From: a virus
IMG/VR virus record: IMGVR_UViG_3300037245_003482
Span: 10,015 to 74,014 of that record
Length of the DNA: 64,000 bases
Reading direction: 5' to 3' (one strand)
How positions within the stretch are numbered: the stretch's first letter is position 1; every line of letters starts with the position of its first letter. The translations under genes were made by a program, and so were the position numbers. The notes under the pieces are model-generated. The model ran no database searches, had not been told where the DNA came from, and worked only from the letters and a program-made list of their open reading frames with translations. This document shows positions 1-64,000 of the stretch, piece after piece.

Positions 1-241
1 TCCAGGGCACTTTGTAATTGTACTTACGTAATGCATTGGGGATCACATTTATTACGGTCAGGGGCTGCACAGCGGTATCAAATGTGTCCCCATTGTCAAC
101 TATGTAATCAACTTCTTCCATAATTGCAGTACGTACCACAAAATCAGCAAGTTCCTGTTGGCTTTCTAGCCAATCTGCGTCTGTACGGCAAACAGGGCGT
201 TTTATATCCAAATGTATATCTGAAACATTTAATATTTTCAT
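1..241 (-). CDS. SbcD/Mre11-like metallophosphoesterase nuclease (5' part, truncated by window edge)
   Basis: Absent from the ORF track. Hand translation from ATG 241 gives MKILNVSDIHLDIKRPVCRTD...VDNGDTFD, with the DxH and GDxFD calcineurin-like motifs. ATGA overlap with the upstream gene, and two genes from an SbcC-like ATPase. Confidence 0.85.
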   Translation of the reverse strand, partial: MKILNVSDIHLDIKRPVCRTDADWLESQQELADFVVRTAIMEEVDYIVDNGDTFDTAVQPLTVINVIPNALRKYNYKVPW

Positions 242-645
242 CTGTGATTCCTTTCGTATTGCTCTTTTGAACCAAAAACAAAACGGTCCTGCGCATCCCT
301 TTGTGCATGGTGCAAACTAAATTCTTGGGGTTCATTATAGTCTATATCTTTGGAAATAACCAAACCCCATGCAGAATCATAATCTACCATATTCATATCT
401 GCACTGCTTATTTTTCCACCCGTTACTTCTTCAGCATTACCTATAAGAACCCCAGTGCCTTTATGTATCGCTATTTGATTAACTTCATTAATAGTGCATA
501 TATCTTTTGTTTTTAGGGTAAGGGTTACCCCTTTGCCAATTGTTTCAATAGATGGGCCACCTGGGTACTTATATAATTTATACCAATAAATTTCTACATT
601 TACAATTTCAACACCAATTATGAATTCATTAATTATTAATCTCAT
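238..645 (-). CDS. hypothetical protein
   Basis: Fills the gap between the SbcC-like and SbcD-like genes with tight overlaps. Likely start is MRLIINEF (start approximate). Confidence 0.6.
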   Translation of the reverse strand: MRLIINEFIIGVEIVNVEIYWYKLYKYPGGPSIETIGKGVTLTLKTKDICTINEVNQIAIHKGTGVLIGNAEEVTGGKISSADMNMVDYDSAWGLVISKDIDYNEPQEFSLHHAQRDAQDRFVFGSKEQYERNHR

Positions 646-2018
646 TTTAAGGCCCTCCCGGTTCCTTTGCATGCAGGGCATATTTCACCAAGTTCCTTTT
701 CCATTTCTTGGTGCTGTGCCATGAGTTTAACTTTCTTTTCCCCTAATATACCAAGTTTTTTGGTTAAAACACTCACTGCAGTTGTTTTGGCCTGCATTGC
801 ACATATTTCTGCCTGTAGTTCTTCTGCATCTTCCACCAGGGCCATTATTTCTACCCAATCAGGTTGCAGGGCCTTTGTTTCTTGCCCCTTTTTCAACTTA
901 TCAACTAAAGCAGTTACATTTGCTATTTTTATGCCCCTTGCTTTTATTCCTGTCTGCAACTCTTCAGCAGATTCCAACATGGGCAAAATATAGGCCCAAT
1001 CTGGTTGTTGTGCTTTTATGCCTTGTGCCTTTTTCAATTTAATAACCAAAGCAGTTACAGCACCTGTGCGTGCCCCCAATGCTACTGCACCACGGTCAAG
1101 GCTTTGGGCTTCATTTATAAGTTTGCCAATTTTATCAATGTGCTGTGTGGCTTCTTTAGTTTCAAGGCACTTTTTAAATTTTGTGGTTAACGTTTCCACA
1201 TGCTTTCGTCTTTCCCCAATTACAACGATTTCCTGTTGCATTTTTGTAATTTCAGCCAATAAGGTTCCAATTTTTTCCGTATTGGGGAGCTTACTTTTAC
1301 GTGCCAAGAGTTCACTAAGGCTATTTTTAGCGCGTGTGACATTATCCAACACAGTAACAATACTGTTGATATCAATTTCCAAATCTTTTGCATCTTCCAC
1401 TAACTCCTGTAATTCTTCCAAATACTCAAATTTGGCAGCTTTTTCTTTTAATTCTTTTAGGTTTGCTTTGAGGCGGTTTTTCTGTGTATTTGCAGCAGTT
1501 TTTAAATCGTTGCATGCAGCTATGGCATTATCTGCCTCTGTAAAATCAATAAGGCCATTTAGGAACCTGCTGGCTTCTGCCCCACCATTGCCATCTGGGC
1601 GCAAAAGGAAAGGGGCCCCGTGTTGGCTGCCAAAATTAACTTCATTCATATCCAGTAGGGTGGTAACTTCATCTGGTACCCCTTTACCCACCGCTTTGAG
1701 GTCTGTTCCACTTACTATGTACAAATTATCTTTAGCACCGCCTGGCCCACGGCTGCGTTCTATTACCCCATTATCCAGTTCAAGCGTGAAAGAAAATTTA
1801 CCAGTTATTTTGATTTCACCTTTTTTATTTATTTCCCTGGCCCACTTACTTACATAATTGGCATTACCTGGTTTGTTTTCATTTATTAAACGGATACCAC
1901 GGTAAAAATTTGTTTTACCAGCGCGGGTATGCCCCACCAGCATATTGATGCCAGGGTGGAATTTAAGCAGTATATCTTCCCATGATTTTAAATTTATGCC
2001 ATGTGCTGATTTAATCAT
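642..2018 (-). CDS. SbcC/Rad50-like ATPase, N-terminal half (Walker A, coiled coil, CxxC hook)
   Basis: GINMLVGHTRAGKT Walker A, Q-loop-like FGSQH, long coiled coil, C-terminal CPAC. Confidence 0.85.
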   Translation of the reverse strand: MIKSAHGINLKSWEDILLKFHPGINMLVGHTRAGKTNFYRGIRLINENKPGNANYVSKWAREINKKGEIKITGKFSFTLELDNGVIERSRGPGGAKDNLYIVSGTDLKAVGKGVPDEVTTLLDMNEVNFGSQHGAPFLLRPDGNGGAEASRFLNGLIDFTEADNAIAACNDLKTAANTQKNRLKANLKELKEKAAKFEYLEELQELVEDAKDLEIDINSIVTVLDNVTRAKNSLSELLARKSKLPNTEKIGTLLAEITKMQQEIVVIGERRKHVETLTTKFKKCLETKEATQHIDKIGKLINEAQSLDRGAVALGARTGAVTALVIKLKKAQGIKAQQPDWAYILPMLESAEELQTGIKARGIKIANVTALVDKLKKGQETKALQPDWVEIMALVEDAEELQAEICAMQAKTTAVSVLTKKLGILGEKKVKLMAQHQEMEKELGEICPACKGTGRALK

Positions 2019-2550
2019 TAATTTCCCCTTTTATATGGGTTAACACTAGTTCTTCTTTCATCATATAGGCAAGCCCGGGCCCTTCCTCTATTAATTCTTT
2101 GAATAAATTGATACGCACCTTTTTATCTTTTAATGTGTGCATTAGCTCAACTTCACCAAGCTTATTACATAAGGCAAGAGAAAGCTGTATCGCTTGAGTT
2201 GCATAAACCCAACAGTTATAGTTTTCTATTTGTGTTATATTAGGGCAAGGGTCCCCAGGTTTAATAGGGAAAAGTAAATTGAAAACAGCACCATCTGCCA
2301 AGTGTATTTTATAATTAGGAAAAGCCCCACCATAATCAGTACAAATATCTTCTTGTTTTAGGCAATCTTGTACCTTGAGGCCCATTTCACGTACCTCCTT
2401 CATAATTTCACTGCATTTTTCACTTGGTATTACAAAGTCGTAATCACTTTCTTTTGATACTTCAGCAAAAAATGCACGACTACCAGTGAACAGAAGGTTA
2501 TAAGATACCTTAGCTTTTAGCCATCTGTAAAATTCAGCTTTATTCATCAT
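2011..2550 (-). CDS. Pol-beta superfamily nucleotidyltransferase-like protein
   Basis: FTGSRAF...SDYDFVI matches the hGS-x-DxD motif. Confidence 0.65.
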   Translation of the reverse strand: MMNKAEFYRWLKAKVSYNLLFTGSRAFFAEVSKESDYDFVIPSEKCSEIMKEVREMGLKVQDCLKQEDICTDYGGAFPNYKIHLADGAVFNLLFPIKPGDPCPNITQIENYNCWVYATQAIQLSLALCNKLGEVELMHTLKDKKVRINLFKELIEEGPGLAYMMKEELVLTHIKGEIND

Positions 2551-2710
2551 CGCCTTCCTTAAACATGCTCTGCTGATCTACCCCTTCGGTTATATCAGGC
2601 ACATCCATTCTTTTGGCACATACAGAGCCCATGCCCAATGCGCGGCTTTCTGCTGTTTTCAGTGGCCGTTTGCACACTGTGCATTTATCATACTGTGGTA
2701 ATTTCTTCAT
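2540..2710 (-). CDS. DUF6011-like small Zn-binding protein
   Basis: CTVCKRPLKTAESRALGMGSVCAKR matches the CxxCxRxLxxxES...GxGxxC pattern. Confidence 0.75.
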   Translation of the reverse strand: MKKLPQYDKCTVCKRPLKTAESRALGMGSVCAKRMDVPDITEGVDQQSMFKEGDDE

Positions 2711-3194
2711 GATGTACAACTCCATAGTCTGCAATTAATAGTGCATCACCCCTGCCATCCTTTGCACCGCCCCGTGGGCCATATAATTCTTTTTCAATTG
2801 TGGGGTATTTGGCAGCAGCTTTGGCGCATGAATCTTTTTTACTTTTGCCCCATAGCCCAGCATGCCTTTCCCAACGTTGTGCATTCACATGCATAAAAGG
2901 TATATTTTCATTATAGGCAAAAAGTATCACAATACCTTCTGCCTTGCCAATATTTTTACCTTGCTGCATGATACTATTACGGCCTGCATTTGGCCCATTT
3001 GCAATAACATGCTCTGCCCAAATGGCATCTATTGGATGTGTAGTCGAAGCAAGGGAACACAATAAAACATCTATTGCAATTGGGTCTATTTCCTTGTTTT
3101 CAAGTGGCATATCCCACACAAAGCATTCTTTTGTTTCTGTGTCAATTAGGGCAAATGCACCACTAATTCCATAATCAATTCCTAATACCCTCAT
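2688..3194 (-). CDS. ruvC: RuvC-like Holliday junction resolvase
   Basis: MRVLGIDYG...IWAE...DGRGDALLIA, carrying the RNase H-fold acidic residues. Confidence 0.85.
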   Translation of the reverse strand: MRVLGIDYGISGAFALIDTETKECFVWDMPLENKEIDPIAIDVLLCSLASTTHPIDAIWAEHVIANGPNAGRNSIMQQGKNIGKAEGIVILFAYNENIPFMHVNAQRWERHAGLWGKSKKDSCAKAAAKYPTIEKELYGPRGGAKDGRGDALLIADYGVVHHEEITTV

Positions 3195-3197
3195 ATA

Positions 3198-4352
3198 TTA
3201 CCTGTATTTCCTTAAGGCACCTGCACCTGGTGCAGCTTTCAGTGCCGCGTCTTCTTCTTTTTCCCAGCGTTCAATTACCATTTGGTCTAATTTGTTGCGT
3301 TCTGCCTTGTTTTCTTCAAGGTAAAACCAATCCCGTATTTCCAAAAATTTACGTTCTTCCCCATTCCAGTCAAATACTGGGTTTTTAACTGTCATTTGCC
3401 CCTTATCAGAAAGCAGGTCCTTTAAGTAAATTAAATTTGTACCCACATCATCAATACCAAAGGTGTAATAGAAAAGCACATATATTATACGGCCAGGCCG
3501 TGATGTTTTGCTTTTTTTATTGACCACCCGGGTTATGCCCCCACAACTTTTACCATTTTTCTTTGCTTTCTCAGTTGCAAATATTTTTTGCACCGCATAT
3601 AGCCATTGCACTGTATGGGAAAAGAAATCCATTGCACGCCCACCACTACGTTTTTCCTTCACAGGGCTATTTGGGTCAGGATTGTCCCTTAATTGAGATA
3701 AAATAAAGTACAATGCTTTTTTATGCCTAAGTTCGCATGCTATTTTTGGAAAATGGTGCATCGAAAGGAATTTAGGTTTTTCCATTTGGTAGCTACCATC
3801 ATCCTTAACCTCTTTGCCCGCCTTGTGCTTTTTCATGCGGTCCTCTGCCATGTTGTCCAGTTGTATGGAACCAACACCATCCAGGCTGTCAACTGTAAGA
3901 ATGGCACTTTCTGTTGTTTTACCATCCTTGCTTACTTTTAGATTGTCAAGGAATTCACGAACTGTTGTATCAAGTTTTTGCACTGTTTTTGGTACATCTT
4001 CCCATGGCATTGTGGCATTATAGTTATACAGGTCTTCTGTGTCAAAACTGTCCCCATATTCAGTGGGCATAAAAAGGTATTTAAAACCTTTGTTGATGTG
4101 GTTCTGATAGGCTGTTACCTCATGTGCAAATAGTGTTTTACCACTGCTTTTATCGCCCACATAATTAACAATCCATCCATATGGGTACCCAAGCACACCT
4201 TTTTTACCCCCTGCTTGTAAATCAAGCAAAAGGGTTCCTGTGCGCGCCCTGCCCCATGGGTCTTCAACAGAATATTGTTCCAAAAAAGAAGTATCTTCAA
4301 AAACTTCATCAATGTCATCTAATTGGGCTTTTTTATCTGATGCTTTGCTCAT
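3198..4352 (-). CDS. recA: RecA/UvsX-like recombinase
   Basis: TGTLLLDL, Walker A GDKSSGKT, Walker B TVDSL, and SQLRD...SGGRAMDFFS. Confidence 0.9.
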   Translation of the reverse strand: MSKASDKKAQLDDIDEVFEDTSFLEQYSVEDPWGRARTGTLLLDLQAGGKKGVLGYPYGWIVNYVGDKSSGKTLFAHEVTAYQNHINKGFKYLFMPTEYGDSFDTEDLYNYNATMPWEDVPKTVQKLDTTVREFLDNLKVSKDGKTTESAILTVDSLDGVGSIQLDNMAEDRMKKHKAGKEVKDDGSYQMEKPKFLSMHHFPKIACELRHKKALYFILSQLRDNPDPNSPVKEKRSGGRAMDFFSHTVQWLYAVQKIFATEKAKKNGKSCGGITRVVNKKSKTSRPGRIIYVLFYYTFGIDDVGTNLIYLKDLLSDKGQMTVKNPVFDWNGEERKFLEIRDWFYLEENKAERNKLDQMVIERWEKEEDAALKAAPGAGALRKYR

Positions 4353-4786
4353 TTGGCATTGCTCCTAATGGGGTTCAACTTTTGCTTTATTTCGTCAACT
4401 TTGTCCCGTGGTACAAATACCATACCAAAAAAACGTTTTGGAATTATACCCAATTTATAGGCCAATCTGTATTGAAATGTGTGGCGCCACAATTTATCAG
4501 GTTTCCCACTGTTATTAGTTTCTTTGGATAGTTTAGAAATACTATACCAGTCAGCATGCGTATTTGCTTTTAGTTTGGCAAATTCTTTGGCCTGTTCTTC
4601 ATAATACAAATATTTGCAGTCTTCCCCATGGAAATCTATTATTTCCCCCAGGCTGTCTTCATATTTAGTACGTGTGTGGTATCGTAAGAATTGCCTTGCA
4701 GTATTTGCATGGTAATGCAGGCCCTCCTCTGCCAATATGCGGAGGAAGGCTGCAGTTCTTATTTTATTGTAGGGTGCGGCTGCCAT
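4349..4786 (-). CDS. hypothetical protein (basic, possibly DNA-binding)
   Basis: ORF tightly packed between SSB and RecA. Confidence 0.6.
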   Translation of the reverse strand: MAAAPYNKIRTAAFLRILAEEGLHYHANTARQFLRYHTRTKYEDSLGEIIDFHGEDCKYLYYEEQAKEFAKLKANTHADWYSISKLSKETNNSGKPDKLWRHTFQYRLAYKLGIIPKRFFGMVFVPRDKVDEIKQKLNPIRSNAK

Positions 4787-4792
4787 TTTGCC

Positions 4793-5971
4793 CTACTTTG
4801 CTTTTGTTGCCTGGAAACAAGGGTTAACAACGTCACATGTTTTCTTGCCTGGGCATTTACGGTACCCACCTTCTTTTACACCAAAGAGGCGGCCTTCAGG
4901 GCATTCACCTGCAGGTGTTTCTTTTGTTTCTTCCTGTAGGGTTATTTTCACTGGTTCAGGTTGTAGAGGCTTTTCTGCTTTTTTTGATTCAGGTTCAGCT
5001 GGTGCTTCTGCTGTCTGCGTTGCAGGCGCATGTGTTTCTGTTGTTTCTTTCGTCCCCTTCGCACCAGATGCAGGCTTTCCCGGCTCTTCCTCCTGTACTG
5101 TTTTTTGTACCCCAGGGGCAGGTGACGTTTCTTCATTAGTCACAGGTTGTGCTGTAGGCGCTTTATTGCCAAATGCAGCTGGTATTGTGCCATCAGTATA
5201 ATATGCCTGCATTTCTTTACTATTGCAAACTATCATGAAAGTACTCAAATCAGTTATGCCTTCAACAAGTTCATCTGTAACAGGTTCTTCACGTGCAGGG
5301 AATTGGAATTCGCTGTAATCAAACCAATTTGCATCTTCTTCCTTGTCTGCACGGAAACTTATTGAACATCCAACAAGGTCAAGGCTTACGAAATCAATTA
5401 CCTCCCCTTCTTCTTCCTTTAAGATTTTTATCTTTTTCTCAAGTTGCTCACCCCAACCAGCGCTTTTGCCAGTATATGGTGCATCCCACCAAGTAATTTG
5501 GCCAGCCTGTGGCCCTGTTATAGGTCTTAATAATATAATCCATCTACGGCTTGGTAATAGTGTACTGAATTGCCCATAAGCGGCAGCCTTTTTATCAGCC
5601 CCTTTCCCACCAGCTTTTTTCCACAAATCCCACATTTCTGTGCATAAGAAGCATGTTGGTTCAATACCTGCATCTTTCAGGCATATGAAATTTACTTTGT
5701 CTTCCCCAACACTACGGTGGATGGGCACATCCAGATTGTACTCAAGGCATTCAAGTTCATTCACATCCTTGAGTATATGGGGGTGTTGTTCATTGCTAAT
5801 GTAATAAGGTATTACATCCACGGTATTACGCCCTTTCTGTACTTCAAAACGCTTAAAAGGCAAACCATTTATGGCATAATACCCACCAGCACTTTTACCA
5901 ATGCTGGCACTGCCAACTGCTTCCTCACTTTTTTTGCGTCTTTTGTCACTTATTTTTCTAGCTCTTGCCAT
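4793..5971 (-). CDS. single-stranded DNA-binding protein (T4 gp32-like)
   Basis: H...C...CFLC putative Zn site, OB-like core and low-complexity acidic tail. Sits between RecA-like and UvsY-like genes. Confidence 0.65.
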   Translation of the reverse strand: MARARKISDKRRKKSEEAVGSASIGKSAGGYYAINGLPFKRFEVQKGRNTVDVIPYYISNEQHPHILKDVNELECLEYNLDVPIHRSVGEDKVNFICLKDAGIEPTCFLCTEMWDLWKKAGGKGADKKAAAYGQFSTLLPSRRWIILLRPITGPQAGQITWWDAPYTGKSAGWGEQLEKKIKILKEEEGEVIDFVSLDLVGCSISFRADKEEDANWFDYSEFQFPAREEPVTDELVEGITDLSTFMIVCNSKEMQAYYTDGTIPAAFGNKAPTAQPVTNEETSPAPGVQKTVQEEEPGKPASGAKGTKETTETHAPATQTAEAPAEPESKKAEKPLQPEPVKITLQEETKETPAGECPEGRLFGVKEGGYRKCPGKKTCDVVNPCFQATKAK

Positions 5972-5985
5972 GGTGTTGCTCCTTG

Positions 5986-6744
5986 TTATTTGTTTAATCT
6001 TTCGCGTTTTTCACGTTCAATTTCATTTGATTCTTCAGTTGTTGTGGCCCCTGGTAATATACGGGGGTCACTCCAGTAATTTTTCACCCACAATGTAAGC
6101 AGGGCATCTAATGCATGTTTTAAATCCCCCACCTGGTCCACAGCAGAATCATATTTTATTTTTTCAATTTCAGCAGCTAAAAGTGCTTCTTCCAGTTGCA
6201 CAATAACTGGTTCCATATCTATTTTGGCATCAATGTCTTCCCGGGTAGGCTCTTTTGTTTTAATATTCTGCCTACCCTGTGCCTCATATAATTCAATATC
6301 CTTAGTTACTAAATTAACTTCTTCAATAGCGTCCTGAACATCCTTATCAGTTTTTATATAAGCATCAATGTCCTCTTTTGTGGGGTCTTTTTGTTTTCCG
6401 CTTGGCGTTGTGACTATTTTACTAGCTGCAATTTTACGCGCTTCTGCTTTTTTTGTTTCCAATTCCCCCAATGCATCACGCATGCGGTCTTTGGCTGTTA
6501 AATAATTCTGCAATGCAGGGGGAACACTCTCATCTGAAAAAGTCCTTTTATACTGGGCTATTATATCCAGTCTGATTTCACTTCTTTTTTTCTTTAAAGT
6601 TTTGGCCAGTTGTTTCACTTTTATTTTTGCTTGGCCTTGTTCCGTTGTCCAATAGTGTGAAATGTTGGAAAAATTCTCCCAGCAAGCGACCATGTCACTT
6701 TTGTCAATTTCCATGTCCTTGCTTAATAAACGAACTGTTTCCAA
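5986..6744 (-). CDS. UvsY-like recombination mediator with internal duplication
   Basis: Helical protein with KxPTxEDIDAxI twice. TTG start with an AGGAG RBS, next to SSB and RecA. Confidence 0.5.
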   Translation of the reverse strand: METVRLLSKDMEIDKSDMVACWENFSNISHYWTTEQGQAKIKVKQLAKTLKKKRSEIRLDIIAQYKRTFSDESVPPALQNYLTAKDRMRDALGELETKKAEARKIAASKIVTTPSGKQKDPTKEDIDAYIKTDKDVQDAIEEVNLVTKDIELYEAQGRQNIKTKEPTREDIDAKIDMEPVIVQLEEALLAAEIEKIKYDSAVDQVGDLKHALDALLTLWVKNYWSDPRILPGATTTEESNEIEREKRERLNK

Positions 6745-6777
6745 AATAACTCCTGTTGTAATTGGGGTATGTTACTA

Positions 6778-6788
6778 CCCCTATTATA
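6778..6788 (-). promoter_or_regulatory. TATAATAGGGG promoter motif upstream of the UvsY-SSB-RecA operon
   Basis: Exact copy of the 13-copy motif, intergenic and correctly oriented. Confidence 0.75.
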
Positions 6789-6801
6789 AAAAGAAAGGTT
6801 G

Positions 6802-7785
6802 TTAATCTTCCTCAGGTTCCAGTATATTACTGATTTTAAGCACTAATGTACCCCAGGCAGTTGATTTGTTATAGAATAATGAGCCATCTATTAAATGGTC
6901 CAATACATCTAAATTACAATTGCTACCTTTGCCCCCTGCCAAAATGTTATTGGCTGCAGTACTAACCAGTTTGCATCGTATGCCTTCAGGGCTTGCAGTT
7001 TCCTCTTTTTTCATTGTGCCCAAAAGCGCAAATATTTCACTTTCCTTTACAGTACCACCTGGCCAGAATATTGATTTTATCAAGGTGCCCATATCCTTGG
7101 AATCAGCAGCCATGGTTGCCACAGCACCTTCATCATTAAGGCGTTCCAATGCCAATGTTTCATCAAGTTTGGAAATACTTTGAAGTAAATTAAGGGCTAT
7201 TGCTGGACTGCCTTCTGCAAGTTCCACAATTTTTTCAATTACTGCATCAGCTGTTTCAAGCCCCTCACTGTCAATAACTTCCTCAAGGAGGTCTGTTATT
7301 TCCATTTCATTAAGGGGCTTCACAATAATTTTGGTAACCCTGCGCATGAATGTCTTTTTGAATTTTGAAATATCTGTGGTTCCAAAAAAGAAATAGTCAG
7401 TTGCTGGGCACCCGTCTTCCAATAATTTAAGGAAAGCTTCCTGGGCCTTTGGGGTTAATTCATGGGCCTCATCAATGAACCAGCAACGGTTGCCAAACGG
7501 TTTTGTGCGTACATCACGCTCCATTACCCTAACATCATCAATACCACCATTTGTAACTGCATTCATTTCTATTAGGTTCATTACATTATCACAACCAAGG
7601 TGTTTAGCTGCAATTCGTGTTAATGTTGTTTTACCGCATCCACTTGGCCCAGTCACCAAAAATACATGTTGCCCTTGTGGGTCATCCAGTTCATTCTGTA
7701 ACTGCTTAACAGCTGCTGCATTACCCAGTACTTCCTCCCATGTGCCTGGGCGGTACATTTTATCATAACCAAATGTCTTAGCCAT
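6802..7785 (-). CDS. DnaX (Pol III gamma/tau)-like clamp loader AAA+ subunit
   Basis: YRPGTWEEVLGN, GPSGCGKTT, GGIDDVR and IDEAHEL...AFLKLLE. Confidence 0.9.
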   Translation of the reverse strand: MAKTFGYDKMYRPGTWEEVLGNAAAVKQLQNELDDPQGQHVFLVTGPSGCGKTTLTRIAAKHLGCDNVMNLIEMNAVTNGGIDDVRVMERDVRTKPFGNRCWFIDEAHELTPKAQEAFLKLLEDGCPATDYFFFGTTDISKFKKTFMRRVTKIIVKPLNEMEITDLLEEVIDSEGLETADAVIEKIVELAEGSPAIALNLLQSISKLDETLALERLNDEGAVATMAADSKDMGTLIKSIFWPGGTVKESEIFALLGTMKKEETASPEGIRCKLVSTAANNILAGGKGSNCNLDVLDHLIDGSLFYNKSTAWGTLVLKISNILEPEED

Positions 7786-8020
7786 GCAAACCATCCTTTT
7801 TTTCTAAAAGGGTACAAATGCCCTCTATTGTTTTACACGATTCTTGCCACTCTTCATCTGTTATTTCATAGTCATATTCATCTTCTACAGCCATGGTAAT
7901 TTGTATTTCATCCATACTGTCAGCCCCAATTTCTGTGAGCGTTTGCTTTTCTTCTAGGCCAGAGGGTGAAACACCCAATACAAGGCCTATAATCTCTTTT
8001 ACTTTTTCTAAATGCTTCAT
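7778..8020 (-). CDS. acpP: acyl carrier protein
   Basis: 80 aa, acidic. VKEII...LGV...IGADSMDEIQITMAVEDEYDYEITDEE contains the phosphopantetheine-accepting Ser motif. Confidence 0.85.
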   Translation of the reverse strand: MKHLEKVKEIIGLVLGVSPSGLEEKQTLTEIGADSMDEIQITMAVEDEYDYEITDEEWQESCKTIEGICTLLEKKDGLHG

Positions 8021-8045
8021 TCATTACCCTTTTTTGCCTTTCGTA

Positions 8046-8282
8046 TTAATACCATCTGCCCATTTTTACACCACAGGAGCTTTTTTCTTTTTTGCTTTTA
8101 TGTGCCCGCTTTTTACGTGCCATAATTATTTTATTCTTAATGCGGGTGCTTTTCTTGGGGAAAAAAATACCACACCCAGTACTTAAATAAGGGTTGTAGG
8201 TGCTTTTTCCCTGTTCTCTGTTTTCTGTTGTAGATGCAGCTGCTATTAATTTAGCAAGTTGTAATGCTATTCCTAATTTCAT
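8046..8282 (-). CDS. small basic hypothetical protein
   Basis: ORF on the operon strand, preceded by a GAGG RBS. Confidence 0.5.
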   Translation of the reverse strand: MKLGIALQLAKLIAAASTTENREQGKSTYNPYLSTGCGIFFPKKSTRIKNKIIMARKKRAHKSKKEKSSCGVKMGRWY

Positions 8283-8283
8283 A

Positions 8284-8667
8284 CTATTGTCCCTCTTCCG
8301 TTTTAATTAATTTTGGTTCAGGGAATAAAGTCCCTGCTTTAACGCCTTTTTCAATTGTGTCTTTCAGTTCCTTTTTAGAAAGCTTCTTTTCCACAACTTT
8401 TTGAATAGCCTCCCATGCCCTTTTTGCAGCCCATACCTTTTTTAAATTTTTGGCATGGCTTGGCAGGCACACACTTATTGCATAACCAAACATTGGGTTT
8501 TTATATGGCCCAATAAAATCAGCCACATTGAAAAAAAGTTCTTGGTTTTGTAGTATGCATCTTACTGCTTTTTTACGATTTGCAGGATGTTTTACATTAC
8601 AAATAAGTCTTTTATCTTTTGGGGGGTTCCCAATTCTAAATAGTTCAGTTATTAAAATCTTTGCCAT
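8284..8667 (-). CDS. hypothetical protein
   Basis: ORF on the operon strand. Confidence 0.55.
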   Translation of the reverse strand: MAKILITELFRIGNPPKDKRLICNVKHPANRKKAVRCILQNQELFFNVADFIGPYKNPMFGYAISVCLPSHAKNLKKVWAAKRAWEAIQKVVEKKLSKKELKDTIEKGVKAGTLFPEPKLIKTEEGQ

Positions 8668-8824
8668 ATGCAATTGCCTTTTGTTCAGTAAAGGGTCTTC
8701 TTTCCCTAAATTCCGATTGTTTCCCTGGGTTAAAATTTGCCACAGGTCTATGGTATCCCATTACTCTAGTCCAAATTTCACATTTAGTTCTTTCAGTATC
8801 ATTAAGTATAATTGCCACACCCAT
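8645..8824 (-). CDS. stand-alone glycyl-radical domain of class III ribonucleotide reductase (NrdD C-terminal / NrdDb-like), 59 aa
   Basis: Below the ORF-track cutoff. Hand translation: MGVAIILNDTERTKCEIWTRVMGYHRPVANFNPGKQSEFRERRPFTEQKAIAYGKDFNN, with the RVMGY glycyl motif and N.GK.SE..ER. TAATG coupling to the upstream gene. Confidence 0.9.
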   Translation of the reverse strand: MGVAIILNDTERTKCEIWTRVMGYHRPVANFNPGKQSEFRERRPFTEQKAIAYGKDFNN

Positions 8825-9318
8825 TAAAATAACCCGCCACCAGTTTTTATTTCTTTTATTCCTGGTATGGAGGCCATTTTTGGCTGTGTAATTACAACTG
8901 CCTTCTCCCCCTTATTATACACAGTTTTAGGCATAACAATAGGTTTTTCTGCTTTTTCTATATCAAAGGGTAAATCTTCAGGCCCACCATTTATGTACCC
9001 ACGCTCCTTTATCCTATACCTTATGGTTTTTTCCATTTCACCACTTTTAACTTTTGCCTTTATGAATATTTCTGTGTTTTCAAATAAGGTGCTTTTCTTG
9101 TAAAAAGCAAGGCCTATTACAAAAGTAGTAGTTTTTTCGTATGCCAGGTAGGTTCCCCCCTGTTTCCGTATAAAGAAGCAGAAGCCTTGGCACTCAAATT
9201 CCTCATCCAGTTCATCAGGGGGTAATGGTACTGTTTCCCACATAACCCCACGGATACCTTTCCGTTCTTCCCTTAGTTCTTTACTACGTGTGCCACTAAC
9301 AAATTTCATTATGTTCAT
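8824..9318 (-). CDS. hypothetical protein ending in GGGLF
   Basis: ORF with a GGAG RBS, directly after the polymerase. Confidence 0.65.
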   Translation of the reverse strand: MNIMKFVSGTRSKELREERKGIRGVMWETVPLPPDELDEEFECQGFCFFIRKQGGTYLAYEKTTTFVIGLAFYKKSTLFENTEIFIKAKVKSGEMEKTIRYRIKERGYINGGPEDLPFDIEKAEKPIVMPKTVYNKGEKAVVITQPKMASIPGIKEIKTGGGLF

Positions 9319-9330
9319 GTAATTACTCCA

Positions 9331-11964
9331 TTATACAGGGTTGCTGTTTACATCAAATTTTACCATTTTGGCCCAGCTTCCCCCCACTTCTGTCATTTCA
9401 CCCTCAAGTACCAATGGCACAATAATCCAGGGCCAGCGTTCCATTACGCCCTCTACACCCCAATAGCGTGAAATCCTATTGACTTCATTTTCTTCACCTG
9501 CATAAACTTTGAATGCAAATTCATCATGTATTTCCCATGCAAGTGTGCTGCGCAGGCCCTCTTCCTTTACTTCCTTGGCTGCCTGTGCCATTGACCACAA
9601 TTTCACATGGCTTGCAGGGCCCTGTGTTTTCCAGTTGCAAAATTCAGTATAACCAAAAGGGCCTGTATATCTGCACCCATTAAGCGTATCAGTGTACCCA
9701 TCTATTTGGAACTTATCCCAATCTTCTTCCCTTAGGTCTTTATATTCAGGGAACCATTCCCCCCAATACCATTCATATTTGGCAATAACATGCTTTAAAA
9801 ACACTTTTGGGTCATCCCACCCTTTTTCCCTAAAATACTCCCACATAAGCGGAATAAGCTTACAATGCTTATAAAGGCTGGGGGCAATACTAAAAGGGCT
9901 TGCCCCATAAATACCAGGAAATACAGCATCACTTTTGGTATTTTGGCGCACCACACCACGTATAATTTTGCCATCGTATTCTGTTTCCTCCATTAAAGAA
10001 ACAAAATCATCCTGTAAATCAAATAAATTATGGGTCCAATCCCAGTGCATGTCGCTTTTTAAATCACTTGCATAGGCCAACCAGTTTTTATCTGGGTAAT
10101 TACATGCAGCAATCATTGTTTCAAGTGCTTTGTAATCCCAGGCCATAAAGCGGTAATCATCACCCGGTTTAATGCAGCTGCGTATTATGTTTTTAATTTT
10201 GGTATTGTGCTTTGGTACATTTTGGGCATTTGGGTTGCTGCTGTTACCTCGCAGTGTTACTGTAAGCAGTTTATAATATGGGTGCACTTTGCCGTCAACG
10301 CATTCATGCAGGTACCCATCCAAATAAGTACCTACTATTTTTTCAAGCTTCTTAATTTCCAGTATTTCATTGGTGAATGGGTGGTTCATTTTTTCCATTA
10401 CTTCAATATCAAGGGCCTGTTTCCCGCTTTTGCCACTGCCCGCCTGTTTTTTATCTACATTTTTAAGCCCTAATGTAGTGTACACATGCTTGTAGAAATT
10501 GTTTCCACTGGTGGTTCCATCCCAACCAAGGCCAAATTCACCTTTTTTGAGTGCTTCCAGTCGTTCTTTTATTTCATGCTCAATATCAACTTTTTGGTTT
10601 ATGGCATGTTCAACATCAAATAATTGCCCCTGTATGTGCAATTCGCTTAAAGCTTCCATTTGCCCATCAAGGAGGAAATCAAAATCAAGATGAGGGTGTG
10701 CAGCAAACCATGCCTGTTGCTTTTTACGTAGTTTCCTACACCAGAAACTATCTAATGCACAATAATGGTACAGTTTGTCTTTTGGTGCATCCTGTATGCG
10801 GTTGAACCCGTTTTCATCTTTTTCCCCTTCCCCTTCTAAATAATGGGCAATATCCTCATCATAATTAAGTACCCCAAAATGCTTATATACAAGGTACTTT
10901 TGCCCGCATGGTTTTTGGTTATGGATCATGTGTTCCGCAAGCAGGGTGTCCCAGGCCCAATTTACCACTTTGTATTGTTCCCCCATGTAACCTGCACGGA
11001 AATACACCCAACGGTCTTCAAATGGGTCATTATGGGCCACTTTGCCAATTTCATCATTGGTCATTACTTTCTTAAATGCTGCACAGAATTTCTCATTTTG
11101 TATAAAAAATGGCATGCACACACTTTCTTTATGATCAGCAATAGAAACACATTCGATAAAATGCCCTTCTGCCTGTGGTTTTAAGCCGCTGGTTTCAAAG
11201 TCAAATTCAATAAGTGCTTTACTGCCTGCCCAAAAATCATGCATAATATCCAGGTATTCTATGGCATCTTCTACATCCCAAATTATACGGGTGTCTTTTT
11301 CCTTTGGTTCATTATTTGGAAATTCATAATTTTCTGCAGTCGCCTTTGCCACAGCATTTTCAATGTCACGTTCAAAATTAAGCACTGTTACCGGGTCCAC
11401 TTTTTTATTCTTTTTGTTCATTGTTCTGTGGATTTCATGGGGGCTATATGTGGGGCAGAGCCATGCCTTTAATTGTTGATCAGGTATTGTTTCACTGTAA
11501 AAAGCATTATATGGGGTTCCATTTAGGCGCCCTGTAAGCCTGCTGTTTATTACGCCACGTGTTGCAGCACGGCCTAATAATATAACCACACGGGGCTTTA
11601 ATTGCTTAATTTCACGTAGTATATTGGGACTGCACTGGCCAATAGCAATATCGTTGGAATTAGAATCAGGGCACCTGCACCGTACAGCAGTTGTTACCCA
11701 GCAATCTTTTTCAATATGGCAATTAAATTTGCGTAAGGTGTCTTTCAGCCTGCGGAAACTATCTTCCTCTGAAAGCAATAACCCAGAAATATCATCAGCT
11801 GCACTTGGGGTATCAGTTACAATTAAAATACCCTTTTTGCCCTGCCCTTGTGCTTTTATTTTTGGATGTTTGGCATTATACTGGTGGTTGCAACCTTCAC
11901 ACCCTTGGGCAAAGGGACCTTTCTTTTTTGCGCCTGTACTTGTGGGGGTTGTGAAAAGTGGCAT
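9331..11964 (-). CDS. polA: family A DNA polymerase with N-terminal family-4 UDG-like domain and 3'-5' exonuclease (SPO1-type architecture)
   Basis: UDG-like region CEGC...AVRCRCP...IKQLKPRVVILLGR...CPTYSP; exonuclease FDFETSG, HN, YCALD; polymerase motifs DYKALE, RQNTK...FPGIYG and IHDE. Confidence 0.92.
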   Translation of the reverse strand: MPLFTTPTSTGAKKKGPFAQGCEGCNHQYNAKHPKIKAQGQGKKGILIVTDTPSAADDISGLLLSEEDSFRRLKDTLRKFNCHIEKDCWVTTAVRCRCPDSNSNDIAIGQCSPNILREIKQLKPRVVILLGRAATRGVINSRLTGRLNGTPYNAFYSETIPDQQLKAWLCPTYSPHEIHRTMNKKNKKVDPVTVLNFERDIENAVAKATAENYEFPNNEPKEKDTRIIWDVEDAIEYLDIMHDFWAGSKALIEFDFETSGLKPQAEGHFIECVSIADHKESVCMPFFIQNEKFCAAFKKVMTNDEIGKVAHNDPFEDRWVYFRAGYMGEQYKVVNWAWDTLLAEHMIHNQKPCGQKYLVYKHFGVLNYDEDIAHYLEGEGEKDENGFNRIQDAPKDKLYHYCALDSFWCRKLRKKQQAWFAAHPHLDFDFLLDGQMEALSELHIQGQLFDVEHAINQKVDIEHEIKERLEALKKGEFGLGWDGTTSGNNFYKHVYTTLGLKNVDKKQAGSGKSGKQALDIEVMEKMNHPFTNEILEIKKLEKIVGTYLDGYLHECVDGKVHPYYKLLTVTLRGNSSNPNAQNVPKHNTKIKNIIRSCIKPGDDYRFMAWDYKALETMIAACNYPDKNWLAYASDLKSDMHWDWTHNLFDLQDDFVSLMEETEYDGKIIRGVVRQNTKSDAVFPGIYGASPFSIAPSLYKHCKLIPLMWEYFREKGWDDPKVFLKHVIAKYEWYWGEWFPEYKDLREEDWDKFQIDGYTDTLNGCRYTGPFGYTEFCNWKTQGPASHVKLWSMAQAAKEVKEEGLRSTLAWEIHDEFAFKVYAGEENEVNRISRYWGVEGVMERWPWIIVPLVLEGEMTEVGGSWAKMVKFDVNSNPV

Positions 11965-11997
11965 AAAATTTCCTGTTTTTAAAATATGTAATAAAAT

Positions 11998-12037
11998 GGC
12001 TGCTGCCTAAGAGATATCTCTGCGCGGGGCAGCAGCC
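11998..12037 (-). terminator. GC-rich hairpin between clamp and polymerase genes (possible terminator or attenuator)
   Basis: 10-bp GGCTGCTGCC/GGCAGCAGCC stem enclosing the palindrome GAGATATCTC. Followed by ATTTTA on the minus strand. Confidence 0.5.
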
Positions 12038-12066
12038 CACAAATATACTTATATGGTTATTTGTGT

Positions 12067-13209
12067 TTATTCAGGGTCGCTTAAGTTGCATATAAGGTGC
12101 CTGTAATGTTCTGCTTCAAACAGCAACACTGTAACAGGCCCTTCCCCACCCTGTATTTCAGTAACCCAGAAATCCTTTGATTTTGTGTATATGTCATGCA
12201 GAAAATCAGTGGGGTATAGGCAACTAAAACCTTCTTTGATTTTAATTCCATCTGTAGGCCAATCAAGGGCTTCTTCACTGGTGCTGTCCTTACTTTGGGA
12301 GCTTATCATCAAATGTTTTTCTGTAAACGAAAGTTTCACAAAATACAATGAAGCATTGCCATCCTTGCCACTGCTTTTTGCACTCATAATACCCACACGT
12401 TTAATTGCATCCGGGAAACCTATTGGCAATGTGCCTGCAACAGAATCTTCCTTTTTTTCCAGGCTTGCAAAGTTTTGCAAAAATGGTACAACTTGCTTGG
12501 ATGGTTCAATAGCCAATAGTGTGCAACTGAATATTGTGCCCTCAGTTGTTTTAAAATGAACCCAAACATCTTTTTCAACTTCACCATCACTGTTGGTGTG
12601 GCATTTGGTGTAATGGGTAAATTTTTCATCCAGTTTAAGCAGCTGGCTTGTATTCTGCAGGCTAATCCAAAAATTAGCAATTTCGCCATCGTCATCCAGT
12701 AATGGGGTTTCAAAGGTGTAAATATTTGAGCGCATTGCATCCGTGCTGTACACATGGTTATCATCAAAAATTGTACCTGCATATGACTCTTTAGCATTAT
12801 CAGAAATTTCACACAGCTGCAGGGCCTCTTGAAAATCTGCGGGCAGTTCAATACTGGGGTTAATATTATGTAATTCAGTTACATATTCAGGGGTGGCTAT
12901 TTCTGTAATCCAGGACAATGTTGATTTATTGCGGCCACATTTAATAACCAGCCCTTTTTCACTTGTTTCCAGTGTTATATCATTGGACTTGAAACTTTGT
13001 ACAAGTTTAAAGAATTTTTCACCAATAATTGCCCCTGAAATACCCTCTGTGTCTATTTTAACACTGGCACAAATTGTACCATTGAATGTATGGAGGGCAC
13101 CATCACCAAAAATAATGGTGTCAGCACCTGCCAGGGTGTTTTTGCCTTTTACAATACCAGGCATTACTTTTTTAATAGCACTAAGAAGTGCTGATTTTTC
13201 GATTTGCAT
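12067..13209 (-). CDS. DNA polymerase sliding clamp (beta-clamp-like)
   Basis: 380 aa. MQIEKSALLSAIKKV, TFNG and STDAMR resemble the three DnaN repeat domains. Adjacent to the polymerase, with a clamp loader nearby. Confidence 0.75.
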   Translation of the reverse strand: MQIEKSALLSAIKKVMPGIVKGKNTLAGADTIIFGDGALHTFNGTICASVKIDTEGISGAIIGEKFFKLVQSFKSNDITLETSEKGLVIKCGRNKSTLSWITEIATPEYVTELHNINPSIELPADFQEALQLCEISDNAKESYAGTIFDDNHVYSTDAMRSNIYTFETPLLDDDGEIANFWISLQNTSQLLKLDEKFTHYTKCHTNSDGEVEKDVWVHFKTTEGTIFSCTLLAIEPSKQVVPFLQNFASLEKKEDSVAGTLPIGFPDAIKRVGIMSAKSSGKDGNASLYFVKLSFTEKHLMISSQSKDSTSEEALDWPTDGIKIKEGFSCLYPTDFLHDIYTKSKDFWVTEIQGGEGPVTVLLFEAEHYRHLICNLSDPE

Positions 13210-13646
13210 TACTGCTCCTTTTGATTTTTGTTTCTACTTATTTGTTCGTGGTCTAAGTTTGCTTCAGACCTAAATGTTCTAGTTTTTCCCAGCCCATAAT
13301 TATGGTTATCCGTTACAATTTTTCTGGAATCTAAGTCTTCTAGGGCAGCCAAAGCTACGGCTGCTGTTTGAATCAATTCGGTTCTATAATTAGCCCTGCA
13401 CCTTTTGTAAGTTTCTAAGGAACTATAACCCCCTGAATCCTTATAAGCTTTTTTAGTGAATTCCATTTCGCAGACTTCTTTGCATACCTCCCCATATTCC
13501 TCACCAAGTATACACATCCAAAATGAGGGCTCATGGTTTTGAACCCCCCATTTTTCATCCTGTTTTTGGCGTTCCCCTTTTACTTCATTTATAATATCAT
13601 TTTGCCGTATGGCTCTTTTATACTCATTCATATTTGCATCCCCCAT
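13209..13646 (-). CDS. MazG-like NTP pyrophosphohydrolase
   Basis: ERQKQDEKWG...ILGEEYGEVC...ELIQTAAVA. Confidence 0.8.
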   Translation of the reverse strand: MGDANMNEYKRAIRQNDIINEVKGERQKQDEKWGVQNHEPSFWMCILGEEYGEVCKEVCEMEFTKKAYKDSGGYSSLETYKRCRANYRTELIQTAAVALAALEDLDSRKIVTDNHNYGLGKTRTFRSEANLDHEQISRNKNQKEQ

Positions 13647-14470
13647 TATACAGAAACCTGCCCTTTGATTGCTGGGTGGTGCTTATACCCAATCAACTCA
13701 AAATCCTCATAGGTAAATTCATCAATATCTTTTATTGCAGGGTTTATTTTCATGGTGGGCAATGGCAGTGGCGCCTTGCATAATTGTTCATCAACTTGTT
13801 GTAAGTGATTGTTATAAATATGGGCATCACCAAAGGTGTGGATGAAATCACCAACTTCTAAATCACATACCTGTGCAACCATCATGGTAAGTAGGGCATA
13901 GGAGGCAATATTGAACGGTGTACCCAAGAACATGTCAGCAGAACGCTGGAACATTTTACAACTTAATTTACCATTTAGCACATAAAATTGGAAAAAACTG
14001 TGGCATGGGGGTAGTGCTGCTTCTTCAATTTCACCCGGATTCCAGGCTGTAACAATAAGTCTACGGCAATCTGGTTTGGTTTTTATGCGTTCAATTACAT
14101 TTGCAAGCTGGTCAATAAGCTTATCCTGGCCTGGGGGGCAATCTGAAGCATAATACATGGGGGGTTCCCATAAACGCCATTGTTTTCCATATACAGGCCC
14201 TAAATCGCCATTTTCGTCGGCCCATTGGTCCCAAATATGCACCCCATTATCATTAAGGTACTTAATATTTGTGGCCCCTGAAATAATCCAAAGCAATTCA
14301 TGTATAATGCCTTTTAGGAACATCTTTTTGGTTGTTACCAACGGGAACCCCTTGGAAAGATCAAAGCGCATTTGTGGCCCAAACATGCTTATTGTGCCTG
14401 TTCCTGTGCGGTCACCCTTTTGGGCGCCTTGTTCCTTGATTTCTTTTAATAAACGTAAATATTGTCTCAT
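13646..14470 (-). CDS. thyA: thymidylate synthase
   Basis: [40 protein letters not shown] and DAHIY. Confidence 0.97.
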
Positions 14471-14488
14471 TGTTTCCTCTTTGTTGTT

Positions 14489-14866
14489 TTAAAATATAAC
14501 ACCTTTTTCTGTAAGCTGTTCAGCAATAATACCCCAATCAGATATGTGCATTAAATTTTTATCATCAATGTAAATATCTGCACTTATTTTGCGGCAATCC
14601 ACACCATATTCCCTTATTTTACTTGGTAAATTTGTGTTAATATAATGGTGGTGTACATCCATTTCCTCCAGGAACTTTTCAACATCCCCCATGGTGCCAC
14701 CTACTCTGCAGGTGTTAATTATAATAAAATGCCCTGCTCTGTACAGTTTATTGATAACATTTTTTGCCATTGGTAATATTGGGCCAATTTCTGGGTATTT
14801 GTCTTCTGCTATTGTACCATCAAAATCAATTGCAATTACAAACCGTTTATATTCGTGCATTTTCAC
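14489..14866 (-). CDS. HAD-superfamily phosphatase
   Basis: IAIDFDGT...NTCR...KISADIYIDDKN. Confidence 0.85.
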   Translation of the reverse strand: MKMHEYKRFVIAIDFDGTIAEDKYPEIGPILPMAKNVINKLYRAGHFIIINTCRVGGTMGDVEKFLEEMDVHHHYINTNLPSKIREYGVDCRKISADIYIDDKNLMHISDWGIIAEQLTEKGVIF

Positions 14867-14869
14867 CCC

Positions 14870-15550
14870 TTAAAAAAGTCCCCATGAATTGGCCTTGATC
14901 CTTGTTTTTGATGTGGCAAACCACTCTTCCCCTATTTCTATACCCAGAAATTTACGTTGTGTGTCTTTGGCTGCCACCCCTGTTGTGCCACTCCCCATAA
15001 ATGGATCAAAAATAATATCACCTGGGGAACTAAATTTAGTAATTAAATGGGCAATTAGTGGCACTGGTTTCTGTGTTGGATGGAGTGCATTTTGAGTTCT
15101 TGGGTACCTCATTATATTTGGGGTTCTTTTTCCATTTATTGCACGCTGGCCTTTTTGGGCAAATATAATAAATTCACATTGGGGAGCAAAATCATGCTTT
15201 AAATCGCCCATACCTGGTTGACCTTTGTCCCATATAAGTATATTTTTAAGAACAAAAACTTTTTCGATTATTTTTTTGAACTCATCAATTTTATGCCAAC
15301 TACAGAAAAAATAGTGCCCCGTGTTGGGCTTTGCAACCCTATAGCATTGATTTATGAACTCTGGGAGCCAGTCAAGATTATCATCATTGGCTATTTTTGC
15401 ATGCTTTTCCTTTCTCATTCCCGATTGATAGTCCATACCATAAGGGGGATCTGTGCATATCATATCAACAGAAGCTGGTTTCATGCTTTTTATATAATCA
15501 AAAGAATCCCCATTAACTAAAGTATATGAATTACCAGTAACTGTTTCCAT
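14870..15550 (-). CDS. DNA N4/N6 methyltransferase (beta class)
   Basis: TDPPY, HPTQKP and DPFMGSGTTG. Confidence 0.92.
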   Translation of the reverse strand: METVTGNSYTLVNGDSFDYIKSMKPASVDMICTDPPYGMDYQSGMRKEKHAKIANDDNLDWLPEFINQCYRVAKPNTGHYFFCSWHKIDEFKKIIEKVFVLKNILIWDKGQPGMGDLKHDFAPQCEFIIFAQKGQRAINGKRTPNIMRYPRTQNALHPTQKPVPLIAHLITKFSSPGDIIFDPFMGSGTTGVAAKDTQRKFLGIEIGEEWFATSKTRIKANSWGLF

Positions 15551-16227
15551 TATTCCACCTTTTTAGGTATTTGGTTAGGGTCACTTAAATCAAATCCCAT
15601 GAAATTAAACTCCCCTTTTATTCTTTGCTTCAAAGCTACAAAATAATCAGGATCTAGTTCAAACCCCACAAATTCCCCACTTTTCTGGAATCTTTCCCAT
15701 GCTATTGCATGTGATCCTGATCCTAAATGTGTATCTAATATTTTGAAATCAGGTTTTGCATAGTTTTGGAGTAACCAGGAATAAAGGGCAACTGGTTTTT
15801 GTGTTGGATGAATCCGAACCTTATCTGCCCCAACAATTCTTTTTTTATAAATTTTAGCTGGTGAATTAAATGAAGTCCATGCAAATTCACACATTGCCAT
15901 TGTGAATTTTTCTGGTTGTACTTTATCCCAAACTAAAAAGCAGGGCATTGGGAAAAGATGTTCAATCATATAATTCCCACCCCAGACAATTTGGTTTTTA
16001 GAGACGCGGAAAAGCTCTGCAAAATAGGCTTTATCTGGTATTTTTTCATCTGCGCCTGCAAACTTTTTATAATCCTTTTTGGAATTCCCTACTTTACCAC
16101 CAGCCATACCTATTCCATAAGGTGGGTCCACAATTGCCAAATCAAAATAATTATCTGGGTATTGTGCCATCCCTACCATGCAATCTTGGTTGTAAATTTT
16201 ACGATTGCCTACAATAAATTCATCCAT
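15550..16227 (-). CDS. DNA N4/N6 methyltransferase (beta class)
   Basis: VDPPYG, HPTQKP and DTHLGSGS. Confidence 0.92.
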   Translation of the reverse strand: MDEFIVGNRKIYNQDCMVGMAQYPDNYFDLAIVDPPYGIGMAGGKVGNSKKDYKKFAGADEKIPDKAYFAELFRVSKNQIVWGGNYMIEHLFPMPCFLVWDKVQPEKFTMAMCEFAWTSFNSPAKIYKKRIVGADKVRIHPTQKPVALYSWLLQNYAKPDFKILDTHLGSGSHAIAWERFQKSGEFVGFELDPDYFVALKQRIKGEFNFMGFDLSDPNQIPKKVE

Positions 16228-16253
16228 TTAACACCAAGAGCAAAAAGTACCTA

Positions 16254-16403
16254 CCCCTTATATAAAAAGTTGTGCGGGTAACACTTCAAAATAAAAGCCA
16301 ATGTTCAACATTTTCATATAGCCCATGTCCCCTGCAAATAACATCCTAATACTTTTTTAAAAAATAATGCATTAGTTTAAAATATTCCTTTATATAATAG
16401 GGG
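16254..16403. promoter_or_regulatory. divergent control region: TATATAAGGGG (minus, 16254-16264), T6A6 box (16353-16364), TATAATAGGGG (plus, 16393-16403)
   Basis: Both repeated motif classes occur at the strand switch between the two gene arms. Confidence 0.75.
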
Positions 16404-16418
16404 TACAAAGGAGTATTT

Positions 16419-17423
16419 ATGGGTTTATTTAACGATTGTGAAGATTTGCAGGAAACTTTTGAGTGGATTGTCGATGTGTCTAAAACATGCAACAACATAT
16501 ATAAAAAGGCATGCGAAGAAAATAAGGAACTTGCTGCTGCAATGGATGTACCATTTACTGTGCCCACTTCTGGGATGACAAAATGGGTCAAAACATTCAA
16601 TGAATTAGTTGCCAAATTGGTAAAGGGCAATAAAGCTGCTTTTAATACAAAAGAACACTTGAACAAGGGGCAAGACATACAGGACCTTTTTGACCATGAT
16701 CGACCAAGTGTATTAGGTGTAATTGAACACTTGGCCAGAAAATACACAAAGGCCCGTATTACACCTGGGTACAGAAAAGGTATTACACCTAAAAAAATCA
16801 ATTTGGCCCATTTTATTTACACAGACTTCCCCCCATTTTTAGCCCAGCAGAATTTTTCACTTGCATTATATTGGCTTAACACTGAAGCACCAGGCACCCC
16901 AGATGAAAAATTCCACCAGGCACTTTATACCCTAAATAAATGTGGGGTGCATGATTACGTTATAACCCCCTTTATCATTTTATTAGGGGAACAAAACACA
17001 AACACACAAAGGGCCCGTTTACTTGACAGTATATTGCTATTTGTTTCTTGGTATGAAAAAATGAAAGCCAGTTTCAGTGTTAAAAATTATACACCACCAG
17101 GCTGGTTCTATGTTGGTACAGCTGAAAAATTTATAAAAATGTTTTATGAGTACATTTGTGATATTTGGGGGGGCGACTTTGTGGTATTCCCCAAACCAGT
17201 TACAGATGACCCAGAAAAATCATTATTCAGAAATTACCTCGAGTGGCTTAAACTTAATTTTAGTGTTGATTTTTTCCCAAAGGAACAAACAAAATTTGTA
17301 CCCCGTGTAACCCCCAATTATAAGCAGACAAAGGAAGAACTGCGCCTGAAGGTTACAGATCACCAAAAATGGCGTGCAGAAGTAATGCCCAAAATAACAG
17401 CTGCTGGGTATTCTCAGGAATAA
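16419..17423 (+). CDS. hypothetical protein, 334 aa (starts MGLF)
   Basis: Long ORF with an AAGGAG RBS after the promoter motif. Confidence 0.75.
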   Translation: MGLFNDCEDLQETFEWIVDVSKTCNNIYKKACEENKELAAAMDVPFTVPTSGMTKWVKTFNELVAKLVKGNKAAFNTKEHLNKGQDIQDLFDHDRPSVLGVIEHLARKYTKARITPGYRKGITPKKINLAHFIYTDFPPFLAQQNFSLALYWLNTEAPGTPDEKFHQALYTLNKCGVHDYVITPFIILLGEQNTNTQRARLLDSILLFVSWYEKMKASFSVKNYTPPGWFYVGTAEKFIKMFYEYICDIWGGDFVVFPKPVTDDPEKSLFRNYLEWLKLNFSVDFFPKEQTKFVPRVTPNYKQTKEELRLKVTDHQKWRAEVMPKITAAGYSQE

Positions 17424-17429
17424 ATTTTA

Positions 17430-17474
17430 TTTTTTAAAAAAGTGTTTGCATTTCCTTTTGCTTTTTGTTATTTT
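17430..17474 (+). promoter_or_regulatory. sigma70-like promoter with T6A6 upstream box
   Basis: TTTTTTAAAAAA-GTGT-TTGCAT-17 nt-TATTTT. Near-identical copy at 42415-42459. Confidence 0.7.
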
Positions 17475-17507
17475 GAATTATAAGGAATTAAGGAACTGAG
17501 GAAAACA

Positions 17508-17882
17508 ATGACTACTGGGAATAAAACAACAACAGAAGCACCTAAAAAATACCTGTATACAAATGGAAGATGGGGTTTGCGAAGATATTTAATAGCAAGA
17601 GAAACCGCTAAAACTTATTTTTTATATATCAATGAGGTATATGAAGAACCTGTTAGAAAAAATAAAATGAGTACAGGTACGGGTTGGCACGTTTCTTCTT
17701 ATAAAGAAGAAACCCCTGAACTTTTAGCATTATGGAATAAGGCTATTTTAAGTGCAAAAGCTAAGGAAGCCTGTGATTATTTTATAGGGCATGTTAACAA
17801 ATTAAGTGGAGAGTTGCAAAATCAGTTGATTGAATTGGCTGAAAGCCATAAGGATGCACATGCATCTATGGAAAGGGGTTAA
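17508..17882 (+). CDS. hypothetical early protein
   Basis: ORF with a GAGG RBS after the promoter. Confidence 0.65.
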   Translation: MTTGNKTTTEAPKKYLYTNGRWGLRRYLIARETAKTYFLYINEVYEEPVRKNKMSTGTGWHVSSYKEETPELLALWNKAILSAKAKEACDYFIGHVNKLSGELQNQLIELAESHKDAHASMERG

Positions 17883-17883
17883 T

Positions 17884-18507
17884 ATGAAACAATCACAACA
17901 CACTGAAAATGTAGAAGATTACATGGGCATGATACATAAGGCCGTTAAAAAAGTAAAACCAAGTGAAGCCCTTTACCAGGACCTGGTATCTGAGGGTATT
18001 TTGATTTTTTATACAGCGCTCAAATGCTTTGATGAAACCAAAGGGGCCAAATTCAGTACCCATTTAACCATACACCTGCAGCAGCTCTTCAACCGTTATT
18101 GGTACAAATACCAGGATAAGGCCTATTTGTTCAAATATAATAAGCAGCAAACTGCCTACAGTGGCCATTATGTTAATGGGGGTGACTGTGGGGGAGAGCG
18201 TGCGGACATGGATTTTGTACAGGAACCTGTTGACGAAAACCAAAGGATGGATCTTGCTTTATTGTACACTGAACTAACACCTGATGCAAAGCACCTGCAT
18301 ACAGTAATTACATCAGGCACCTTAGTTGCAGAGTTTGGCAAACAACTACGCCTGACCATTACCAACCTGCTTAAAATAGTAGAAGAATGGGGTTGGGACA
18401 GCACACGCCTAAAAGCTGCATTAATTGATTTACGTGAATTCATATATGAAATGTTTGAAAACACTGTGGAATTAGACACATTGGGCTATAAGCACAATAA
18501 ACTATAA
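17884..18507 (+). CDS. sigma-factor-like protein (region 2 recognisable, region 4 not evident)
   Basis: YQDLVSEGILIFYTALKCFDETKGAKFSTHL. Confidence 0.75.
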   Translation: MKQSQHTENVEDYMGMIHKAVKKVKPSEALYQDLVSEGILIFYTALKCFDETKGAKFSTHLTIHLQQLFNRYWYKYQDKAYLFKYNKQQTAYSGHYVNGGDCGGERADMDFVQEPVDENQRMDLALLYTELTPDAKHLHTVITSGTLVAEFGKQLRLTITNLLKIVEEWGWDSTRLKAALIDLREFIYEMFENTVELDTLGYKHNKL

Positions 18508-18516
18508 AGGAGACAT

Positions 18517-19065
18517 ATGTCTTATTACATAACGAACCCGGGCAGTGATTCTGCTGAAAAAATTGAAGCCCTTTTTAAAGAATACCAAAAATGCAGGGTA
18601 CAAAGGCACAAGTTTGCAAAAGAACTTGGGGCCACAGATTACCTTGTAAGCCATCATTTCACTGAACGTGGTATTAGTGGTTTCCGTTTTGCTTCTAAAA
18701 AAGGCATATACTGCATCAATGATGAACTAAAAGCCAAAGAAGACGGAAAAGTACCTAAGGGGCTGCGTTTCGACAGAAAATTGGGTGCTTGGGTTCTTGC
18801 ATTAAAAACAGCTGAAGGTAAATTACTGCAATCAAAACTTAGAGCATTGCCAAAAGTAATACCAGGTAAAGCACGGCTGCTGCTTTCCACCACAGACAAC
18901 CCAGATTTAAATATTGGTGAAATAAAACGCATTGTTAAAAAGTGCCCTGTAAAAAGCTTAAGGGGCGGTTTTACCTTTATAACTGGCCTTTTTTCTAAAG
19001 GTGAAGTACCAAAAGATTGCAGGCCAATAAAAAAATCACGTTATTATTACCTTTTAGGTGAATAA
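18517..19065 (+). CDS. basic hypothetical protein
   Basis: ORF with an AGGAG RBS. Confidence 0.65.
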   Translation: MSYYITNPGSDSAEKIEALFKEYQKCRVQRHKFAKELGATDYLVSHHFTERGISGFRFASKKGIYCINDELKAKEDGKVPKGLRFDRKLGAWVLALKTAEGKLLQSKLRALPKVIPGKARLLLSTTDNPDLNIGEIKRIVKKCPVKSLRGGFTFITGLFSKGEVPKDCRPIKKSRYYYLLGE

Positions 19066-19101
19066 ATAGTAACACATTACTTTTAATATTGTATACTTAC
19101 T

Positions 19102-19650
19102 GTGAGTGGCAGAAGTAATTACCTGCACACAAAACACTCGCTCTTTTGGTAATGGGAGGGGGGGCAACCCCCCTAATCTTTCCTAATGAGGGCGGGCGAC
19201 CCATTATCATAAAATTGGAAAACCCCATTTTTATGTGTTGAATAAACTTTGTACGCTCTACATATACGCCCATTAGAAACTGGGGCCCTTAATACCAGTT
19301 TTAACCGTTCTGCAACCCCTGATGGCAACTGAAAGGGGCTCGAAATGCCTTACGTGCGTCCTTTTGTATTATGCATTTGAAACAAGGGCCCAGGCGGAGC
19401 AGGGTATGAACCAGGCCGTCGAAACTCGAGGGGCAGCCCTGGGACCCACATTGCTGGGGAAAATGTATCAAACGCGCGCTGTCCCAACAAATGACACCTG
19501 TACAATGGGCAACCATTGACTAGGCTATATTGTAGGTTGTGAAGTCAGTAAAGAGGGCCACAGTGCAAGCAAATGCACTAATCGATATAGAGCATCCAAT
19601 AGAATACACTAAAAGTGGGACCTAGGCGTACAGTCTAGGAAAACTCCGCC
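19102..19650 (+). ncRNA. candidate large structured non-coding RNA
   Basis: 700-bp gene-free gap, CpG-richer than its flanks, with consecutive hairpins (GCAA loops, G-U pairs). TATACT -10 at 19092-19097. Confidence 0.55.
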
Positions 19651-19767
19651 AAATTCCTAAAAGTAAAGTATATATACCTATGTCTCTTATGTTCCTATGT
19701 TACTTTGTATTGCGGGGGTGGGGGGTTATCATTATAACTTTTTATAATAGGGGTAGGAGGATATTTT

Positions 19768-20674
19768 ATGACTAGAATTGGAATGATAGGTTTTGCAAAT
19801 GCCTTGGGCCTCGGTGCAGCAGAGCCTAATGCAATCAGGATATTAATGGACCTACGGTTCAAATGTGTTAAGGCAGGCTATGATATCCCAGAAATTAATA
19901 ATATACCTGGGCCACATGCTGTGGCAAAATTAGCATGGTTACGCAACCACATTGCAGAATTTAAAATAGAGGTTGAATAATGCTTTTTGCCAAATTAACA
20001 TGCACCAAGGACACTACATCTGGGGTAAGCCAATATGGGCGTGTTTATTACCACCCAATAAACCTTGTCACAGAAATTTCATTTGGAAGAGTTAATAGTG
20101 AATTAGGCAGAATACCTGGGCAATCTGTATTGCATATTGGGGCTGGTCCTGAGGAGTACAACTTAGACTATTTCAAATTGGAATGGGTTGATGAAAGTGT
20201 TATGTGCAAAGAAACAAATGGGTACGGGGGTGTAATATGAAATGGTACCTGATTTATGATAAAACAAATGTAAAAAAGGGTAAAAAATACCTGGTAAAGG
20301 CTGCTAATTGGTATGATGCTGCAGATTATATAAGGGACCTAAACAGAAAAGCAGGCTTCCCTCCCCATGTTAATTTTGTTATCAAAGGCGTTACAAATGC
20401 CCTTGTGCCGTTTTTAAAAGAGTGTATTGATTTTGATACTAGAGGCATAAAAGTAGTAAGTGCCCCAGAAGCACCAAAAAAGGTATTCACAGATGAATAC
20501 CTTGAATCAGAAATACTGGGTTTAAAGGCCATAGTGGACGATACAATGCAGGGCGCCCCCGATAACCTTAAAGATGGTATATTGGAATCATTAACAGCCC
20601 AGACACGTGCCACATTTGAAACAATGCAGAAATTAGAACAAGAAAGAATTGACGAGAGGGGTAGTAATACCTAA
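19768..20674 (+). CDS. three coupled hypothetical genes (19768-19980, 19980-20240, 20237-20674)
   Basis: TAATG and ATGA overlaps, following the promoter motif at 19743-19753. Confidence 0.65.
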
Positions 20675-21576
20675 TGTTTGATGTTTTAAAACTACTAAAG
20701 GATTACAGAATCCAGTACAGGCAGGACAGTTCTGGGTGGCTTAATATCTGTTGCCCCTTTAGGCTCAACCATAAAGGTGGGGATACAAAATACTTTGGTG
20801 GCTTTGATTTACGTACAGGTGGGTATAATTGTTGGTCGTGTCAAGGTGTTTCAAACCATAAGGTAATTGCGGAACTACTGAACATCAGCAATGGGGAAGC
20901 ATTTGGCTTACTGCAAGGGTATGGTGGTGGTGTGTATATGCAGTACCATAAGGAAAAACGCCAAAATGCCACAATTATGCAAATGCCAGGGGCACAGGAA
21001 CCACGCCCCCAACACACAAAATATATTGAAGGCCGTGGGTATGATTTCAAACACCTCACTGAAAAATACATGTTGCATTTTACCCATGGGGGTGATGAAC
21101 CCAAATGGCGCCAAAGGGTAATTATACCTATTACCTATGGGCACCGTGTAGTTGCCTACCAGGGCCGGGATGTAATAGACCGTGGGCCAAAAGACCGTTG
21201 GATGAGTGCCACACCCGAAGAAAGCCTGATGCATTATAAGGATGTTATCTATGGAATTGATGATTGGCACAGTAAAACCGTGGGGGTTGTGGAGGGCGCT
21301 TTTGACGTGTTCCGCATGGGTAAGGGGATATGTACCGGGTTTGGTAGTGCACTTACAGACAGCCAGGTAACAAAGCTTGCTGAACGCTTTAACAGGGTTG
21401 TATTCTTATTTGACCCAGGTGATGAACTTGCATGGGCCAAAGCAGGGAAGCATATGTTGGAATTAAAAAGCATGGGGGTAAATGCAGAGCGTGTGCGTTG
21501 GGCCTCGAAATTAGATCCAGATGAACTGGGTTTTAAAGAATGTCGAATACTTAAACACCAATGCGGGATAAAATAA
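20674..21576 (+). CDS. DNA primase (Zn finger plus TOPRIM)
   Basis: CCPF...CWSC, RVIIPI...YQGR, VVEGAFD, FLFDPGD and LDPDEL. Confidence 0.9.
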   Translation: MFDVLKLLKDYRIQYRQDSSGWLNICCPFRLNHKGGDTKYFGGFDLRTGGYNCWSCQGVSNHKVIAELLNISNGEAFGLLQGYGGGVYMQYHKEKRQNATIMQMPGAQEPRPQHTKYIEGRGYDFKHLTEKYMLHFTHGGDEPKWRQRVIIPITYGHRVVAYQGRDVIDRGPKDRWMSATPEESLMHYKDVIYGIDDWHSKTVGVVEGAFDVFRMGKGICTGFGSALTDSQVTKLAERFNRVVFLFDPGDELAWAKAGKHMLELKSMGVNAERVRWASKLDPDELGFKECRILKHQCGIK

Positions 21577-21929
21577 TGGAAAAAACATATACCAATGAAG
21601 AGTACAAAAAGGTATTAAAGCCTTATAAAGAAATAAAAAAACTAAAGGCACAATTAAGTAGACTTGCCATTATAATGCAAAGGCAGATCATTATGCTACA
21701 ACATGCACAAGCTGGTATAGATTTCCTTATGTGTGAAGAATTTGATAATTTTAACAATAACATAGTAACACTAAGGCAAATTTGCCTTTTACCAATGCAA
21801 ATGGGGCGCCCAGTAATGAAGCCCCATGCAAAAGAACTTGCTGCAATGCAAAAATATTGCAAATTACGTGTTAAAATGCTACAGCGTGAAATTGCTAAAT
21901 GGCAGAAAAAGAAAAGGTTCCCAAAATGA
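21576..21929 (+). CDS. hypothetical helical protein
   Basis: TAATG-coupled ORF. Confidence 0.6.
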   Translation: MEKTYTNEEYKKVLKPYKEIKKLKAQLSRLAIIMQRQIIMLQHAQAGIDFLMCEEFDNFNNNIVTLRQICLLPMQMGRPVMKPHAKELAAMQKYCKLRVKMLQREIAKWQKKKRFPK

Positions 21930-22315
21930 GCCTTTTTAACACAACCCCTAAAGTAAGTGAATTAGAACAAGTACGCTGCATTATAGCTGGTGGGCGTGAT
22001 TTCACAGATGCTACTATATTATGGAAAAAGTGCTTTGAGTTATTTGTATTAGGTAGGTTTTTAGATACCATTGAAATAATAAGTGGTGGGGCAAAAGGGG
22101 CTGATAAATTAGGTGAAAAATTTGCAAGGGTGCATAAAATTAAAATAAAGAAGTTCCCAGCTCATTGGCAAATTTTTGGCCCTGCAGCTGGTGCCATTCG
22201 TAATGCTGAAATGGCAGAGTATGCCAATATGTTAATTGCATTCTGGGACGGTAAAAGCAGGGGCACAGCACACATGATTGAAACAGCCCGTAAAAAAGCC
22301 TTATTGTGTATGTAG
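21926..22315 (+). CDS. YspA/DUF2493-type SLOG family protein
   Basis: IIAGGRDF, ISGGAKGAD, AAGAIRNAEMA and AFWDGKSRGT. Confidence 0.85.
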   Translation: MSLFNTTPKVSELEQVRCIIAGGRDFTDATILWKKCFELFVLGRFLDTIEIISGGAKGADKLGEKFARVHKIKIKKFPAHWQIFGPAAGAIRNAEMAEYANMLIAFWDGKSRGTAHMIETARKKALLCM

Positions 22316-22345
22316 TAAACTATTAACTTTTTATAATATGGGTGT

Positions 22346-24109
22346 ATGGCAACAGTTGATTTAAATGATAGGTGGGCAAGAATAACTGAAGGTAAAATAC
22401 AGTTATTTTCACCCTATGACCAGGAAATGGTTGATGATATTCGGAAACGTAATAGGAATATGCGTCTACGCCCACCGGGTACTGATTTAGTATGGGCATG
22501 GTGTGCAGCAGCAGGTTGCTGGGAGTGCCCTGATATACCTGAAAACCGTGAACTAATAGATGAGCCACTATATGCCTTTGATATTGAGGGTGACGGCCCA
22601 GAATTTGACGAAAATCCAATGGACAAACCATGGCTCAAATTAGACCTTGGTAAAATAATGGGGGCAAATGGGCTTCCACCTTGGGATTTCCAATATGAAT
22701 GCCTGCAGTTCCTTATGTGGCGCCACGGACGGGGCTTTCTTGGCCTTGACATGGCATTGGGTAAGAGTATAATTGCTGCCCTCTTCTGTAAGATGAAACG
22801 GGCACACATGCCATCAATTATTATATGCCCCAGCACATTAAAATTACAATGGGCAAAATATTGGGGTGAATGGGTAGGTGCCCCGGTTACCATATTAAGT
22901 GGTAGGAAAGGCAGGCCACTGGAGCGTGGTATGACCTACATAATTAATTGGGATATACTTGGGTACCGAAAAGAAGAAAAAAAGCAAATAATGAAGCATG
23001 GCAGGGAAGTAACCCAAACAGTGAAAGTTGTGCAAAAAGACAGTTGGTTTTATTTCATAAAGCAGGCAGGGTTTAAAACTACAATTGCGGATGAAATACA
23101 ATACTGCAACAATGTTGATACTGTGCGTGGAAAAGCCCTTAAGGAAATAGCGCAGGCAATACCTAATTTTATCCCTTTAAGTGGTACACCAATAAAAACT
23201 AAACCAAGCCAATTTTGGTTACCATTACACCTATGTGATGACAGCAGGTTCCCAAAGCTTTCTACATTTAAGCGTAAATTTTGCAAATTAGAACATACAG
23301 GGTATGGCGAAAAAGAGTTACCTGGGTGCAAAGATCCCAAAGTATTACATAATGCAATAAAAAATGTAATGATACGGTTCCGTAAAGAAGATGTACTTAA
23401 AGACTTACCACTTAAAACACGTGTAATTGTGCCTATGGAAATAGATACTGCTGAATGGAAAAAGCGGGTTGCCCTATTTAAAGAAGAAACAAAGGGGCTT
23501 GATAGAACTAAGGCCATTGCAATTGAAGCAGCAATTAAAACACTTATGAGCAGCGCCTTTGATGTTAAAAAAGACTCTGTTATGGCCTGGCTGGATGAAT
23601 TTAAGGAAATGAACCCAGGTAAGAAATTAGTTATTTTTGCATGGCACCGTGCAGTTGTTGAATACATCCATGAGTATTATAAAAAAGAAAGTGTGTTATA
23701 TTATGGGGGTATGTCCAACCCCCAGAAAGTAAAAAGCTTTGAAACATTTTTAAATGATCCACATTGTATATTTTTTGTGGGGAATGCCCAAAGTGCAGGA
23801 ACAGGCCTTGATGGCATGCAGCACGTGTGCAATACCACAGTATTTATTGAAATAACCCAAAGCCCTGCAGACAGTGACCAAGCAGAGGACAGGGTGGTGC
23901 GCCCCGGGCAATTGAACCCAGTAACATGTTTCTATTTGCCTGCGGATAATACTATTGATATGGATATAATGGAAAATTGGGACTTAAAGCGTGAAATGAT
24001 TGACCAGATAGTTGAAGGCAAGGAAACAAGTGACTGTGATGATTTACTCAGTGCGCTATTCCTGAAGTATGCGGGCCCCATGCAAAACAGTAAAGCAGGT
24101 TTATTTTGA
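22346..24109 (+). CDS. SNF2-family (annealing) helicase
   Basis: DMALGKS, IICP, ADEIQ, LSGTP, AGTGLD and QAEDRVVRPGQ. Confidence 0.9.
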   Translation: MATVDLNDRWARITEGKIQLFSPYDQEMVDDIRKRNRNMRLRPPGTDLVWAWCAAAGCWECPDIPENRELIDEPLYAFDIEGDGPEFDENPMDKPWLKLDLGKIMGANGLPPWDFQYECLQFLMWRHGRGFLGLDMALGKSIIAALFCKMKRAHMPSIIICPSTLKLQWAKYWGEWVGAPVTILSGRKGRPLERGMTYIINWDILGYRKEEKKQIMKHGREVTQTVKVVQKDSWFYFIKQAGFKTTIADEIQYCNNVDTVRGKALKEIAQAIPNFIPLSGTPIKTKPSQFWLPLHLCDDSRFPKLSTFKRKFCKLEHTGYGEKELPGCKDPKVLHNAIKNVMIRFRKEDVLKDLPLKTRVIVPMEIDTAEWKKRVALFKEETKGLDRTKAIAIEAAIKTLMSSAFDVKKDSVMAWLDEFKEMNPGKKLVIFAWHRAVVEYIHEYYKKESVLYYGGMSNPQKVKSFETFLNDPHCIFFVGNAQSAGTGLDGMQHVCNTTVFIEITQSPADSDQAEDRVVRPGQLNPVTCFYLPADNTIDMDIMENWDLKREMIDQIVEGKETSDCDDLLSALFLKYAGPMQNSKAGLF

Positions 24110-25527
24110 ATATAGAACGTGACACAGGCAAAAATTATGATGAGGAACGCCTCTACTTATTCCAGCTGTTAACCAATACTGATTTATTACGCAGTTGCCG
24201 GGATATATTACGCCCTGAATTGGCAAGCAACAAATACACAGAGCACCTGTTACGCTGGCTTTTGGAATATTATGATGTTACTGGTGTGGCCCCTGGCAAA
24301 GACACCACCAGCCTTTTTGTAAAGCATAAGGACAACCTGGATGAAGATGTTGCCAATAATGTGCAGAAAATACTGGAAAACCTCAGCGGTAATGAAGCAA
24401 ATTATGCAATAAATAATGTGCCACATAATGCCAAAAATATTGAAAAGTATTTTAATTGGCGTGCCCTTAGTGAATTAGAAAAAAGCCTAAAAGAAGCAAA
24501 TAAGGGCAAGGATGTGGAATATGCCCTACAGTTGCTGCAGAAATTTAAGCGGGTGGAAAAAACAGAATGTGGGGTGTATGACCCATTTACTGACCATAAG
24601 CAAACAGCTGAAAGCTTCAACCTGGAGGAGGATAGGCTGATAAAGTTCCCTGGTGCCCTTGGTAATGTTATTGGGTGGTTCCTCCGTGGTGATCTTATTG
24701 GGTTCATGGCTCACCAGAAAGCAGGAAAAACATGGCTTTCTATTTTCCTATCTAGCTTTGTGATTGATTCAGGGTTCAAAGTCCTTTATTTCAATTTAGA
24801 GGTCACGGAAAAACAATTCCAAAGGCGTATTTGGCAAAACCTTAATGCTATGCCCAAGGAAGCTGGTATAAAGGTTAAATTACCCCATTTTACGGATGAT
24901 GGTGATATTGAATGGGATGAAACCATAACCAAAGATGAAGACCTTATTGTGGATGAGGAAAGTATAAAAAAACGTGCAGAATCCCTTAAGTTGCAGAAAC
25001 GGGGCCGTATCAAAGTTGTAACCATGAAACGTGGTAGTGCTACTTTAAGCAAAATACAAAGTAAAACAGCACAATTGGAAAAGGAACTAGGTTTCGTGCC
25101 TGATTTAATAGTGATTGATAATTTCGATGTGGTGCAAATAAAAGATGCAGAAGAAGAAGAGAAGCTTTGGATGCATGCAGCGGGTTGGGCCCAGGAGGAG
25201 AATTACTGCATACTTACACCCACCCAAGGCAACAGGGACAGTTATAAGAAAAAAGGGGGCATAAAGGCCCTGGGTGGTAGTTACCGCAAATGTTCCCATG
25301 TGGGTAAAATGTTCATGCTCACTATGTCAGAAGATGAAAAAATGAATTGCTTTTGCCGTGTTAAACTGCTTGAAGGCATTGATCGTGATGATGGGCCAGC
25401 AGAAGGTGGTGAAGCAGTTGTACTGCATGCATTGGGCCTGGGCATGTGGCATGTGGATAGTAGGTATATTAATGAAACCCAAATAGGTAAACAAGAAATG
25501 CTTTCCTGGGGCAGTAAAGACGATTAA
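24106..25527 (+). CDS. replicative DnaB-like helicase
   Basis: AHQKAGKTW, YFNLEV, LIVIDNFD and TPTQGNR. Confidence 0.82.
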   Translation: MNIERDTGKNYDEERLYLFQLLTNTDLLRSCRDILRPELASNKYTEHLLRWLLEYYDVTGVAPGKDTTSLFVKHKDNLDEDVANNVQKILENLSGNEANYAINNVPHNAKNIEKYFNWRALSELEKSLKEANKGKDVEYALQLLQKFKRVEKTECGVYDPFTDHKQTAESFNLEEDRLIKFPGALGNVIGWFLRGDLIGFMAHQKAGKTWLSIFLSSFVIDSGFKVLYFNLEVTEKQFQRRIWQNLNAMPKEAGIKVKLPHFTDDGDIEWDETITKDEDLIVDEESIKKRAESLKLQKRGRIKVVTMKRGSATLSKIQSKTAQLEKELGFVPDLIVIDNFDVVQIKDAEEEEKLWMHAAGWAQEENYCILTPTQGNRDSYKKKGGIKALGGSYRKCSHVGKMFMLTMSEDEKMNCFCRVKLLEGIDRDDGPAEGGEAVVLHALGLGMWHVDSRYINETQIGKQEMLSWGSKDD

Positions 25528-25534
25528 TTAATTA

Positions 25535-25579
25535 TTTTTTAAAAAAGTATTAGGAAGTAGGTGTCTTTTTGTATATATT
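25535..25579 (+). promoter_or_regulatory. T6A6-box promoter
   Basis: TTTTTTAAAAAA-GTAT-TAGGAA-17 nt-TATATT, the same geometry as the 17430 and 42415 copies. Confidence 0.6.
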
Positions 25580-25604
25580 ATAAGTAAGGGCATAGGAGGA
25601 CAGG

Positions 25605-26203
25605 ATGAAAGAATTTAAAGAACTACCAGTAGCAATGCAAAATAACATAAATAACCTTGCTGCGTCAATGGGTGTAACAGCTATAAATGCTTATTCTCTT
25701 ATTACACTTACCATAAACGGTATGGAACAGGACAAAGTGGTTGACTGTATTCCTGCTATGAACAAAGAAGAAAAAGAATACATATGTGAAACATATATGT
25801 GTTGTGCAGTTGAGCGTTTCACTAAATTTAGTGAAAACTTCCAGACTAGGGCCACCATGCGTGAAGGTTTTGCTGCCTTGGTTTACAACAAAATAAGCAC
25901 AGGGGGGGCAGGATGATTAAGAAAATAACAATCAACAAACTGCAAATAGAAATATTCAACCTTGTTGCTGGCCTTACCAACATGACACCTGATGAAGTAG
26001 CAAAGGATTGGTGTGTGTGTCCCAACCAAGCTGCTAAATTTAGGGCCTGGTTTGAAAATAAAGAATTGGAAAAATACAAAGTGCGGTACAGGGTTGCAGG
26101 CAAAACAAAAAGGGAAGAACAGCTAATCACGTACCATGAACTGAAGTATATACAAAGTATGCCCTATTATTACTGTGACATAATGGCATGCAGATTAAAA
26201 TAA
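25605..26203 (+). CDS. two hypothetical early genes (25605-25916, 25913-26203)
   Basis: Strong AGGAGG RBS and ATGA overlap. Confidence 0.65.
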
Positions 26204-26207
26204 CAAG

Positions 26208-26261
26208 GGGCCCCGGTGCAACACTCCTTGTGTTCCTCCCTCCTGAGTTGCACTGGGGCCT
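26208..26261 (+). ncRNA. 15-bp hairpin with an anti-Shine-Dalgarno-like loop
   Basis: Stem GGGCCCCGGTGCAAC/GTTGCACTGGGGCCT; loop ACTCCTTGTGTTCCTCCCTCCTGA. Confidence 0.45.
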
Positions 26262-26290
26262 GATTTTACCCACAAACCCAAAGGATATAT

Positions 26291-26476
26291 ATGAATAATA
26301 TTAAGAAAATAGCAAAGGCAACAGCACGCATGGGTGCCAAACAGAAGCCATTTAAAACCTTAAGCAGTGCTGAACGCAGCATTCGACGTAATGTAAGGCT
26401 GGACAAAGATTGCAAAAAAGAAGCGGACCGCATTAAAGAAGCAGGCCGCACCAAAAAGGGAAAGAAGAATAAATGA
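26291..26476 (+). CDS. small highly basic protein
   Basis: AAGGA RBS; K/R-rich, 61 aa. Confidence 0.6.
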   Translation: MNNIKKIAKATARMGAKQKPFKTLSSAERSIRRNVRLDKDCKKEADRIKEAGRTKKGKKNK

Positions 26477-26619
26477 TTACCCTTGCAAGTAGCAGTTTTG
26501 GTAATAGGTATAACTTTAATTATTTATACCTATTACCTATTACCTTTTTTAATACCTTATGTTACTTTTTGGAAAAATATTTTATACTTAAAAGTAACAC
26601 CTTTTACCAGTTTATTTCT

Positions 26620-27513
26620 ATGTCATATGATAAAAAAACTAAAATTCAGGCACTTGAAGAAGTGATGCTAGGAACGGATACAAAAACTAAAATTGCAGCC
26701 AAATATGGCATCTCAACAAAGACACTTTGGCAGTGGTGTAAAAACCCCCCAAGGTCAGATGATTCTGCTGTTCCACTCACAGCACAAGAGGTGGTAAAAG
26801 AATTCACACCAAGGGTTCAGTATGCCCAAAATAAACCACTAACAACTGATGACACTGATCTTATAAATTTAGAATTACAAGGGGCAACAGATAGCTTATT
26901 GGTGGATCAATTAGCCTCCAAAAAAGACAGGGATTATTGCCTGCTCTATGTGCGCAGCAGGGACAGAACAAACAGCTATATGGAAGCATATAACTTTAAA
27001 AACAGGGGTACAGCATGGTCTAAAAGCCAGACATTGATGCATAGGCCTCATATACGTGATGCAATACGGCAATTAAATTTATTACAAATTAAAACATTTG
27101 AAAGTGATATATTACCCACATGCATGGATTTTTTGCATAATGTGGTTACTGCGGACCTTTATAACTACATGGATGATAAGGGTAATTTGAAGCCTGGTTC
27201 TGACTTAGCCCCTGAACAGCGTATGCTCATACAGAAAATTGAAAAAAAGGTAGTGACCTACATAAGTGGATATGATGGTGACAAGCCTATTTATGATGTG
27301 GCTGAAAAATGGAAAATAGAATTACCCAAAAAAGACAAGGCAATTGAGCTTTTAGGTAAAATTGTGGGTATGTGGCATGAAAGCAATTTATCCCTTAATT
27401 TTACCCAAAATAACGTAAATGTTACCCAGCAGAAAGCAACAGAGGGTATGGAAGTTCTAAAACAAATACAGCAGGGCCGCGACCCATTGCAACAAGGAGA
27501 CAAAAATGGCTAA
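26620..27513 (+). CDS. terminase small subunit with an extra N-terminal HTH
   Basis: KIAAKYGISTKTLWQW (HTH), YCLLYV...TNSYMEAY and KDKAIELLGKIVGMW (TerS-like). Likely start is MSYDKK. Confidence 0.75.
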   Translation: MSYDKKTKIQALEEVMLGTDTKTKIAAKYGISTKTLWQWCKNPPRSDDSAVPLTAQEVVKEFTPRVQYAQNKPLTTDDTDLINLELQGATDSLLVDQLASKKDRDYCLLYVRSRDRTNSYMEAYNFKNRGTAWSKSQTLMHRPHIRDAIRQLNLLQIKTFESDILPTCMDFLHNVVTADLYNYMDDKGNLKPGSDLAPEQRMLIQKIEKKVVTYISGYDGDKPIYDVAEKWKIELPKKDKAIELLGKIVGMWHESNLSLNFTQNNVNVTQQKATEGMEVLKQIQQGRDPLQQGDKNG

Positions 27514-28075
27514 ATATGTTTATACAGGTACATGTAGCACATGTGGGCACACCCCAGTCTTAATCTTAGGGTGTAACTTTGTGGGGGGCAGTGATTATAC
27601 CGCTGCATTAAAATGCCAAAAGTGTGGTAGGACTGAAGAGAAAGAAATACATGAGGATCATATGACACAAGAACCAGAAAAAGAAAACACAATGCAAACA
27701 CCCAAACCAATTGAAAAAGGCCGTAATTCAGGCAACAAGTACCACAGAACCATAGTAAACATACATGGGGTACCTTTGGCTGATGTGGATGTATATAGCG
27801 TTTTAATGGCCTTTGATGTAAAAAACCCGGGGTGCCAGCATGGCATTAAGAAACTATTATGTGCAGGCATAAGGGGTAAAGGAAGCGCATTAAATGATAT
27901 TACAGAATCTATTCCTGCAGTAGAAAGGGCCATTAGGATTGAAAAAGGCATTGAATTAACCCCTGAAGAACAAAATGCAAAGTTCATAATTGATACAACT
28001 GTAAAATCAGGGGGGGAAGTAAATACTAACTACCCACCAATAGATTTTGTATCTGGGGAACGAACAGATGATTGA
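27506..28075 (+). CDS. Zn-ribbon plus DUF3310-related domain protein
   Basis: CSTC...CQKC, then VDVYSVL.AF.V.NP..QHGIKKLLCAGIRG. Confidence 0.6.
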   Translation: MAKYVYTGTCSTCGHTPVLILGCNFVGGSDYTAALKCQKCGRTEEKEIHEDHMTQEPEKENTMQTPKPIEKGRNSGNKYHRTIVNIHGVPLADVDVYSVLMAFDVKNPGCQHGIKKLLCAGIRGKGSALNDITESIPAVERAIRIEKGIELTPEEQNAKFIIDTTVKSGGEVNTNYPPIDFVSGERTDD

Positions 28076-28390
28076 TGTAATAGTTTTTTCAATGGCCCTT
28101 ATAATGGTTTTAGTTATGCTACAGGCCATTTTATCCAAAGGTGCAGGCATACAACACTTCAAACGCTATGGGCGTTATATCATGCTTGAAAGGGCTGCAT
28201 ATAAGGAAAATGGGTACCCAACCAGCTGCATTTATTGCGCCCACCACTACCATTATACAGGGCCTATGGGGCACCGCTGCTATGGGCGTAAGAGAAGGGT
28301 GGACAACTTACGCAGTTTCCCCTTTAAAACACCACAGAGGTGCTTCAAATACAAAAAAATGATATCCATTTATGATTTAGGGGATTTGTA

Positions 28391-28918
28391 ATGGATATAA
28401 CCACCTTAGAAATGGAAATTGCAGCCGCAGATTTCTTTAATATTAGGCGTAATACAATTGTGCCTAATTTGCACTGGGGCCTTGATTTCATGCATGAATG
28501 TGATATTTTTGTTGCTTCCCCCACTGGGCAATGTACAGAAATAGAAATAAAAGTTTCAAAAAAAGACATAATTGCAGACAAAAAGAAAAAACACAACCAC
28601 ATAGACAAGCTGAATAGAATAAAGAATTTCTATTTTGCTGTACCAAAAGAACTTGCTGAATTTGCACTTAGCCGCATTCCAAGCCATGCAGGGCTATTAG
28701 TGGCTACAAAGGAAAATATAGGGGGCAAGGTTAAGGTACGGTTGAGATGTAAACGCAACTGTGTCCCAGATGCAAATGCCCGCAAACTATACAAAGAAGA
28801 ACAGGACCAAGTATTAAGGCTTAGTTCAATGCGTATATGGGCAGCAAAAGGCCAAATACATAAGTTATGTGAAGAAATACAGCAGCTAAAAGAAGAATTA
28901 AAGAAGGGCTTATTATGA
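28391..28918 (+). CDS. MmcB-like PD-(D/E)xK nuclease
   Basis: HECDIF...EIEIKVSKKDIIADKKK...FYFAVP. Confidence 0.7.
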   Translation: MDITTLEMEIAAADFFNIRRNTIVPNLHWGLDFMHECDIFVASPTGQCTEIEIKVSKKDIIADKKKKHNHIDKLNRIKNFYFAVPKELAEFALSRIPSHAGLLVATKENIGGKVKVRLRCKRNCVPDANARKLYKEEQDQVLRLSSMRIWAAKGQIHKLCEEIQQLKEELKKGLL

Positions 28919-29660
28919 CTATAAAAACAGATGTAGTACTTGAAAATTGGAACTGGTTTACACGTACCAAGCCCAGTGGGGCAATAGAAGCAGCATGGGT
29001 ATGTGGGCACCTAAAGGGGCACCCAGAATTCCCTGAAGACCCCCTTTTGAATAATATAAGGCTAAATGCCCCTTTAGACCTTAAAAATAGGACTTTCCAT
29101 TTTGGTGGGGTATTGGTGCGTTTTGGTAAATTAAACCTAAATGTAAACCCAAAACTAACAGAATTTATTGAACAGGAGTAAAAAGTGAAACAAATAAAAA
29201 GAGTAAAAGTGGCAATATTGGACAAAAAAACACCAAACAAAAATAGCACCCTTTCACATAATAAAAAACATGTTGTAAGGTTGCTGGCAACTGTACCAAA
29301 TGTACCATTGCTTTTCGATAAGGATAACGTATTCCCCTATGACAAAATACCAAAGGACAAACATGTGGGAAGGGCCCACAATTTCACAGTTGAAAAAAAT
29401 GTACTTTATGCTGATTTTATCATAAAAGACGACATACAATATTTAGCCGTGAGTGAAGCAGCAGGCCCCCTTTCTGCACGTATGACTACTGAATATGAAG
29501 AAGATGATTTAGTGTGCATCATTAATATTTACCTTTATTCTATGCAGGAAGGTGATGAAGAATGGACAGGTGTAATAGAAGGGGAACTTGAACCATACCC
29601 AACACCAAAGGCACCACCTGAACAAAAAACAGAAGAAAAATTTAGGAAAGATTAGCATTA

Positions 29661-29680
29661 GGGGCCATTAGGCCCTTTTT
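29661..29680 (+). terminator. short intrinsic terminator
   Basis: GGGCC-ATTA-GGCCC-TTTTT after a stop codon. Confidence 0.5.
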
Positions 29681-31078
29681 CACCTTAATAAGGGGCAATA
29701 AATGCCAAATGACTTTGAAATAGATACAGAGTACCATGCAATAATAAAAGAAGCCTGTATTGCTGCAATGCATGGGCATTACACAGAAACAGAACCAGGG
29801 TATTACAAACGCACCATACCAAAAGTAACAAAAGGTAACAATGTACATATAGTGGCATATGAGGGCACAAAACCACCAGAACCTTGCAGCATTTTAAAGT
29901 ACGAATACTACCTGCAATCCCAACCAATAATTGAAGAACTAAATGATACAGGCCCCTGTATTATTAATATGCCCCGGGTTATATTTGAGTGGGAAAAGCA
30001 CCCCCGTAATTGGTTTATAAGCCAATGGGCGCATGAGTACACACTGTACAAAACAGAAGGTGGTGTGGAAGTAAAACTAAAATGCAGGCTACATAACCAA
30101 CAGGCCCATGATTTAATTTATAAAATTGGGCTTAAAAATGAAAAATCAACAACATTCAGAAGTGCATCAACATGGTGTAAGGAGTTTGAATTTGCTACAG
30201 ATTGATAAATTACCCTGCACCACATGCGGGGGCAAAGGAAGCATTACAGAAGTAGTTAGTTTTAATTTTGGTTTAGTGGCCTTTATTTATGGGCATATAC
30301 AACAACATAGGGATACCATATGTGAAATATGTGGTGGCAAAGGAGTAGTATAATGGATGTAGAAAGCATTGAAACAAAGCAATATCAAGTAGTACAGGTA
30401 CAGGGTGTAAATATGTTCAGGTATGCCCCTGATGATTGGCGTACACAATACCAAGGGGCAAAAGTGACACCCCCCATACCTTTCACCATAGCAGAACTGG
30501 AAGAATTGTACCAGCAGTACCTAAAGAACCATATTTGCCGGGTGTACCCTGCAAAAGATATTAAGGTACAAAAACAGCTTGATGAAGCCCCATCAGACGT
30601 GTTCCGCATTGTACAAATACTCCACCATATGAATTATGAAGGTATGCTGGGGCGCCACACAGGGCAAGCAGAAGAAATAGCCATTGCAGAAATGCTTATT
30701 AATAAATTTACGGGCACTTATGGGGAAAACAAGTACAAAGCCCTTAAAGAAGCTGTATTAAACAAAAAGAGTTGCAGGGCCTGTTGTGGTGAAGGTTTTA
30801 TAGGCCTTGACGGTGTAAAAGAAATGTGCCACAGCTGCAGGGGCACAGGGGAAAGCCTGGATACTCTTATTTCCATACGCAACGAATTGAAACATGGGGT
30901 ATTGTAATGGAACCTACTTGCGTGGAACTAACAGTAATTAAAGAAAATAAGGCAAGAGAACAAAAGCGGATTGATTACTACCAGGGGCAAATTGACAAAC
31001 TGGATGCAAAAGAACATATTTTAGATAACATTGCTGAAATGCAGAGGATGTATGGGTAAAGAAGAAAAAGGAGTAACT

Positions 31079-31309
31079 ATGAAATATATACTAATCATAC
31101 TACTATTGCTATTGTCAGCATGTGAAACCGTGGTAGTGGATAACAATGTGGTACCAGTTATCGTGGTACCAGGTGGCACAGGGGATACTTTGTACATAAG
31201 GGATACAATCCTGCAGGTGGACACAATTTACAGCGTGGACACCCTTAGAATTATAGAAAGGGATACTATATATGAAGTAATCAATGTAATAAAACTAGGC
31301 GGGGGGTAA
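31079..31309 (+). CDS. small lipoprotein with DT-hydrophobic repeats
   Basis: MKYILIILLLLLSAC lipobox, then DTLYIRDTILQVDTIYSVDTLRIIERDTIY. AGGAG RBS. Confidence 0.75.
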   Translation: MKYILIILLLLLSACETVVVDNNVVPVIVVPGGTGDTLYIRDTILQVDTIYSVDTLRIIERDTIYEVINVIKLGGG

Positions 31310-33779
31310 CAGTATGGAAACATTTGTAGGATTGTTAGCTATAGCACTTATAATGCTGGTTACCTTTATAATATGTAAGGTAGAGGATATGTGTTTGAAA
31401 AAGAAGCTGAAACCAAGCAGCAAAGACAGAATTATACATATGTCAGTAGTTACCCGGGTGAGAAGGGAAAATTCTAACAATGTACTAAATGTAAATTCAA
31501 GTTGCCCAACAGGTGTATGGTATGGTAAGTGCCCCCATTGTGGAGGACCATTACGTACCTACATGGGGATACATGATAGTCATTGTATGCATTGCCGTTG
31601 TTTTATAATTTGGCCAGAGGCATAGGGCATGGAAACAATAGCTGGTATTATAGGAATTGTATTCACTGCTTTTGGTTATTTGTCATTTTTTGCATTATGT
31701 TTGCATGTAGCTTTAATACTAATAGGTGGCTTGGGATACTTGGTATTTGTGGTCCTCTTTTACATAGTTCACATAGGCATATATGGGGCTAAAATAACTA
31801 AAGTACTTTGGGGCAAAAGGCCCTTTGGGCATGGTACCATAAGGACCGTAGAAACTAAGTGGAATAGTGGGACAAATACGGATGTGTAGTCCCTGTTATT
31901 TTAAAAAACCAATGGGATTTTGGGGCATGGCATCGTTACCTAAAAGCCCCAAATCCAACAAATTTTAAATATTTGGCAGGGTAACCTTGGGAAATTTGGG
32001 GTAACGTATTTAGTAAGGTAACTTGTTATAATAGGGGCATAGGGCCCTAAAAGGCAAAGGAGTAAGAAATGGGAGCAAAAGGCGAAGAACTAACACCAGG
32101 CACTATTGATATGGGGCATGGGGACCTACATGTGACCTATGAGACAGAATATAGTAGCATTAGTGATACAGTAGGCATTGCACAGATTGTCAATAAGGAA
32201 CAGCCTGAAATGATAGGCAAAGTACATGGGTACGGTGGGCATATTGAATTCAACAAATATGACTTGGAACAAATAGTAAAGCACTTGATTTCAGTTGGTG
32301 CAATTGATATAAGGGTGTGAAGGGGCTTAAATGTACTCAGACAAGATGACAAAGGCTATTAAGGATAATAAGGCCCAAGTAAAGCAAGGGAACATGGTGC
32401 TGCGTATACCAGGGAAGTATAGGGAAGGCATTAAGGAGCTTATGGCACCCAATAGGGGTTGCAATTTACAACAGGCATTGTGCCTAAAGGCCTGTTGTAG
32501 TGGCCCATGTTCAGAATGCTTATTACATAAAGAGTATCATGAAGAATTTGAACAATGGAGTAAAGATAAACTGGTCAAAGGGGGCCTGAATGAACATAAA
32601 AAAGGCCATTAAGGCCCAAATAAAACATAATGGCAAAGTGCTGCACATACCGGGGAAATATAGCCCAATAGATCTGGCACCAAGTAAACCTGAGTACATT
32701 AGGGCAACATTATGCATAGCAGCACAATGTGAGCCCCATAAGGGTTTTGCACATAAATGCAGGCAATGCCTATTTTACCACCAAAAGGCATTTGAACAAT
32801 GGCAAAAGAAACAATTAGCACCTGGAGGGCTCAATGTTTAATACAAAAAGTTGGAAAATAATAAAACAGTTAAGTGGGGTATTATTTAACCTGGGTATGT
32901 TGGGGTTGATATTATGGATGATGTATTTTACTGCAAGCACCACCATTTGGCCTATTACAGCATTTATGGGGTGTATTGGGCTAATTTGTGCAGGAATGGG
33001 TGCGGGGCTATTCATAAAGGACTTAATTAAAGAATGGAATAAGCCAATACCAATGGGCAGTAAGGGATATGACCCAGATAACTATGTTGCTGAATGGAAT
33101 AAGATGCAGGGGACCTTGGTATCAGAGGTCTTGGTTTCCAAAGCGGATTACAAAAGGCTAATAAGAAAGCATAAATTGCCCATTAGTGTGCATGATTGCC
33201 TGGATGACACAAGCATCCCAATTGGCACTGTGCGGCTAAAGTACATAATAATGCATAATGGGATATTCAAATACCTGCTGTACATGTATAGGTTCAGGAA
33301 GTTTGAAAAGGACCTGAGGGACAATACGCTTGTAGGTATAGTAGTTGAAGTAGTTGTTTATTAGGGGGTGGTATGAAAAGGCATAATGAAGGGCTGCAGG
33401 TGGACGAAGGTGTCTGTAATTGCCCCTTTTGTGAAGAAGGCAGGAAAACACATAAAATAGCACGCACCATAGCCTACTGGGCCTGTATAATTGCAGCCGG
33501 GGTAGTTGTGCAATCGTTATTTGGGTGGTAATATGGGCCTAGGGAATAAGATAAAAGGGTTAATGGGTATATCAATGGACCCAGCCCCAAAGCAGGCAGG
33601 CATAGGGCCTTTGGGTGTTTTATGTCGTATAATGTACCAGGATCAGTGTGAAGCCTCAACAGATACAGCAGAATACCATAGTCCATTTGATGACCCTGAA
33701 ACAATGATATTCATTGGATACCCTGAAACAGATGCACATTTTAGGCAACGGTTGCAGGCGCATTTAGAAGGTAAATAAC

Positions 33780-35258
33780 ATGGCATATGAAGCATATGGA
33801 ATGAACCTCCAAAACAGCTATTGGTACAAAATAGAACAGGCAATGGGGGCCAGGAAGGAAGAAGCCACAGAGGCCCTGATGGAACGTGATGTCAGGATCA
33901 AAATACTGCAACTCATATGGGATGAACCAGAGGTACTGGGGCACATGGTGGGCTTTACCGATGGCACCCCAATGCATGGGCAATGGATTAAGAAGCTTTG
34001 GGACAACCTGCAACCAGGGGAAGACAGGAACATGATGGCCCACCGTGGTAGCCTGAAAACCAGTTTCATAACACAGGTAGGCAGCCACAGGGACCTGATA
34101 TTCAATCCACACCACCGTATTGCTATCTTTCGCCCTGCACAACACCAATCAATTGATATAACCCGGGTAGTACGCAACTGGTACAATTTGCCACCTATTA
34201 TTGCATTATTAACAGAGGCACCCTTACATTTCAGCCTTAAAGAACTAACAGGCAAAGAGAAATCAATCAAATGGGGGTTCATGCCCCCTGCAATGCGCTC
34301 GAGGAAAGAAGGCAACTTAGACAGCTGGGGCATGCTTGGAACCACGGGGTACCACTATGACATAATGGTAATATGTGACATAGCAACAATTGATGACCGC
34401 ACCAGTAGGGCCAAACGGGAAAAAACCAAGGCCTTTGTGCGTGAAGTACGGAATAACATCAAAGACCCAAATGCAAATGTGCTAATGGAAGGCACCACCT
34501 GGCACCCTGAGGATGTATGGAGTGAATGGCCTGCAGACTTCAAAGTAAATGTGTACCAAAGTGGCCTGCGAACAGATGACCAAATAACCAAAATGAAAGA
34601 CGGTTACATTAATAAAAATGGGGAATGGGTACCGGGGCTTACAGCTGTGGAATTTGGGTGCAACCAGATGCTGGAGCATTTGAACAGCGAGGACCAGATA
34701 TTTGGTGACCCTGCCTATGGTAAGTTTGTTAATACACAACAACCTTCATACATGCATGTAGACGCCAAGTACAAAGGGGACCACACTGGCGCAATAACAT
34801 TATTACAAAAGCGCACAGACGGCCTGTGGAGCGGAAGGGGCTGGGTATTTGATAACCATGTGGATGAGCAATATGATTTTATTGTAACTAACTGCATGGC
34901 CCACAATGTCCGTGTGTGCTATATGGAAGAAAATGCAGATAAGGGCCTGGTAATACGGGACCTTGTGAAACTGGGCAGGAAGAAACGCTGCAAAACTAAG
35001 TTCCGCAATTATAATGAATCCACTGAAAAACACACCAAAATACAAAGTTGGGGCAAAAGGTATTACAACCAAATATTGTGGGATGATAAAATGCAGCACA
35101 GTATCAATTGGAGAGGTGGGCCAACTGTGCCAAATGGGCATGCATATATAAACCAGGTCATTATGTACATGGATGGGGAAGACCTGAACGATGGCCCAGA
35201 CAGCATGGCAAGCCTATTGCGGGAAATATATGACAAAAAGGGCAAAGGTTTGTGGTAA
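33780..35258 (+). CDS. terminase large subunit
   Basis: AHRGSLKTS Walker A, GYHYDIMVICD Walker B region, GTTWHPED coupling motif, and nuclease motifs HVDA, EEN and NDGPDS. Confidence 0.85.
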   Translation: MAYEAYGMNLQNSYWYKIEQAMGARKEEATEALMERDVRIKILQLIWDEPEVLGHMVGFTDGTPMHGQWIKKLWDNLQPGEDRNMMAHRGSLKTSFITQVGSHRDLIFNPHHRIAIFRPAQHQSIDITRVVRNWYNLPPIIALLTEAPLHFSLKELTGKEKSIKWGFMPPAMRSRKEGNLDSWGMLGTTGYHYDIMVICDIATIDDRTSRAKREKTKAFVREVRNNIKDPNANVLMEGTTWHPEDVWSEWPADFKVNVYQSGLRTDDQITKMKDGYINKNGEWVPGLTAVEFGCNQMLEHLNSEDQIFGDPAYGKFVNTQQPSYMHVDAKYKGDHTGAITLLQKRTDGLWSGRGWVFDNHVDEQYDFIVTNCMAHNVRVCYMEENADKGLVIRDLVKLGRKKRCKTKFRNYNESTEKHTKIQSWGKRYYNQILWDDKMQHSINWRGGPTVPNGHAYINQVIMYMDGEDLNDGPDSMASLLREIYDKKGKGLW

Positions 35259-35279
35259 AGGTTTTTATAATAGGGGTGT

Positions 35280-35374
35280 AGGCAGGTGAAGTACAGTAAC
35301 CTGATGTACTTATTGGGTTAGCGCCCCTGGGGTTATATAATGCTGCTATGCAGCAGGCTCCCCAGTGCCTTTTT
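35280..35374 (+). ncRNA. candidate ~95-nt four-way-junction RNA
   Basis: Follows the promoter motif at 35266. A closing stem, three arms and a U-tract. Confidence 0.45.
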
Positions 35375-35388
35375 AACAGGAGTAACAA

Positions 35389-36406
35389 ATGGAAACATCA
35401 GAAGTACTACTTAAGGAATTAACCTTTGAAGACGGCACATTAGTACACAAATGGCCCTTTGTTCAAATAGAAGACAAAGCCAAATTCTACAGGGTGTACT
35501 ATAAAGAGCGTGTGCATAGTGATGGGGCAACAGAAGGAATGGGCTTTGATTTTTGCGTTGTGTACTGGATAGGCAGCGGGATACAAGGGGAACATTGGTC
35601 TGAAGAAAGTGATTGCCAGGTAGATGTGCATATGTGGGGTAATGCACTATTTGACGGTATACGACATATTTTCAATGGTGATAGTGCTAACAGCGGGTAC
35701 ATTTATTACCCAGATACAGGTGGCATTATTAAGGTTTTTGAGTGCCTGAGGGATTTGGAAACTAAGTACTGCAATAGCCCAGATCATACAAAGGGGTAAC
35801 AAATGATAACAGTAAACTTATTTTTATTAATGCTTATTGTGGCAATGGTGGCAATGATTATTGTAATGCAATGGCCCAAATCTCCTTCTGTAAAGTGGCC
35901 CAAGTACATGGAATGTGACAAAGGGAAAGAAGAAGTGCCTAGCAAAGCCATAGTGCGCCCCCAGGACGAATATGAAAGGGTAAAAAAGCTATTTGATGAA
36001 ATGACCCTAGTTGAATATATAGGGCCAAATAAGGGGAATTTGGGGCCCATACCAAACCAGCCCTATGTAATAACAAAGTGGAACTGGAGCAATGCACCTC
36101 ATTATTCCACAGCGGAAATATGCCAAGTACATATGGTGGGACTTAAACGTGTAAGGGATGCAGGCAGACATTCAGTACCAACACACCAATTACAGGAATG
36201 GGGGGACAAGAATGGTAAAAGTAACAGTTAAAGATGGTGGAATACACAAATGCACACGAGTAACCAGCATGGGCATACGTGCGGAGCATCTAGCAGTAGG
36301 TGGGCATTTGATCAATCTAGCCCAAATTGACACAGTAGAAATGGGGCAGACAGAGTGTAAAAAGTGGCCCCATATACATATGTATTTCAACAACCTATGT
36401 ATTTAA
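35389..36406 (+). CDS. three hypothetical genes (35389-35799, 35803-36231, ~36212-36406)
   Basis: Packed ORFs with RBSs. Confidence 0.6.
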
Positions 36407-36419
36407 ACAGGAGTAACAA

Positions 36420-37298
36420 ATGAAAGAAGCACCAATGGGCCGTGCCCAAATAAAGAAAGAGCTTATACATGTGAACGCAGGGCGGAATGAACCCCCACGC
36501 TATGCAGAAGCAATTTACTATGAACGTGAGGACAAACAGGTCATTTGTTTTTCAACCCAATTAAGTTGCAGTGTGGGTTGTGCCTTTTGTGCATCACCAG
36601 GACCAGAAAAAACAGTAAACCTTACAGCAGGGGAAATATTGGCCCAAATCAATTACTTTGGTGCTGATATCAATATGGGCAAAGTGACCCTATTGAGCGT
36701 AATGGGGGAAGGTGAACCATTGTTAAATTATAGCAATGTGATGAAGGCCCTGAAATTGGCAGTTAAGCACGAGGCATTCCAGGGGGTAGGGGGTGTTAAA
36801 ATAGCATTAAGTACCAGTGGGGCAGCCCCTGCAAAAATAAAGCAGTTGGCCAAGCATAACAGATTCTACACCAAATATGACGAGGCTCCTGTGCCATTCA
36901 AATTACAGGTTTCATTACACTTTGCTGGTATAGAAAAACGAGTGAAATATATGAAGAATGCTGCATCTTTGCGAGGGCTACAAGAAGCCTTATCCTGTTA
37001 CACCAGGGACAAAGGTGCCCATGCAGCACCTGTTGAACTTAACATTGCACTTATTGATGGGGTTAATGATAGCCTGTATGATGCAGTGCTGGTAGTGGCA
37101 AATTTCCCTGAATACCATATAAAAGTCAGTAAGTACAATATGATTGAACGGGCTGAATTCAAACCTGCAACTGATCAGAAAACAGCTGCATTTGTTGCCC
37201 ATTTAGATATGGTGGGTATGTCAGTTGAATATCATGAAACAGATGGCAGTGGTATTGGTGGGGCCTGTGGGCAAACCAGGGGCATGCGGAAAAGTTAA
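36420..37298 (+). CDS. RlmN/Cfr-family radical-SAM RNA methyltransferase-like protein
   Basis: ICFSTQLSCSVGCAFC (CxxxCxxC plus upstream Cys), NLTAGEILAQ, MGEGEPLLN, STSG, SLH, GVNDS and GACGQ. Confidence 0.88.
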   Translation: MKEAPMGRAQIKKELIHVNAGRNEPPRYAEAIYYEREDKQVICFSTQLSCSVGCAFCASPGPEKTVNLTAGEILAQINYFGADINMGKVTLLSVMGEGEPLLNYSNVMKALKLAVKHEAFQGVGGVKIALSTSGAAPAKIKQLAKHNRFYTKYDEAPVPFKLQVSLHFAGIEKRVKYMKNAASLRGLQEALSCYTRDKGAHAAPVELNIALIDGVNDSLYDAVLVVANFPEYHIKVSKYNMIERAEFKPATDQKTAAFVAHLDMVGMSVEYHETDGSGIGGACGQTRGMRKS

Positions 37299-37333
37299 AT
37301 AAGTAACTTTGTATAATAGGGACAAAGGCATTG

Positions 37334-37409
37334 TGGGCCGCTGCTTTTTAGGCCCAGGGCATAGGGTTGTCGCAACTGGGGGGTGATGGCCCCAGTTAAC
37401 CCCTTGCCC
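37334..37409 (+). ncRNA. structured leader or small RNA after the promoter motif
   Basis: TGGGCC/GGCCCA hairpin, then a rod formed by GGGCA/TGCCC, GGGTT/AACCC and AACTGGGG/CCCCAGTT. Confidence 0.4.
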
Positions 37410-40387
37410 CATAAGCAGAAAGGAATAATATGAAAAAGAGTAAATTTAAGAAAGGTGACCGGGTGGTTGCTTTGATTAATCAGTATAGAGCTGGTGATGT
37501 GGTAGTGAAAGCAGGGCACAAAGGCACCATATTGGAGGAAACTGATGTACCCTTTGTTGAATGGGATAAATTTGTTAATGGGCACTCAGCCAACGGTTTA
37601 GGCAAAAAGGGCCATTGTTGGTGTAATGAGGGGCACAACCTTAAAAAGGTACCTTGGTATAAAAAGCTATTAGGTTTGGGGTAATATATGAGCAGCTTAA
37701 AACTAAAGACCAAATGGGTAAAACACCCAAAAGTACCTGTGTGGGAAAACAACAAGGGCATCCGCATCCATGTTTCAGGTGGTCTATTAGGTAAACCAGG
37801 CACCCATTTCCTTTGTGTTGTGCGGGACCATATGGTAAAGGAACCTTACAGCTATTTCTACAAATTAACGGGTGGCAACCGAAAACGGGCCCTTATGGCA
37901 GCAGCTGAGGAAATAGCAGCACCTGGTTCATTCTATCATGCTGTGTTTATTGGGGAACATAGCCCATTGAAAGGTTTTATTGATACACCTGCATTGGAGC
38001 AAATATGAGCCGTTTAAAACTAAAGACCAAATGGAAAAAATCAGGGATAGGTAGTTGGTTTAATGCTACCTATACCACCTTGTGGGTGGGCCGCCCACTA
38101 GATATTTGGTATCCAAAAAATAGCCCCATGGATATTTGGCATTCAAAAATAACTACTTCGTCCACCCCTTTGCAAATAAATACTAAGCACCCACGGTATT
38201 TGCATATGCTCAAAGTAACAGGCTGGAACTACAAAAGGGCAACAATGGGTTATGTAGAATGGCTGATATCAGGGAAAGAACTATGAGCAACAGGTACAAA
38301 GGCCGCAAAATGCCCTGGGTGTATAAGTTACAACGGGCAGAACAATCACCATGTATCAATTGTGGGATGCCTGGTAGCCATTTTATCCCACCATCACTTG
38401 GGGAAGAAGGTTTCTTCCTATGTACAAAACCAGCCATATTGGAAATGGCGCATAGGCTTATTGAATGGAAAATAGGGCAGGAAAGCAAGAAAGGCCCATT
38501 GCCACTTAAGGACAAAATGCCTGATTACTCTGATGCAAGGGGGCCGGGCATAGCTGCTTGGGTAGAAAAGCAATGTAAGGGTATGTCGGTTAGTTATGTG
38601 CCTGGGGGTGTATTTGCCTTTAGCATAGGGGGCACAGCAGAAATGATGAATATAAAAGGTACTGTGGAAATATGAAACCAATTACATCTATCATAGGGCT
38701 AGAATTTATACCAGGGGCCACGGTAGCATTAAAAAAGGACCAAGAACCAGTGGGGAAACTATTGGACATCTGGTGCTTTCACAATAAAGGGCCTATAGCT
38801 GTAGTTCAGTTACCCAATGGAAAAAGGGGCAACTGGGACTTATCTTTATTATTAGTAGTTGAACAAAGTGACAAGAAAGAGGAGTAACCATGTCAGCTGA
38901 AATAATTGAACATAAGCATGAAAATGGAAATGTTTACCATACCACAGTTATCTATGATGCTATTGGAACCACGTTGCCCATATTATCAATTATAGAGCAG
39001 TACCAAAGGACTATCCCCCCTGCACATATTATACATGTTATCTGTACTGTGGATCAAATACATCCATTCCCAGATTTCGTAGACACCAAAACCAATACCT
39101 ATTTGGATAAACCAATACACCATTCCGAAAAGTCAAAACAGATAAATTGGGACCGGGTAGCTGTATATGTAAATACACCTGAAGATTGTGCCCAATGTGT
39201 ACAACAGATAAAAGAAAGCGTGAAACAATTACCTGCTCCCCCAATTAATACCTGGAAGCTTAGAGACATACCAAACCCAACACCTGAGACACCATTTGAT
39301 AAAAGAAGCTGTTATGACTGCTGCCACATAAGAGCAGCATGCAGCTTGTGGTGTGGTAATACAAAAGCTAGGAAGGCCAGGGGCACATCAATACCCGGGT
39401 GCATCCATTGCCCATATTGGGGGCCTGCTTGGAAAATGATAACAAAGGAATACAGGACAGCAGAATATGGTTATGTATCCAAATGGCAAAAGTTTAAGAA
39501 ATTCCTTTATAACTTATTATAATAGGGGCAGGAGGCCATTATGATAGTAAAAATGGAAGTAGGTGCAAAGGTTGAAGTATTGAAAAACTTAGGGACTAAT
39601 TCCACTTTTGCCACACAGGAAACAGCGACCAGCAAAGGTGAAATAGTAGCAATAAAGTCTATTTTTTACCCTTATTTGTATGCAGTATTAAGGGCAGATG
39701 GCAAAGAGGTTTTAGCCACAGGGGCACAAGTGAGGGTGGTGCAGGATGAATAACAGATTTGGGCTTGATGTAGCTTATTACCGTAAAGAACTAAAGGCAC
39801 TTAGTGATTCATTGGTGGACAGAACACCAGAGGAACTTAATAGGTACCTTTTGACCATGGCTGGTAAGAAGCCTAGTACAAAAGAAGAGGCAACAGTAAC
39901 AGTGCCCCCATATGTAAAAAGTGGGTATGCCAAGCTTATAGCAGACTTTGCTGAAGATTTACCAGAGCAGCCAAATGTGGCCAAGGTTTTGAAGCAGGCA
40001 AGGTTTACATTATGTACTATTTTCCAGGGGCATAAAGAAAGTATGTCATTGCATGGGTACCATAACCGTGTTTGTGATTTTTTGCATGATTTAGAAATGG
40101 AACATAAAAATAGTGAAGAAAAGGAAAAAGAAGAACCAGTACCTGTCTATAACCTAGAAGGGTGGGCTAAAATACAAAAGGCCCTAGCAGAGGATAAGAA
40201 CTTATCACATGCTATTCTATTCCCAGAAAAGGAACCATGGCGCAATGCTGAACTTAATGCAATGGCCCGCGCTATTGTAGGGGAAACAATACAACCAGGC
40301 AGCAAGGATTTCTTTGTTGATTTGGTGTACAAAATATTAAAAGAAGTACAGAACAAGTTTACCCATTAACTTTATATAATAGGGGTA

Positions 40388-40573
40388 AGAGCACATTGGA
40401 AGGTGACATTGTAGTATATATGACCGCAGGAAGGACCAACTCCCAATATGGGCGAAGGAAAGTACTGGACAGGGGTTGGAAAAGCTACAAGCATTGCATT
40501 GGTTTAATGTAACCTGGGATGCCAATGCGGGTGCCCCTTGGTACCAACAAGGGGGCGCCTTCCAATGTGCTTT
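40388..40573 (+). ncRNA. candidate 186-nt structured RNA
   Basis: 18-bp closing stem (40388-40405/40556-40573) plus three internal arms. Starts 8 nt after TATAAT. Confidence 0.65.
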
Positions 40574-40595
40574 ATCATTTAAAGGCTAATATGAA

Positions 40596-40669
40596 CGTGA
40601 TGTAGCTCAATTGGTGGGGCGCCTTGCTTATAGGTAAGGAAGTAGGTGGTTCGATTCCATCCATCGCGG
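40596..40669 (+). tRNA. tRNA-Ile(TAT)-like gene with an 8-nt anticodon loop and no encoded CCA
   Basis: Acceptor CGTGATG/CATCGCG, D arm GCTC-AATTGGTG-GGGC, anticodon arm CCTTG-CTTATAGG-TAAGG, T arm GGTGG-TTCGATT-CCATC. Confidence 0.75.
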
Positions 40670-41819
40670 CTTTTTAAAGAGGATAATATGACCCACAATG
40701 AAGCATATGAAAAGTACCCTGAAATAATGGGCATTAATAAACCAGCAAGAATGCCCCCACCTGTTATTTTTGAACCAGCTGAAAATGTTACGACCCTTAT
40801 ATTCCTTGAGATCATACAGGCAAGGGTTACAATGTGTGAAGTGTTGGCCTATGTGCTATTAGTGCAGAAACAGGCCCCAAAGCATCATATTATTTATTTA
40901 ATGGGCACTGAGTACCAATTCCACCCGTTTGTAGGCTACCACATGTTAAATGGGGGCACAATAGAGGCACAGGACCCCATTTATACTTATGATACGTTCT
41001 TAGCTGAATTAGATATGAGCAGGATGGTACTGGCTTCTGTTAGTTGTGGGGCAGAAGCCCATTGTTTCATAGAAAGAAGAATGGAAATAGGGTATTAGAT
41101 GTCAGAAGAACTAATAATAGTAATAGCATGGGAACAGCTGCACAAGGCCCTTATTGGCTTTCGTAGGAAAATAGGGTGCAATGTACCCATTACCCAAATA
41201 AACTTTGATAACATAGTTACAGAGGCAAATAAGGGACTGGAAAAAGAATGCCCCGGGTGTGCTATTGAACAGTTGGATTTCCAGGGGTATTTGAAACATG
41301 GGGCTATTAAAGTTAAAAACATGGGCACTGATGAGCAATTGGGCCCAGAATGTGTTATAATAGGGTAAAAGGAGTATAAAGTGGCAGATGAAAATGAAAA
41401 AGAAGCAATTGTAGAAGGAAAAGAAGAGGCTATTGATGCCATAATTGCCATAATGAAAGGGTGTAAATGCGATAAGGAAGCAGCCATTGTGCTATTGAAG
41501 AGGGGGCAGGCAATCATACTACAGGCCTATGATACTGTTACTGAGGAAGAAATACAAACTGAACTGATACGGAGGGCATAATGCCAAAGTTTAAGAAAGG
41601 TGATACAATACGGGTGCATACACCAGATTTAATCAACGCCCTTTGTGCAAAAAGGGGAGCCATTGGTAAAATACACCATTTGTCACTATATGGAGGAGGG
41701 GCTTACGTCAAGTTTCCAGGGTACCGAGGACTGCATTTAATTTACAACAGGGAAGCCTGTGTTATTGTGCAACCAAGCACCAGCCCAGCAGCTGCAACAA
41801 TGATTGTGGGGGCCTGGTA

Positions 41820-41939
41820 ATGCCCTTTGAACAAGCAGATGATGGTGAAATCTGGGAAGATGGCACAATGTACACGGATGACATTTGTGGGGAATGTGGC
41901 AATGAGCCTGAAGATTGTGAATGTGATGAGGAGGACTAA
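41820..41939 (+). CDS. 39-aa very acidic Cys-containing peptide
   Basis: Hand translation: MPFEQADDGEIWEDGTMYTDDICGECGNEPEDCECDEED. TAATG-coupled, and ends 1 nt before the next ATG. Confidence 0.65.
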   Translation: MPFEQADDGEIWEDGTMYTDDICGECGNEPEDCECDEED

Positions 41940-42368
41940 ATGAAACAAAATTCCAAATTAGAAATAGCCCTGGGTATTGCAATGGTGTTATTTATTGCTA
42001 TAAGCATGGGCATAAATTGCAGCTTCCAGAATGCAGTGGAAATTGATACCACAGTGGATACAACGCCCACAATGCACCATACAATTAGTGATTTTACTAT
42101 TTATGATTATAATGTGCAATAAGGTGCGGGTATGAAATTAGTACCTGGGTGCAATTACCATACAACATGGCAAAAAGACAAAGCAATGCGTTTTGTACTT
42201 GCCTATGTGGAAAAGGATTGGGCCATATTATTCACCAGGGGCACAAGGAAGTTATTTTGGTGTAGAGTTAAAGACCTTATTTTCATTGAAACAAAGTACA
42301 ATATTGAAAAAGGTGTTAAAATCCTGGAGCCGGGATAAGGGCCCCCTGTAGTGAGGTGTCACTGCAAT

Positions 42369-42407
42369 GGTCCCCTGTGTTTGAATAGGCGCATAGGGGC
42401 CTTTTTA
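42369..42407 (+). terminator. intrinsic terminator
   Basis: GGTCCCCTGTGTT...GGCGCATAGGGGCC stem followed by TTTTT, just before a new promoter. Confidence 0.65.
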
Positions 42408-42414
42408 TTTTGTA

Positions 42415-42459
42415 TTTTTTAAAAAAGTGTTTGCATTTCCTTTGCGGATTGGTTACTTT
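42415..42459 (+). promoter_or_regulatory. sigma70-like promoter with T6A6 box
   Basis: TTTTTTAAAAAA-GTGT-TTGCAT-17 nt-TACTTT. Confidence 0.7.
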
Positions 42460-44666
42460 AGTAGAAAGGGAATAAAGGAGTAGGGTATGTGTAACATTTG
42501 CCACGAAACAACAAATGAGAAAGAGGTGTATGATAGGCATTGTAATAAGGTGCACCCAACATGCCTGGACAACTATAATTTATGGGATGTGGATTCTGCC
42601 TATCATTACCAATTTGAAGCGGCTAATGATAAAGAGGCTTTGGAAAAAGCGGCTGCCTTCTTACAGGAACATAAAAGTGAGTACAGGCAGAAAAATGTGG
42701 TGCAGAACATAACAGGAACCATTTTATATACTGGGGCACTTACTGCCAAGAATGTACATTATTCTGTGTTTGAATGTTGCAGTACAGTGGGGGAAGTATG
42801 ATTGAGGAATTTCTTGAAGTAGGGGACCGCTGTAGTGTTAAAGGGTGTACTGGGACATTGGATGCCATTTACAAGGGTGATAAATGCACATGCAAGTGTG
42901 ACAACCCACCTAATCTTCCATGTTGGTACTGCAGTAGATCTGTTCCTAAATGTGATACTTGTGGAAACAAGCCAAATGGGGGCAGCGTATGAACGCACAG
43001 AATGTATCCAAGAGCCTTAAAGGACTAATAAAAAGAAGGGTCAACACAACCCTAATGGAAATAGATTATAGTGCTAAACTAAAGGAAGTGTCCATTAAAA
43101 CACACCCTGCATTCAAACGCATTGTTTTCACAGGCCTCGGTATGGAAATTGAAAAAAGGGAAGATGGCTGCAATTGCTACATTGGGCCAATACCAACCCA
43201 CATAATAACCAGGGCAACTGATGTGGAAATACTTGCATGGGCCAAGAAAGACGAAGGTGCAATAATAACCTATTGGGGAAACTATGAGCACAATTAAATT
43301 AAAAACTAAATGGGCCCAATGCAAAACAAGCACAGTATGGGAAAATGAACATGATGTAAGGGTGCATATATCGGGTGAACTTATTAGAATACCTGGTTTT
43401 AAGCCACAGGAGACAGCGGCCATCGGCCTAACAAAATACAAAAAGGAAGCTGGTTACTACTGGGCTCTGAAAGCAACAGGGGGGCAATACAAAAAGGGCC
43501 CTTATGTGTATGGCAGAAGAGTTCTACAAGATACAGAAGTGGCAGGAGGGGTTATGCCCATAATAACAATAATAGATGACCCTGTTCCAATGAAAAGTTG
43601 GGATATTGAAACAGCTGCTGGGTTTAATGCCTGCCAGTTGGTACATAGTGCAATTAAAGCAGGGGAATTGCCCATTATGGTAGCAGAGAACTGCCGCAAA
43701 GTGCACCCAGCCATACGGGGTGTACGGGGGGCAAGCAAGCCTTTTTGGGTCCAATGTTACCCATATCTAGTTATGGAACAGGTGTATAAGGACATGGAAG
43801 CAAAAATGCCTTTCGGGCGATGGTATAGCAAAAAGCTACTAGAAGCAGCAGAAAGGTACACAAATGCCTATATCAATAAATTAATACAAAAACAGGAAGA
43901 AGACCTTAATAAATTTGTGTCCCCTGTTATGTTGCAGGTAAAGGAATATTACAAATGACTTTATTCATTTGTGCCTTAGTATTCATAGGGACAACAAGTA
44001 TTGCACTGTTATTATGGGCATTGTTTATGTGGCTTTGTTCCAAAATACCAGAACGGTTTTGTAAATAACTTGTTATAATAGGGGTAGGAGGAATAATGGA
44101 TATAAAGCTTTTAAAAGTAGGGATGCATTGCTACGTTTTAACAACGCTGCATGGGCCAACTGACAACAGCATGGGCACAAGCGTGACAAAGTGTGAAATA
44201 AAAAGGGTAATAAATAAAGAATACCCATTTTTATATAATGTAGAACGAGTTGATGGTATATGGGCAAAACCCAAAGGGGACCAAATAGTGCCCACTGAGG
44301 TTTTGGATGGCTCTGCCCCTAATTCTTTAAGTATTGGGTATCATGTGGAACCTGTACCAAAGAAAGAGCCTCCCCCCGCTGCTTTTGCTGGGCACAAGAA
44401 AGGAACCCAGGTTGATTATATTGGCCCTTTGAATTCATTAAGTGGCAGGTGGACTGTGCTTGGGCATGACAAATTCGGAAAACATTTTATCCTCTACAAA
44501 TTAGGAAAACCTGGTATAACAGAATACAACCCTGATTCTCCCTGCTGCAACAGGGCCCATTCTTCAGAGCTTAAAGTGGTAGAATAAAAGGCCCTTTTTG
44601 TTGGATTGGGTTAATTGGGGCTAATAACCCCATTTCTTTTTATAATAGGGGTACAAAGGTGGTTTT

Positions 44667-45476
44667 ATGAGTAACAACGCATTGAATAGATACATGGATG
44701 ACATAGGCAAAACTCCCCTTATGAGCAGGGAGGAAGAAAAAAGCATAATTACAAAGGCGCAGCATGGGGACATGAAGGCCCGGAACGCATTGATACTAGC
44801 CAATATGCGTTTAGTTGTTGCAGTGGCCCTTAAATACAAAACAAAAAGCCTACAACCTGAAGACCTGATTAGCATAGGGGCATTAGGACTTATTCGGGCC
44901 ATTATTGAATTTGATAACACAAGGGGCCTTAGGTTAATTTCATATGCTGTGTGGTGGATAAGAGCTGCTATTAACCAAGATTTGAATGATGTGGATAATC
45001 TTATAAAGCTGCCCAGTAATAATGCATACATAATAAGAAAGGCCTTATTGGAAGTTGATTTAGGGTTTGCTGTACCAAAAAAGGTAGTTGCAATGATAGA
45101 AGCCAGGGACCGCATTTTTTATTTAGATAATAATGGGCCAGAAGAGTTATCCGATTTAGGACACAAACCAAAGCCTCGTGATTTAGAGTACAAAGGGTTA
45201 GAAGACACTATAGTACAAAAAATGGGGCGTGCACAGTTTAATAAAGAAATTAAGGGTAGGATTGAAAAATTACCACCAAAGCAAAAAAAGGCACTTTCAT
45301 TGTACTATGGCATAGGGTATGACCACACTTATACAGTAAGGGAAGTGGGGGAAATTCTGGGGTGTTGTAGGCAAAATGTGCATCAGCTAATGAGGCAAGG
45401 TCTTACGGGGCTACGTAGGAAACTACCAAAAAGTTATTACCTTGAAAAATTACAATCAATGACAGTAAGTGAATAA
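44667..45476 (+). CDS. RpoD/SigA-family sigma factor (regions 1.2, 2, 4)
   Basis: LNRYMDDIGKTPLMSREEE, LILANMRLVVAVA, DLISIGALGLIRA, ISYAVWWIR and HTH TVREVGEILG. Confidence 0.92.
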   Translation: MSNNALNRYMDDIGKTPLMSREEEKSIITKAQHGDMKARNALILANMRLVVAVALKYKTKSLQPEDLISIGALGLIRAIIEFDNTRGLRLISYAVWWIRAAINQDLNDVDNLIKLPSNNAYIIRKALLEVDLGFAVPKKVVAMIEARDRIFYLDNNGPEELSDLGHKPKPRDLEYKGLEDTIVQKMGRAQFNKEIKGRIEKLPPKQKKALSLYYGIGYDHTYTVREVGEILGCCRQNVHQLMRQGLTGLRRKLPKSYYLEKLQSMTVSE

Positions 45477-45480
45477 GGGG

Positions 45481-46015
45481 CTAAATGCCCCTTTTGCTTT
45501 TTATTTGTTGAAGGGCCAGTTGTAGCCTGTGTTCCCTTATATCTGCAATGGTAACAGATGCCACTGGTATATGGCACCTGCCACTTAGGGGGCATTCACA
45601 GCACTTTATTTCAATAGGGTGTAAACAATTACCCTTTTGTGCCTTTATAACATTCAGTATAGTGCTTTTATTTAATTTAACTTCCATTTTGCCCCCCTTT
45701 AAATGGTTTCGTCGTTATAAAATTTACCATGGCCTTCAGTAGGCTGCCCATGCTGTTCAATTAGCACTTCAGCAGCTGGTATTTCTTCTTCTTCATTTAG
45801 GGGCAAGGGTGCATAGGTACCCAACAGGCCAACAGAAGGCATTCCTAAAAGTTCAATTTCAGATAGTTTCATATTCAGTACCCCAAGTATATTATTTCTA
45901 TGTCTCTGATCAAAGTGCCTTCCAGGTATAAAAGATCACATGCAATTGAAACACTGGTGTGGTCTTTTGCCACTTCCACACTGTCCCCTGTTGGTATGTG
46001 TACCATTAATAACAT
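45481..46015 (-). CDS. counter-oriented mini-operon of three small genes (45875-46015, 45699-45872, 45481-45687)
   Basis: The first two were hand-translated (MLLMVHIPTG..., MKLSEIELLG...). Closely spaced, with their own promoter. Confidence 0.6.
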
Positions 46016-46048
46016 CTAGGCACTTTACTTATTTAACTGTACCTGTTT

Positions 46049-46093
46049 AATATATATATAAATTGAAGTATTTGCAAATTGTTTTTTAAAAAA
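46049..46093 (-). promoter_or_regulatory. T6A6-box promoter for the leftward mini-operon
   Basis: T6A6-CAAT-TTGCAA-17 nt-TATATT on the minus strand. Confidence 0.65.
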
Positions 46094-46205
46094 CAATGTA
46101 TTAATATAAAATTATTAGGTATAGTGTTTTTGCATAAAATGGGTGCAACATAAATAGGGGTATAATGTTTTATATTTAAAGTAATAAAAGCAAAGTAGGG
46201 TGCAT

Positions 46206-47858
46206 ATGTCTGAAGGTATGAATAAAGTCGATATGCAGGTAATGATGCAGCAGGCAATGATGATGCTGGGTCAGATTACTAATAATGACAAACAGCAAGT
46301 CAGTGGGGCCTGGGCCGATTTACGTAATGATAGCTGGGCTAATTTCAATAGCGGTATAGGCACATCTGATGACAAATCAGAAGGCAACACATTCACTGCA
46401 GGCTATGTTACACCTGGGTCTGTTTTTGAGGCTATGTACAGGCAAGACGGTATTTCTAAAACTATCATAAAGGCCCCTGCAAAGGATGCCACAAAAAACT
46501 GGGTGAAAATAACAGAAGACACAGACAATAAAATATTAAATGAACTAAAACGAGTAAAAGCAAAGCAGGCATTTAGCCAATTGGTAATACATGCCCGTAA
46601 GTTTGGTGGTGGGGCTATTTTAATCCAAACCAAAATGGGGGACGCCTTAGACCAACCTATTGACCTTAATTCAGCAACAGAAATACAAGGGCTTAAAAAT
46701 TTCCACCGCTATGACTTTGAGATTTTGGAAAGTGATATTAATAGGGATGACCCAGCAGACCCCAATTATGAAGAAGTTGAACTATTCAGGCTAAGAAAAA
46801 GGCATGGTATTGGGTTTGTTGAAATACATAGGTCCCGCCTTGTTATATTAAAAGGGGAACAGTTTGACGAAGTGAACCAGGGCAGTGGTGCAGCCGGGGG
46901 TACTTTTAATACAGCTGAAAATGAGTATTGGGGGGGCAGTGTGCTTGAGGCAATGCTTGATGCCCTTGGGTATTATGGCCTTGGTATGAAAGCTATTTCA
47001 ACAATGATGCAAGAGGCCACCATTGGTAAGTTTCTAATGGCGGGCCTGCAGGACCTTTTGGCAGATATGTCAGACAGTGAAGATGTTGAAACACAACAAA
47101 AAGCATGGAAGAAATTCAATGACCGCATTAAGGCCATGGTAATGACCAAAAGTGTGATACATTCTATTTTGCTGGATGCGGAAGCCAAAGAAGATTTCAA
47201 ACGAGAACAGGTTAATTTTTCAGGTATACCAGAAGTGATGAACTTGAACCAAATGCAAATATCAGGAATGTCCAGTATACCTATTACTAAGCTATTTGGG
47301 CGTTCTCCTGGGGGTGAAAATGCCACTGGTGAAAGTGATGCAGAAAACTATAATTCTCTTTGTATTGGGATACAGGAGGATATTGAACCAGGTGTGCAGT
47401 TTTTAGTTGACTTAATAACCAAAGGGGAAAGTAAAAATATTGTTGATTTCAACCACCCCAAAATGCCAACAGAAGAAGAACTATTGTCAATGAAGAAAAC
47501 ACAGTCAGAAATTGACAAAATATATGTTGCAGACACAGGAATATTAGGAGCAGAAGAAGTTAGGGCAAGCCGTTTTGGGGGGGAGGAATATAGTTTTGAT
47601 ACTAGCATCCAAAGCGACAAATTACCCCCTGGCACTACTGTAGAAAGTGTTGCTGCAGAGGACGCAATAGAGGTGCAGAAATACCTGGGCACCCTTGAAG
47701 GTGTGGAACAAAAGAAACTTGATGAAAAAATAGATTATGTAATCGATGCCCTTAAAATCAAAGGATTCCATAAACTTGATGAAAAAGCGCAATATGACAC
47801 GCTTAAGGCAGTGGGGCATTTCACAGAAGAACAAATACAACGTATATTAGGCGCCTAA
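46206..47858 (+). CDS. portal protein (DUF1073-type)
   Basis: MYRQDGISKTIIKAPAKDA, ARKFGG and IPITKLFGRSPGGENATGESDAENY. Confidence 0.9.
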   Translation: MSEGMNKVDMQVMMQQAMMMLGQITNNDKQQVSGAWADLRNDSWANFNSGIGTSDDKSEGNTFTAGYVTPGSVFEAMYRQDGISKTIIKAPAKDATKNWVKITEDTDNKILNELKRVKAKQAFSQLVIHARKFGGGAILIQTKMGDALDQPIDLNSATEIQGLKNFHRYDFEILESDINRDDPADPNYEEVELFRLRKRHGIGFVEIHRSRLVILKGEQFDEVNQGSGAAGGTFNTAENEYWGGSVLEAMLDALGYYGLGMKAISTMMQEATIGKFLMAGLQDLLADMSDSEDVETQQKAWKKFNDRIKAMVMTKSVIHSILLDAEAKEDFKREQVNFSGIPEVMNLNQMQISGMSSIPITKLFGRSPGGENATGESDAENYNSLCIGIQEDIEPGVQFLVDLITKGESKNIVDFNHPKMPTEEELLSMKKTQSEIDKIYVADTGILGAEEVRASRFGGEEYSFDTSIQSDKLPPGTTVESVAAEDAIEVQKYLGTLEGVEQKKLDEKIDYVIDALKIKGFHKLDEKAQYDTLKAVGHFTEEQIQRILGA

Positions 47859-47861
47859 GTA

Positions 47862-48878
47862 ATGGCAGAACCTAAAGATAGTTATTTATTTTGGCCCTTG
47901 GTGCAGCACCGGGCCAAAATGTCACCCGGTGCCCGTGCACGCACAAGGGACATTATTTACAATATGCCATGGCTATTCCCCCGCCAGGCAGAGGCAGAAT
48001 ATGCACGCACACTTACCAAGTATTTCCAAAGTTTAATTGATGCTTTCCTGTTATTCGTGGAACCACAATATAATCAGTGGGTTTCTGATTTCAGGGTGGA
48101 TGAGTACCCAGAGGATTTACTTGCCCTTACAGCTTTTATTAATAGTGTACAGGAAGAAATATTTGGCAATGTAGAAGAGTTCAGAACAGCATACCTATTG
48201 AAAAAAGCAACTGAAATAGATGTATTTAATGTTACACAATGGGGCAAATTTACAGGGGCAGTATTAGGGGCTGATGCAAAAACAACCTTTATTGTAGTGC
48301 AGGAACCATGGCATAAACAGGTAATTGATAATTGGATTGACCGCAATGAAGAAGTATGGACCAATGTTACCCGTGAATTCATACACAAAAGCACCCAGAT
48401 AGTACGTGGTGGCGTGGAAAATGGCCTTTTATGGACTGATACAAGGGATAAAATATTAAAAGTGCTGCCAAAGGCTAAAGTGGGCAACCGTAGCAACCTG
48501 GCCCGTGCCAACCTTATTGCAAGGGACCAAACAGCAAAGCTTAATGCAGGGCTCACACATAGACGCATGAATGATGCAGCTTTAAAGGCATATGAATGGC
48601 TTACAGCAGGGGATGAACGTGTGCGGGGCAACCCTGCAGGCAAATATCCAAAAGCAAGGCACAGCCACTTTATGATGAATGCCAAAGTGTTGCGCTGGGA
48701 TGACAATGGTGTTATTTCAGACGATAAGGGCAAAACCTGGCGCCCCAAAAAGGGCAGGGAAGAACCAGCCCAGGCAGGTATGGCAATACAGTGCAGGTGC
48801 ACACATATACCTATTTTCAGGGAGCTACTTTCTGCTGTAGATAACCATATAGATAAGAATCCATTTCTGGCTACTTAA
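47862..48878 (+). CDS. minor head protein (Mu gpF / SPP1 gp7 family)
   Basis: ANLIARDQTAKLN, YEWLTAGDERVR and IQCRC. Confidence 0.9.
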   Translation: MAEPKDSYLFWPLVQHRAKMSPGARARTRDIIYNMPWLFPRQAEAEYARTLTKYFQSLIDAFLLFVEPQYNQWVSDFRVDEYPEDLLALTAFINSVQEEIFGNVEEFRTAYLLKKATEIDVFNVTQWGKFTGAVLGADAKTTFIVVQEPWHKQVIDNWIDRNEEVWTNVTREFIHKSTQIVRGGVENGLLWTDTRDKILKVLPKAKVGNRSNLARANLIARDQTAKLNAGLTHRRMNDAALKAYEWLTAGDERVRGNPAGKYPKARHSHFMMNAKVLRWDDNGVISDDKGKTWRPKKGREEPAQAGMAIQCRCTHIPIFRELLSAVDNHIDKNPFLAT

Positions 48879-49153
48879 CTCACAAAAACAAATTAGGGTA
48901 ATAGCAATGTAAGTATGTACAAATACTATTTTAAAAACATATATACATAAGGCATAAAAAGTGTAATTACATCTAAAGCGAGCATAAAAATACCAATAGT
49001 TCATTAACTATTAAAATATCTTTAAAGTATGGAATTTACTTAAGTTACTGGAGCTTCAAGTGAAAGAATTTAGAGATGGCAACAACAGGCAAATGCCTGT
49101 AATCCCTGAAAAGCCAAAGAAAGAACCAGAAACGACTAAAAAAGAGGTTCGTA

Positions 49154-50500
49154 ATGGCTAAAATCAACACCTTATTTAGTACCAACAAAACCACAAAGAA
49201 AGTAATGCGCATGGATAGTGCTGATGCACCTTCTTATCGTATTGATACAGTTGACCGTGTTGACTTTATGGGTGGTATTGTTAATATAGGTGAAGAAGTA
49301 GCCTGGTTCAACCACATGGGTGATGAGCGTAAAAAATATGATTACGTTCCCCTTGAAAAAAATGATGAAGGGTTTTTACTTGGGCGTGGTGTTGCAACTA
49401 CAATAGGTGTATTTTCGTATCAGCAAGCAGATGGTTCAATACGTAGGGAATTACGTGCCCCAGAGCATGTGTACAACCCTGAAAGTGTAGCAACCCTTAA
49501 AATGGTACCTATTACCAATGACCACCCCACAGTGGCAGTTACAGCCGAAAATGTGGACCAGTTCAAAGTGGGTAACGTAGGTGAAAACGTTGACGCTGAC
49601 CAAATGCATGGTTTTATATCAACTTCCTTAAGTATACAACAAAAACAGGCAGTACAAGATGTTGAAGGCGGCAAACGTGGCCTTTCTTGTGGTTATACCA
49701 CAGACGTTGTTGAACGCTCAGGTGTTTGGGGCGGTATGGAATTTGATGCAGTACAAACGAATATAAGATACAACCACCTGGCTATTGTGGATGTAGGACG
49801 CGCAGGTGATGACGCAGTTATGAAAATGGATGGGGCTATGGTAATTGTTAAAGTTATTGACCCTGACCCTAATACCAACAATAAACATATAAAAACAAAG
49901 AAAAAAACAAAAAAAGGAGACAGCATGGAAGATGAAATTACTCTGGACGGGATGACTTATAAAGTACCTGCCCATGTGAAAGTTGCATTTGACAAAGCCG
50001 TTTCTAATGCCACTAGTGCTGAAGCTGCAAAGCAGAAAGCAGATACAGCATTGGAGACAGTTACTACCGAAAAAGAAGGGATTCAAGGCAAACTTGATGC
50101 AGCTGAAAAAGAAGTAAAAGAGCTTACAGGAAAACTTGATGCAAGTGTACCTAAAGCAGATATTGCAACTTTTGCCGCAGCAACAAAACGCATTGATGAT
50201 GCAGTTGCTAAATCTAAAGCAGTTGTTGTAGATGGTGCAAGCGATCTTGACAAAAAGAAAGCTGTTATTTTAGCATTGGACAAAGATGCCAAACTTGATG
50301 AAGCTGAAGAAGCCTACATCAATGGGCAATTTGATTACATGTGCAAAAAACTTGATCAGCTTGTAAAAGCAGATGAGACTAATACATTAGTGCTAAAACC
50401 AAGCGCTGCAACACTGAAAGTAAAAGTAGATGGGGAAGACCAGCTTACAGCTGAACAAAAACTTGACGCCAAACTTGCAAAAAAATGGGAGAATAAATAA
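49154..50500 (+). CDS. prohead protease-scaffold (DUF2213)
   Basis: PITNDHP, LSCGY and NHLAIVDVGRAG, with a C-terminal coiled coil. Confidence 0.88.
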   Translation: MAKINTLFSTNKTTKKVMRMDSADAPSYRIDTVDRVDFMGGIVNIGEEVAWFNHMGDERKKYDYVPLEKNDEGFLLGRGVATTIGVFSYQQADGSIRRELRAPEHVYNPESVATLKMVPITNDHPTVAVTAENVDQFKVGNVGENVDADQMHGFISTSLSIQQKQAVQDVEGGKRGLSCGYTTDVVERSGVWGGMEFDAVQTNIRYNHLAIVDVGRAGDDAVMKMDGAMVIVKVIDPDPNTNNKHIKTKKKTKKGDSMEDEITLDGMTYKVPAHVKVAFDKAVSNATSAEAAKQKADTALETVTTEKEGIQGKLDAAEKEVKELTGKLDASVPKADIATFAAATKRIDDAVAKSKAVVVDGASDLDKKKAVILALDKDAKLDEAEEAYINGQFDYMCKKLDQLVKADETNTLVLKPSAATLKVKVDGEDQLTAEQKLDAKLAKKWENK

Positions 50501-51291
50501 TGACTATACCTAATGGAGAATGGGGTTACATGGAAAGAGCACGCGCAGGCATGCCTTTTGGAACAGGCCCCAAAGAGTTTATTAGTCGCAAAGTAATTGG
50601 AACCAGTGCAATCCCATTTGGGCGTGGTGTTTTTGGTTATGAAGGCGATGATCAGTTTGTGGTATTACCCAAAACTGACACAAACACATTAACCCTTGAT
50701 GGCGTACTTGTTACAGCCAATGTGTACACAGTTACTGTGAACGGTACTGATTATGTGGAAACATTTGCAACTGATTCAGCAACCACATTGCTGGCACTTG
50801 TGGCACAGCTTAATGCTGTTGTTGGTATTGTAGCTACTCAATCAAGCCTTATTACTACCATTACCACAAAAGGTGTGGCAATTGTTGTAACTGGTGTTGT
50901 AACCCTTGGTGCAGGCCAGGCAACAGCTACTGCAGGAACCCCCGCCATTTCAGGTGACCTTGTTTATTTGGGTGTAGCTACTACATTACAAAAGCAAACA
51001 CAGGCTCCTTCATTTGCAGACGCAAGTTTTGCACCTGGTGCAACTGAAAATGACCCAGGTGAAACAGTTTCTATTATGACCCTTGGTGGTGTTGTTGTTG
51101 AAACAGATGGTGGTACTATATTGGCACAAACACAGCTGAACGTTTTGGACACTGCTGCTGGGGTTGGTAAATTTACTCCTGCTGCAACTTCTTCAAACAA
51201 CCAATTGGTTGGTGGCCATTATTTGGAAGACCCAGCAGAAACAAACCTCTTTGTTGCCCAACTTGATGGCAGCATAACTGCACTTTCTTAA
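50500..51291 (+). CDS. head decoration protein with an inserted beta-rich module
   Basis: IPFGRGV; position between protease and capsid. Confidence 0.7.
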   Translation: MTIPNGEWGYMERARAGMPFGTGPKEFISRKVIGTSAIPFGRGVFGYEGDDQFVVLPKTDTNTLTLDGVLVTANVYTVTVNGTDYVETFATDSATTLLALVAQLNAVVGIVATQSSLITTITTKGVAIVVTGVVTLGAGQATATAGTPAISGDLVYLGVATTLQKQTQAPSFADASFAPGATENDPGETVSIMTLGGVVVETDGGTILAQTQLNVLDTAAGVGKFTPAATSSNNQLVGGHYLEDPAETNLFVAQLDGSITALS

Positions 51292-51304
51292 GGAGAAATG
51301 AAAA

Positions 51305-52321
51305 ATGAACGTATTAAATCTTGACGCAAAGCCCTTTTTTCTAAGCAAAGGTGCTAATGTTGCAGATGTTGCAGGTTTCGCAGAAGGAACCTTTAAGGCA
51401 GACGCAGCAGGTACCCTTGTACTTGATGCACAGGGGCAGGTGTTTTTCCAGCGCCAATTGGAACTAATTAAAAGTGAAACTTTTGACTTTGAATACCACG
51501 AGTTAAAAGCGGACATAATGATTCCAGTGGACACTGAGGGTGACCTTGGGGTTGAAACAATCACATACCGCAGGTTCAGCAAACGTGGCTATGCAAAAAT
51601 AATTGCCGATTATGCAACTGATATTCCACGGGTTGATATCCTTGGGGAAGAAGTTACTGTAACTGTGAAAACAGTTGCTGCTGCCTATGGGTACAACATT
51701 TTTGAAATTGCACGGGCACAACGCGCAGGTGTGGCACTTACTTCACGTAGGGCACAGACTGCAACTGATGCAATCATGGAGCGCCTTGACCGTGCTGCAT
51801 GGTATGGTTCGCCTACTGATGGCCTCCAGGGCTTCTTTGATTTCCCAGGTATTTTGGAATATATTATTCCAAATGGTACAGGTGGAAATCCTGAATTTTC
51901 AACAAAAACATCTGCTGAACAACTGGAAGACCTTAATGGTAGTACTCGTTTGGTTAAAACAACCACACGGGGCAAGCGTATTGTGAATCAGGTAATAATG
52001 CCCATTGAACAGCATGACATTATTTCAACCAAACAAAATAGTGCAGCTTCTGATATTTCAGTATTGCAGTATTTCCTTAACACACACCCAGGTGTAAGTG
52101 TTGATTGGGTTGAAGAGTGTAAAGGTGCTGGGCCCCTTGGTGAAGACATTATGATGGCTTATGTAAAAAGCCCACGGAACCTGTATCAAAATAGACCTGT
52201 GCCAATGATGACACTTCCACAGGAATATAAAAACATGGAATACATTGTTACGCAAATTGCGCGTACTGGTGGGCTTTCTATGCCTTTTCCACAATCAGCT
52301 GTGAAATCAGTTGGTATTTAA
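51305..52321 (+). CDS. major capsid protein (DUF2184-type HK97 fold)
   Basis: FFQRQLELI, GYAKII, DIPRVD, AAWYG and ARTGG. Confidence 0.88.
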   Translation: MNVLNLDAKPFFLSKGANVADVAGFAEGTFKADAAGTLVLDAQGQVFFQRQLELIKSETFDFEYHELKADIMIPVDTEGDLGVETITYRRFSKRGYAKIIADYATDIPRVDILGEEVTVTVKTVAAAYGYNIFEIARAQRAGVALTSRRAQTATDAIMERLDRAAWYGSPTDGLQGFFDFPGILEYIIPNGTGGNPEFSTKTSAEQLEDLNGSTRLVKTTTRGKRIVNQVIMPIEQHDIISTKQNSAASDISVLQYFLNTHPGVSVDWVEECKGAGPLGEDIMMAYVKSPRNLYQNRPVPMMTLPQEYKNMEYIVTQIARTGGLSMPFPQSAVKSVGI

Positions 52322-52344
52322 CCCCATAAAAGGATGGCATTCAA

Positions 52345-53016
52345 ATGGGACAAAAAGTAATAATTGAAAATAAAAAAGCAGGGCATGGTCTTATAGGCCT
52401 GCCTGCTATTAATGTTAGAGTTGGTACTGCTGGTAAATCAAGGGTGAAAGCTTTTAGTTTATATGCGGGGCACAATGAACTTCCAGTTGAAGTTTGGGAA
52501 GTTGTGCGTACTTTGGCACGTATTCAAAACCTCATTAAAAAAGGGGTGCTTATAGAAGTAAACCTTGATGGAGCACCAAAAGCACCTACTGCGGATGAAA
52601 AAAACAGAATACTCACACTTGATGAGTTTTTTGCTGGAATTGAAGCAGGTGAAAATGGGGTACGACCTGAACATGGGGGGCACTTCCTGGTAACACTGGA
52701 TGAAAAAGTTAAACCCAACCAATTACCTACAGGGGGCATTCGATCCTTTCGCATAAAAGCAAGTTCAGAAGATGCTATTATAGTGGCCTATGGTGAATAT
52801 GTTATTAAAATGGGTGGAAAACCAACTCCAAAAATTAAGGTGAAAACCCTTGAAAGTATGAATTTGGAAGAAGCTACTGAAATAATCAAAGATACATATA
52901 ACCCTAAAAATTTGAAAAATTGGGAAAAAACACTTAAAGGTGCAGACCTTCGAGTGCTTGTTCTTAATCAAATTGAAAGTATCAAGAAATATGAAGGGCC
53001 TAAATCGGAGATTTAA
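52345..53016 (+). CDS. hypothetical virion-module protein
   Basis: ORF between capsid and adaptor. Confidence 0.6.
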   Translation: MGQKVIIENKKAGHGLIGLPAINVRVGTAGKSRVKAFSLYAGHNELPVEVWEVVRTLARIQNLIKKGVLIEVNLDGAPKAPTADEKNRILTLDEFFAGIEAGENGVRPEHGGHFLVTLDEKVKPNQLPTGGIRSFRIKASSEDAIIVAYGEYVIKMGGKPTPKIKVKTLESMNLEEATEIIKDTYNPKNLKNWEKTLKGADLRVLVLNQIESIKKYEGPKSEI

Positions 53017-53019
53017 TAA

Positions 53020-53709
53020 ATGGCGACTACTGCAGCAGAATACCTTAAACTAATAGCACCACAATTTAATGTGCGTGCCAATTGGTTCAGCCTCAGCACA
53101 GCTTTAATTACAGGTAATGTAATTAGTTGTACTGTTAATGGTCAAACTGCAATAGAAACCTATGCTAGTTCTTCAGATGAAACCCTTGATGCACTTGTAT
53201 TAAAAATCACTGCGCTCCCAGTTGTAAGTACTGTGGTGCGTAGTGGTTTGGTTATTACTGTAACCACTGTACGTGATGAAATCTTACTAAGCGCTGCGGT
53301 AACCCTTGGCGCTTCGCAAGCTGTTATTACAATTGGGCCGATTTCACTCGAGCCTCAAGCCAGTTTTTTAACGTTGGCTACATTGCAAACACATACCAAA
53401 TGGTATCAAGTTAAATATGAATATGCTGTGGCATTACGTGCTGCACATCTTTTAACATTAGATGCACAGCAAGCACAACAACTCAATCCAGACGGCACTG
53501 CCAACCCAAGTATTGGCAATGGGTCTATTACGAACCTGAAACAAGGCGACTTGGCCTTGGCCTTTGGTGCTATTTCTGAAAATACACCTGGTGCATCCCG
53601 TGCTGCTGTGAAAGCTGATTTAAGCCGCACTATACATGGAGTAACATTATTGGGCCTTAAATACCCTGCAAATTTTACCATGATGTCAACAGGGAGCATT
53701 GGGCTATGA
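53020..53709 (+). CDS. head-tail adaptor (DUF4054-like) with an inserted module
   Basis: IAPQF...YAVALRAAHLL...LSRTIHG; synteny. Confidence 0.7.
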   Translation: MATTAAEYLKLIAPQFNVRANWFSLSTALITGNVISCTVNGQTAIETYASSSDETLDALVLKITALPVVSTVVRSGLVITVTTVRDEILLSAAVTLGASQAVITIGPISLEPQASFLTLATLQTHTKWYQVKYEYAVALRAAHLLTLDAQQAQQLNPDGTANPSIGNGSITNLKQGDLALAFGAISENTPGASRAAVKADLSRTIHGVTLLGLKYPANFTMMSTGSIGL

Positions 53710-54182
53710 GTGTTAAAATTATTGACAAAGGCTGGAATAATTTTGTAAAAGGGTTGAAACAATCCAAGCCTATCACTGTTACTATTGGGCACCATAGTGA
53801 TTCAGGTAAAACTAAAGATGGGAAAATTGGGCTTGCTGAATTAATGGCAACTTTTGAATTTGGAAGCAAAAAGAATAATTTGCCTGCACGGCCTGTTTAT
53901 GCCACTACTTTTTCTGATAACAAACGTACAATAATGAAAACCATTATTCTTATACAGGCAAGGATGGCATCTGGGCAAATACCTTTGGCAGTGGGTGTAA
54001 GAAGAATAGGGGAATTTTATGTTAGGCTATTAAAGAAACAATTTACTAAACGTAAATTTGCAAAGTTAAGCCCTAATTACAAGAAACGACCTTCGGGCCA
54101 AAAGGTCACATCTGCTTCAATTCCTATGATTGACACATCTGGTTTACGTAATGCCATTGACTATAAAGTAGGCAACTTATGA
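53706..54182 (+). CDS. neck / tail completion protein
   Basis: FEFGS...LPARP...PMIDTSGLRNAIDY. Confidence 0.75.
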   Translation: MSVKIIDKGWNNFVKGLKQSKPITVTIGHHSDSGKTKDGKIGLAELMATFEFGSKKNNLPARPVYATTFSDNKRTIMKTIILIQARMASGQIPLAVGVRRIGEFYVRLLKKQFTKRKFAKLSPNYKKRPSGQKVTSASIPMIDTSGLRNAIDYKVGNL

Positions 54183-54535
54183 GTTTACCTTATGCAACCC
54201 CTGTGCCACGCAGGGACTATGTAATAACCAAGGTTAAATTGGACCTTACTAAAACATGGACACAAAGTACTTTTTCAGGCAATGTACAACCTGCTACAGG
54301 GCGTGACTTGCAGGAGGCACCAGAAGGCAATTGGTCAACAGGTGCTGTTAAGGTTTACAGTAATATAGAACTCAAGGTAAAAAAATCAGGCCAGAGTGGG
54401 ACTTATATTAAGTTTGAAAATGATTGGTACGAATTAGCAGCTAAATTACCTTATGTTTCCGCTGGCCCCTTTATTGCTTTAAAGCATTATAAGTACCTGG
54501 CAGCCCCCCGCACTAATAAAGAGGTGGGCCTATGA
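54179..54535 (+). CDS. head closure protein
   Basis: GNVQP...DLQEAPEG...KVYS...HYKY; synteny. Confidence 0.7.
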   Translation: MSLPYATPVPRRDYVITKVKLDLTKTWTQSTFSGNVQPATGRDLQEAPEGNWSTGAVKVYSNIELKVKKSGQSGTYIKFENDWYELAAKLPYVSAGPFIALKHYKYLAAPRTNKEVGL

Positions 54536-55134
54536 CTACCCTGAATGAAGTAAAAAATATAATGTATGATTGGTGTGAATTAGTGCTTAATTCAGGGGAT
54601 TTTTTGCCTGCAGTAAATGCACCACTGGCACGTAGTTTTTCCAATGAGGGCGTAAATGAAGAACGCCACATTGTTATTGGGTACACACCGGGTACCTGGG
54701 AAAGCCGGGGTTTAAGACCCATTGAATTAGGGGTTGATTCTGACTTTGATTTCGAAAATCCAGCAGTGGCCCCCACATACAGTACAGATACGCATATAAC
54801 ACCAATTGATGCCACTGTAGAAATAAGGGAAGTGAATGGGGACGGTTCATGGCTTGCCATTTTGCAAAAAACAATTTCAATACCTGCAGTTATAGCTTTA
54901 TTTAACAGCCACTCAATGGGGCTTAAAGGTTTCGCAGGGCCAATTCAATCAATACCATATAGACAAGAAGGTTCATACCATGAAGAATCTATTTTAAATG
55001 CTGAATTGTCAGTAATGGATTCAATAACATTTGATCAGGATTTTATAGCAAGTGCCCAGGGTAGTTACTTCGGTACAAATTCAGCAGGGTCTACTATAAT
55101 ATCAGGAACATTTTCAACAGATGATGTAAATTAA
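54532..55134 (+). CDS. tail terminator / neck protein
   Basis: Synteny: immediately before the sheath. Confidence 0.55.
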   Translation: MTTLNEVKNIMYDWCELVLNSGDFLPAVNAPLARSFSNEGVNEERHIVIGYTPGTWESRGLRPIELGVDSDFDFENPAVAPTYSTDTHITPIDATVEIREVNGDGSWLAILQKTISIPAVIALFNSHSMGLKGFAGPIQSIPYRQEGSYHEESILNAELSVMDSITFDQDFIASAQGSYFGTNSAGSTIISGTFSTDDVN

Positions 55135-55146
55135 CAGGAGTACAAA

Positions 55147-56646
55147 ATGGCAGTTATAGACAATATAATTGATTCAAATATAACAGGGGATTTAGCACTA
55201 CCAGCAGCTGCCAATTTTGGTGTAGTTATGTTGGTTAAGCAGTTTGCTCCTTTTGATACCACAAAGCCTTTTATTGACAATGAATCAAGGCACCGTGAAT
55301 ATTTTAATATTGATGAAGTACAGGCAGATGGCTGGGGTTCAACTTCAGATGTATATCGTGCAGCTTTGCGTTTATTTGCACAAGACCCAAACCCTGGTAA
55401 ATTTGTACTAGGGCGCAAAGATTCGGGCGATGCTGATTGGCCTGCTGCACTTGCAGCTGTACATGATGAATATTCAGGCTGGTATGGCATGGATATTGTG
55501 GAAGACGCTGGTTGGGACACAGCAACACGTTTTTCTAATCTGAAAGCCATTGCAGAATGGGTAGAAACAAAAACACGTATTTTTGGCCATGGCACAGCTG
55601 ATGAAGGCTGTATTAATATTACTAGGGCAGCAAGTGCAGGGTATCACATTGGTGGCACAGCAGGCACAGTAGCAGCCTTTGCAGTTATTGCAGATGGTTC
55701 ATTCGGTATTGAAATTGATGGGGCTGCAGTTGCCCAAATAACAGCTCTTGATTTCACTGCAGGGCCAGTTACTAGTTTAGCAGAAATTGCTACAGTTATT
55801 GACACAGCACTTACTGGGGCAACATGTGCAGTAGTTGGTACACGGTTACAAATAACATCTGAAACTTTGGACATAGATTCTGCAATTGAAATTACAGCAG
55901 CAGCAGCAGGCACAGATATTTCAATTGCCACTTTGTTCAATATTGCGGGTGGTACAATTGTACTGGGATATGATGCAGGAACTACTCCAGGCACAGATGA
56001 TTTATTTACTAAATTTGGTGCACTTGGGCTTAGACGCACATTCTTAACCTATAACAAACAGGAACAGGATGGGCAGCATACTGCTGAGGCAGATGTGGAA
56101 TGGATTGCAATTGCCCAAATGGCTGAAGCCTTTCCTTTTGATGCTGCTTCACAGACTTGGGCTTTTAAAGCACTTGCTGGGGTGACTGTTACCAATATTA
56201 CAGAAAGCATTATGGCTTTTGTATTTGACCCTAAAGGTGCTACACCACGCAGTGGTAATGTATACGGACGCCTCAAAGGTAAAAATTACACCTGGAAAGG
56301 CCGCATGGTTGATGGCACCCCTGTTGATGTTGTACGAGGTGAAGATTGGCAGAATGACCTTATACAAACAAAGATTTGGGGGCTGGTAACACGTACAGCT
56401 GATGGGGCACGTAAAGTACCTGCAACAAACCCAGGTATTGCAGAAGCAGAAAACCAATTACGCGCTGCATTAACAGAAGGCAGTGTTTGGTTCCTTGACG
56501 GTGCTACTATAGTAATTGAAGTGCCTGATATTGAGGATATACCTGTAAGTGCCCGTGCAGACAGGGACCTTGATCAAATTAAGTGGAGTGGCCGATTACA
56601 AGGTGCTTTTGAAAGTTTCAAATTTAATGGCGTTGTTTACGTTTAA
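55147..56646 (+). CDS. contractile tail sheath (DUF3383-type)
   Basis: YRAALRLFAQDPNP, TWAFKALAGV, DVVRGEDW and RLQGAF. Confidence 0.88.
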   Translation: MAVIDNIIDSNITGDLALPAAANFGVVMLVKQFAPFDTTKPFIDNESRHREYFNIDEVQADGWGSTSDVYRAALRLFAQDPNPGKFVLGRKDSGDADWPAALAAVHDEYSGWYGMDIVEDAGWDTATRFSNLKAIAEWVETKTRIFGHGTADEGCINITRAASAGYHIGGTAGTVAAFAVIADGSFGIEIDGAAVAQITALDFTAGPVTSLAEIATVIDTALTGATCAVVGTRLQITSETLDIDSAIEITAAAAGTDISIATLFNIAGGTIVLGYDAGTTPGTDDLFTKFGALGLRRTFLTYNKQEQDGQHTAEADVEWIAIAQMAEAFPFDAASQTWAFKALAGVTVTNITESIMAFVFDPKGATPRSGNVYGRLKGKNYTWKGRMVDGTPVDVVRGEDWQNDLIQTKIWGLVTRTADGARKVPATNPGIAEAENQLRAALTEGSVWFLDGATIVIEVPDIEDIPVSARADRDLDQIKWSGRLQGAFESFKFNGVVYV

Positions 56647-56655
56647 GGAGGAATT

Positions 56656-57090
56656 ATGCCTGATCCAGTAGTAAGGACTTATGATTTTAAGAATTATGCA
56701 AATGTTTGGGGGCCAATTCTGTTCACAGGGGAAGCAGAAGAAGGTATTACAATTGTACGCCCTGAAGATATGTTTGGCGCTAAAACAGGGGCCGGGGGTG
56801 ACAGGGAACGTGCAAACTTAGGTAATTTTCATTTAGAAATTACTGTGAACGTACTGAAAACCAACCCCATTAATGACAGGCTTTCAGCTCTTTTCAATGC
56901 AGATGCATTGTTCAACACCAGCAAATTACCTTGGTTTACCAAAGACCTTAAAGGTACCTCGCTTGTATCATGCTTACATGCCTGGTTGCGTAAAGATGCG
57001 GATATGACATTGAACCGTGAAGGTGATATGAATATTTGGATATTTGACACAGGGCCAGCTACTAAGTTCACAGGTGGTACTATAATTTAA
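56656..57090 (+). CDS. tail tube protein
   Basis: 144 aa, follows the sheath. RTYD...GAGG...KDLKG pattern. Confidence 0.8.
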   Translation: MPDPVVRTYDFKNYANVWGPILFTGEAEEGITIVRPEDMFGAKTGAGGDRERANLGNFHLEITVNVLKTNPINDRLSALFNADALFNTSKLPWFTKDLKGTSLVSCLHAWLRKDADMTLNREGDMNIWIFDTGPATKFTGGTII

Positions 57091-57111
57091 TAATCAAACA
57101 AGTAGGGAAAA

Positions 57112-57702
57112 ATGGCATTAGAAGACGATTTCAAAAAAGTAACAAGGGATGGGGTTGATTTCCATCTCGAGTTACTACCCGCCCTTTCGGTTATGCGGAT
57201 TGGCTGGATTTTAACAGGCCCAGCTACAGGATTAACAGAGGGGCCTCTCAATTTATTATACACCATATTTAAAAAAGCACAGTCTAGTGGTATTTTGGCA
57301 GAAGGCAAATTACCAACTATAGAGGAATTGCTCACTTTAGATATAGATTTCAAAGAATCATTAGCTGATATTATTAAGGGGTTTAAGGAATTCACTGCCT
57401 CCCTGTCACCTGATGAATTAGAGGGGTTAATGGTTGCCTTAATGAAAGGCACCAGTGTTTCAAGAGATGAGGAATCACCTTTTTCTATTAAAACAGGGGA
57501 TGATTTTAACAAGGCATTTGCAGGCTGCCTGCCTGAAACCATGTTCATGATGGCCTTTGAAATAATGAGGTTTAACCGTTTCCCTTTTTTGAGACGGGTG
57601 ACAGGCGATTCTGGAGGATGGCTGGAGAAAATAAGCTTATTCATCAAGGGATTAACGAACGACGACGAAGAGCAAGAGAACTCGGGGAACTCGGAGAATT
57701 AA
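57112..57702 (+). CDS. tail assembly chaperone (G)
   Basis: Between tube and tape measure; contains a slippery site. Confidence 0.7.
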   Translation: MALEDDFKKVTRDGVDFHLELLPALSVMRIGWILTGPATGLTEGPLNLLYTIFKKAQSSGILAEGKLPTIEELLTLDIDFKESLADIIKGFKEFTASLSPDELEGLMVALMKGTSVSRDEESPFSIKTGDDFNKAFAGCLPETMFMMAFEIMRFNRFPFLRRVTGDSGGWLEKISLFIKGLTNDDEEQENSGNSEN

Positions 57703-57911
57703 ATGACGAACTTAAAAGTGAATGGGCATTTTGGCGGGTTCATCGTGCAGGCAAAGTCACCCTGTCTGATTACAAAACAATAACCTACCCAGAATTACTT
57801 AAACTCAATGCAATACAAGATATGGAAGATGCTACAAAATTAGCAGACGAGGGCAAAGAATACTTTAAGCATAAAGCAGAACAATTAAAAAATAATGCAT
57901 TAGGAAAATAA
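57588..57911 (+). CDS. tail assembly chaperone -1 frameshift extension (T)
   Basis: C CCT TTT TTG at 57582-57591. The -1 frame is open from 57588 into ORF 57618-57911. Confidence 0.65.
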   Translation, partial: FETGDRRFWRMAGENKLIHQGINERRRRARELGELGELNDELKSEWAFWRVHRAGKVTLSDYKTITYPELLKLNAIQDMEDATKLADEGKEYFKHKAEQLKNNALGK

Positions 57912-57913
57912 GC

Positions 57914-60256
57914 ATGATTCTCCAAGAAATACTCACTAAATTTGGCCTTGTGACAGATAAAGCTGAACTGGCACAATGGCAGAAGGGGGTCGATAAGGCG
58001 ATTAAAAGCGTGGTGAAGCTTAATAAAGTATATAAAGAATTTCAACAAAGGACTAAGAGGAAATTAGGGAAAGGATTACAGGGCTTAGGTGGCTTAGGTG
58101 GACCAAGTGTACCAGGTGGTAAAGGCCCTTCAACACCAAGGGGCCCAATACCAGGGTTAAAACCGATGCAAGAGGGTATTGACAAAGCTAATGAGGGCCT
58201 TGGTAAGCTTGATAAAAAATATAAAGTTTTTCGTAAAAGAGTAAATAAAAAAATAGGCACTGGGTTGAAGGGGTTTGCTAATAAGCTTGACAGGTTTTCC
58301 CGTGGGGCTGAATTTAAGTTCCGCAGGATATTAAAACCAATGCGCCAAATGGGTCGTCATATACCTATATTAGGCACTTTGCTTTCAGGTTTGACACCCG
58401 CAGGCATAGCGGCCATGGCCGCTATATGGGGGGTTGTAAAGGCTGTGCAGGCATTGACCTCTGCTGTCCGTAAATACCTGGATTTTGAAAAAGGCATGAA
58501 AAATGTCCAGCGTGTTGTATTGGGTACAGCCAAAGATATGGAGCGCCTTTCAAAAGCATCCCTTAAAGCAGGTGAAGCTTCTATTTTCACAGCAGCACAG
58601 GCAGCAGAAGCAGCCCAATTCCTATCACAGGCAGGGCTTAGTGTTGAACAAACTATTGCAGCCCTTCCTGGCACCCTACAACTGGCAGCAGCAGCCAATA
58701 TGGATTTGGCACAAAGTGCAAAGGCCGCCACTGATATAATGAGTTCACAGGGGCTGAAAATTAAGGATTTAACCCGGGTTAATGACATGCTGGTGGCCAG
58801 TGCTAAAAATGCCACACAGGATGTTGCAGGGTTTGCTGCAGGGTTTGCCACAGTTGGCAATGAAGCTGCATTGGCTGCATTGGATATAGAAACTGTAGGT
58901 GCAGCACTTGGTATTTTGGCAAAACAAGGACAAAAAGACCAATTGGGTGGTACTCTTTTCCGTAACCTCTTGGCAGAATCAAAACGAAAGAAATTTAAAA
59001 AAGCATTAAAAGATGTTGGTATTGACCTTAAGGATTTCATGAATTTGGGCACAGGTGAATTCAAGGATTTTACAGGCTTCATTCAAAAATTAGCAACCCT
59101 GAACAAGCAAGATTTATTTGCATTTACCCAGAAAGGTTTTGCACAGGCCTCCCGTGGTAAACGTGCACTTTTATCCCTGGTTAACCTTTCCGACCTTTTT
59201 GTTGCTAATTTGGGGAAAATAAGGGATTCATCAGGCATTGCAGAAAAAGCAGCTGCAGTAGCCTTTACAGGGCTTTCTGGCCAGATTGCCTTACTCAAAA
59301 GTAAAATGGAAATTGCTGCTATTTCTTTTGTAAAAGACTCGGGACTGGGTGCCATTGCTGAAGACCTTGTTGCAGTATTGGTGCAAATATTACCTCCCTT
59401 AATTAAGGGTTTAGGTGCCGTTTTATCCCCTATAGGGGCCATGATTAGTGCTATAACATCTTTGGTGCGCCTAATAGCAACTATTGGAGGTGGGGCATTA
59501 AAACCCATTGTAAATGTTGCGTCTGGCTTACTAAGTCTAATAGGTAAATTATTGTCTCCATTTGGCACTATAATGGGCAAAATATTAAGTGGTTTTGAAA
59601 CAATCTTTACTGTAATGAGTGACCTGGAAGACGGCCCAATGTCGGGCCTAATGAGCCAATTGGATAAGTGGGCTGATGGCTGGTCTGCATGGGCACATAA
59701 CATACTACGAGAGATTAACCCATTTTTAGAAATGTTAGATTTAGTTATTAATGCGTTCCTATTTGATTTCCCTTTAGCAGCTAAAGCTTTCAATAAAGAA
59801 CTAAGTAAATTAGCAGAAGATAGTTTCTTTTTCAAAGCAATGAAATTTATTATTGGGGATGTGAGTACCCCAACAAAAGAAGGGGCAAAAGAAACTGGTA
59901 CTGGGGGCGTGCAAAACCCATTTACCCGCACTATTGCAGATGCTGCAGTAATTATTGGGGCAACAGGGAAAACACTGGAAAAAGCAGGTGACTTTATTAC
60001 TGCTGGGTTTACCCAATTTGGTGAATTTATAACTAAGAACCCAATGTTATTGACACCAGGTGCAGGTGGTTTTGGCCCACCACCTGTAGCAGGGGAATCT
60101 TCCTCTTCTAGTAGTAGGGTAGTAACAGTAGGTGATATAAACACCACAGTTGTACTGCCTGAAGGTGCTAATGTGGAAGACCCTGAAAGTTTTCTAGACC
60201 AAATAGGTGATGCTATATCTACCCAAATGCGTGATTTATTTAGGGAGGGTGAATAA
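57914..60256 (+). CDS. tape measure protein (TP901-type core)
   Basis: DFEKGMKNV, FTAAQAAEA..FLSQAG and LPGTLQLAAA. Confidence 0.9.
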   Translation: MILQEILTKFGLVTDKAELAQWQKGVDKAIKSVVKLNKVYKEFQQRTKRKLGKGLQGLGGLGGPSVPGGKGPSTPRGPIPGLKPMQEGIDKANEGLGKLDKKYKVFRKRVNKKIGTGLKGFANKLDRFSRGAEFKFRRILKPMRQMGRHIPILGTLLSGLTPAGIAAMAAIWGVVKAVQALTSAVRKYLDFEKGMKNVQRVVLGTAKDMERLSKASLKAGEASIFTAAQAAEAAQFLSQAGLSVEQTIAALPGTLQLAAAANMDLAQSAKAATDIMSSQGLKIKDLTRVNDMLVASAKNATQDVAGFAAGFATVGNEAALAALDIETVGAALGILAKQGQKDQLGGTLFRNLLAESKRKKFKKALKDVGIDLKDFMNLGTGEFKDFTGFIQKLATLNKQDLFAFTQKGFAQASRGKRALLSLVNLSDLFVANLGKIRDSSGIAEKAAAVAFTGLSGQIALLKSKMEIAAISFVKDSGLGAIAEDLVAVLVQILPPLIKGLGAVLSPIGAMISAITSLVRLIATIGGGALKPIVNVASGLLSLIGKLLSPFGTIMGKILSGFETIFTVMSDLEDGPMSGLMSQLDKWADGWSAWAHNILREINPFLEMLDLVINAFLFDFPLAAKAFNKELSKLAEDSFFFKAMKFIIGDVSTPTKEGAKETGTGGVQNPFTRTIADAAVIIGATGKTLEKAGDFITAGFTQFGEFITKNPMLLTPGAGGFGPPPVAGESSSSSSRVVTVGDINTTVVLPEGANVEDPESFLDQIGDAISTQMRDLFREGE

Positions 60257-60945
60257 TGGCACTACCAGGAGAATGGGCAAACTTTTTCCTACCCGCCCAT
60301 ATGTTTGCAGGGAGGAATCGTAAATGGAATATTGATGCCTCTGCCACAGAAAGCACCATAATTACTTTTGATATACTTTTACAAGAATCACATGGATGGA
60401 ATATTAAGGCCAGCACACACCCAGTTGAACAGGGGCGCCCTTTTACAGATCACACAGAGGAAATGCTGCGTAAAGGGTCTATGAAGGCCTACATTACCAA
60501 TTTTGGGCTTAAAAGACCTAATTTATTGTTGGACGTTGCTACAGGTGGGGGCACACAATTACTGGGTGGGCAAACTGCAAAAAATGCAGCACAGGATGTT
60601 TTTGACCGATTAGAAGCCTACAGGGAAAACGTGGAGCCTGTTAATATTGTTACATCCCTTAAATGGTATAAAGATTACATAATAACCAGCTGCAAGGCAG
60701 TGCGCACAGGCAAAACAGGGGAAGCCCAGGCATTTGATTTGACTTTCCAGGAATTCAGAACAGTGCAACTAAAATCAGCTAATGTACAAACGGCACAGGT
60801 AAAAAGATCGGGTGAGCAGGAACTGAAAGACAGCGATAAAGCCAAACGAACCAGCCCCAATGCAAATACGGGGGAACAGAAACCCAAACGTCTTTTTAGT
60901 TTTAAAGAATATACTAAACGCCCAGACGTTTTCCAGGGGGGTTGA
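60256..60945 (+). CDS. tail tube initiator / baseplate hub-associated protein
   Basis: ESHG...STHPVEQG...TDH...IVTSL..Y...FQE. Confidence 0.7.
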   Translation: MALPGEWANFFLPAHMFAGRNRKWNIDASATESTIITFDILLQESHGWNIKASTHPVEQGRPFTDHTEEMLRKGSMKAYITNFGLKRPNLLLDVATGGGTQLLGGQTAKNAAQDVFDRLEAYRENVEPVNIVTSLKWYKDYIITSCKAVRTGKTGEAQAFDLTFQEFRTVQLKSANVQTAQVKRSGEQELKDSDKAKRTSPNANTGEQKPKRLFSFKEYTKRPDVFQGG

Positions 60946-61304
60946 TTATGGATATTTTACCAGTATTTCAAAATATTTCATCTGATTTTACCATTAATTT
61001 TTTGGTAGAAGACACCCGTATCCAATTAAGATTTATGTGGAATATTTTAACTGGTTACTGGATGGTTAATGAATACTTGGAACCTGATACAGGCAAAAGG
61101 GCCACAGGCATCAAAGTAATACCTGAATACCCATTAACTGAAAATATAACAAAAAGTATACAAGGGGCCCTTGTAGTTTTTAAGACAGATAAAAATGCAT
61201 CCCGTGATATAACATATGAAAATTTTGGCAATGGTTGGGACCTTTTATATTTAACACCTGAAGAATATGAAGAATGGGAGGCAGTAGTTGGCTTATCTAC
61301 GTAA
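60942..61304 (+). CDS. small baseplate protein
   Basis: Synteny; LRFMWN...YW...FGNGWDLLY. Confidence 0.65.
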   Translation: MIMDILPVFQNISSDFTINFLVEDTRIQLRFMWNILTGYWMVNEYLEPDTGKRATGIKVIPEYPLTENITKSIQGALVVFKTDKNASRDITYENFGNGWDLLYLTPEEYEEWEAVVGLST

Positions 61305-62145
61305 AGTTATATTAACAGCTGGGGACAGTGTGGATGGGGCCATAATAAGTGACCTGCATATTAAGTTTGAGGTAGTTCGGGACCGCACGTTTAAGGCCAA
61401 TAATGCCAAAATAAAAATATATAACCCAGCTGAAAGCACCATTAATAACATTTTGAAAGAAGGCAACAGTATTGTACTTGAGGCAGGGTATGAGGACGAG
61501 GGCACAGGGGTTATTTACATTGGGCAAATAACATCTTCAATACCAAGGTACCCAGGTACTGATGTTATAGTTGAGATTGAAAGCAACAGTTTACAAGGTG
61601 ATTCTGAAAAACTGCAGGCAGTTACCCTATCCCTTACTTATGCACCAGGGAACTATTTGAAAGGGGTACTTGAAAATATTGCCAAAATTATGAACCTGGC
61701 TGTATATGGTATTGATGAAGTTTCAAAAGTATTGCTACCTAATGGTTATGTATTTACAGGCACACCAAAAGCAGCCCTAAAATATTGCCGGGAAATATTG
61801 GAAAAAGACGGCCTAATTGTTTACATTGATAATAATTCGATAATTATTTCTAAAGAAGTAAACCCACCACAAGTTACCACTGTGGAACTAATACCTGCAA
61901 GCGGCTTATTATCTGCCAGTAAAATGAAAACAACAAAAGACAAGGGAAAGGAAGACGAGAAAAAGCTTGCAAATAAAATAGTGTTTAAATCCATTTTAAA
62001 CCCCAATGTGGGACCAAATGTATTTTTGAGCGTTGATAACTTACGGGATATTAAAGGGCTTTATGTGGTTGATAAATGCACTTTTACAGGTGCTAATTTT
62101 GGTACCGCCCCTTACACAGTGCGTGGGGAGGCAATTGAAGGATGA
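61288..62145 (+). CDS. baseplate hub protein
   Basis: NNAKIKIYN, LEAGY, IYIGQI, SGLL and ILNP. Confidence 0.8.
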   Translation: MAYLRKVILTAGDSVDGAIISDLHIKFEVVRDRTFKANNAKIKIYNPAESTINNILKEGNSIVLEAGYEDEGTGVIYIGQITSSIPRYPGTDVIVEIESNSLQGDSEKLQAVTLSLTYAPGNYLKGVLENIAKIMNLAVYGIDEVSKVLLPNGYVFTGTPKAALKYCREILEKDGLIVYIDNNSIIISKEVNPPQVTTVELIPASGLLSASKMKTTKDKGKEDEKKLANKIVFKSILNPNVGPNVFLSVDNLRDIKGLYVVDKCTFTGANFGTAPYTVRGEAIEG

Positions 62146-62795
62146 TGGAACATTATACACTTGCTGATTTACCTACATTCATAAGCCGCATGATTTATGA
62201 TCTGCATTGTATGGTGCCTGCTAAAATCGAAGAATATAATAAAGTAACAAGGCGCGCAAAAATTACCCCATTGGTTAAATACATCACATGGAAAGGGCAA
62301 GAAGTGGAATTAGGTACTATAACTGATGTGCCTGTGTTATTTATTGGTGGTAGTGCGTTTGTAATTGATATTGAATACGTGGAAGGGGATAATGTTTGGG
62401 TTGGTTTTGCTGATTATGGCATAGGTGGATATAAAGCTTCTGATGGGGTAACCGTGCCACCTGCGGATGACAAAGCAGCACATAGGCTTACTAATGCAGT
62501 GGTAATTGGTGGCATTAATCCAGAAGGCATTGATTTAGCACCTGCCCCTAAAATAGCAGTAGACAAAGACGGGAATATTGTAATAACAAATAATAATGCA
62601 GAAATAAGGATGAGCAAAGATGGCAAAATAGGCATTGCAGGTGTTTCAGAAGAACTTATTGCTATTTTGTCTGAATTTTTAGAAACACTTTCAACCTCCA
62701 CAGTGATAACAGGCATAGGGGCACAACCATTTACAACTGATGCCATCACTAACTTTACAGCACTTAAAACACGATTGGATACAATAAAGGAGTAA
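62142..62795 (+). CDS. baseplate central spike (Gp138-like OB fold)
   Basis: VPAKIEEY, DVPVLF, GDNVWVGF and HRLTNAVVI. Confidence 0.8.
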   Translation: MMEHYTLADLPTFISRMIYDLHCMVPAKIEEYNKVTRRAKITPLVKYITWKGQEVELGTITDVPVLFIGGSAFVIDIEYVEGDNVWVGFADYGIGGYKASDGVTVPPADDKAAHRLTNAVVIGGINPEGIDLAPAPKIAVDKDGNIVITNNNAEIRMSKDGKIGIAGVSEELIAILSEFLETLSTSTVITGIGAQPFTTDAITNFTALKTRLDTIKE

Positions 62796-62798
62796 CTT

Positions 62799-63104
62799 AT
62801 GGCATTAAATTCAAGTAATTGTGCAAGCGAAATAGTGACTGCTTTAGAAAATGCAGGTAATTTATCGGGGTTAGATACTGCAGCCAAAAATAAATTGACT
62901 ACTGATTTAGGCCTTTTTGTGGGTGCTCTATTTGACCATATCGTAAGTAATATGGAAGTTGTAACTACTTTAGATACAAGCCTTAATTCAATATTTACAG
63001 GCGGGGCACCTGTACCAACAGACGGGGGCCTGGCTTTGCAAACAGCCTGGAAAACTGCAACAGTAGCCGGGGTTGCTGATGACGCTTCAGGGACGGTGGC
63101 ATAA
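62799..63104 (+). CDS. hypothetical baseplate-region protein
   Basis: AGGAG RBS; follows the spike. Confidence 0.6.
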   Translation: MALNSSNCASEIVTALENAGNLSGLDTAAKNKLTTDLGLFVGALFDHIVSNMEVVTTLDTSLNSIFTGGAPVPTDGGLALQTAWKTATVAGVADDASGTVA

Positions 63105-63490
63105 TGCGTAATTTTAAAGTAGACCCAGTTACTGGTGACCTTGCCAAAGCAGGGGGTAATTTCGTAGTGGTAGAAGATGTGGCACCTGCTAATTTAGCTG
63201 CAATGGCCCAAATGATTAATACAGGGCTGCAAACTAATACAGGTGAAATATACCAGGACCCTGATTTAGGCCTACCAATTACAGATATATTAGTACGTAA
63301 AGACATTGATTTAGATTTTAAAAACAGCATCATAAAAGAATATGTGCGCAGTTTCGCTTTCGTGAAGGATATTACCAAGTATGAAACATCATATATAGGG
63401 GAAGACCATGAACGGGAATTAGTTATTGACATGGAAATAAGGTCCGACCAAGGCGTATTTCCAGTGCAAGTAAATGTAGGGGAAGTTTAA
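63104..63490 (+). CDS. baseplate wedge subunit (gp25/sheath-initiator-like)
   Basis: TGDL...LQTNTGE...DLGLP; synteny. Confidence 0.7.
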   Translation: MRNFKVDPVTGDLAKAGGNFVVVEDVAPANLAAMAQMINTGLQTNTGEIYQDPDLGLPITDILVRKDIDLDFKNSIIKEYVRSFAFVKDITKYETSYIGEDHERELVIDMEIRSDQGVFPVQVNVGEV

Positions 63491-63491
63491 A

Positions 63492-64000
63492 ATGGCCATT
63501 ATTGACGATTCAGGATTTCAAAAAGAAAGCTATGAAGATTGGCTTATTAAAGTACAGCAGTTAGTTATTATTGAAGATGGACCAGAAGCGGACTTGACCC
63601 CTACTGGGCCCTGGGGGCAAATTATTTCTGTTGGAAGCCGTTTAGGTTCCACTAGTGATGATGTTGCTGAAGAGTCTTATTTAGCACGTGACCCGGATAA
63701 TGCCACCGGGGCAGCGGCTACTAAGCTCGCAGGACAGACAGGAACTTACAGGATACCAGCAACCTTCACCCAGGTAGATAATGGACTACTTAGGGGTAAT
63801 GAAGGTACTGTGGTGCCTGTGAGTTCTGAAGTCACCCAGGGCCCTGATCATTTACCACCCGAAAATTTAAGGTTCCTTTTAACCGAAACCGTTACAATTA
63901 CAAAAAGCGTGTGCCGTAGAATAATAGTAGAGGCAGATGAAAACAGTGGCGCAGGTTTTACTTATTTAATAACTTTGGATACTATATTGTACACCTTTAC
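63492..64000 (+). CDS. baseplate J-like protein (truncated by window edge)
   Basis: Absent from the ORF track. Hand translation: MAIIDDSGFQKESY...DLTPTGPWGQII...DPDNATG...RIPAT...GNEGTVVP. Confidence 0.8.
   Translation, partial: MAIIDDSGFQKESYEDWLIKVQQLVIIEDGPEADLTPTGPWGQIISVGSRLGSTSDDVAEESYLARDPDNATGAAATKLAGQTGTYRIPATFTQVDNGLLRGNEGTVVPVSSEVTQGPDHLPPENLRFLLTETVTITKSVCRRIIVEADENSGAGFTYLITLDTILYTF

Follow-up and report, generated by a model that had tools for sequence, protein, structure and literature searches.

A terminal Leu-Phe tag on replication and early proteins of an uncultured phage, with the phage sliding clamp as its probable receptor

Six proteins of an uncultured phage carry the same tag at one extreme end of the chain, a minimal short linear motif that is either G-[L/M]-F at the free C-terminus or [S/P/G]-L-F directly after the initiator Met. 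The best explanation is that these tags dock on the phage's own sliding clamp, a reading to which we give a probability of about 0.6. The window, i.e. the whole stretch of DNA that was analysed, is 64,000 nt long (IMG/VR record IMGVR_UViG_3300037245_003482, positions 10,015-74,014). We found no paper that describes the terminal-LF pattern.

The clade comprises three known phages in sequence databases, being the window's phage and relatives that include G001 and G2; the third relative (L007) was covered over 21.7 kb. With the polymerase-clamp region, blastn found no near relatives among GenBank phages; tblastn against GenBank phages gave no match with the window clamp or with a sister-clade clamp, and polymerase matches among those phages were all at ≤24% identity. 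There was no match in a first metagenome scan, nor when IMG/VR was scanned with the polymerase alone and with the SNF2 helicase alone. An IMG/VR scan with the clamp pair alignment returned G001 only, and ~1,240 relatives of the window clamp were found.

The tag and its carriers

The C-terminal form (GLF) is present on a 164-aa protein, an N6/N4 DNA methyltransferase and an SNF2 helicase, and the N-terminal form (M-x-LF) on the family A DNA polymerase, a 334-aa protein and a SLOG protein. All carriers lie in the replication/early module. The six termini read as the first-pass annotation had claimed, the SLOG case depending on a start at 21926. The carriers, followed by two uncertain members, are:

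9331-11964, minus strand: family A DNA polymerase with a UDG-like N-terminal domain (Pfam DNA_pol_A, UDG and exonuclease domains); tag M-P-L-F encoded at 11953-11964
8824-9318, minus strand: 164-aa protein directly downstream of the polymerase gene, ending TGGGLF; G-L-F encoded at 8827-8835
14870-15550, minus strand: N6/N4 DNA methyltransferase, 226 aa (PF01555, E 7e-40; phrog_67, E 6e-67); G-L-F encoded at 14873-14881
16419-17423, plus strand: 334-aa protein; tag M-G-L-F encoded at 16419-16430
21926-22315, plus strand: SLOG (YAcAr) protein (PF10686, E 1e-11); tag M-S-L-F encoded at 21926-21937
22346-24109, plus strand: SNF2-family helicase, 587 aa (PF00176 and PF00271; phrog_62, E 3e-82, to residue 560); G-L-F encoded at 24098-24106
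2540-2734, minus strand: small Cys-rich protein (the DUF6011 protein of the first-pass annotation), from a six-frame search; QQSMF and then an acidic tail; uncertain member
14489-14866, minus strand: HAD-like 125-aa protein (phrog_1238, E 3e-29) ending G-V-I-F; uncertain tag variant

The ending [T/S]GGGLF of the 164-aa protein is common to all three homologs, whose identities by BLAST/alignment are 33-56% (38% and 56% to the window's protein in the alignment), and the linker before the tag is variable, with indels. Its model has a folded domain (residues 1-122) and a tail (123-164) at pLDDT <50. Pfam, PHROGs and Atlas returned nothing usable for this protein, and Foldseek had no match at E ≤0.001. 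The 334-aa protein, which begins MGLFND in the window, MSLFED in G2 and MSNLFDE in G001, likewise had no Pfam, PHROG or Atlas match; it might be a candidate delta-like loader subunit. A VIA-align fold search with the 164-aa protein reached a Z of 5.1 at best, a value also seen for common arrangements.

The polymerase begins MPLFTTP in the window and MSLF in both G001 and G2. The end of the SNF2 helicase is SKAGLF in the window, GGMF in G001 and RGMF in G2; the tag is absent from the end of helicase homologs at ≤45% identity. In the N6/N4 methyltransferase, which ends NSWGLF, the domain match stops at residue 213 and is followed by a 13-residue tail ending in GLF. Its neighbour, a second methyltransferase (15550-16227), is untagged. 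Across the methyltransferases and the helicase, domain matches stop 13-27 residues before the tag, which in these enzymes lies beyond the catalytic domains; the 164-aa protein, the only carrier modelled, has it at the end of a disordered tail. For the SLOG protein we favour the start at ATG 21926, which gives MSLFNTTP, because AAAGG lies 9-13 nt upstream and the gene overlaps the upstream gene by 4 nt; the ORF's first ATG (21899) has no such signal.

The QQSMF that the first-pass annotation had placed near the C-terminus of the DUF6011 protein is present, six residues from the end and on this protein only, but it is only loosely conserved: the G001 homolog has QLNNTF before its acidic tail and keeps only the Q and the F. 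The HAD-like protein has no ortholog in G001. No LF was seen at the start or end of structural proteins, which bears out the earlier statement that no structural gene has a terminal motif. The large terminase has the C-terminus G[KR]GLW in both genomes.

Enrichment, sibling phages and a sister clade

In the phage's own genome, three of the 117 ORFs end in GLF where 0.036 would be expected (P 7e-6); judged post hoc, some tripeptide would recur three times at the sampled positions with a probability of ~0.013. When each family was counted once across the three clade genomes, the C-terminus was G[LM]F in six unrelated families, where 0.05-0.07 would be expected (P ~1e-10), so that the terminal LF is enriched over background, the first of the checks that had been proposed for it. 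Across the clade, the LF profile has its maximum at precisely the final two positions of the chain (4.8 versus 0.66).

The second check, conservation in related phages, also came out in favour of the motif, with orthologs keeping the tag down to 33% identity. Furthermore, the DNA methyltransferase that is tagged differs from sibling to sibling, and these enzymes are not orthologous: in the window, the N6/N4 enzyme at its C-terminal end; in G001, a phrog_24333 methyltransferase (adenine-type) at its N-terminal end (MSLFFDP); and in G2, a C5 methyltransferase that ends ALGLF. Judged from these sequences, the tag has been gained independently by non-orthologous enzymes of one functional class in sibling phages. 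A 353-aa and a 53-aa protein are also tagged in G001.

For a sister clade, whose clamps are ~25% identical, the evidence consists of named cases. Its polymerases include six that start with M-x-x-GFF; in its SNF2 helicases, G[LI]F lies 10-15 residues short of the end; and near-terminal [S/T/D]LF is found on methyltransferases, a Mom-family protein and a DUF6884 protein. Several of its methyltransferases have no tag, and its family-weighted positional LF profile had no significant peak.

The phage clamp as candidate receptor

The first-pass annotation held that the phage has its own clamp and loader, and both were confirmed:

12067-13209, minus strand: beta-type (DnaN-fold) sliding clamp, 380 aa, the proposed receptor (phrog_947 'processivity factor', E 3e-18, full length)
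6802-7794, minus strand: AAA+ clamp-loader subunit, 330 aa, RFC-like (phrog_5846 'clamp loader of DNA polymerase', E 1e-51)

On its predicted structure, the clamp is a diverged DnaN-type beta clamp. The AlphaFold2 model (pLDDT 94.1, pTM 0.90) matched DnaN clamps over its whole length in a Foldseek search of the PDB (E 2e-19, TM 0.70-0.74), as expected of a DnaN fold, in which a beta-alpha-beta domain is repeated three times in each chain. Sequence comparisons were less direct: hhalign against E. coli DnaN gave 92.6% probability over residues 3-301, phmmer against PDB clamps gave E 0.02, and identity to cellular clamps is ~14-17%. The clamp reaches no Pfam model, and PF00712 had no match in the genome. 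The dedicated AAA+ loader in the same genome is conserved in G001, L009 and L010.

By alignment of sequence only, the pocket loop T172-D-G-H-R176 of the E. coli clamp corresponds to T156-D157-A-M-R160 of the phage clamp, the C-terminal third of which, containing much of the domain II/III peptide cleft in E. coli, did not align. The T and D of this loop are nearly invariant among 72 members of the clamp family. We rejected a correspondence between E. coli P242 and the Pro that aligns with it in the phage clamp, because G000 and G001 do not share that residue.

[quoted passage not shown] The RFC-like loader would load the clamp, which would then act as a tool-belt that holds the family A polymerase, the SNF2 helicase, DNA methyltransferases and several other proteins on newly made DNA, and the phage DNA would be modified and remodelled whilst it is copied. 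The carriers share what is typical of clamp clients, viz. a short hydrophobic LF-ending motif on a disordered terminus, common to several DNA enzymes. The cleft of the E. coli clamp has been solved with a bare Ac-Leu-Phe dipeptide (Protein Data Bank 4k3l).

No carrier has the complete consensus Q-L-[S/D]-L-F or the hexapeptide QLxLxL, and neither Gln at -5 nor Leu at -4 was seen among the carrier tails (TGGGLF, NSWGLF, SKAGLF, KKGGLF and HALGLF). Since the Q and the first hydrophobic residue of QL[S/D]LF are missing, the tag would fill one subsite and should bind weakly alone. Further points count against docking on the clamp: a tag at either protein end would mean that the chain leaves the cleft in different ways; one of the two window methyltransferases is untagged, as are several in the sister clade; the LF profile of the sister clade is not significant; and the clade itself is known from three genomes only.

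Modelling of the peptides on the clamp had been suggested as a further check, and was run for the tail of the 164-aa protein alone, where it lends weak support. The complex prediction of the clamp with this tail scored 0.57 (best of three controls, 0.01), with the runs agreeing in at least 42% of contacts and a partner pLDDT of at least 39. Of 80 solved complexes, 58 passed the mark used, as did 2 of 110 mismatched pairs; scores of ≤0.60 were those of 7 of the 80 solved complexes and of both mismatches that passed. The pass may also reflect likeness, because clamp-peptide complexes have already been solved.

The annotation had seen in these termini a putative phage-specific docking code for the sliding clamp that would couple methylation to replication. 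Much of this stands: the motif is real, enriched, conserved and independently gained, it lies in the replication/early region, and a clamp and loader are encoded. Docking on this clamp, and the coupling of methylation to replication through it, are what we infer. 'Phage-specific code' was an overstatement, as the tag is the trimmed LF end of the bacterial clamp-binding motif and the sister clade has a related but different form.

Other readers of the tag, and known systems

Something other than a clamp might read the tag: another phage hub (a helicase, the loader or a single-strand binding protein), or a protease or chaperone by which the turnover of early proteins is timed; alternatively, the tag may be a localisation signal. 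A terminal aromatic residue does serve other replisome contacts, and a C-terminal Phe does so in T7 gp2.5, T7 gp4 and E. coli SSB; moreover, the tag is very short and occurs at both termini, and the clamp prediction is weak. Nevertheless, we consider such a reader unlikely. The carriers (polymerase, helicase and DNA-modifying enzymes) are the classic clientele of a clamp; the polymerase is itself tagged and so is not the receptor; we identified no phage protease and no other hub candidate in the module; and LF is the dipeptide of the clamp cleft (4k3l).

A different possibility is that the tags dock on the host beta clamp, instead of or besides the phage clamp, and thereby recruit or compete for the host replication machinery. 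This would suit the form of the tag. The last residues of E. coli Pol II are QLGLF. GLF corresponds to the C-terminal half of the bacterial motif, consensus QL(S/D)LF (PMC9690074), and phage proteins that use the host clamp are known (Mu MuC, PMC12867686; the Gp168-beta-clamp complex 7evp). However, this phage has a clamp and loader of its own, the Q and first Leu of the host-type motif are missing from every carrier, and the form of the tag tracks the clade of the phage clamp, with LF here and FF on the sister-clade polymerases. We therefore regard the host clamp as a rather improbable receptor. That the shared termini are a chance or compositional artefact with no function is very unlikely and receives almost no weight from us: each instance is merely two or three residues, the N-terminal ones hinge on the choice of start codon and the sister-clade profile is not significant, but the family-level P value for C-terminal G[LM]F, the retention of the tag at 33% identity behind a variable linker, its recurrence on non-orthologous methyltransferases in each sibling phage and its absence from structural genes all argue otherwise.

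If the tags do bind the phage clamp, methylation would take place at the fork and precede any encounter of unmodified phage DNA with host restriction enzymes. Terminal G-L/M-F near a phage clamp gene would then be a sequence rule for new replisome partners, which by this rule would include the 164-aa, 334-aa, SLOG, 353-aa and 53-aa proteins, and a family A polymerase would join the users of clamps by way of an N-terminal motif. More tentatively, and with somewhat less confidence than an even chance, G-L-F at either end may serve in this lineage (family A polymerase plus DnaN-like clamp) as a plug-in address that recruits any DNA-modifying enzyme to the clamp, so that siblings could swap anti-restriction chemistry freely and still keep it coupled to replication. 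Methylation at the fork, if the tags bind the clamp, would explain how very different modification enzymes can be exchanged between siblings without loss of protection. Candidates for such an address are adenine and cytosine methyltransferases and Mom-family, DUF6884 and radical-SAM-like proteins.

The closest point of comparison for docking on the phage clamp is the bacterial motif QL[S/D]LF, whose clients include Pol II, Pol III alpha, Pol IV, Pol V, delta, Hda and MutS. Through it, many DNA enzymes compete for the cleft of one DnaN-fold clamp (PMC9690074). Both are short hydrophobic peptides with a Leu-Phe end, usually at a flexible N- or C-terminus, but the phage tag keeps only the last three residues (G-L/M-F), at the absolute terminus. 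In addition, the clamp here is phage-encoded and its putative clientele is a family A polymerase, an SNF2 helicase and DNA methyltransferases.

Phage proteins with a clamp-binding motif or clamp binding are also found in Mu (MuC) and in Twort-like phages (Gp168) (PMC12867686; 7evp); those proteins act on the host clamp, in transcription or inhibition, whereas this phage brings a clamp and a set of tagged enzymes. In T4/RB69, as proposed here, a phage clamp with its own loader is a hub for terminal hydrophobic peptides (the C-terminal peptides of gp43, gp33 and gp55), and a passage in PMC13216743, citing Sommer 2004, has the T4 alpha-glucosyltransferase co-purifying with the gp45 clamp. However, gp45 is a PCNA-like trimer that takes longer peptides, whilst here the clamp is DnaN-type, the family A polymerase is tagged at its N-terminus and the modifying enzymes are methyltransferases. 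Finally, the maintenance DNA methyltransferase Dnmt1 is tethered to PCNA, and new DNA is methylated behind the fork (PMC9690074). The PIP-box is eukaryotic, with the motif Qxx[I/L]xxFF and a clamp of another family, and the tags are not homologous to it; a plug-in address, if true, would be the bacterial-virus counterpart of Dnmt1-PCNA with the smallest possible motif.

Terminal Leu-Phe tags and their placement

The window covers bases 10015-74014 of the 74-kb IMG/VR virus record, for which no near relative was found among GenBank phages. Genes point leftward as far as 16227 and rightward from 16419 on, and the replication module occupies the left arm and the beginning of the right arm. It comprises:

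exonuclease, RuvC-like resolvase and UvsX-like recombinase
6802-7794, AAA+ clamp loader
9331-11964 (-), family A polymerase with an N-terminal UDG-like domain
12067-13209 (-), 'processivity factor' of 380 aa
thymidylate synthase
two N6/N4 DNA methyltransferases
sigma-like protein, primase and SLOG protein
SNF2 helicase and DnaB-like helicase

The termini read in the first-pass annotation are all present: three GLF ends (a 164-aa protein, 8824-9318; a methyltransferase, 14870-15550; the SNF2 helicase, 22346-24109) and three M-x-LF beginnings (the polymerase; a 334-aa protein, 16419-17423; the SLOG protein, 21926-22315). The SLOG tag depends on the ATG at 21926, which follows a ribosome-binding-like AAAGG and gives a 4-nt overlap with the gene before it; the first ATG of that ORF shows neither feature. 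In the whole 74-kb record, GLF ends 3 of 117 ORFs (0.036 expected), and the probability that some tripeptide recurs three times by chance, with its post-hoc choice allowed for, is ~0.013. Enrichment over the proteome background also holds across the three genomes of the clade (this phage and its relatives G001 and G2): counted once per protein family, G[LM]F C-termini occur in six families against 0.05-0.07 expected (P ~1e-10), and the family-weighted LF profile has its maximum precisely on the final two residues (4.8 versus 0.66). As first remarked, no structural protein carries the tag.

The profile matches of the methyltransferases and the helicase end 13-27 residues short of the tag, and AlphaFold2 models the 164-aa protein as a confident domain (1-122) followed by a tail (123-164) at pLDDT <50. 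A tag beyond the domains or on a low-pLDDT tail is typical short-linear-motif anatomy. In every N-terminal case residue 2 is Ser, Pro or Gly, which permits removal of the initiator Met, and we infer that the mature proteins would start [S/P/G]-L-F.

Several other features of the window were recorded. The large terminase (phrog_38; 33780-35258 (+)) ends GKGLW and its G001 counterpart GRGLW; the C-terminus of this packaging enzyme is a conserved Gly-Leu-aromatic, like the replication tag but with Trp for Phe. The polymerase (MPLFTTP, 11941-11964 (-)) and SLOG (MSLFNTTP, 21926-21949 (+)) tags use nearly identical codons, CTT TTY ... ACA ACC CCY, which may reflect duplication or coincidence, the stretch being too short to discriminate. 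An early-region 86-aa ORF (19980-20240 (+)), with no family and no G001 ortholog, begins M-L-F and may be a further carrier or a chance ORF. A TATAATAGGGG element lies at 16389-16418, ~20 nt 5' of the start of the 334-aa gene.

Conservation and independent gain

The collections searched contained only two relatives: G001, a complete 68-kb IMG/VR genome whose clamp is 54% identical to the window's, and G2, a metagenome contig of 68 kb, 21.7 kb of it read (as L007). Proteins P0002, P0004 and P0227, from a 71.9-kb contig, appear to belong to the same phage as G2 or a near-identical one. Orthologs retain the tag, as conservation of the motif in related phages would have it. For the 164-aa protein, the C-terminus is [T/S]GGGLF in each of the three homologs (33-56% identical by BLAST and alignment), with a preceding linker that varies in length and sequence. 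In the window, G001 and G2, respectively, the polymerases begin MPLF, MSLF and MSLF, the 334-aa proteins MGLF, MSNLF and MSLF, and the SNF2 helicases end AGLF, GGMF and RGMF; SNF2 homologs of 45% identity or less have no such C-terminus.

The sibling phages also carry tags on proteins that are not orthologous to one another. In G001, KKGGLF ends both a 353-aa and a 53-aa protein, and a methyltransferase differing from the window's (phrog_24333, E 8e-53) begins MSLFFDP. In G2, a C5 cytosine methyltransferase (PF00145, E 5e-42), its gene inserted between those for SNF2 and DnaB, ends HALGLF. Thus the tagged DNA methyltransferase differs among all three phages, and the tag sits at one end or the other. 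This independent acquisition is the strongest point of the case.

The 53-aa protein (L004:4743-4904, in a G001 locus) is basic, has no family and ends PKKGGLF; being so small, it could be a hub competitor or regulator, not an enzyme. At L004:952-4041, two nearby genes match phrog_13321, the first ending KKGGLF and the second reaching Radical_SAM (Pfam), with a SAM-methyltransferase-like gene between them; these genes may form a DNA hypermodification cassette, itself a carrier of the tag. The G2 thymidylate synthase (L007:3882-5237 (-)) has 451 aa versus 274 in the window, and its Pfam match falls in two separate stretches, suggesting an insertion, for example an intein or a homing endonuclease.

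The candidate receptor

That the phage encodes its own clamp and loader is upheld by a DnaN-fold model for 12067-13209 and the AAA+ loader at 6802-7794. The 380-aa clamp has no Pfam match; it matches phrog_947 across its full length and has ~1,240 relatives in a set of 1.8 billion representative proteins. Its model (72-sequence alignment, pLDDT 94) is a three-domain ring subunit, and its superposition on solved DnaN clamps gives TM 0.70-0.74 (E 2e-19). In a profile alignment with E. coli DnaN (92.6% probability), the pocket loop T172-D-G-H-R176 falls on T156-D157-A-M-R160, of which T156 and D157 are nearly invariant within the family; since the C-terminal third of the clamp failed to align, this check covers only the aligned part of the cleft. 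The structural matches include 4k3l, the E. coli clamp with a bare Ac-Leu-Phe dipeptide, which shows that LF by itself can fill a cellular clamp's cleft.

We ran a single complex prediction, for the clamp and the C-terminal part (120-164) of the 164-aa protein, each supplied as an alignment. Modelling of a tag peptide on the clamp, proposed earlier for every carrier, gave for this one a score of 0.57 against 0.01 for the best of three controls, with contact agreement between runs of at least 42% and partner pLDDT of at least 39, and was graded as weak support; the output named no interface. Of the solved complexes, 58 of 80 reach the mark it passed, as do 2 of 110 mismatched pairs; among the passes at scores of 0.60 or below are only 7 of the 80 and both of the mismatches. 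Because the Protein Data Bank is rich in clamp-peptide complexes, the pass may mirror likeness and not a pair-specific signal.

The tag observation is confirmed as real and functionally meaningful. From comparative inference and this one weak prediction, docking on the phage clamp is its best explanation, and a probable one (roughly 0.6). The tags may instead dock on the host clamp, as Mu MuC uses it (PMC12867686), or on a hub other than a clamp. Alternatively, they may be a turnover signal.

Sister clade and known systems

Clamps ~25% identical to the window's define a sister clade; in 14 IMG/VR loci they occur within the same module, alongside primase, SNF2, DnaB, loader and UDG-fused family A polymerase. 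In this clade, six distinct polymerases start with M-x-x-G-F-F where the window clade has M-x-LF, and the SNF2 helicases place G[L/I]F 10-15 residues before the C-terminus. Helicase-methyltransferase fusions have C-terminal ...[T/Q]SLF[N/G]E..., and two further N6/N4 methyltransferases end KYDLF and KYSLFGDI. Directly upstream of one clamp gene, a Mom-family protein (PF25680, E 7e-33; L008:439-1119) ends FSLFE. At a second locus (L009:8074-12213), genes for QueC, a 281-aa protein without assignment and a DUF6884 protein ending NTLFD closely precede the clamp gene, hinting at 7-deazaguanine DNA modification within a replication operon; an RtcB ligase gene sits between clamp and polymerase. As the overall positional LF profile in this clade is not significant and several of its methyltransferases lack the motif, we treat these cases as supporting anecdote, not proof.

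Diverged viral DnaN homologs have been surveyed previously (PMC3201878), and no description of clamp-type tags on phage methyltransferases turned up in full-text literature searches. T4 offers a known case of a phage clamp used as a hub, its alpha-glucosyltransferase co-purifying with gp45 (PMC13216743), and PCNA carries Dnmt1 (PMC9690074). Compared with the bacterial clamp-binding motif, QL(S/D)LF (PMC9690074), the phage tag is its LF end with the first half missing.

Follow-up and report, generated by a model that had tools for sequence, protein, structure and literature searches.

The question raised by the locus described here is what occupies the 702 nt between positions 19066 and 19767 of a window of 64,000 nt—the whole stretch of DNA that was analysed—taken from the 74-kb IMG/VR virus record IMGVR_UViG_3300037245_003482, a marine sediment sequence with a completeness estimate of 88%. 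The phage belongs to a clade without a cultured relative, no isolated phage having a DNA polymerase more than 24% identical to its own. Gene orientation in the window switches at ~16.3 kb, the genes on the left side running leftward and those on the right side rightward. The rightward genes comprise, in this order, a 334-aa ORF, a 124-aa ORF, a sigma-factor-like protein matching Sigma70_r2 and phrog_351, and a 182-aa ORF (p182), the TAA stop codon of which (19063-19065) marks the beginning of the gap. Behind the gap, a 70-aa ORF (p70) starting at 19768 precedes small ORFs and the genes of a DnaG-type primase and an SNF2 helicase, the replication genes beginning 100 nt downstream of the element dealt with below.

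An initial annotation, made from the letters of this DNA alone, had singled out the gap as the largest one in a tightly packed genome and as richer in CpG than its flanks, and had proposed that it is transcribed into a large folded RNA of a new class, with a replication origin as the alternative. Both descriptive points hold. No other internal stretch of the window is free of genes over such a length, the next one measuring 457 nt, provided that a non-conserved 65-aa ORF (19322-19519) is discounted; besides this plus-strand ORF, the 702 nt contain some minus-strand ORFs, none of all these being conserved. The CpG observed/expected ratio is 0.59-0.63 in the gap and in its conserved core (19263-19600) versus 0.42-0.43 in the flanks, and the GC content reaches 43.9% in the gap and 49.4% in the core, compared with 37.5% and 40.8% in the two flanks.

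Protein-guided searches and DNA-pattern scans of viral, metagenome and genome collections reached two homologous contigs, both IMG/VR phages, namely L006 (IMGVR_UViG_3300031565_000016; = L007/L008/L033), with a primase 73% identical to that of the window, and L032 (IMGVR_UViG_3300009314_000009; = L034), with a primase ~63% identical. Both have a gene-free stretch at the same place, alignable with that of the window (alignments A1, A3 and A4), and in all three contigs the element is found after the sigma-factor gene and before the p70-primase genes, despite gain and loss of the neighbouring ORFs. L006 is devoid of the 156-aa ORF of the window, and L032 of the 182-aa gene, its complete sigma-factor gene directly abutting the element; L032 moreover possesses a homing-endonuclease gene (L032:5093-5668; phrog_314, E = 1.5e-20) between the tandem repeats that adjoin the element and the p70 promoter. 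Since the neighbouring genes vary in this way among the three phages, the element is the constant feature of the locus between the sigma gene and p70-primase. Among the neighbours, p70 alone is conserved in all three phages; its AlphaFold model is an uninformative, low-confidence helical hairpin, the Atlas being likewise uninformative, and the neighbouring small proteins gave no family hit. A similar element was absent from the distant primase relatives L009-L031 (at most 39% identity). It should be noted that two closer relatives have been seen as proteins only, i.e. P0002 (61% identical to p182, on a 3.4-kb contig) and P0005, and that in public data the stretch was found in DNA contigs and in no RNA run, the second of two DNA samples giving no coverage of the gap. 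A hit in Pedobacter (L035) was rejected as a chance match, lying inside an ORF and having nothing else in common with the locus, and the 17 other hits of the last DNA pattern were likewise discarded as chance matches.

With regard to the coding potential, the gap had been called non-coding from the beginning, and this stands: no reading frame opens in it under translation table 11, or with TAG read as Q, TGA as W or TAA as Q. The core (19263-19600, ~340 nt) exhibits nucleotide identities of 73, 61 and 64% in the three pairs of phages versus 69, 61 and 66% for the primase gene, i.e. a higher value in one pair and equal or slightly lower values in the two others, the primase gene being the best-conserved gene nearby and the adjacent p182, p70 and sigma genes showing 57-66%. 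Conservation is uneven within the gap. When the window is compared with L006 in 30-nt windows, the segments from 19263 to ~19420 and from 19488 to 19562 are 73-90% identical, and a linker preceding the core (19176-19262) only 33-57%. The variable sites of the core are distributed evenly over the three codon phases (0.48/0.49/0.50), in contrast to those of the primase gene (0.42/0.27/0.73); its indels of 1, 2, 4, 5, 7 and 9 nt break the frame; and the similarity obtained on translation is spread over several frames and both strands simultaneously. Owing to this uneven conservation, the absence of 3-periodicity, the frame-breaking indels and the multi-frame similarity, the core has to be regarded as functional and not as protein-coding: the element is a functional non-coding sequence under purifying selection, neither a decayed nor an overlooked gene.

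The element matches no described RNA family in Rfam. The check by cmscan suggested at the outset returned, for the window against Rfam 15 at the gathering score, only a tRNA and left the element unmatched; a scan of 18900-19900 at E<=10 gave one chance hit outside the element, and the homologous loci of L006 and L032 yielded nothing at E<=1. The covariance models of the ROOL RNA (RF03087) and GOLLD RNA (RF01998) remained unmatched in all three copies, both at the gathering score and at E of 1-10. By blastn, the gap had no match in 50,697 phage records, and the 8-kb neighbourhood gave short hits only, all of them in unrelated genes. The claim of a new class is thus borne out in so far as no Rfam family matches any of the three copies.

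The folding statistics delimit how much of this element can be regarded as structured. Folding of the window sequence alone, proposed as a check in the initial annotation, went against the idea, neither the gap as a whole (z = -1.31) nor its core (+0.15) folding with a better energy than shuffles; among the statistics that did not DISCRIMINATE are precisely these single-sequence MFE z-scores, which are not significant. Consensus folding of the three sequences by RNAalifold was judged by z-scores against column shuffles calibrated on coding-gene alignments from the same three genomes (primase and SNF2; 36 windows in total), in which 24 windows of 220 columns had a mean z of -0.9 (sd 1.2, minimum -3.3) and 12 windows of 405 columns a minimum of -2.5. 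For the two hairpins at the 5' end of the element, P1 and P2, taken together, z was -7.4 to -10.9 (plus strand) and -8.5 to -9.6 (minus strand), so that neither strand is favoured. The 3' half of the core gave -5.7 to -5.9 on the plus versus -2.0 on the minus strand, and the whole core -4.2 versus -2.25. The 5' half of the core, with -2.1 on the plus strand and -1.2 to -1.5 on the minus strand, lies inside the control range, and the linker (0.06 and 0.62, respectively) has no consensus structure. Two parts thus have a consensus structure above the coding controls, namely the 5' hairpins and, on the plus strand only, the 3' half of the core; in these the original idea of a folded RNA is supported, whereas in the 5' half of the core it is not.

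A structure of 14 helices with 71 pairs, derived from RNAalifold and inspection, was proposed on the alignment A4, where 96% of its cells are paired. It contains 21 pairs changed on both sides versus 9.3 ± 2.2 after shuffling (0 of 500 shuffles reach 21), and sliding the partners leaves only 0-2 double-changed pairs. The 19 G-U cells against 4 A-C cells point to the plus strand. It should be pointed out here, however, that the coding alignments of the same genomes yield 5-24 of the RNAalifold 'double changes', equal to the raw counts of the element, and the figure of 21 is therefore inflated by the choice of the structure; a blind count of conserved or covarying stacks likewise did not separate the element from the coding controls. 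With three sequences, covariation is below the R-scape standard, and double-change counts alone are not evidence. The comparison with homologues, proposed at the outset together with a covariation test, thus provided two homologues in synteny, but raw compensatory counts no different from those of coding sequence at n = 3. Because the raw counts fail to separate, the structure claim rests on the control-calibrated z-scores and on hairpins bounded by conserved anchors. The latter are the unalignable segments P1, P2, Hv, He, Hx and Hi, each of which, folded alone, forms one end-closing hairpin in every phage, all 14 of the 14 z-scores being negative (-0.2 to -4.1); these segments were chosen after inspection, and their behaviour is supportive and not a formal test.

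The predicted anatomy, with all coordinates on the plus strand, begins with the hairpin P1 (19102..19141), consisting of an outer stem 19103-19108/19135-19140 and an inner stem 19109-19112/19123-19126. The outer stem is written with different letters in the three phages (TGAGTG/CACTCG, TAGGCG/CGCCTA and TAAGCA/TGCTTA), so that the GTGAGTG/CACTCGC pairing originally listed is conserved as three different stem sequences at one place. The hairpin P2 (19156..19174) has a G-run/C-run stem, GGGGGG/CCCCCC, changed to GGGGUG/CACCCC in L032; its score is terminator-like in two of the three phages, the window and L006, where the U tail is weak. Of the hairpin AGGGGGG-GCAA-CCCCCCT described for it, the stem is kept and the GCAA loop is not, the loops being GCAA, UUACA and AUCUC. 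The variable linker follows (19176..19262), its only feature common to the phages being a T5 run. Two of the stems first proposed fall with it, since they involve this unalignable and unconstrained sequence: the 10-bp stem TGGTAATGGG/CCCATTATCA, one partner of which it holds, and the stem CATAAAA/TTTTATG.

The conserved core (19263..19600) would consist of a ~260-nt multi-branch domain followed by a second domain. The former is closed by the long-range helix Ha (19268-72/19521-25), which reads GCCCA/UGGGC in L006 and GCCUA/UAGGC in L032 and has one C-A mismatch in the window. Its first branch, H3 (19276-83/19295-302), is the stem GAAACTGG/CCAGTTTT of the initial annotation and is invariant in both homologues. 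The next branch is formed by Hb (19306-08/19352-54), Hc (19312-14/19346-48) and H4 (19316-20/19334-38), the 13-nt loop of H4 being near-invariant (12 of 13 positions identical), and is succeeded by Hd (19355-56/19391-92) with H5 (19358-62/19385-89), the latter occurring as GUCCU/AGGGC, GUCAU/AUGGC and GUUAU/AUAGC. H6 (19393-97/19416-20; GGCGG/CCGUC versus GGGGG/CCCCC) better replaces a CCCAGG/CCTGGG stem suggested before, which is broken in L006. The remaining branches are Hv (19430-37/19478-85), a variable, lineage-specific hairpin, and He (19503-08/19513-18), i.e. the hairpin CAATGG-GCAA-CCATTG, which is conserved in both homologues. In the second domain, Hf (19526-32/19583-89), present in the variants CUAUAUUG/CGAUAUAG, CUGUAUUG/CAAUACAG and CUGAAUUG/CAAUUCAG, encloses Hg (19535-38/19556-59) and Hx (19562-67/19574-79). 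Hx corresponds to the AGTGCA/TGCACT pairing, which is kept in L006 with three double changes but nearly lost in L032. The element ends with the 3' hairpin Hi (19612..19649), with the inner stem 19621-27/19633-39 and the outer stem 19615-19/19645-49; the inner pairing CCTAGGC/GTCTAGG, listed from the beginning, is conserved in both homologues, and the homologous segments each fold alone into one hairpin (z = -2.8, -3.8 and -4.1). A U tract or terminator was not found after Hi.

All the stems first listed are indeed present in the window sequence. Comparison with the relatives shows conservation of six of the ten; of GGGAC/GTCCC, only the presence of a hairpin at the corresponding place is preserved, and the remaining three lack conservation. 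The GNRA caps, to which importance had been attached, are mostly not conserved across the three phages; the sole invariant GCAA is in the H4 loop (19321-19333), absent from the original list. The near-invariant loops and junctions include GA(U/A)GGCAACUGAA in the H4 loop as well as GUGAAGUnnGUAAAnAGG, and a box C/D-like UGAUG...CUGA motif capped by GCAA is among these nearly invariant loops. Such loops would be expected for tertiary contacts or for a site binding a protein or ligand, rather than for simple hairpins. The element is in sum a credible but unproven candidate for a new RNA, its support being less dense than originally thought.

Concerning possible signals around the element, the TATACT box at 19092-19097, noted before as a -10 box, is present and forms part of a candidate sigma-70-like promoter on the plus strand (19069..19097; GTAACA-17-TATACT, 9/12 match). 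All three phages have a -10-like box at a distance of 5-8 nt in front of P1, namely TATACT in the window, TATATT in L006 and TATAAT in L032; at the homologous position, L032 has TTGCTA-18-TATAAT (10/12), and L006 keeps the -10-like box only. Shuffled sequences give at least as many sigma-70-like matches per region, so that the argument for a promoter is limited to the conservation of the position. The core itself is bounded by neither a clear promoter nor a clear terminator. Downstream of the element, the promoter motif of the next operon, AACTTnTTATAATAGGGG (19734..19753, plus strand), is followed by AGGAGG and the ATG at 19768, so that p70 has signals of its own outside the element.

Between the 3' hairpin and this motif there is an AT-rich stretch (19671..19704) in which a 17-nt unit is weakly repeated in tandem (two copies, 76% alike), besides three copies of CCTATGTT. 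At the homologous place L006 has 16 nt x 2.1 plus (AT)10, and L032 15 nt x 4.6, 98% alike; tandem repeats thus stand directly 3' of the element in all three phages, their sequences being unrelated between phages. In L032 the repeats adjoin the element, and the p70 promoter is located 600 nt further, behind the endonuclease gene. Because these repeats stay at the element despite the displaced promoter, they belong with the element and not with the promoter.

Based on the non-coding purifying selection, the synteny, the lack of an Rfam match and the control-calibrated, in part strand-specific structure, the region from ~19100 to ~19650 would, with a likelihood somewhat above even, encode a new structured RNA of the plus strand, possibly tied to the replication module. 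As predicted from the three sequences, such an RNA would be built of P1 and P2, the unconstrained linker, the ~260-nt multi-branch domain closed by the long-range Ha with the branches H3, Hb/Hc/H4, Hd/H5, H6, Hv and He, the second domain in which Hf encloses Hg and Hx, and the 3' hairpin. It would be an early transcript, initiated at the weak sigma-70-like promoter in front of P1 or else forming the last part of the sigma-factor operon RNA, and may act as a folded RNA or an RNP. Given the fixed position of the element and the lineage-specific repeats attached to it, the most concrete guess is that it acts on the replication module together with the AT-rich tandem repeats, by activating the origin, by priming or by controlling the operon; this guess is tentative and held at well short of an even chance. 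Otherwise it could be a stand-alone 'ornate' RNA acting in trans.

Several observations have to be weighed against this reading, above all those pointing to the DNA itself. The replication origin considered from the beginning receives some support from the tandem repeats behind the element: hairpins in single-stranded or extruded DNA would serve as priming or assembly sites, and the AT-rich repeats as iterons with an unwinding element, next to the primase and helicase genes. Tandem direct repeats beside an AT-rich region, the arrangement of an iteron origin, occur in all three phages, weakly in the window; with a period of 15-17 nt they immediately follow the element in each, are lineage-specific as expected of iterons co-evolving with an initiator, stay in L032 with the element and not with the downstream promoter, and are joined in L006 by the (AT)10 run. 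The replication genes start 100 nt downstream, and P1 and P2 are equal on both strands. The core, however, has a strand-specific structure rich in G-U (19 versus 4), and G-T pairs are poor in DNA. Known iteron or ssi origins do not have the appearance of the core, with its predicted multi-branch domain of 260 nt, its invariant loops and its raised GC. The repeat of the window itself is weak, at 76% over two copies, no initiator was found among the neighbours—the p70 model being uninformative—and the cumulative GC-skew minimum lies at ~16.3 kb and not at the element, albeit confounded there by the gene-orientation switch. An origin acting at the level of DNA, the main rival, is considered rather unlikely. 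The same equality of P1 and P2 on both strands would also suit a patchwork, in which P1, P2 and the T5 run are terminators of the sigma operon and the core is a cis-regulatory leader or a protein-binding platform for the replication operon. P2 being terminator-like in two of the three phages, the unconstrained linker between P2 and the core, the absence of an evident promoter for the core, and the 5' half of the core, conserved in sequence with a structure signal within the controls, are all in line with it. The promoter of the downstream operon, however, follows the element, in L032 600 nt beyond it and behind the homing-endonuclease gene, and since it lies after the element, the core is not the leader of its transcript. 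As to protein binding, the many different palindromes would each require a different DNA-binding protein, and the plus-strand asymmetry of the 3' domain argues against double-stranded sites, leaving the patchwork rather improbable.

That the element has no function at all, its conservation reflecting recent common ancestry and its hairpins chance, is suggested by the small number of three sequences, by naive covariation counts equal to those of coding controls and by the ordinary single-sequence stability. It is nevertheless very improbable in view of the linker, which in the same gap has fallen to near-random identity while the core is conserved like the primase gene, and of the 5' hairpins and the 3' domain, with alifold z-scores well outside those of the 36 control windows. 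Still less credence, close to none, is given to a degenerate mobile intron or ribozyme relic. The idea is brought up by the homing-endonuclease gene that directly follows the repeats of the element in L032, but this gene is absent from two of the three copies, no group I (RF00028) or group II model matches any copy even at E of 1-10, and no gene is interrupted, the flanking ORFs being complete with their own stop, promoter and RBS.

Returning to the structured RNA, its closest counterparts would be ROOL and GOLLD, large 'ornate' RNAs often borne by phages or prophages (PMC5737381, PMC12286853) and capable of self-assembly (PMC12286853). The element shares with them a length of several hundred nt, an intergenic, phage-borne and ORF-free location, a multi-branch fold with conserved loops (predicted here) and an unknown function; it differs from them in matching neither covariance model, in being represented by only three contigs of uncultured sediment phages, and in its fixed place between sigma-factor and replication genes with tandem repeats after it. 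By this analogy, a trans-acting RNP or an RNA that assembles by itself, as they do, would be just as compatible with the invariant loops and the multi-branch fold. It is possible, though somewhat doubtful, that the element is the founding member of a new class of ~0.5-kb multi-domain phage RNAs, either as the RNA component of a replication origin together with the repeats or as an RNA-only or RNP particle like ROOL and GOLLD.

Transcripts linked to origins offer a second comparison. The RNA II primer of ColE1 is a folded, origin-linked transcript of ~550 nt, and at the primary origin of T7 and at oriF and oriG of T4 a promoter is followed by an AT-rich unwinding element. The locus resembles these systems in the succession of a promoter-like site, a ~550-nt transcript predicted to be folded, AT-rich repeats and replication genes. 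It has, however, no sequence relation to them, with no antisense regulator or RNase H site identifiable, and the origin transcripts of T4 and T7, unlike the one proposed here, are not elaborately folded. For the first 80 nt only, the adjacent P1 and P2, starting a few bases after a -10-like box, recall the put RNAs of HK022, in which two hairpins just after the promoter make RNA polymerase resistant to terminators; P2 is, on the other hand, terminator-like, and there is no sequence similarity. The likeness to phage group I introns with homing endonucleases is confined to a structured RNA-like element of a few hundred nt with an adjacent endonuclease gene in one relative, the element differing from them in all the respects named above, i.e. 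the uninterrupted host genes, the lack of an intron-model match and the two copies devoid of the endonuclease.

Large, elaborately folded RNAs are rare in bacteria and phages, and those described, such as ribozymes, OLE, ROOL and GOLLD, opened new biology or RNA architecture. The candidate is compact enough for chemical probing and cryo-EM, and is available as three natural variants that differ in most helices. If real, it would connect a folded RNA, in a way open to experiment, with the replication or the early gene control of a phage; should it instead be an origin at the level of DNA, the place where replication starts in an unstudied phage group would nevertheless have been located. As to the downstream promoter motif AACTTnTTATAATAGGGG, it is present in the window in 12 copies (at most 3 mismatches) versus 0.02 expected, the inspected copies being positioned just upstream of genes.

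The motif AACTTnTTATAATAGGGG recurs at 12 sites between positions 6778 and 44651 of the window, against 0.02 expected by chance, examples being found at 16384-16403, 19734-19753, 22323-22342, 39509-39528 and 44065-44084. In the copies inspected, genes start just downstream of the motif, which is usually followed next by AGGAGG; its -10 box is strong, with no evident -35 box. Since the sigma-factor operon itself is preceded by a copy (16384), the host polymerase is the likely enzyme to recognise the motif. It should be noted that a G-run, GCGGGGGTGGGGGG (19712-19725), lies directly ahead of the promoter downstream of the candidate structured RNA; this run is absent in L006, a homologous phage contig carrying the element.

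The set of genes flanking the element varies. L006 has no counterpart of the 156-aa ORF (20204-20674), and L032, a second contig with the element, none of the 182-aa ORF (18517-19065); the latter ORF has only one other relative, 61% identical, among 5.8 billion proteins. L032 also carries a free-standing homing-endonuclease gene (L032:5093-5668; phrog_314, E = 1.5e-20) with a GIY-YIG-like N-terminus, inserted between the repeats of the element and the promoter of the 70-aa ORF p70, and missing from both the window and L006.

Concerning the element itself, the core hairpin H4 (19316-19338) has a loop that is nearly invariant in the window, L006 and L032 and contains UGA(U/A)G-GCAA-CUGA. This may be a box C/D-like arrangement, in which a GNRA tetraloop closes a pair of tandem G-A-capable motifs; its asymmetry is at odds with a canonical kink-turn.

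L009 ranks next among the primase relatives, at 39% identity; directly upstream of its primase gene sits a tRNA-like sequence (L009:296-365) rather than a long structured gap. The window has a tRNA gene at 40596-40670 (Rfam, 44 bits), to which ARAGORN was unable to assign an anticodon ('tata'; 8-nt loop CUUAUAGG); this may be a tRNA of the frameshift or suppressor type, or else a decoy.
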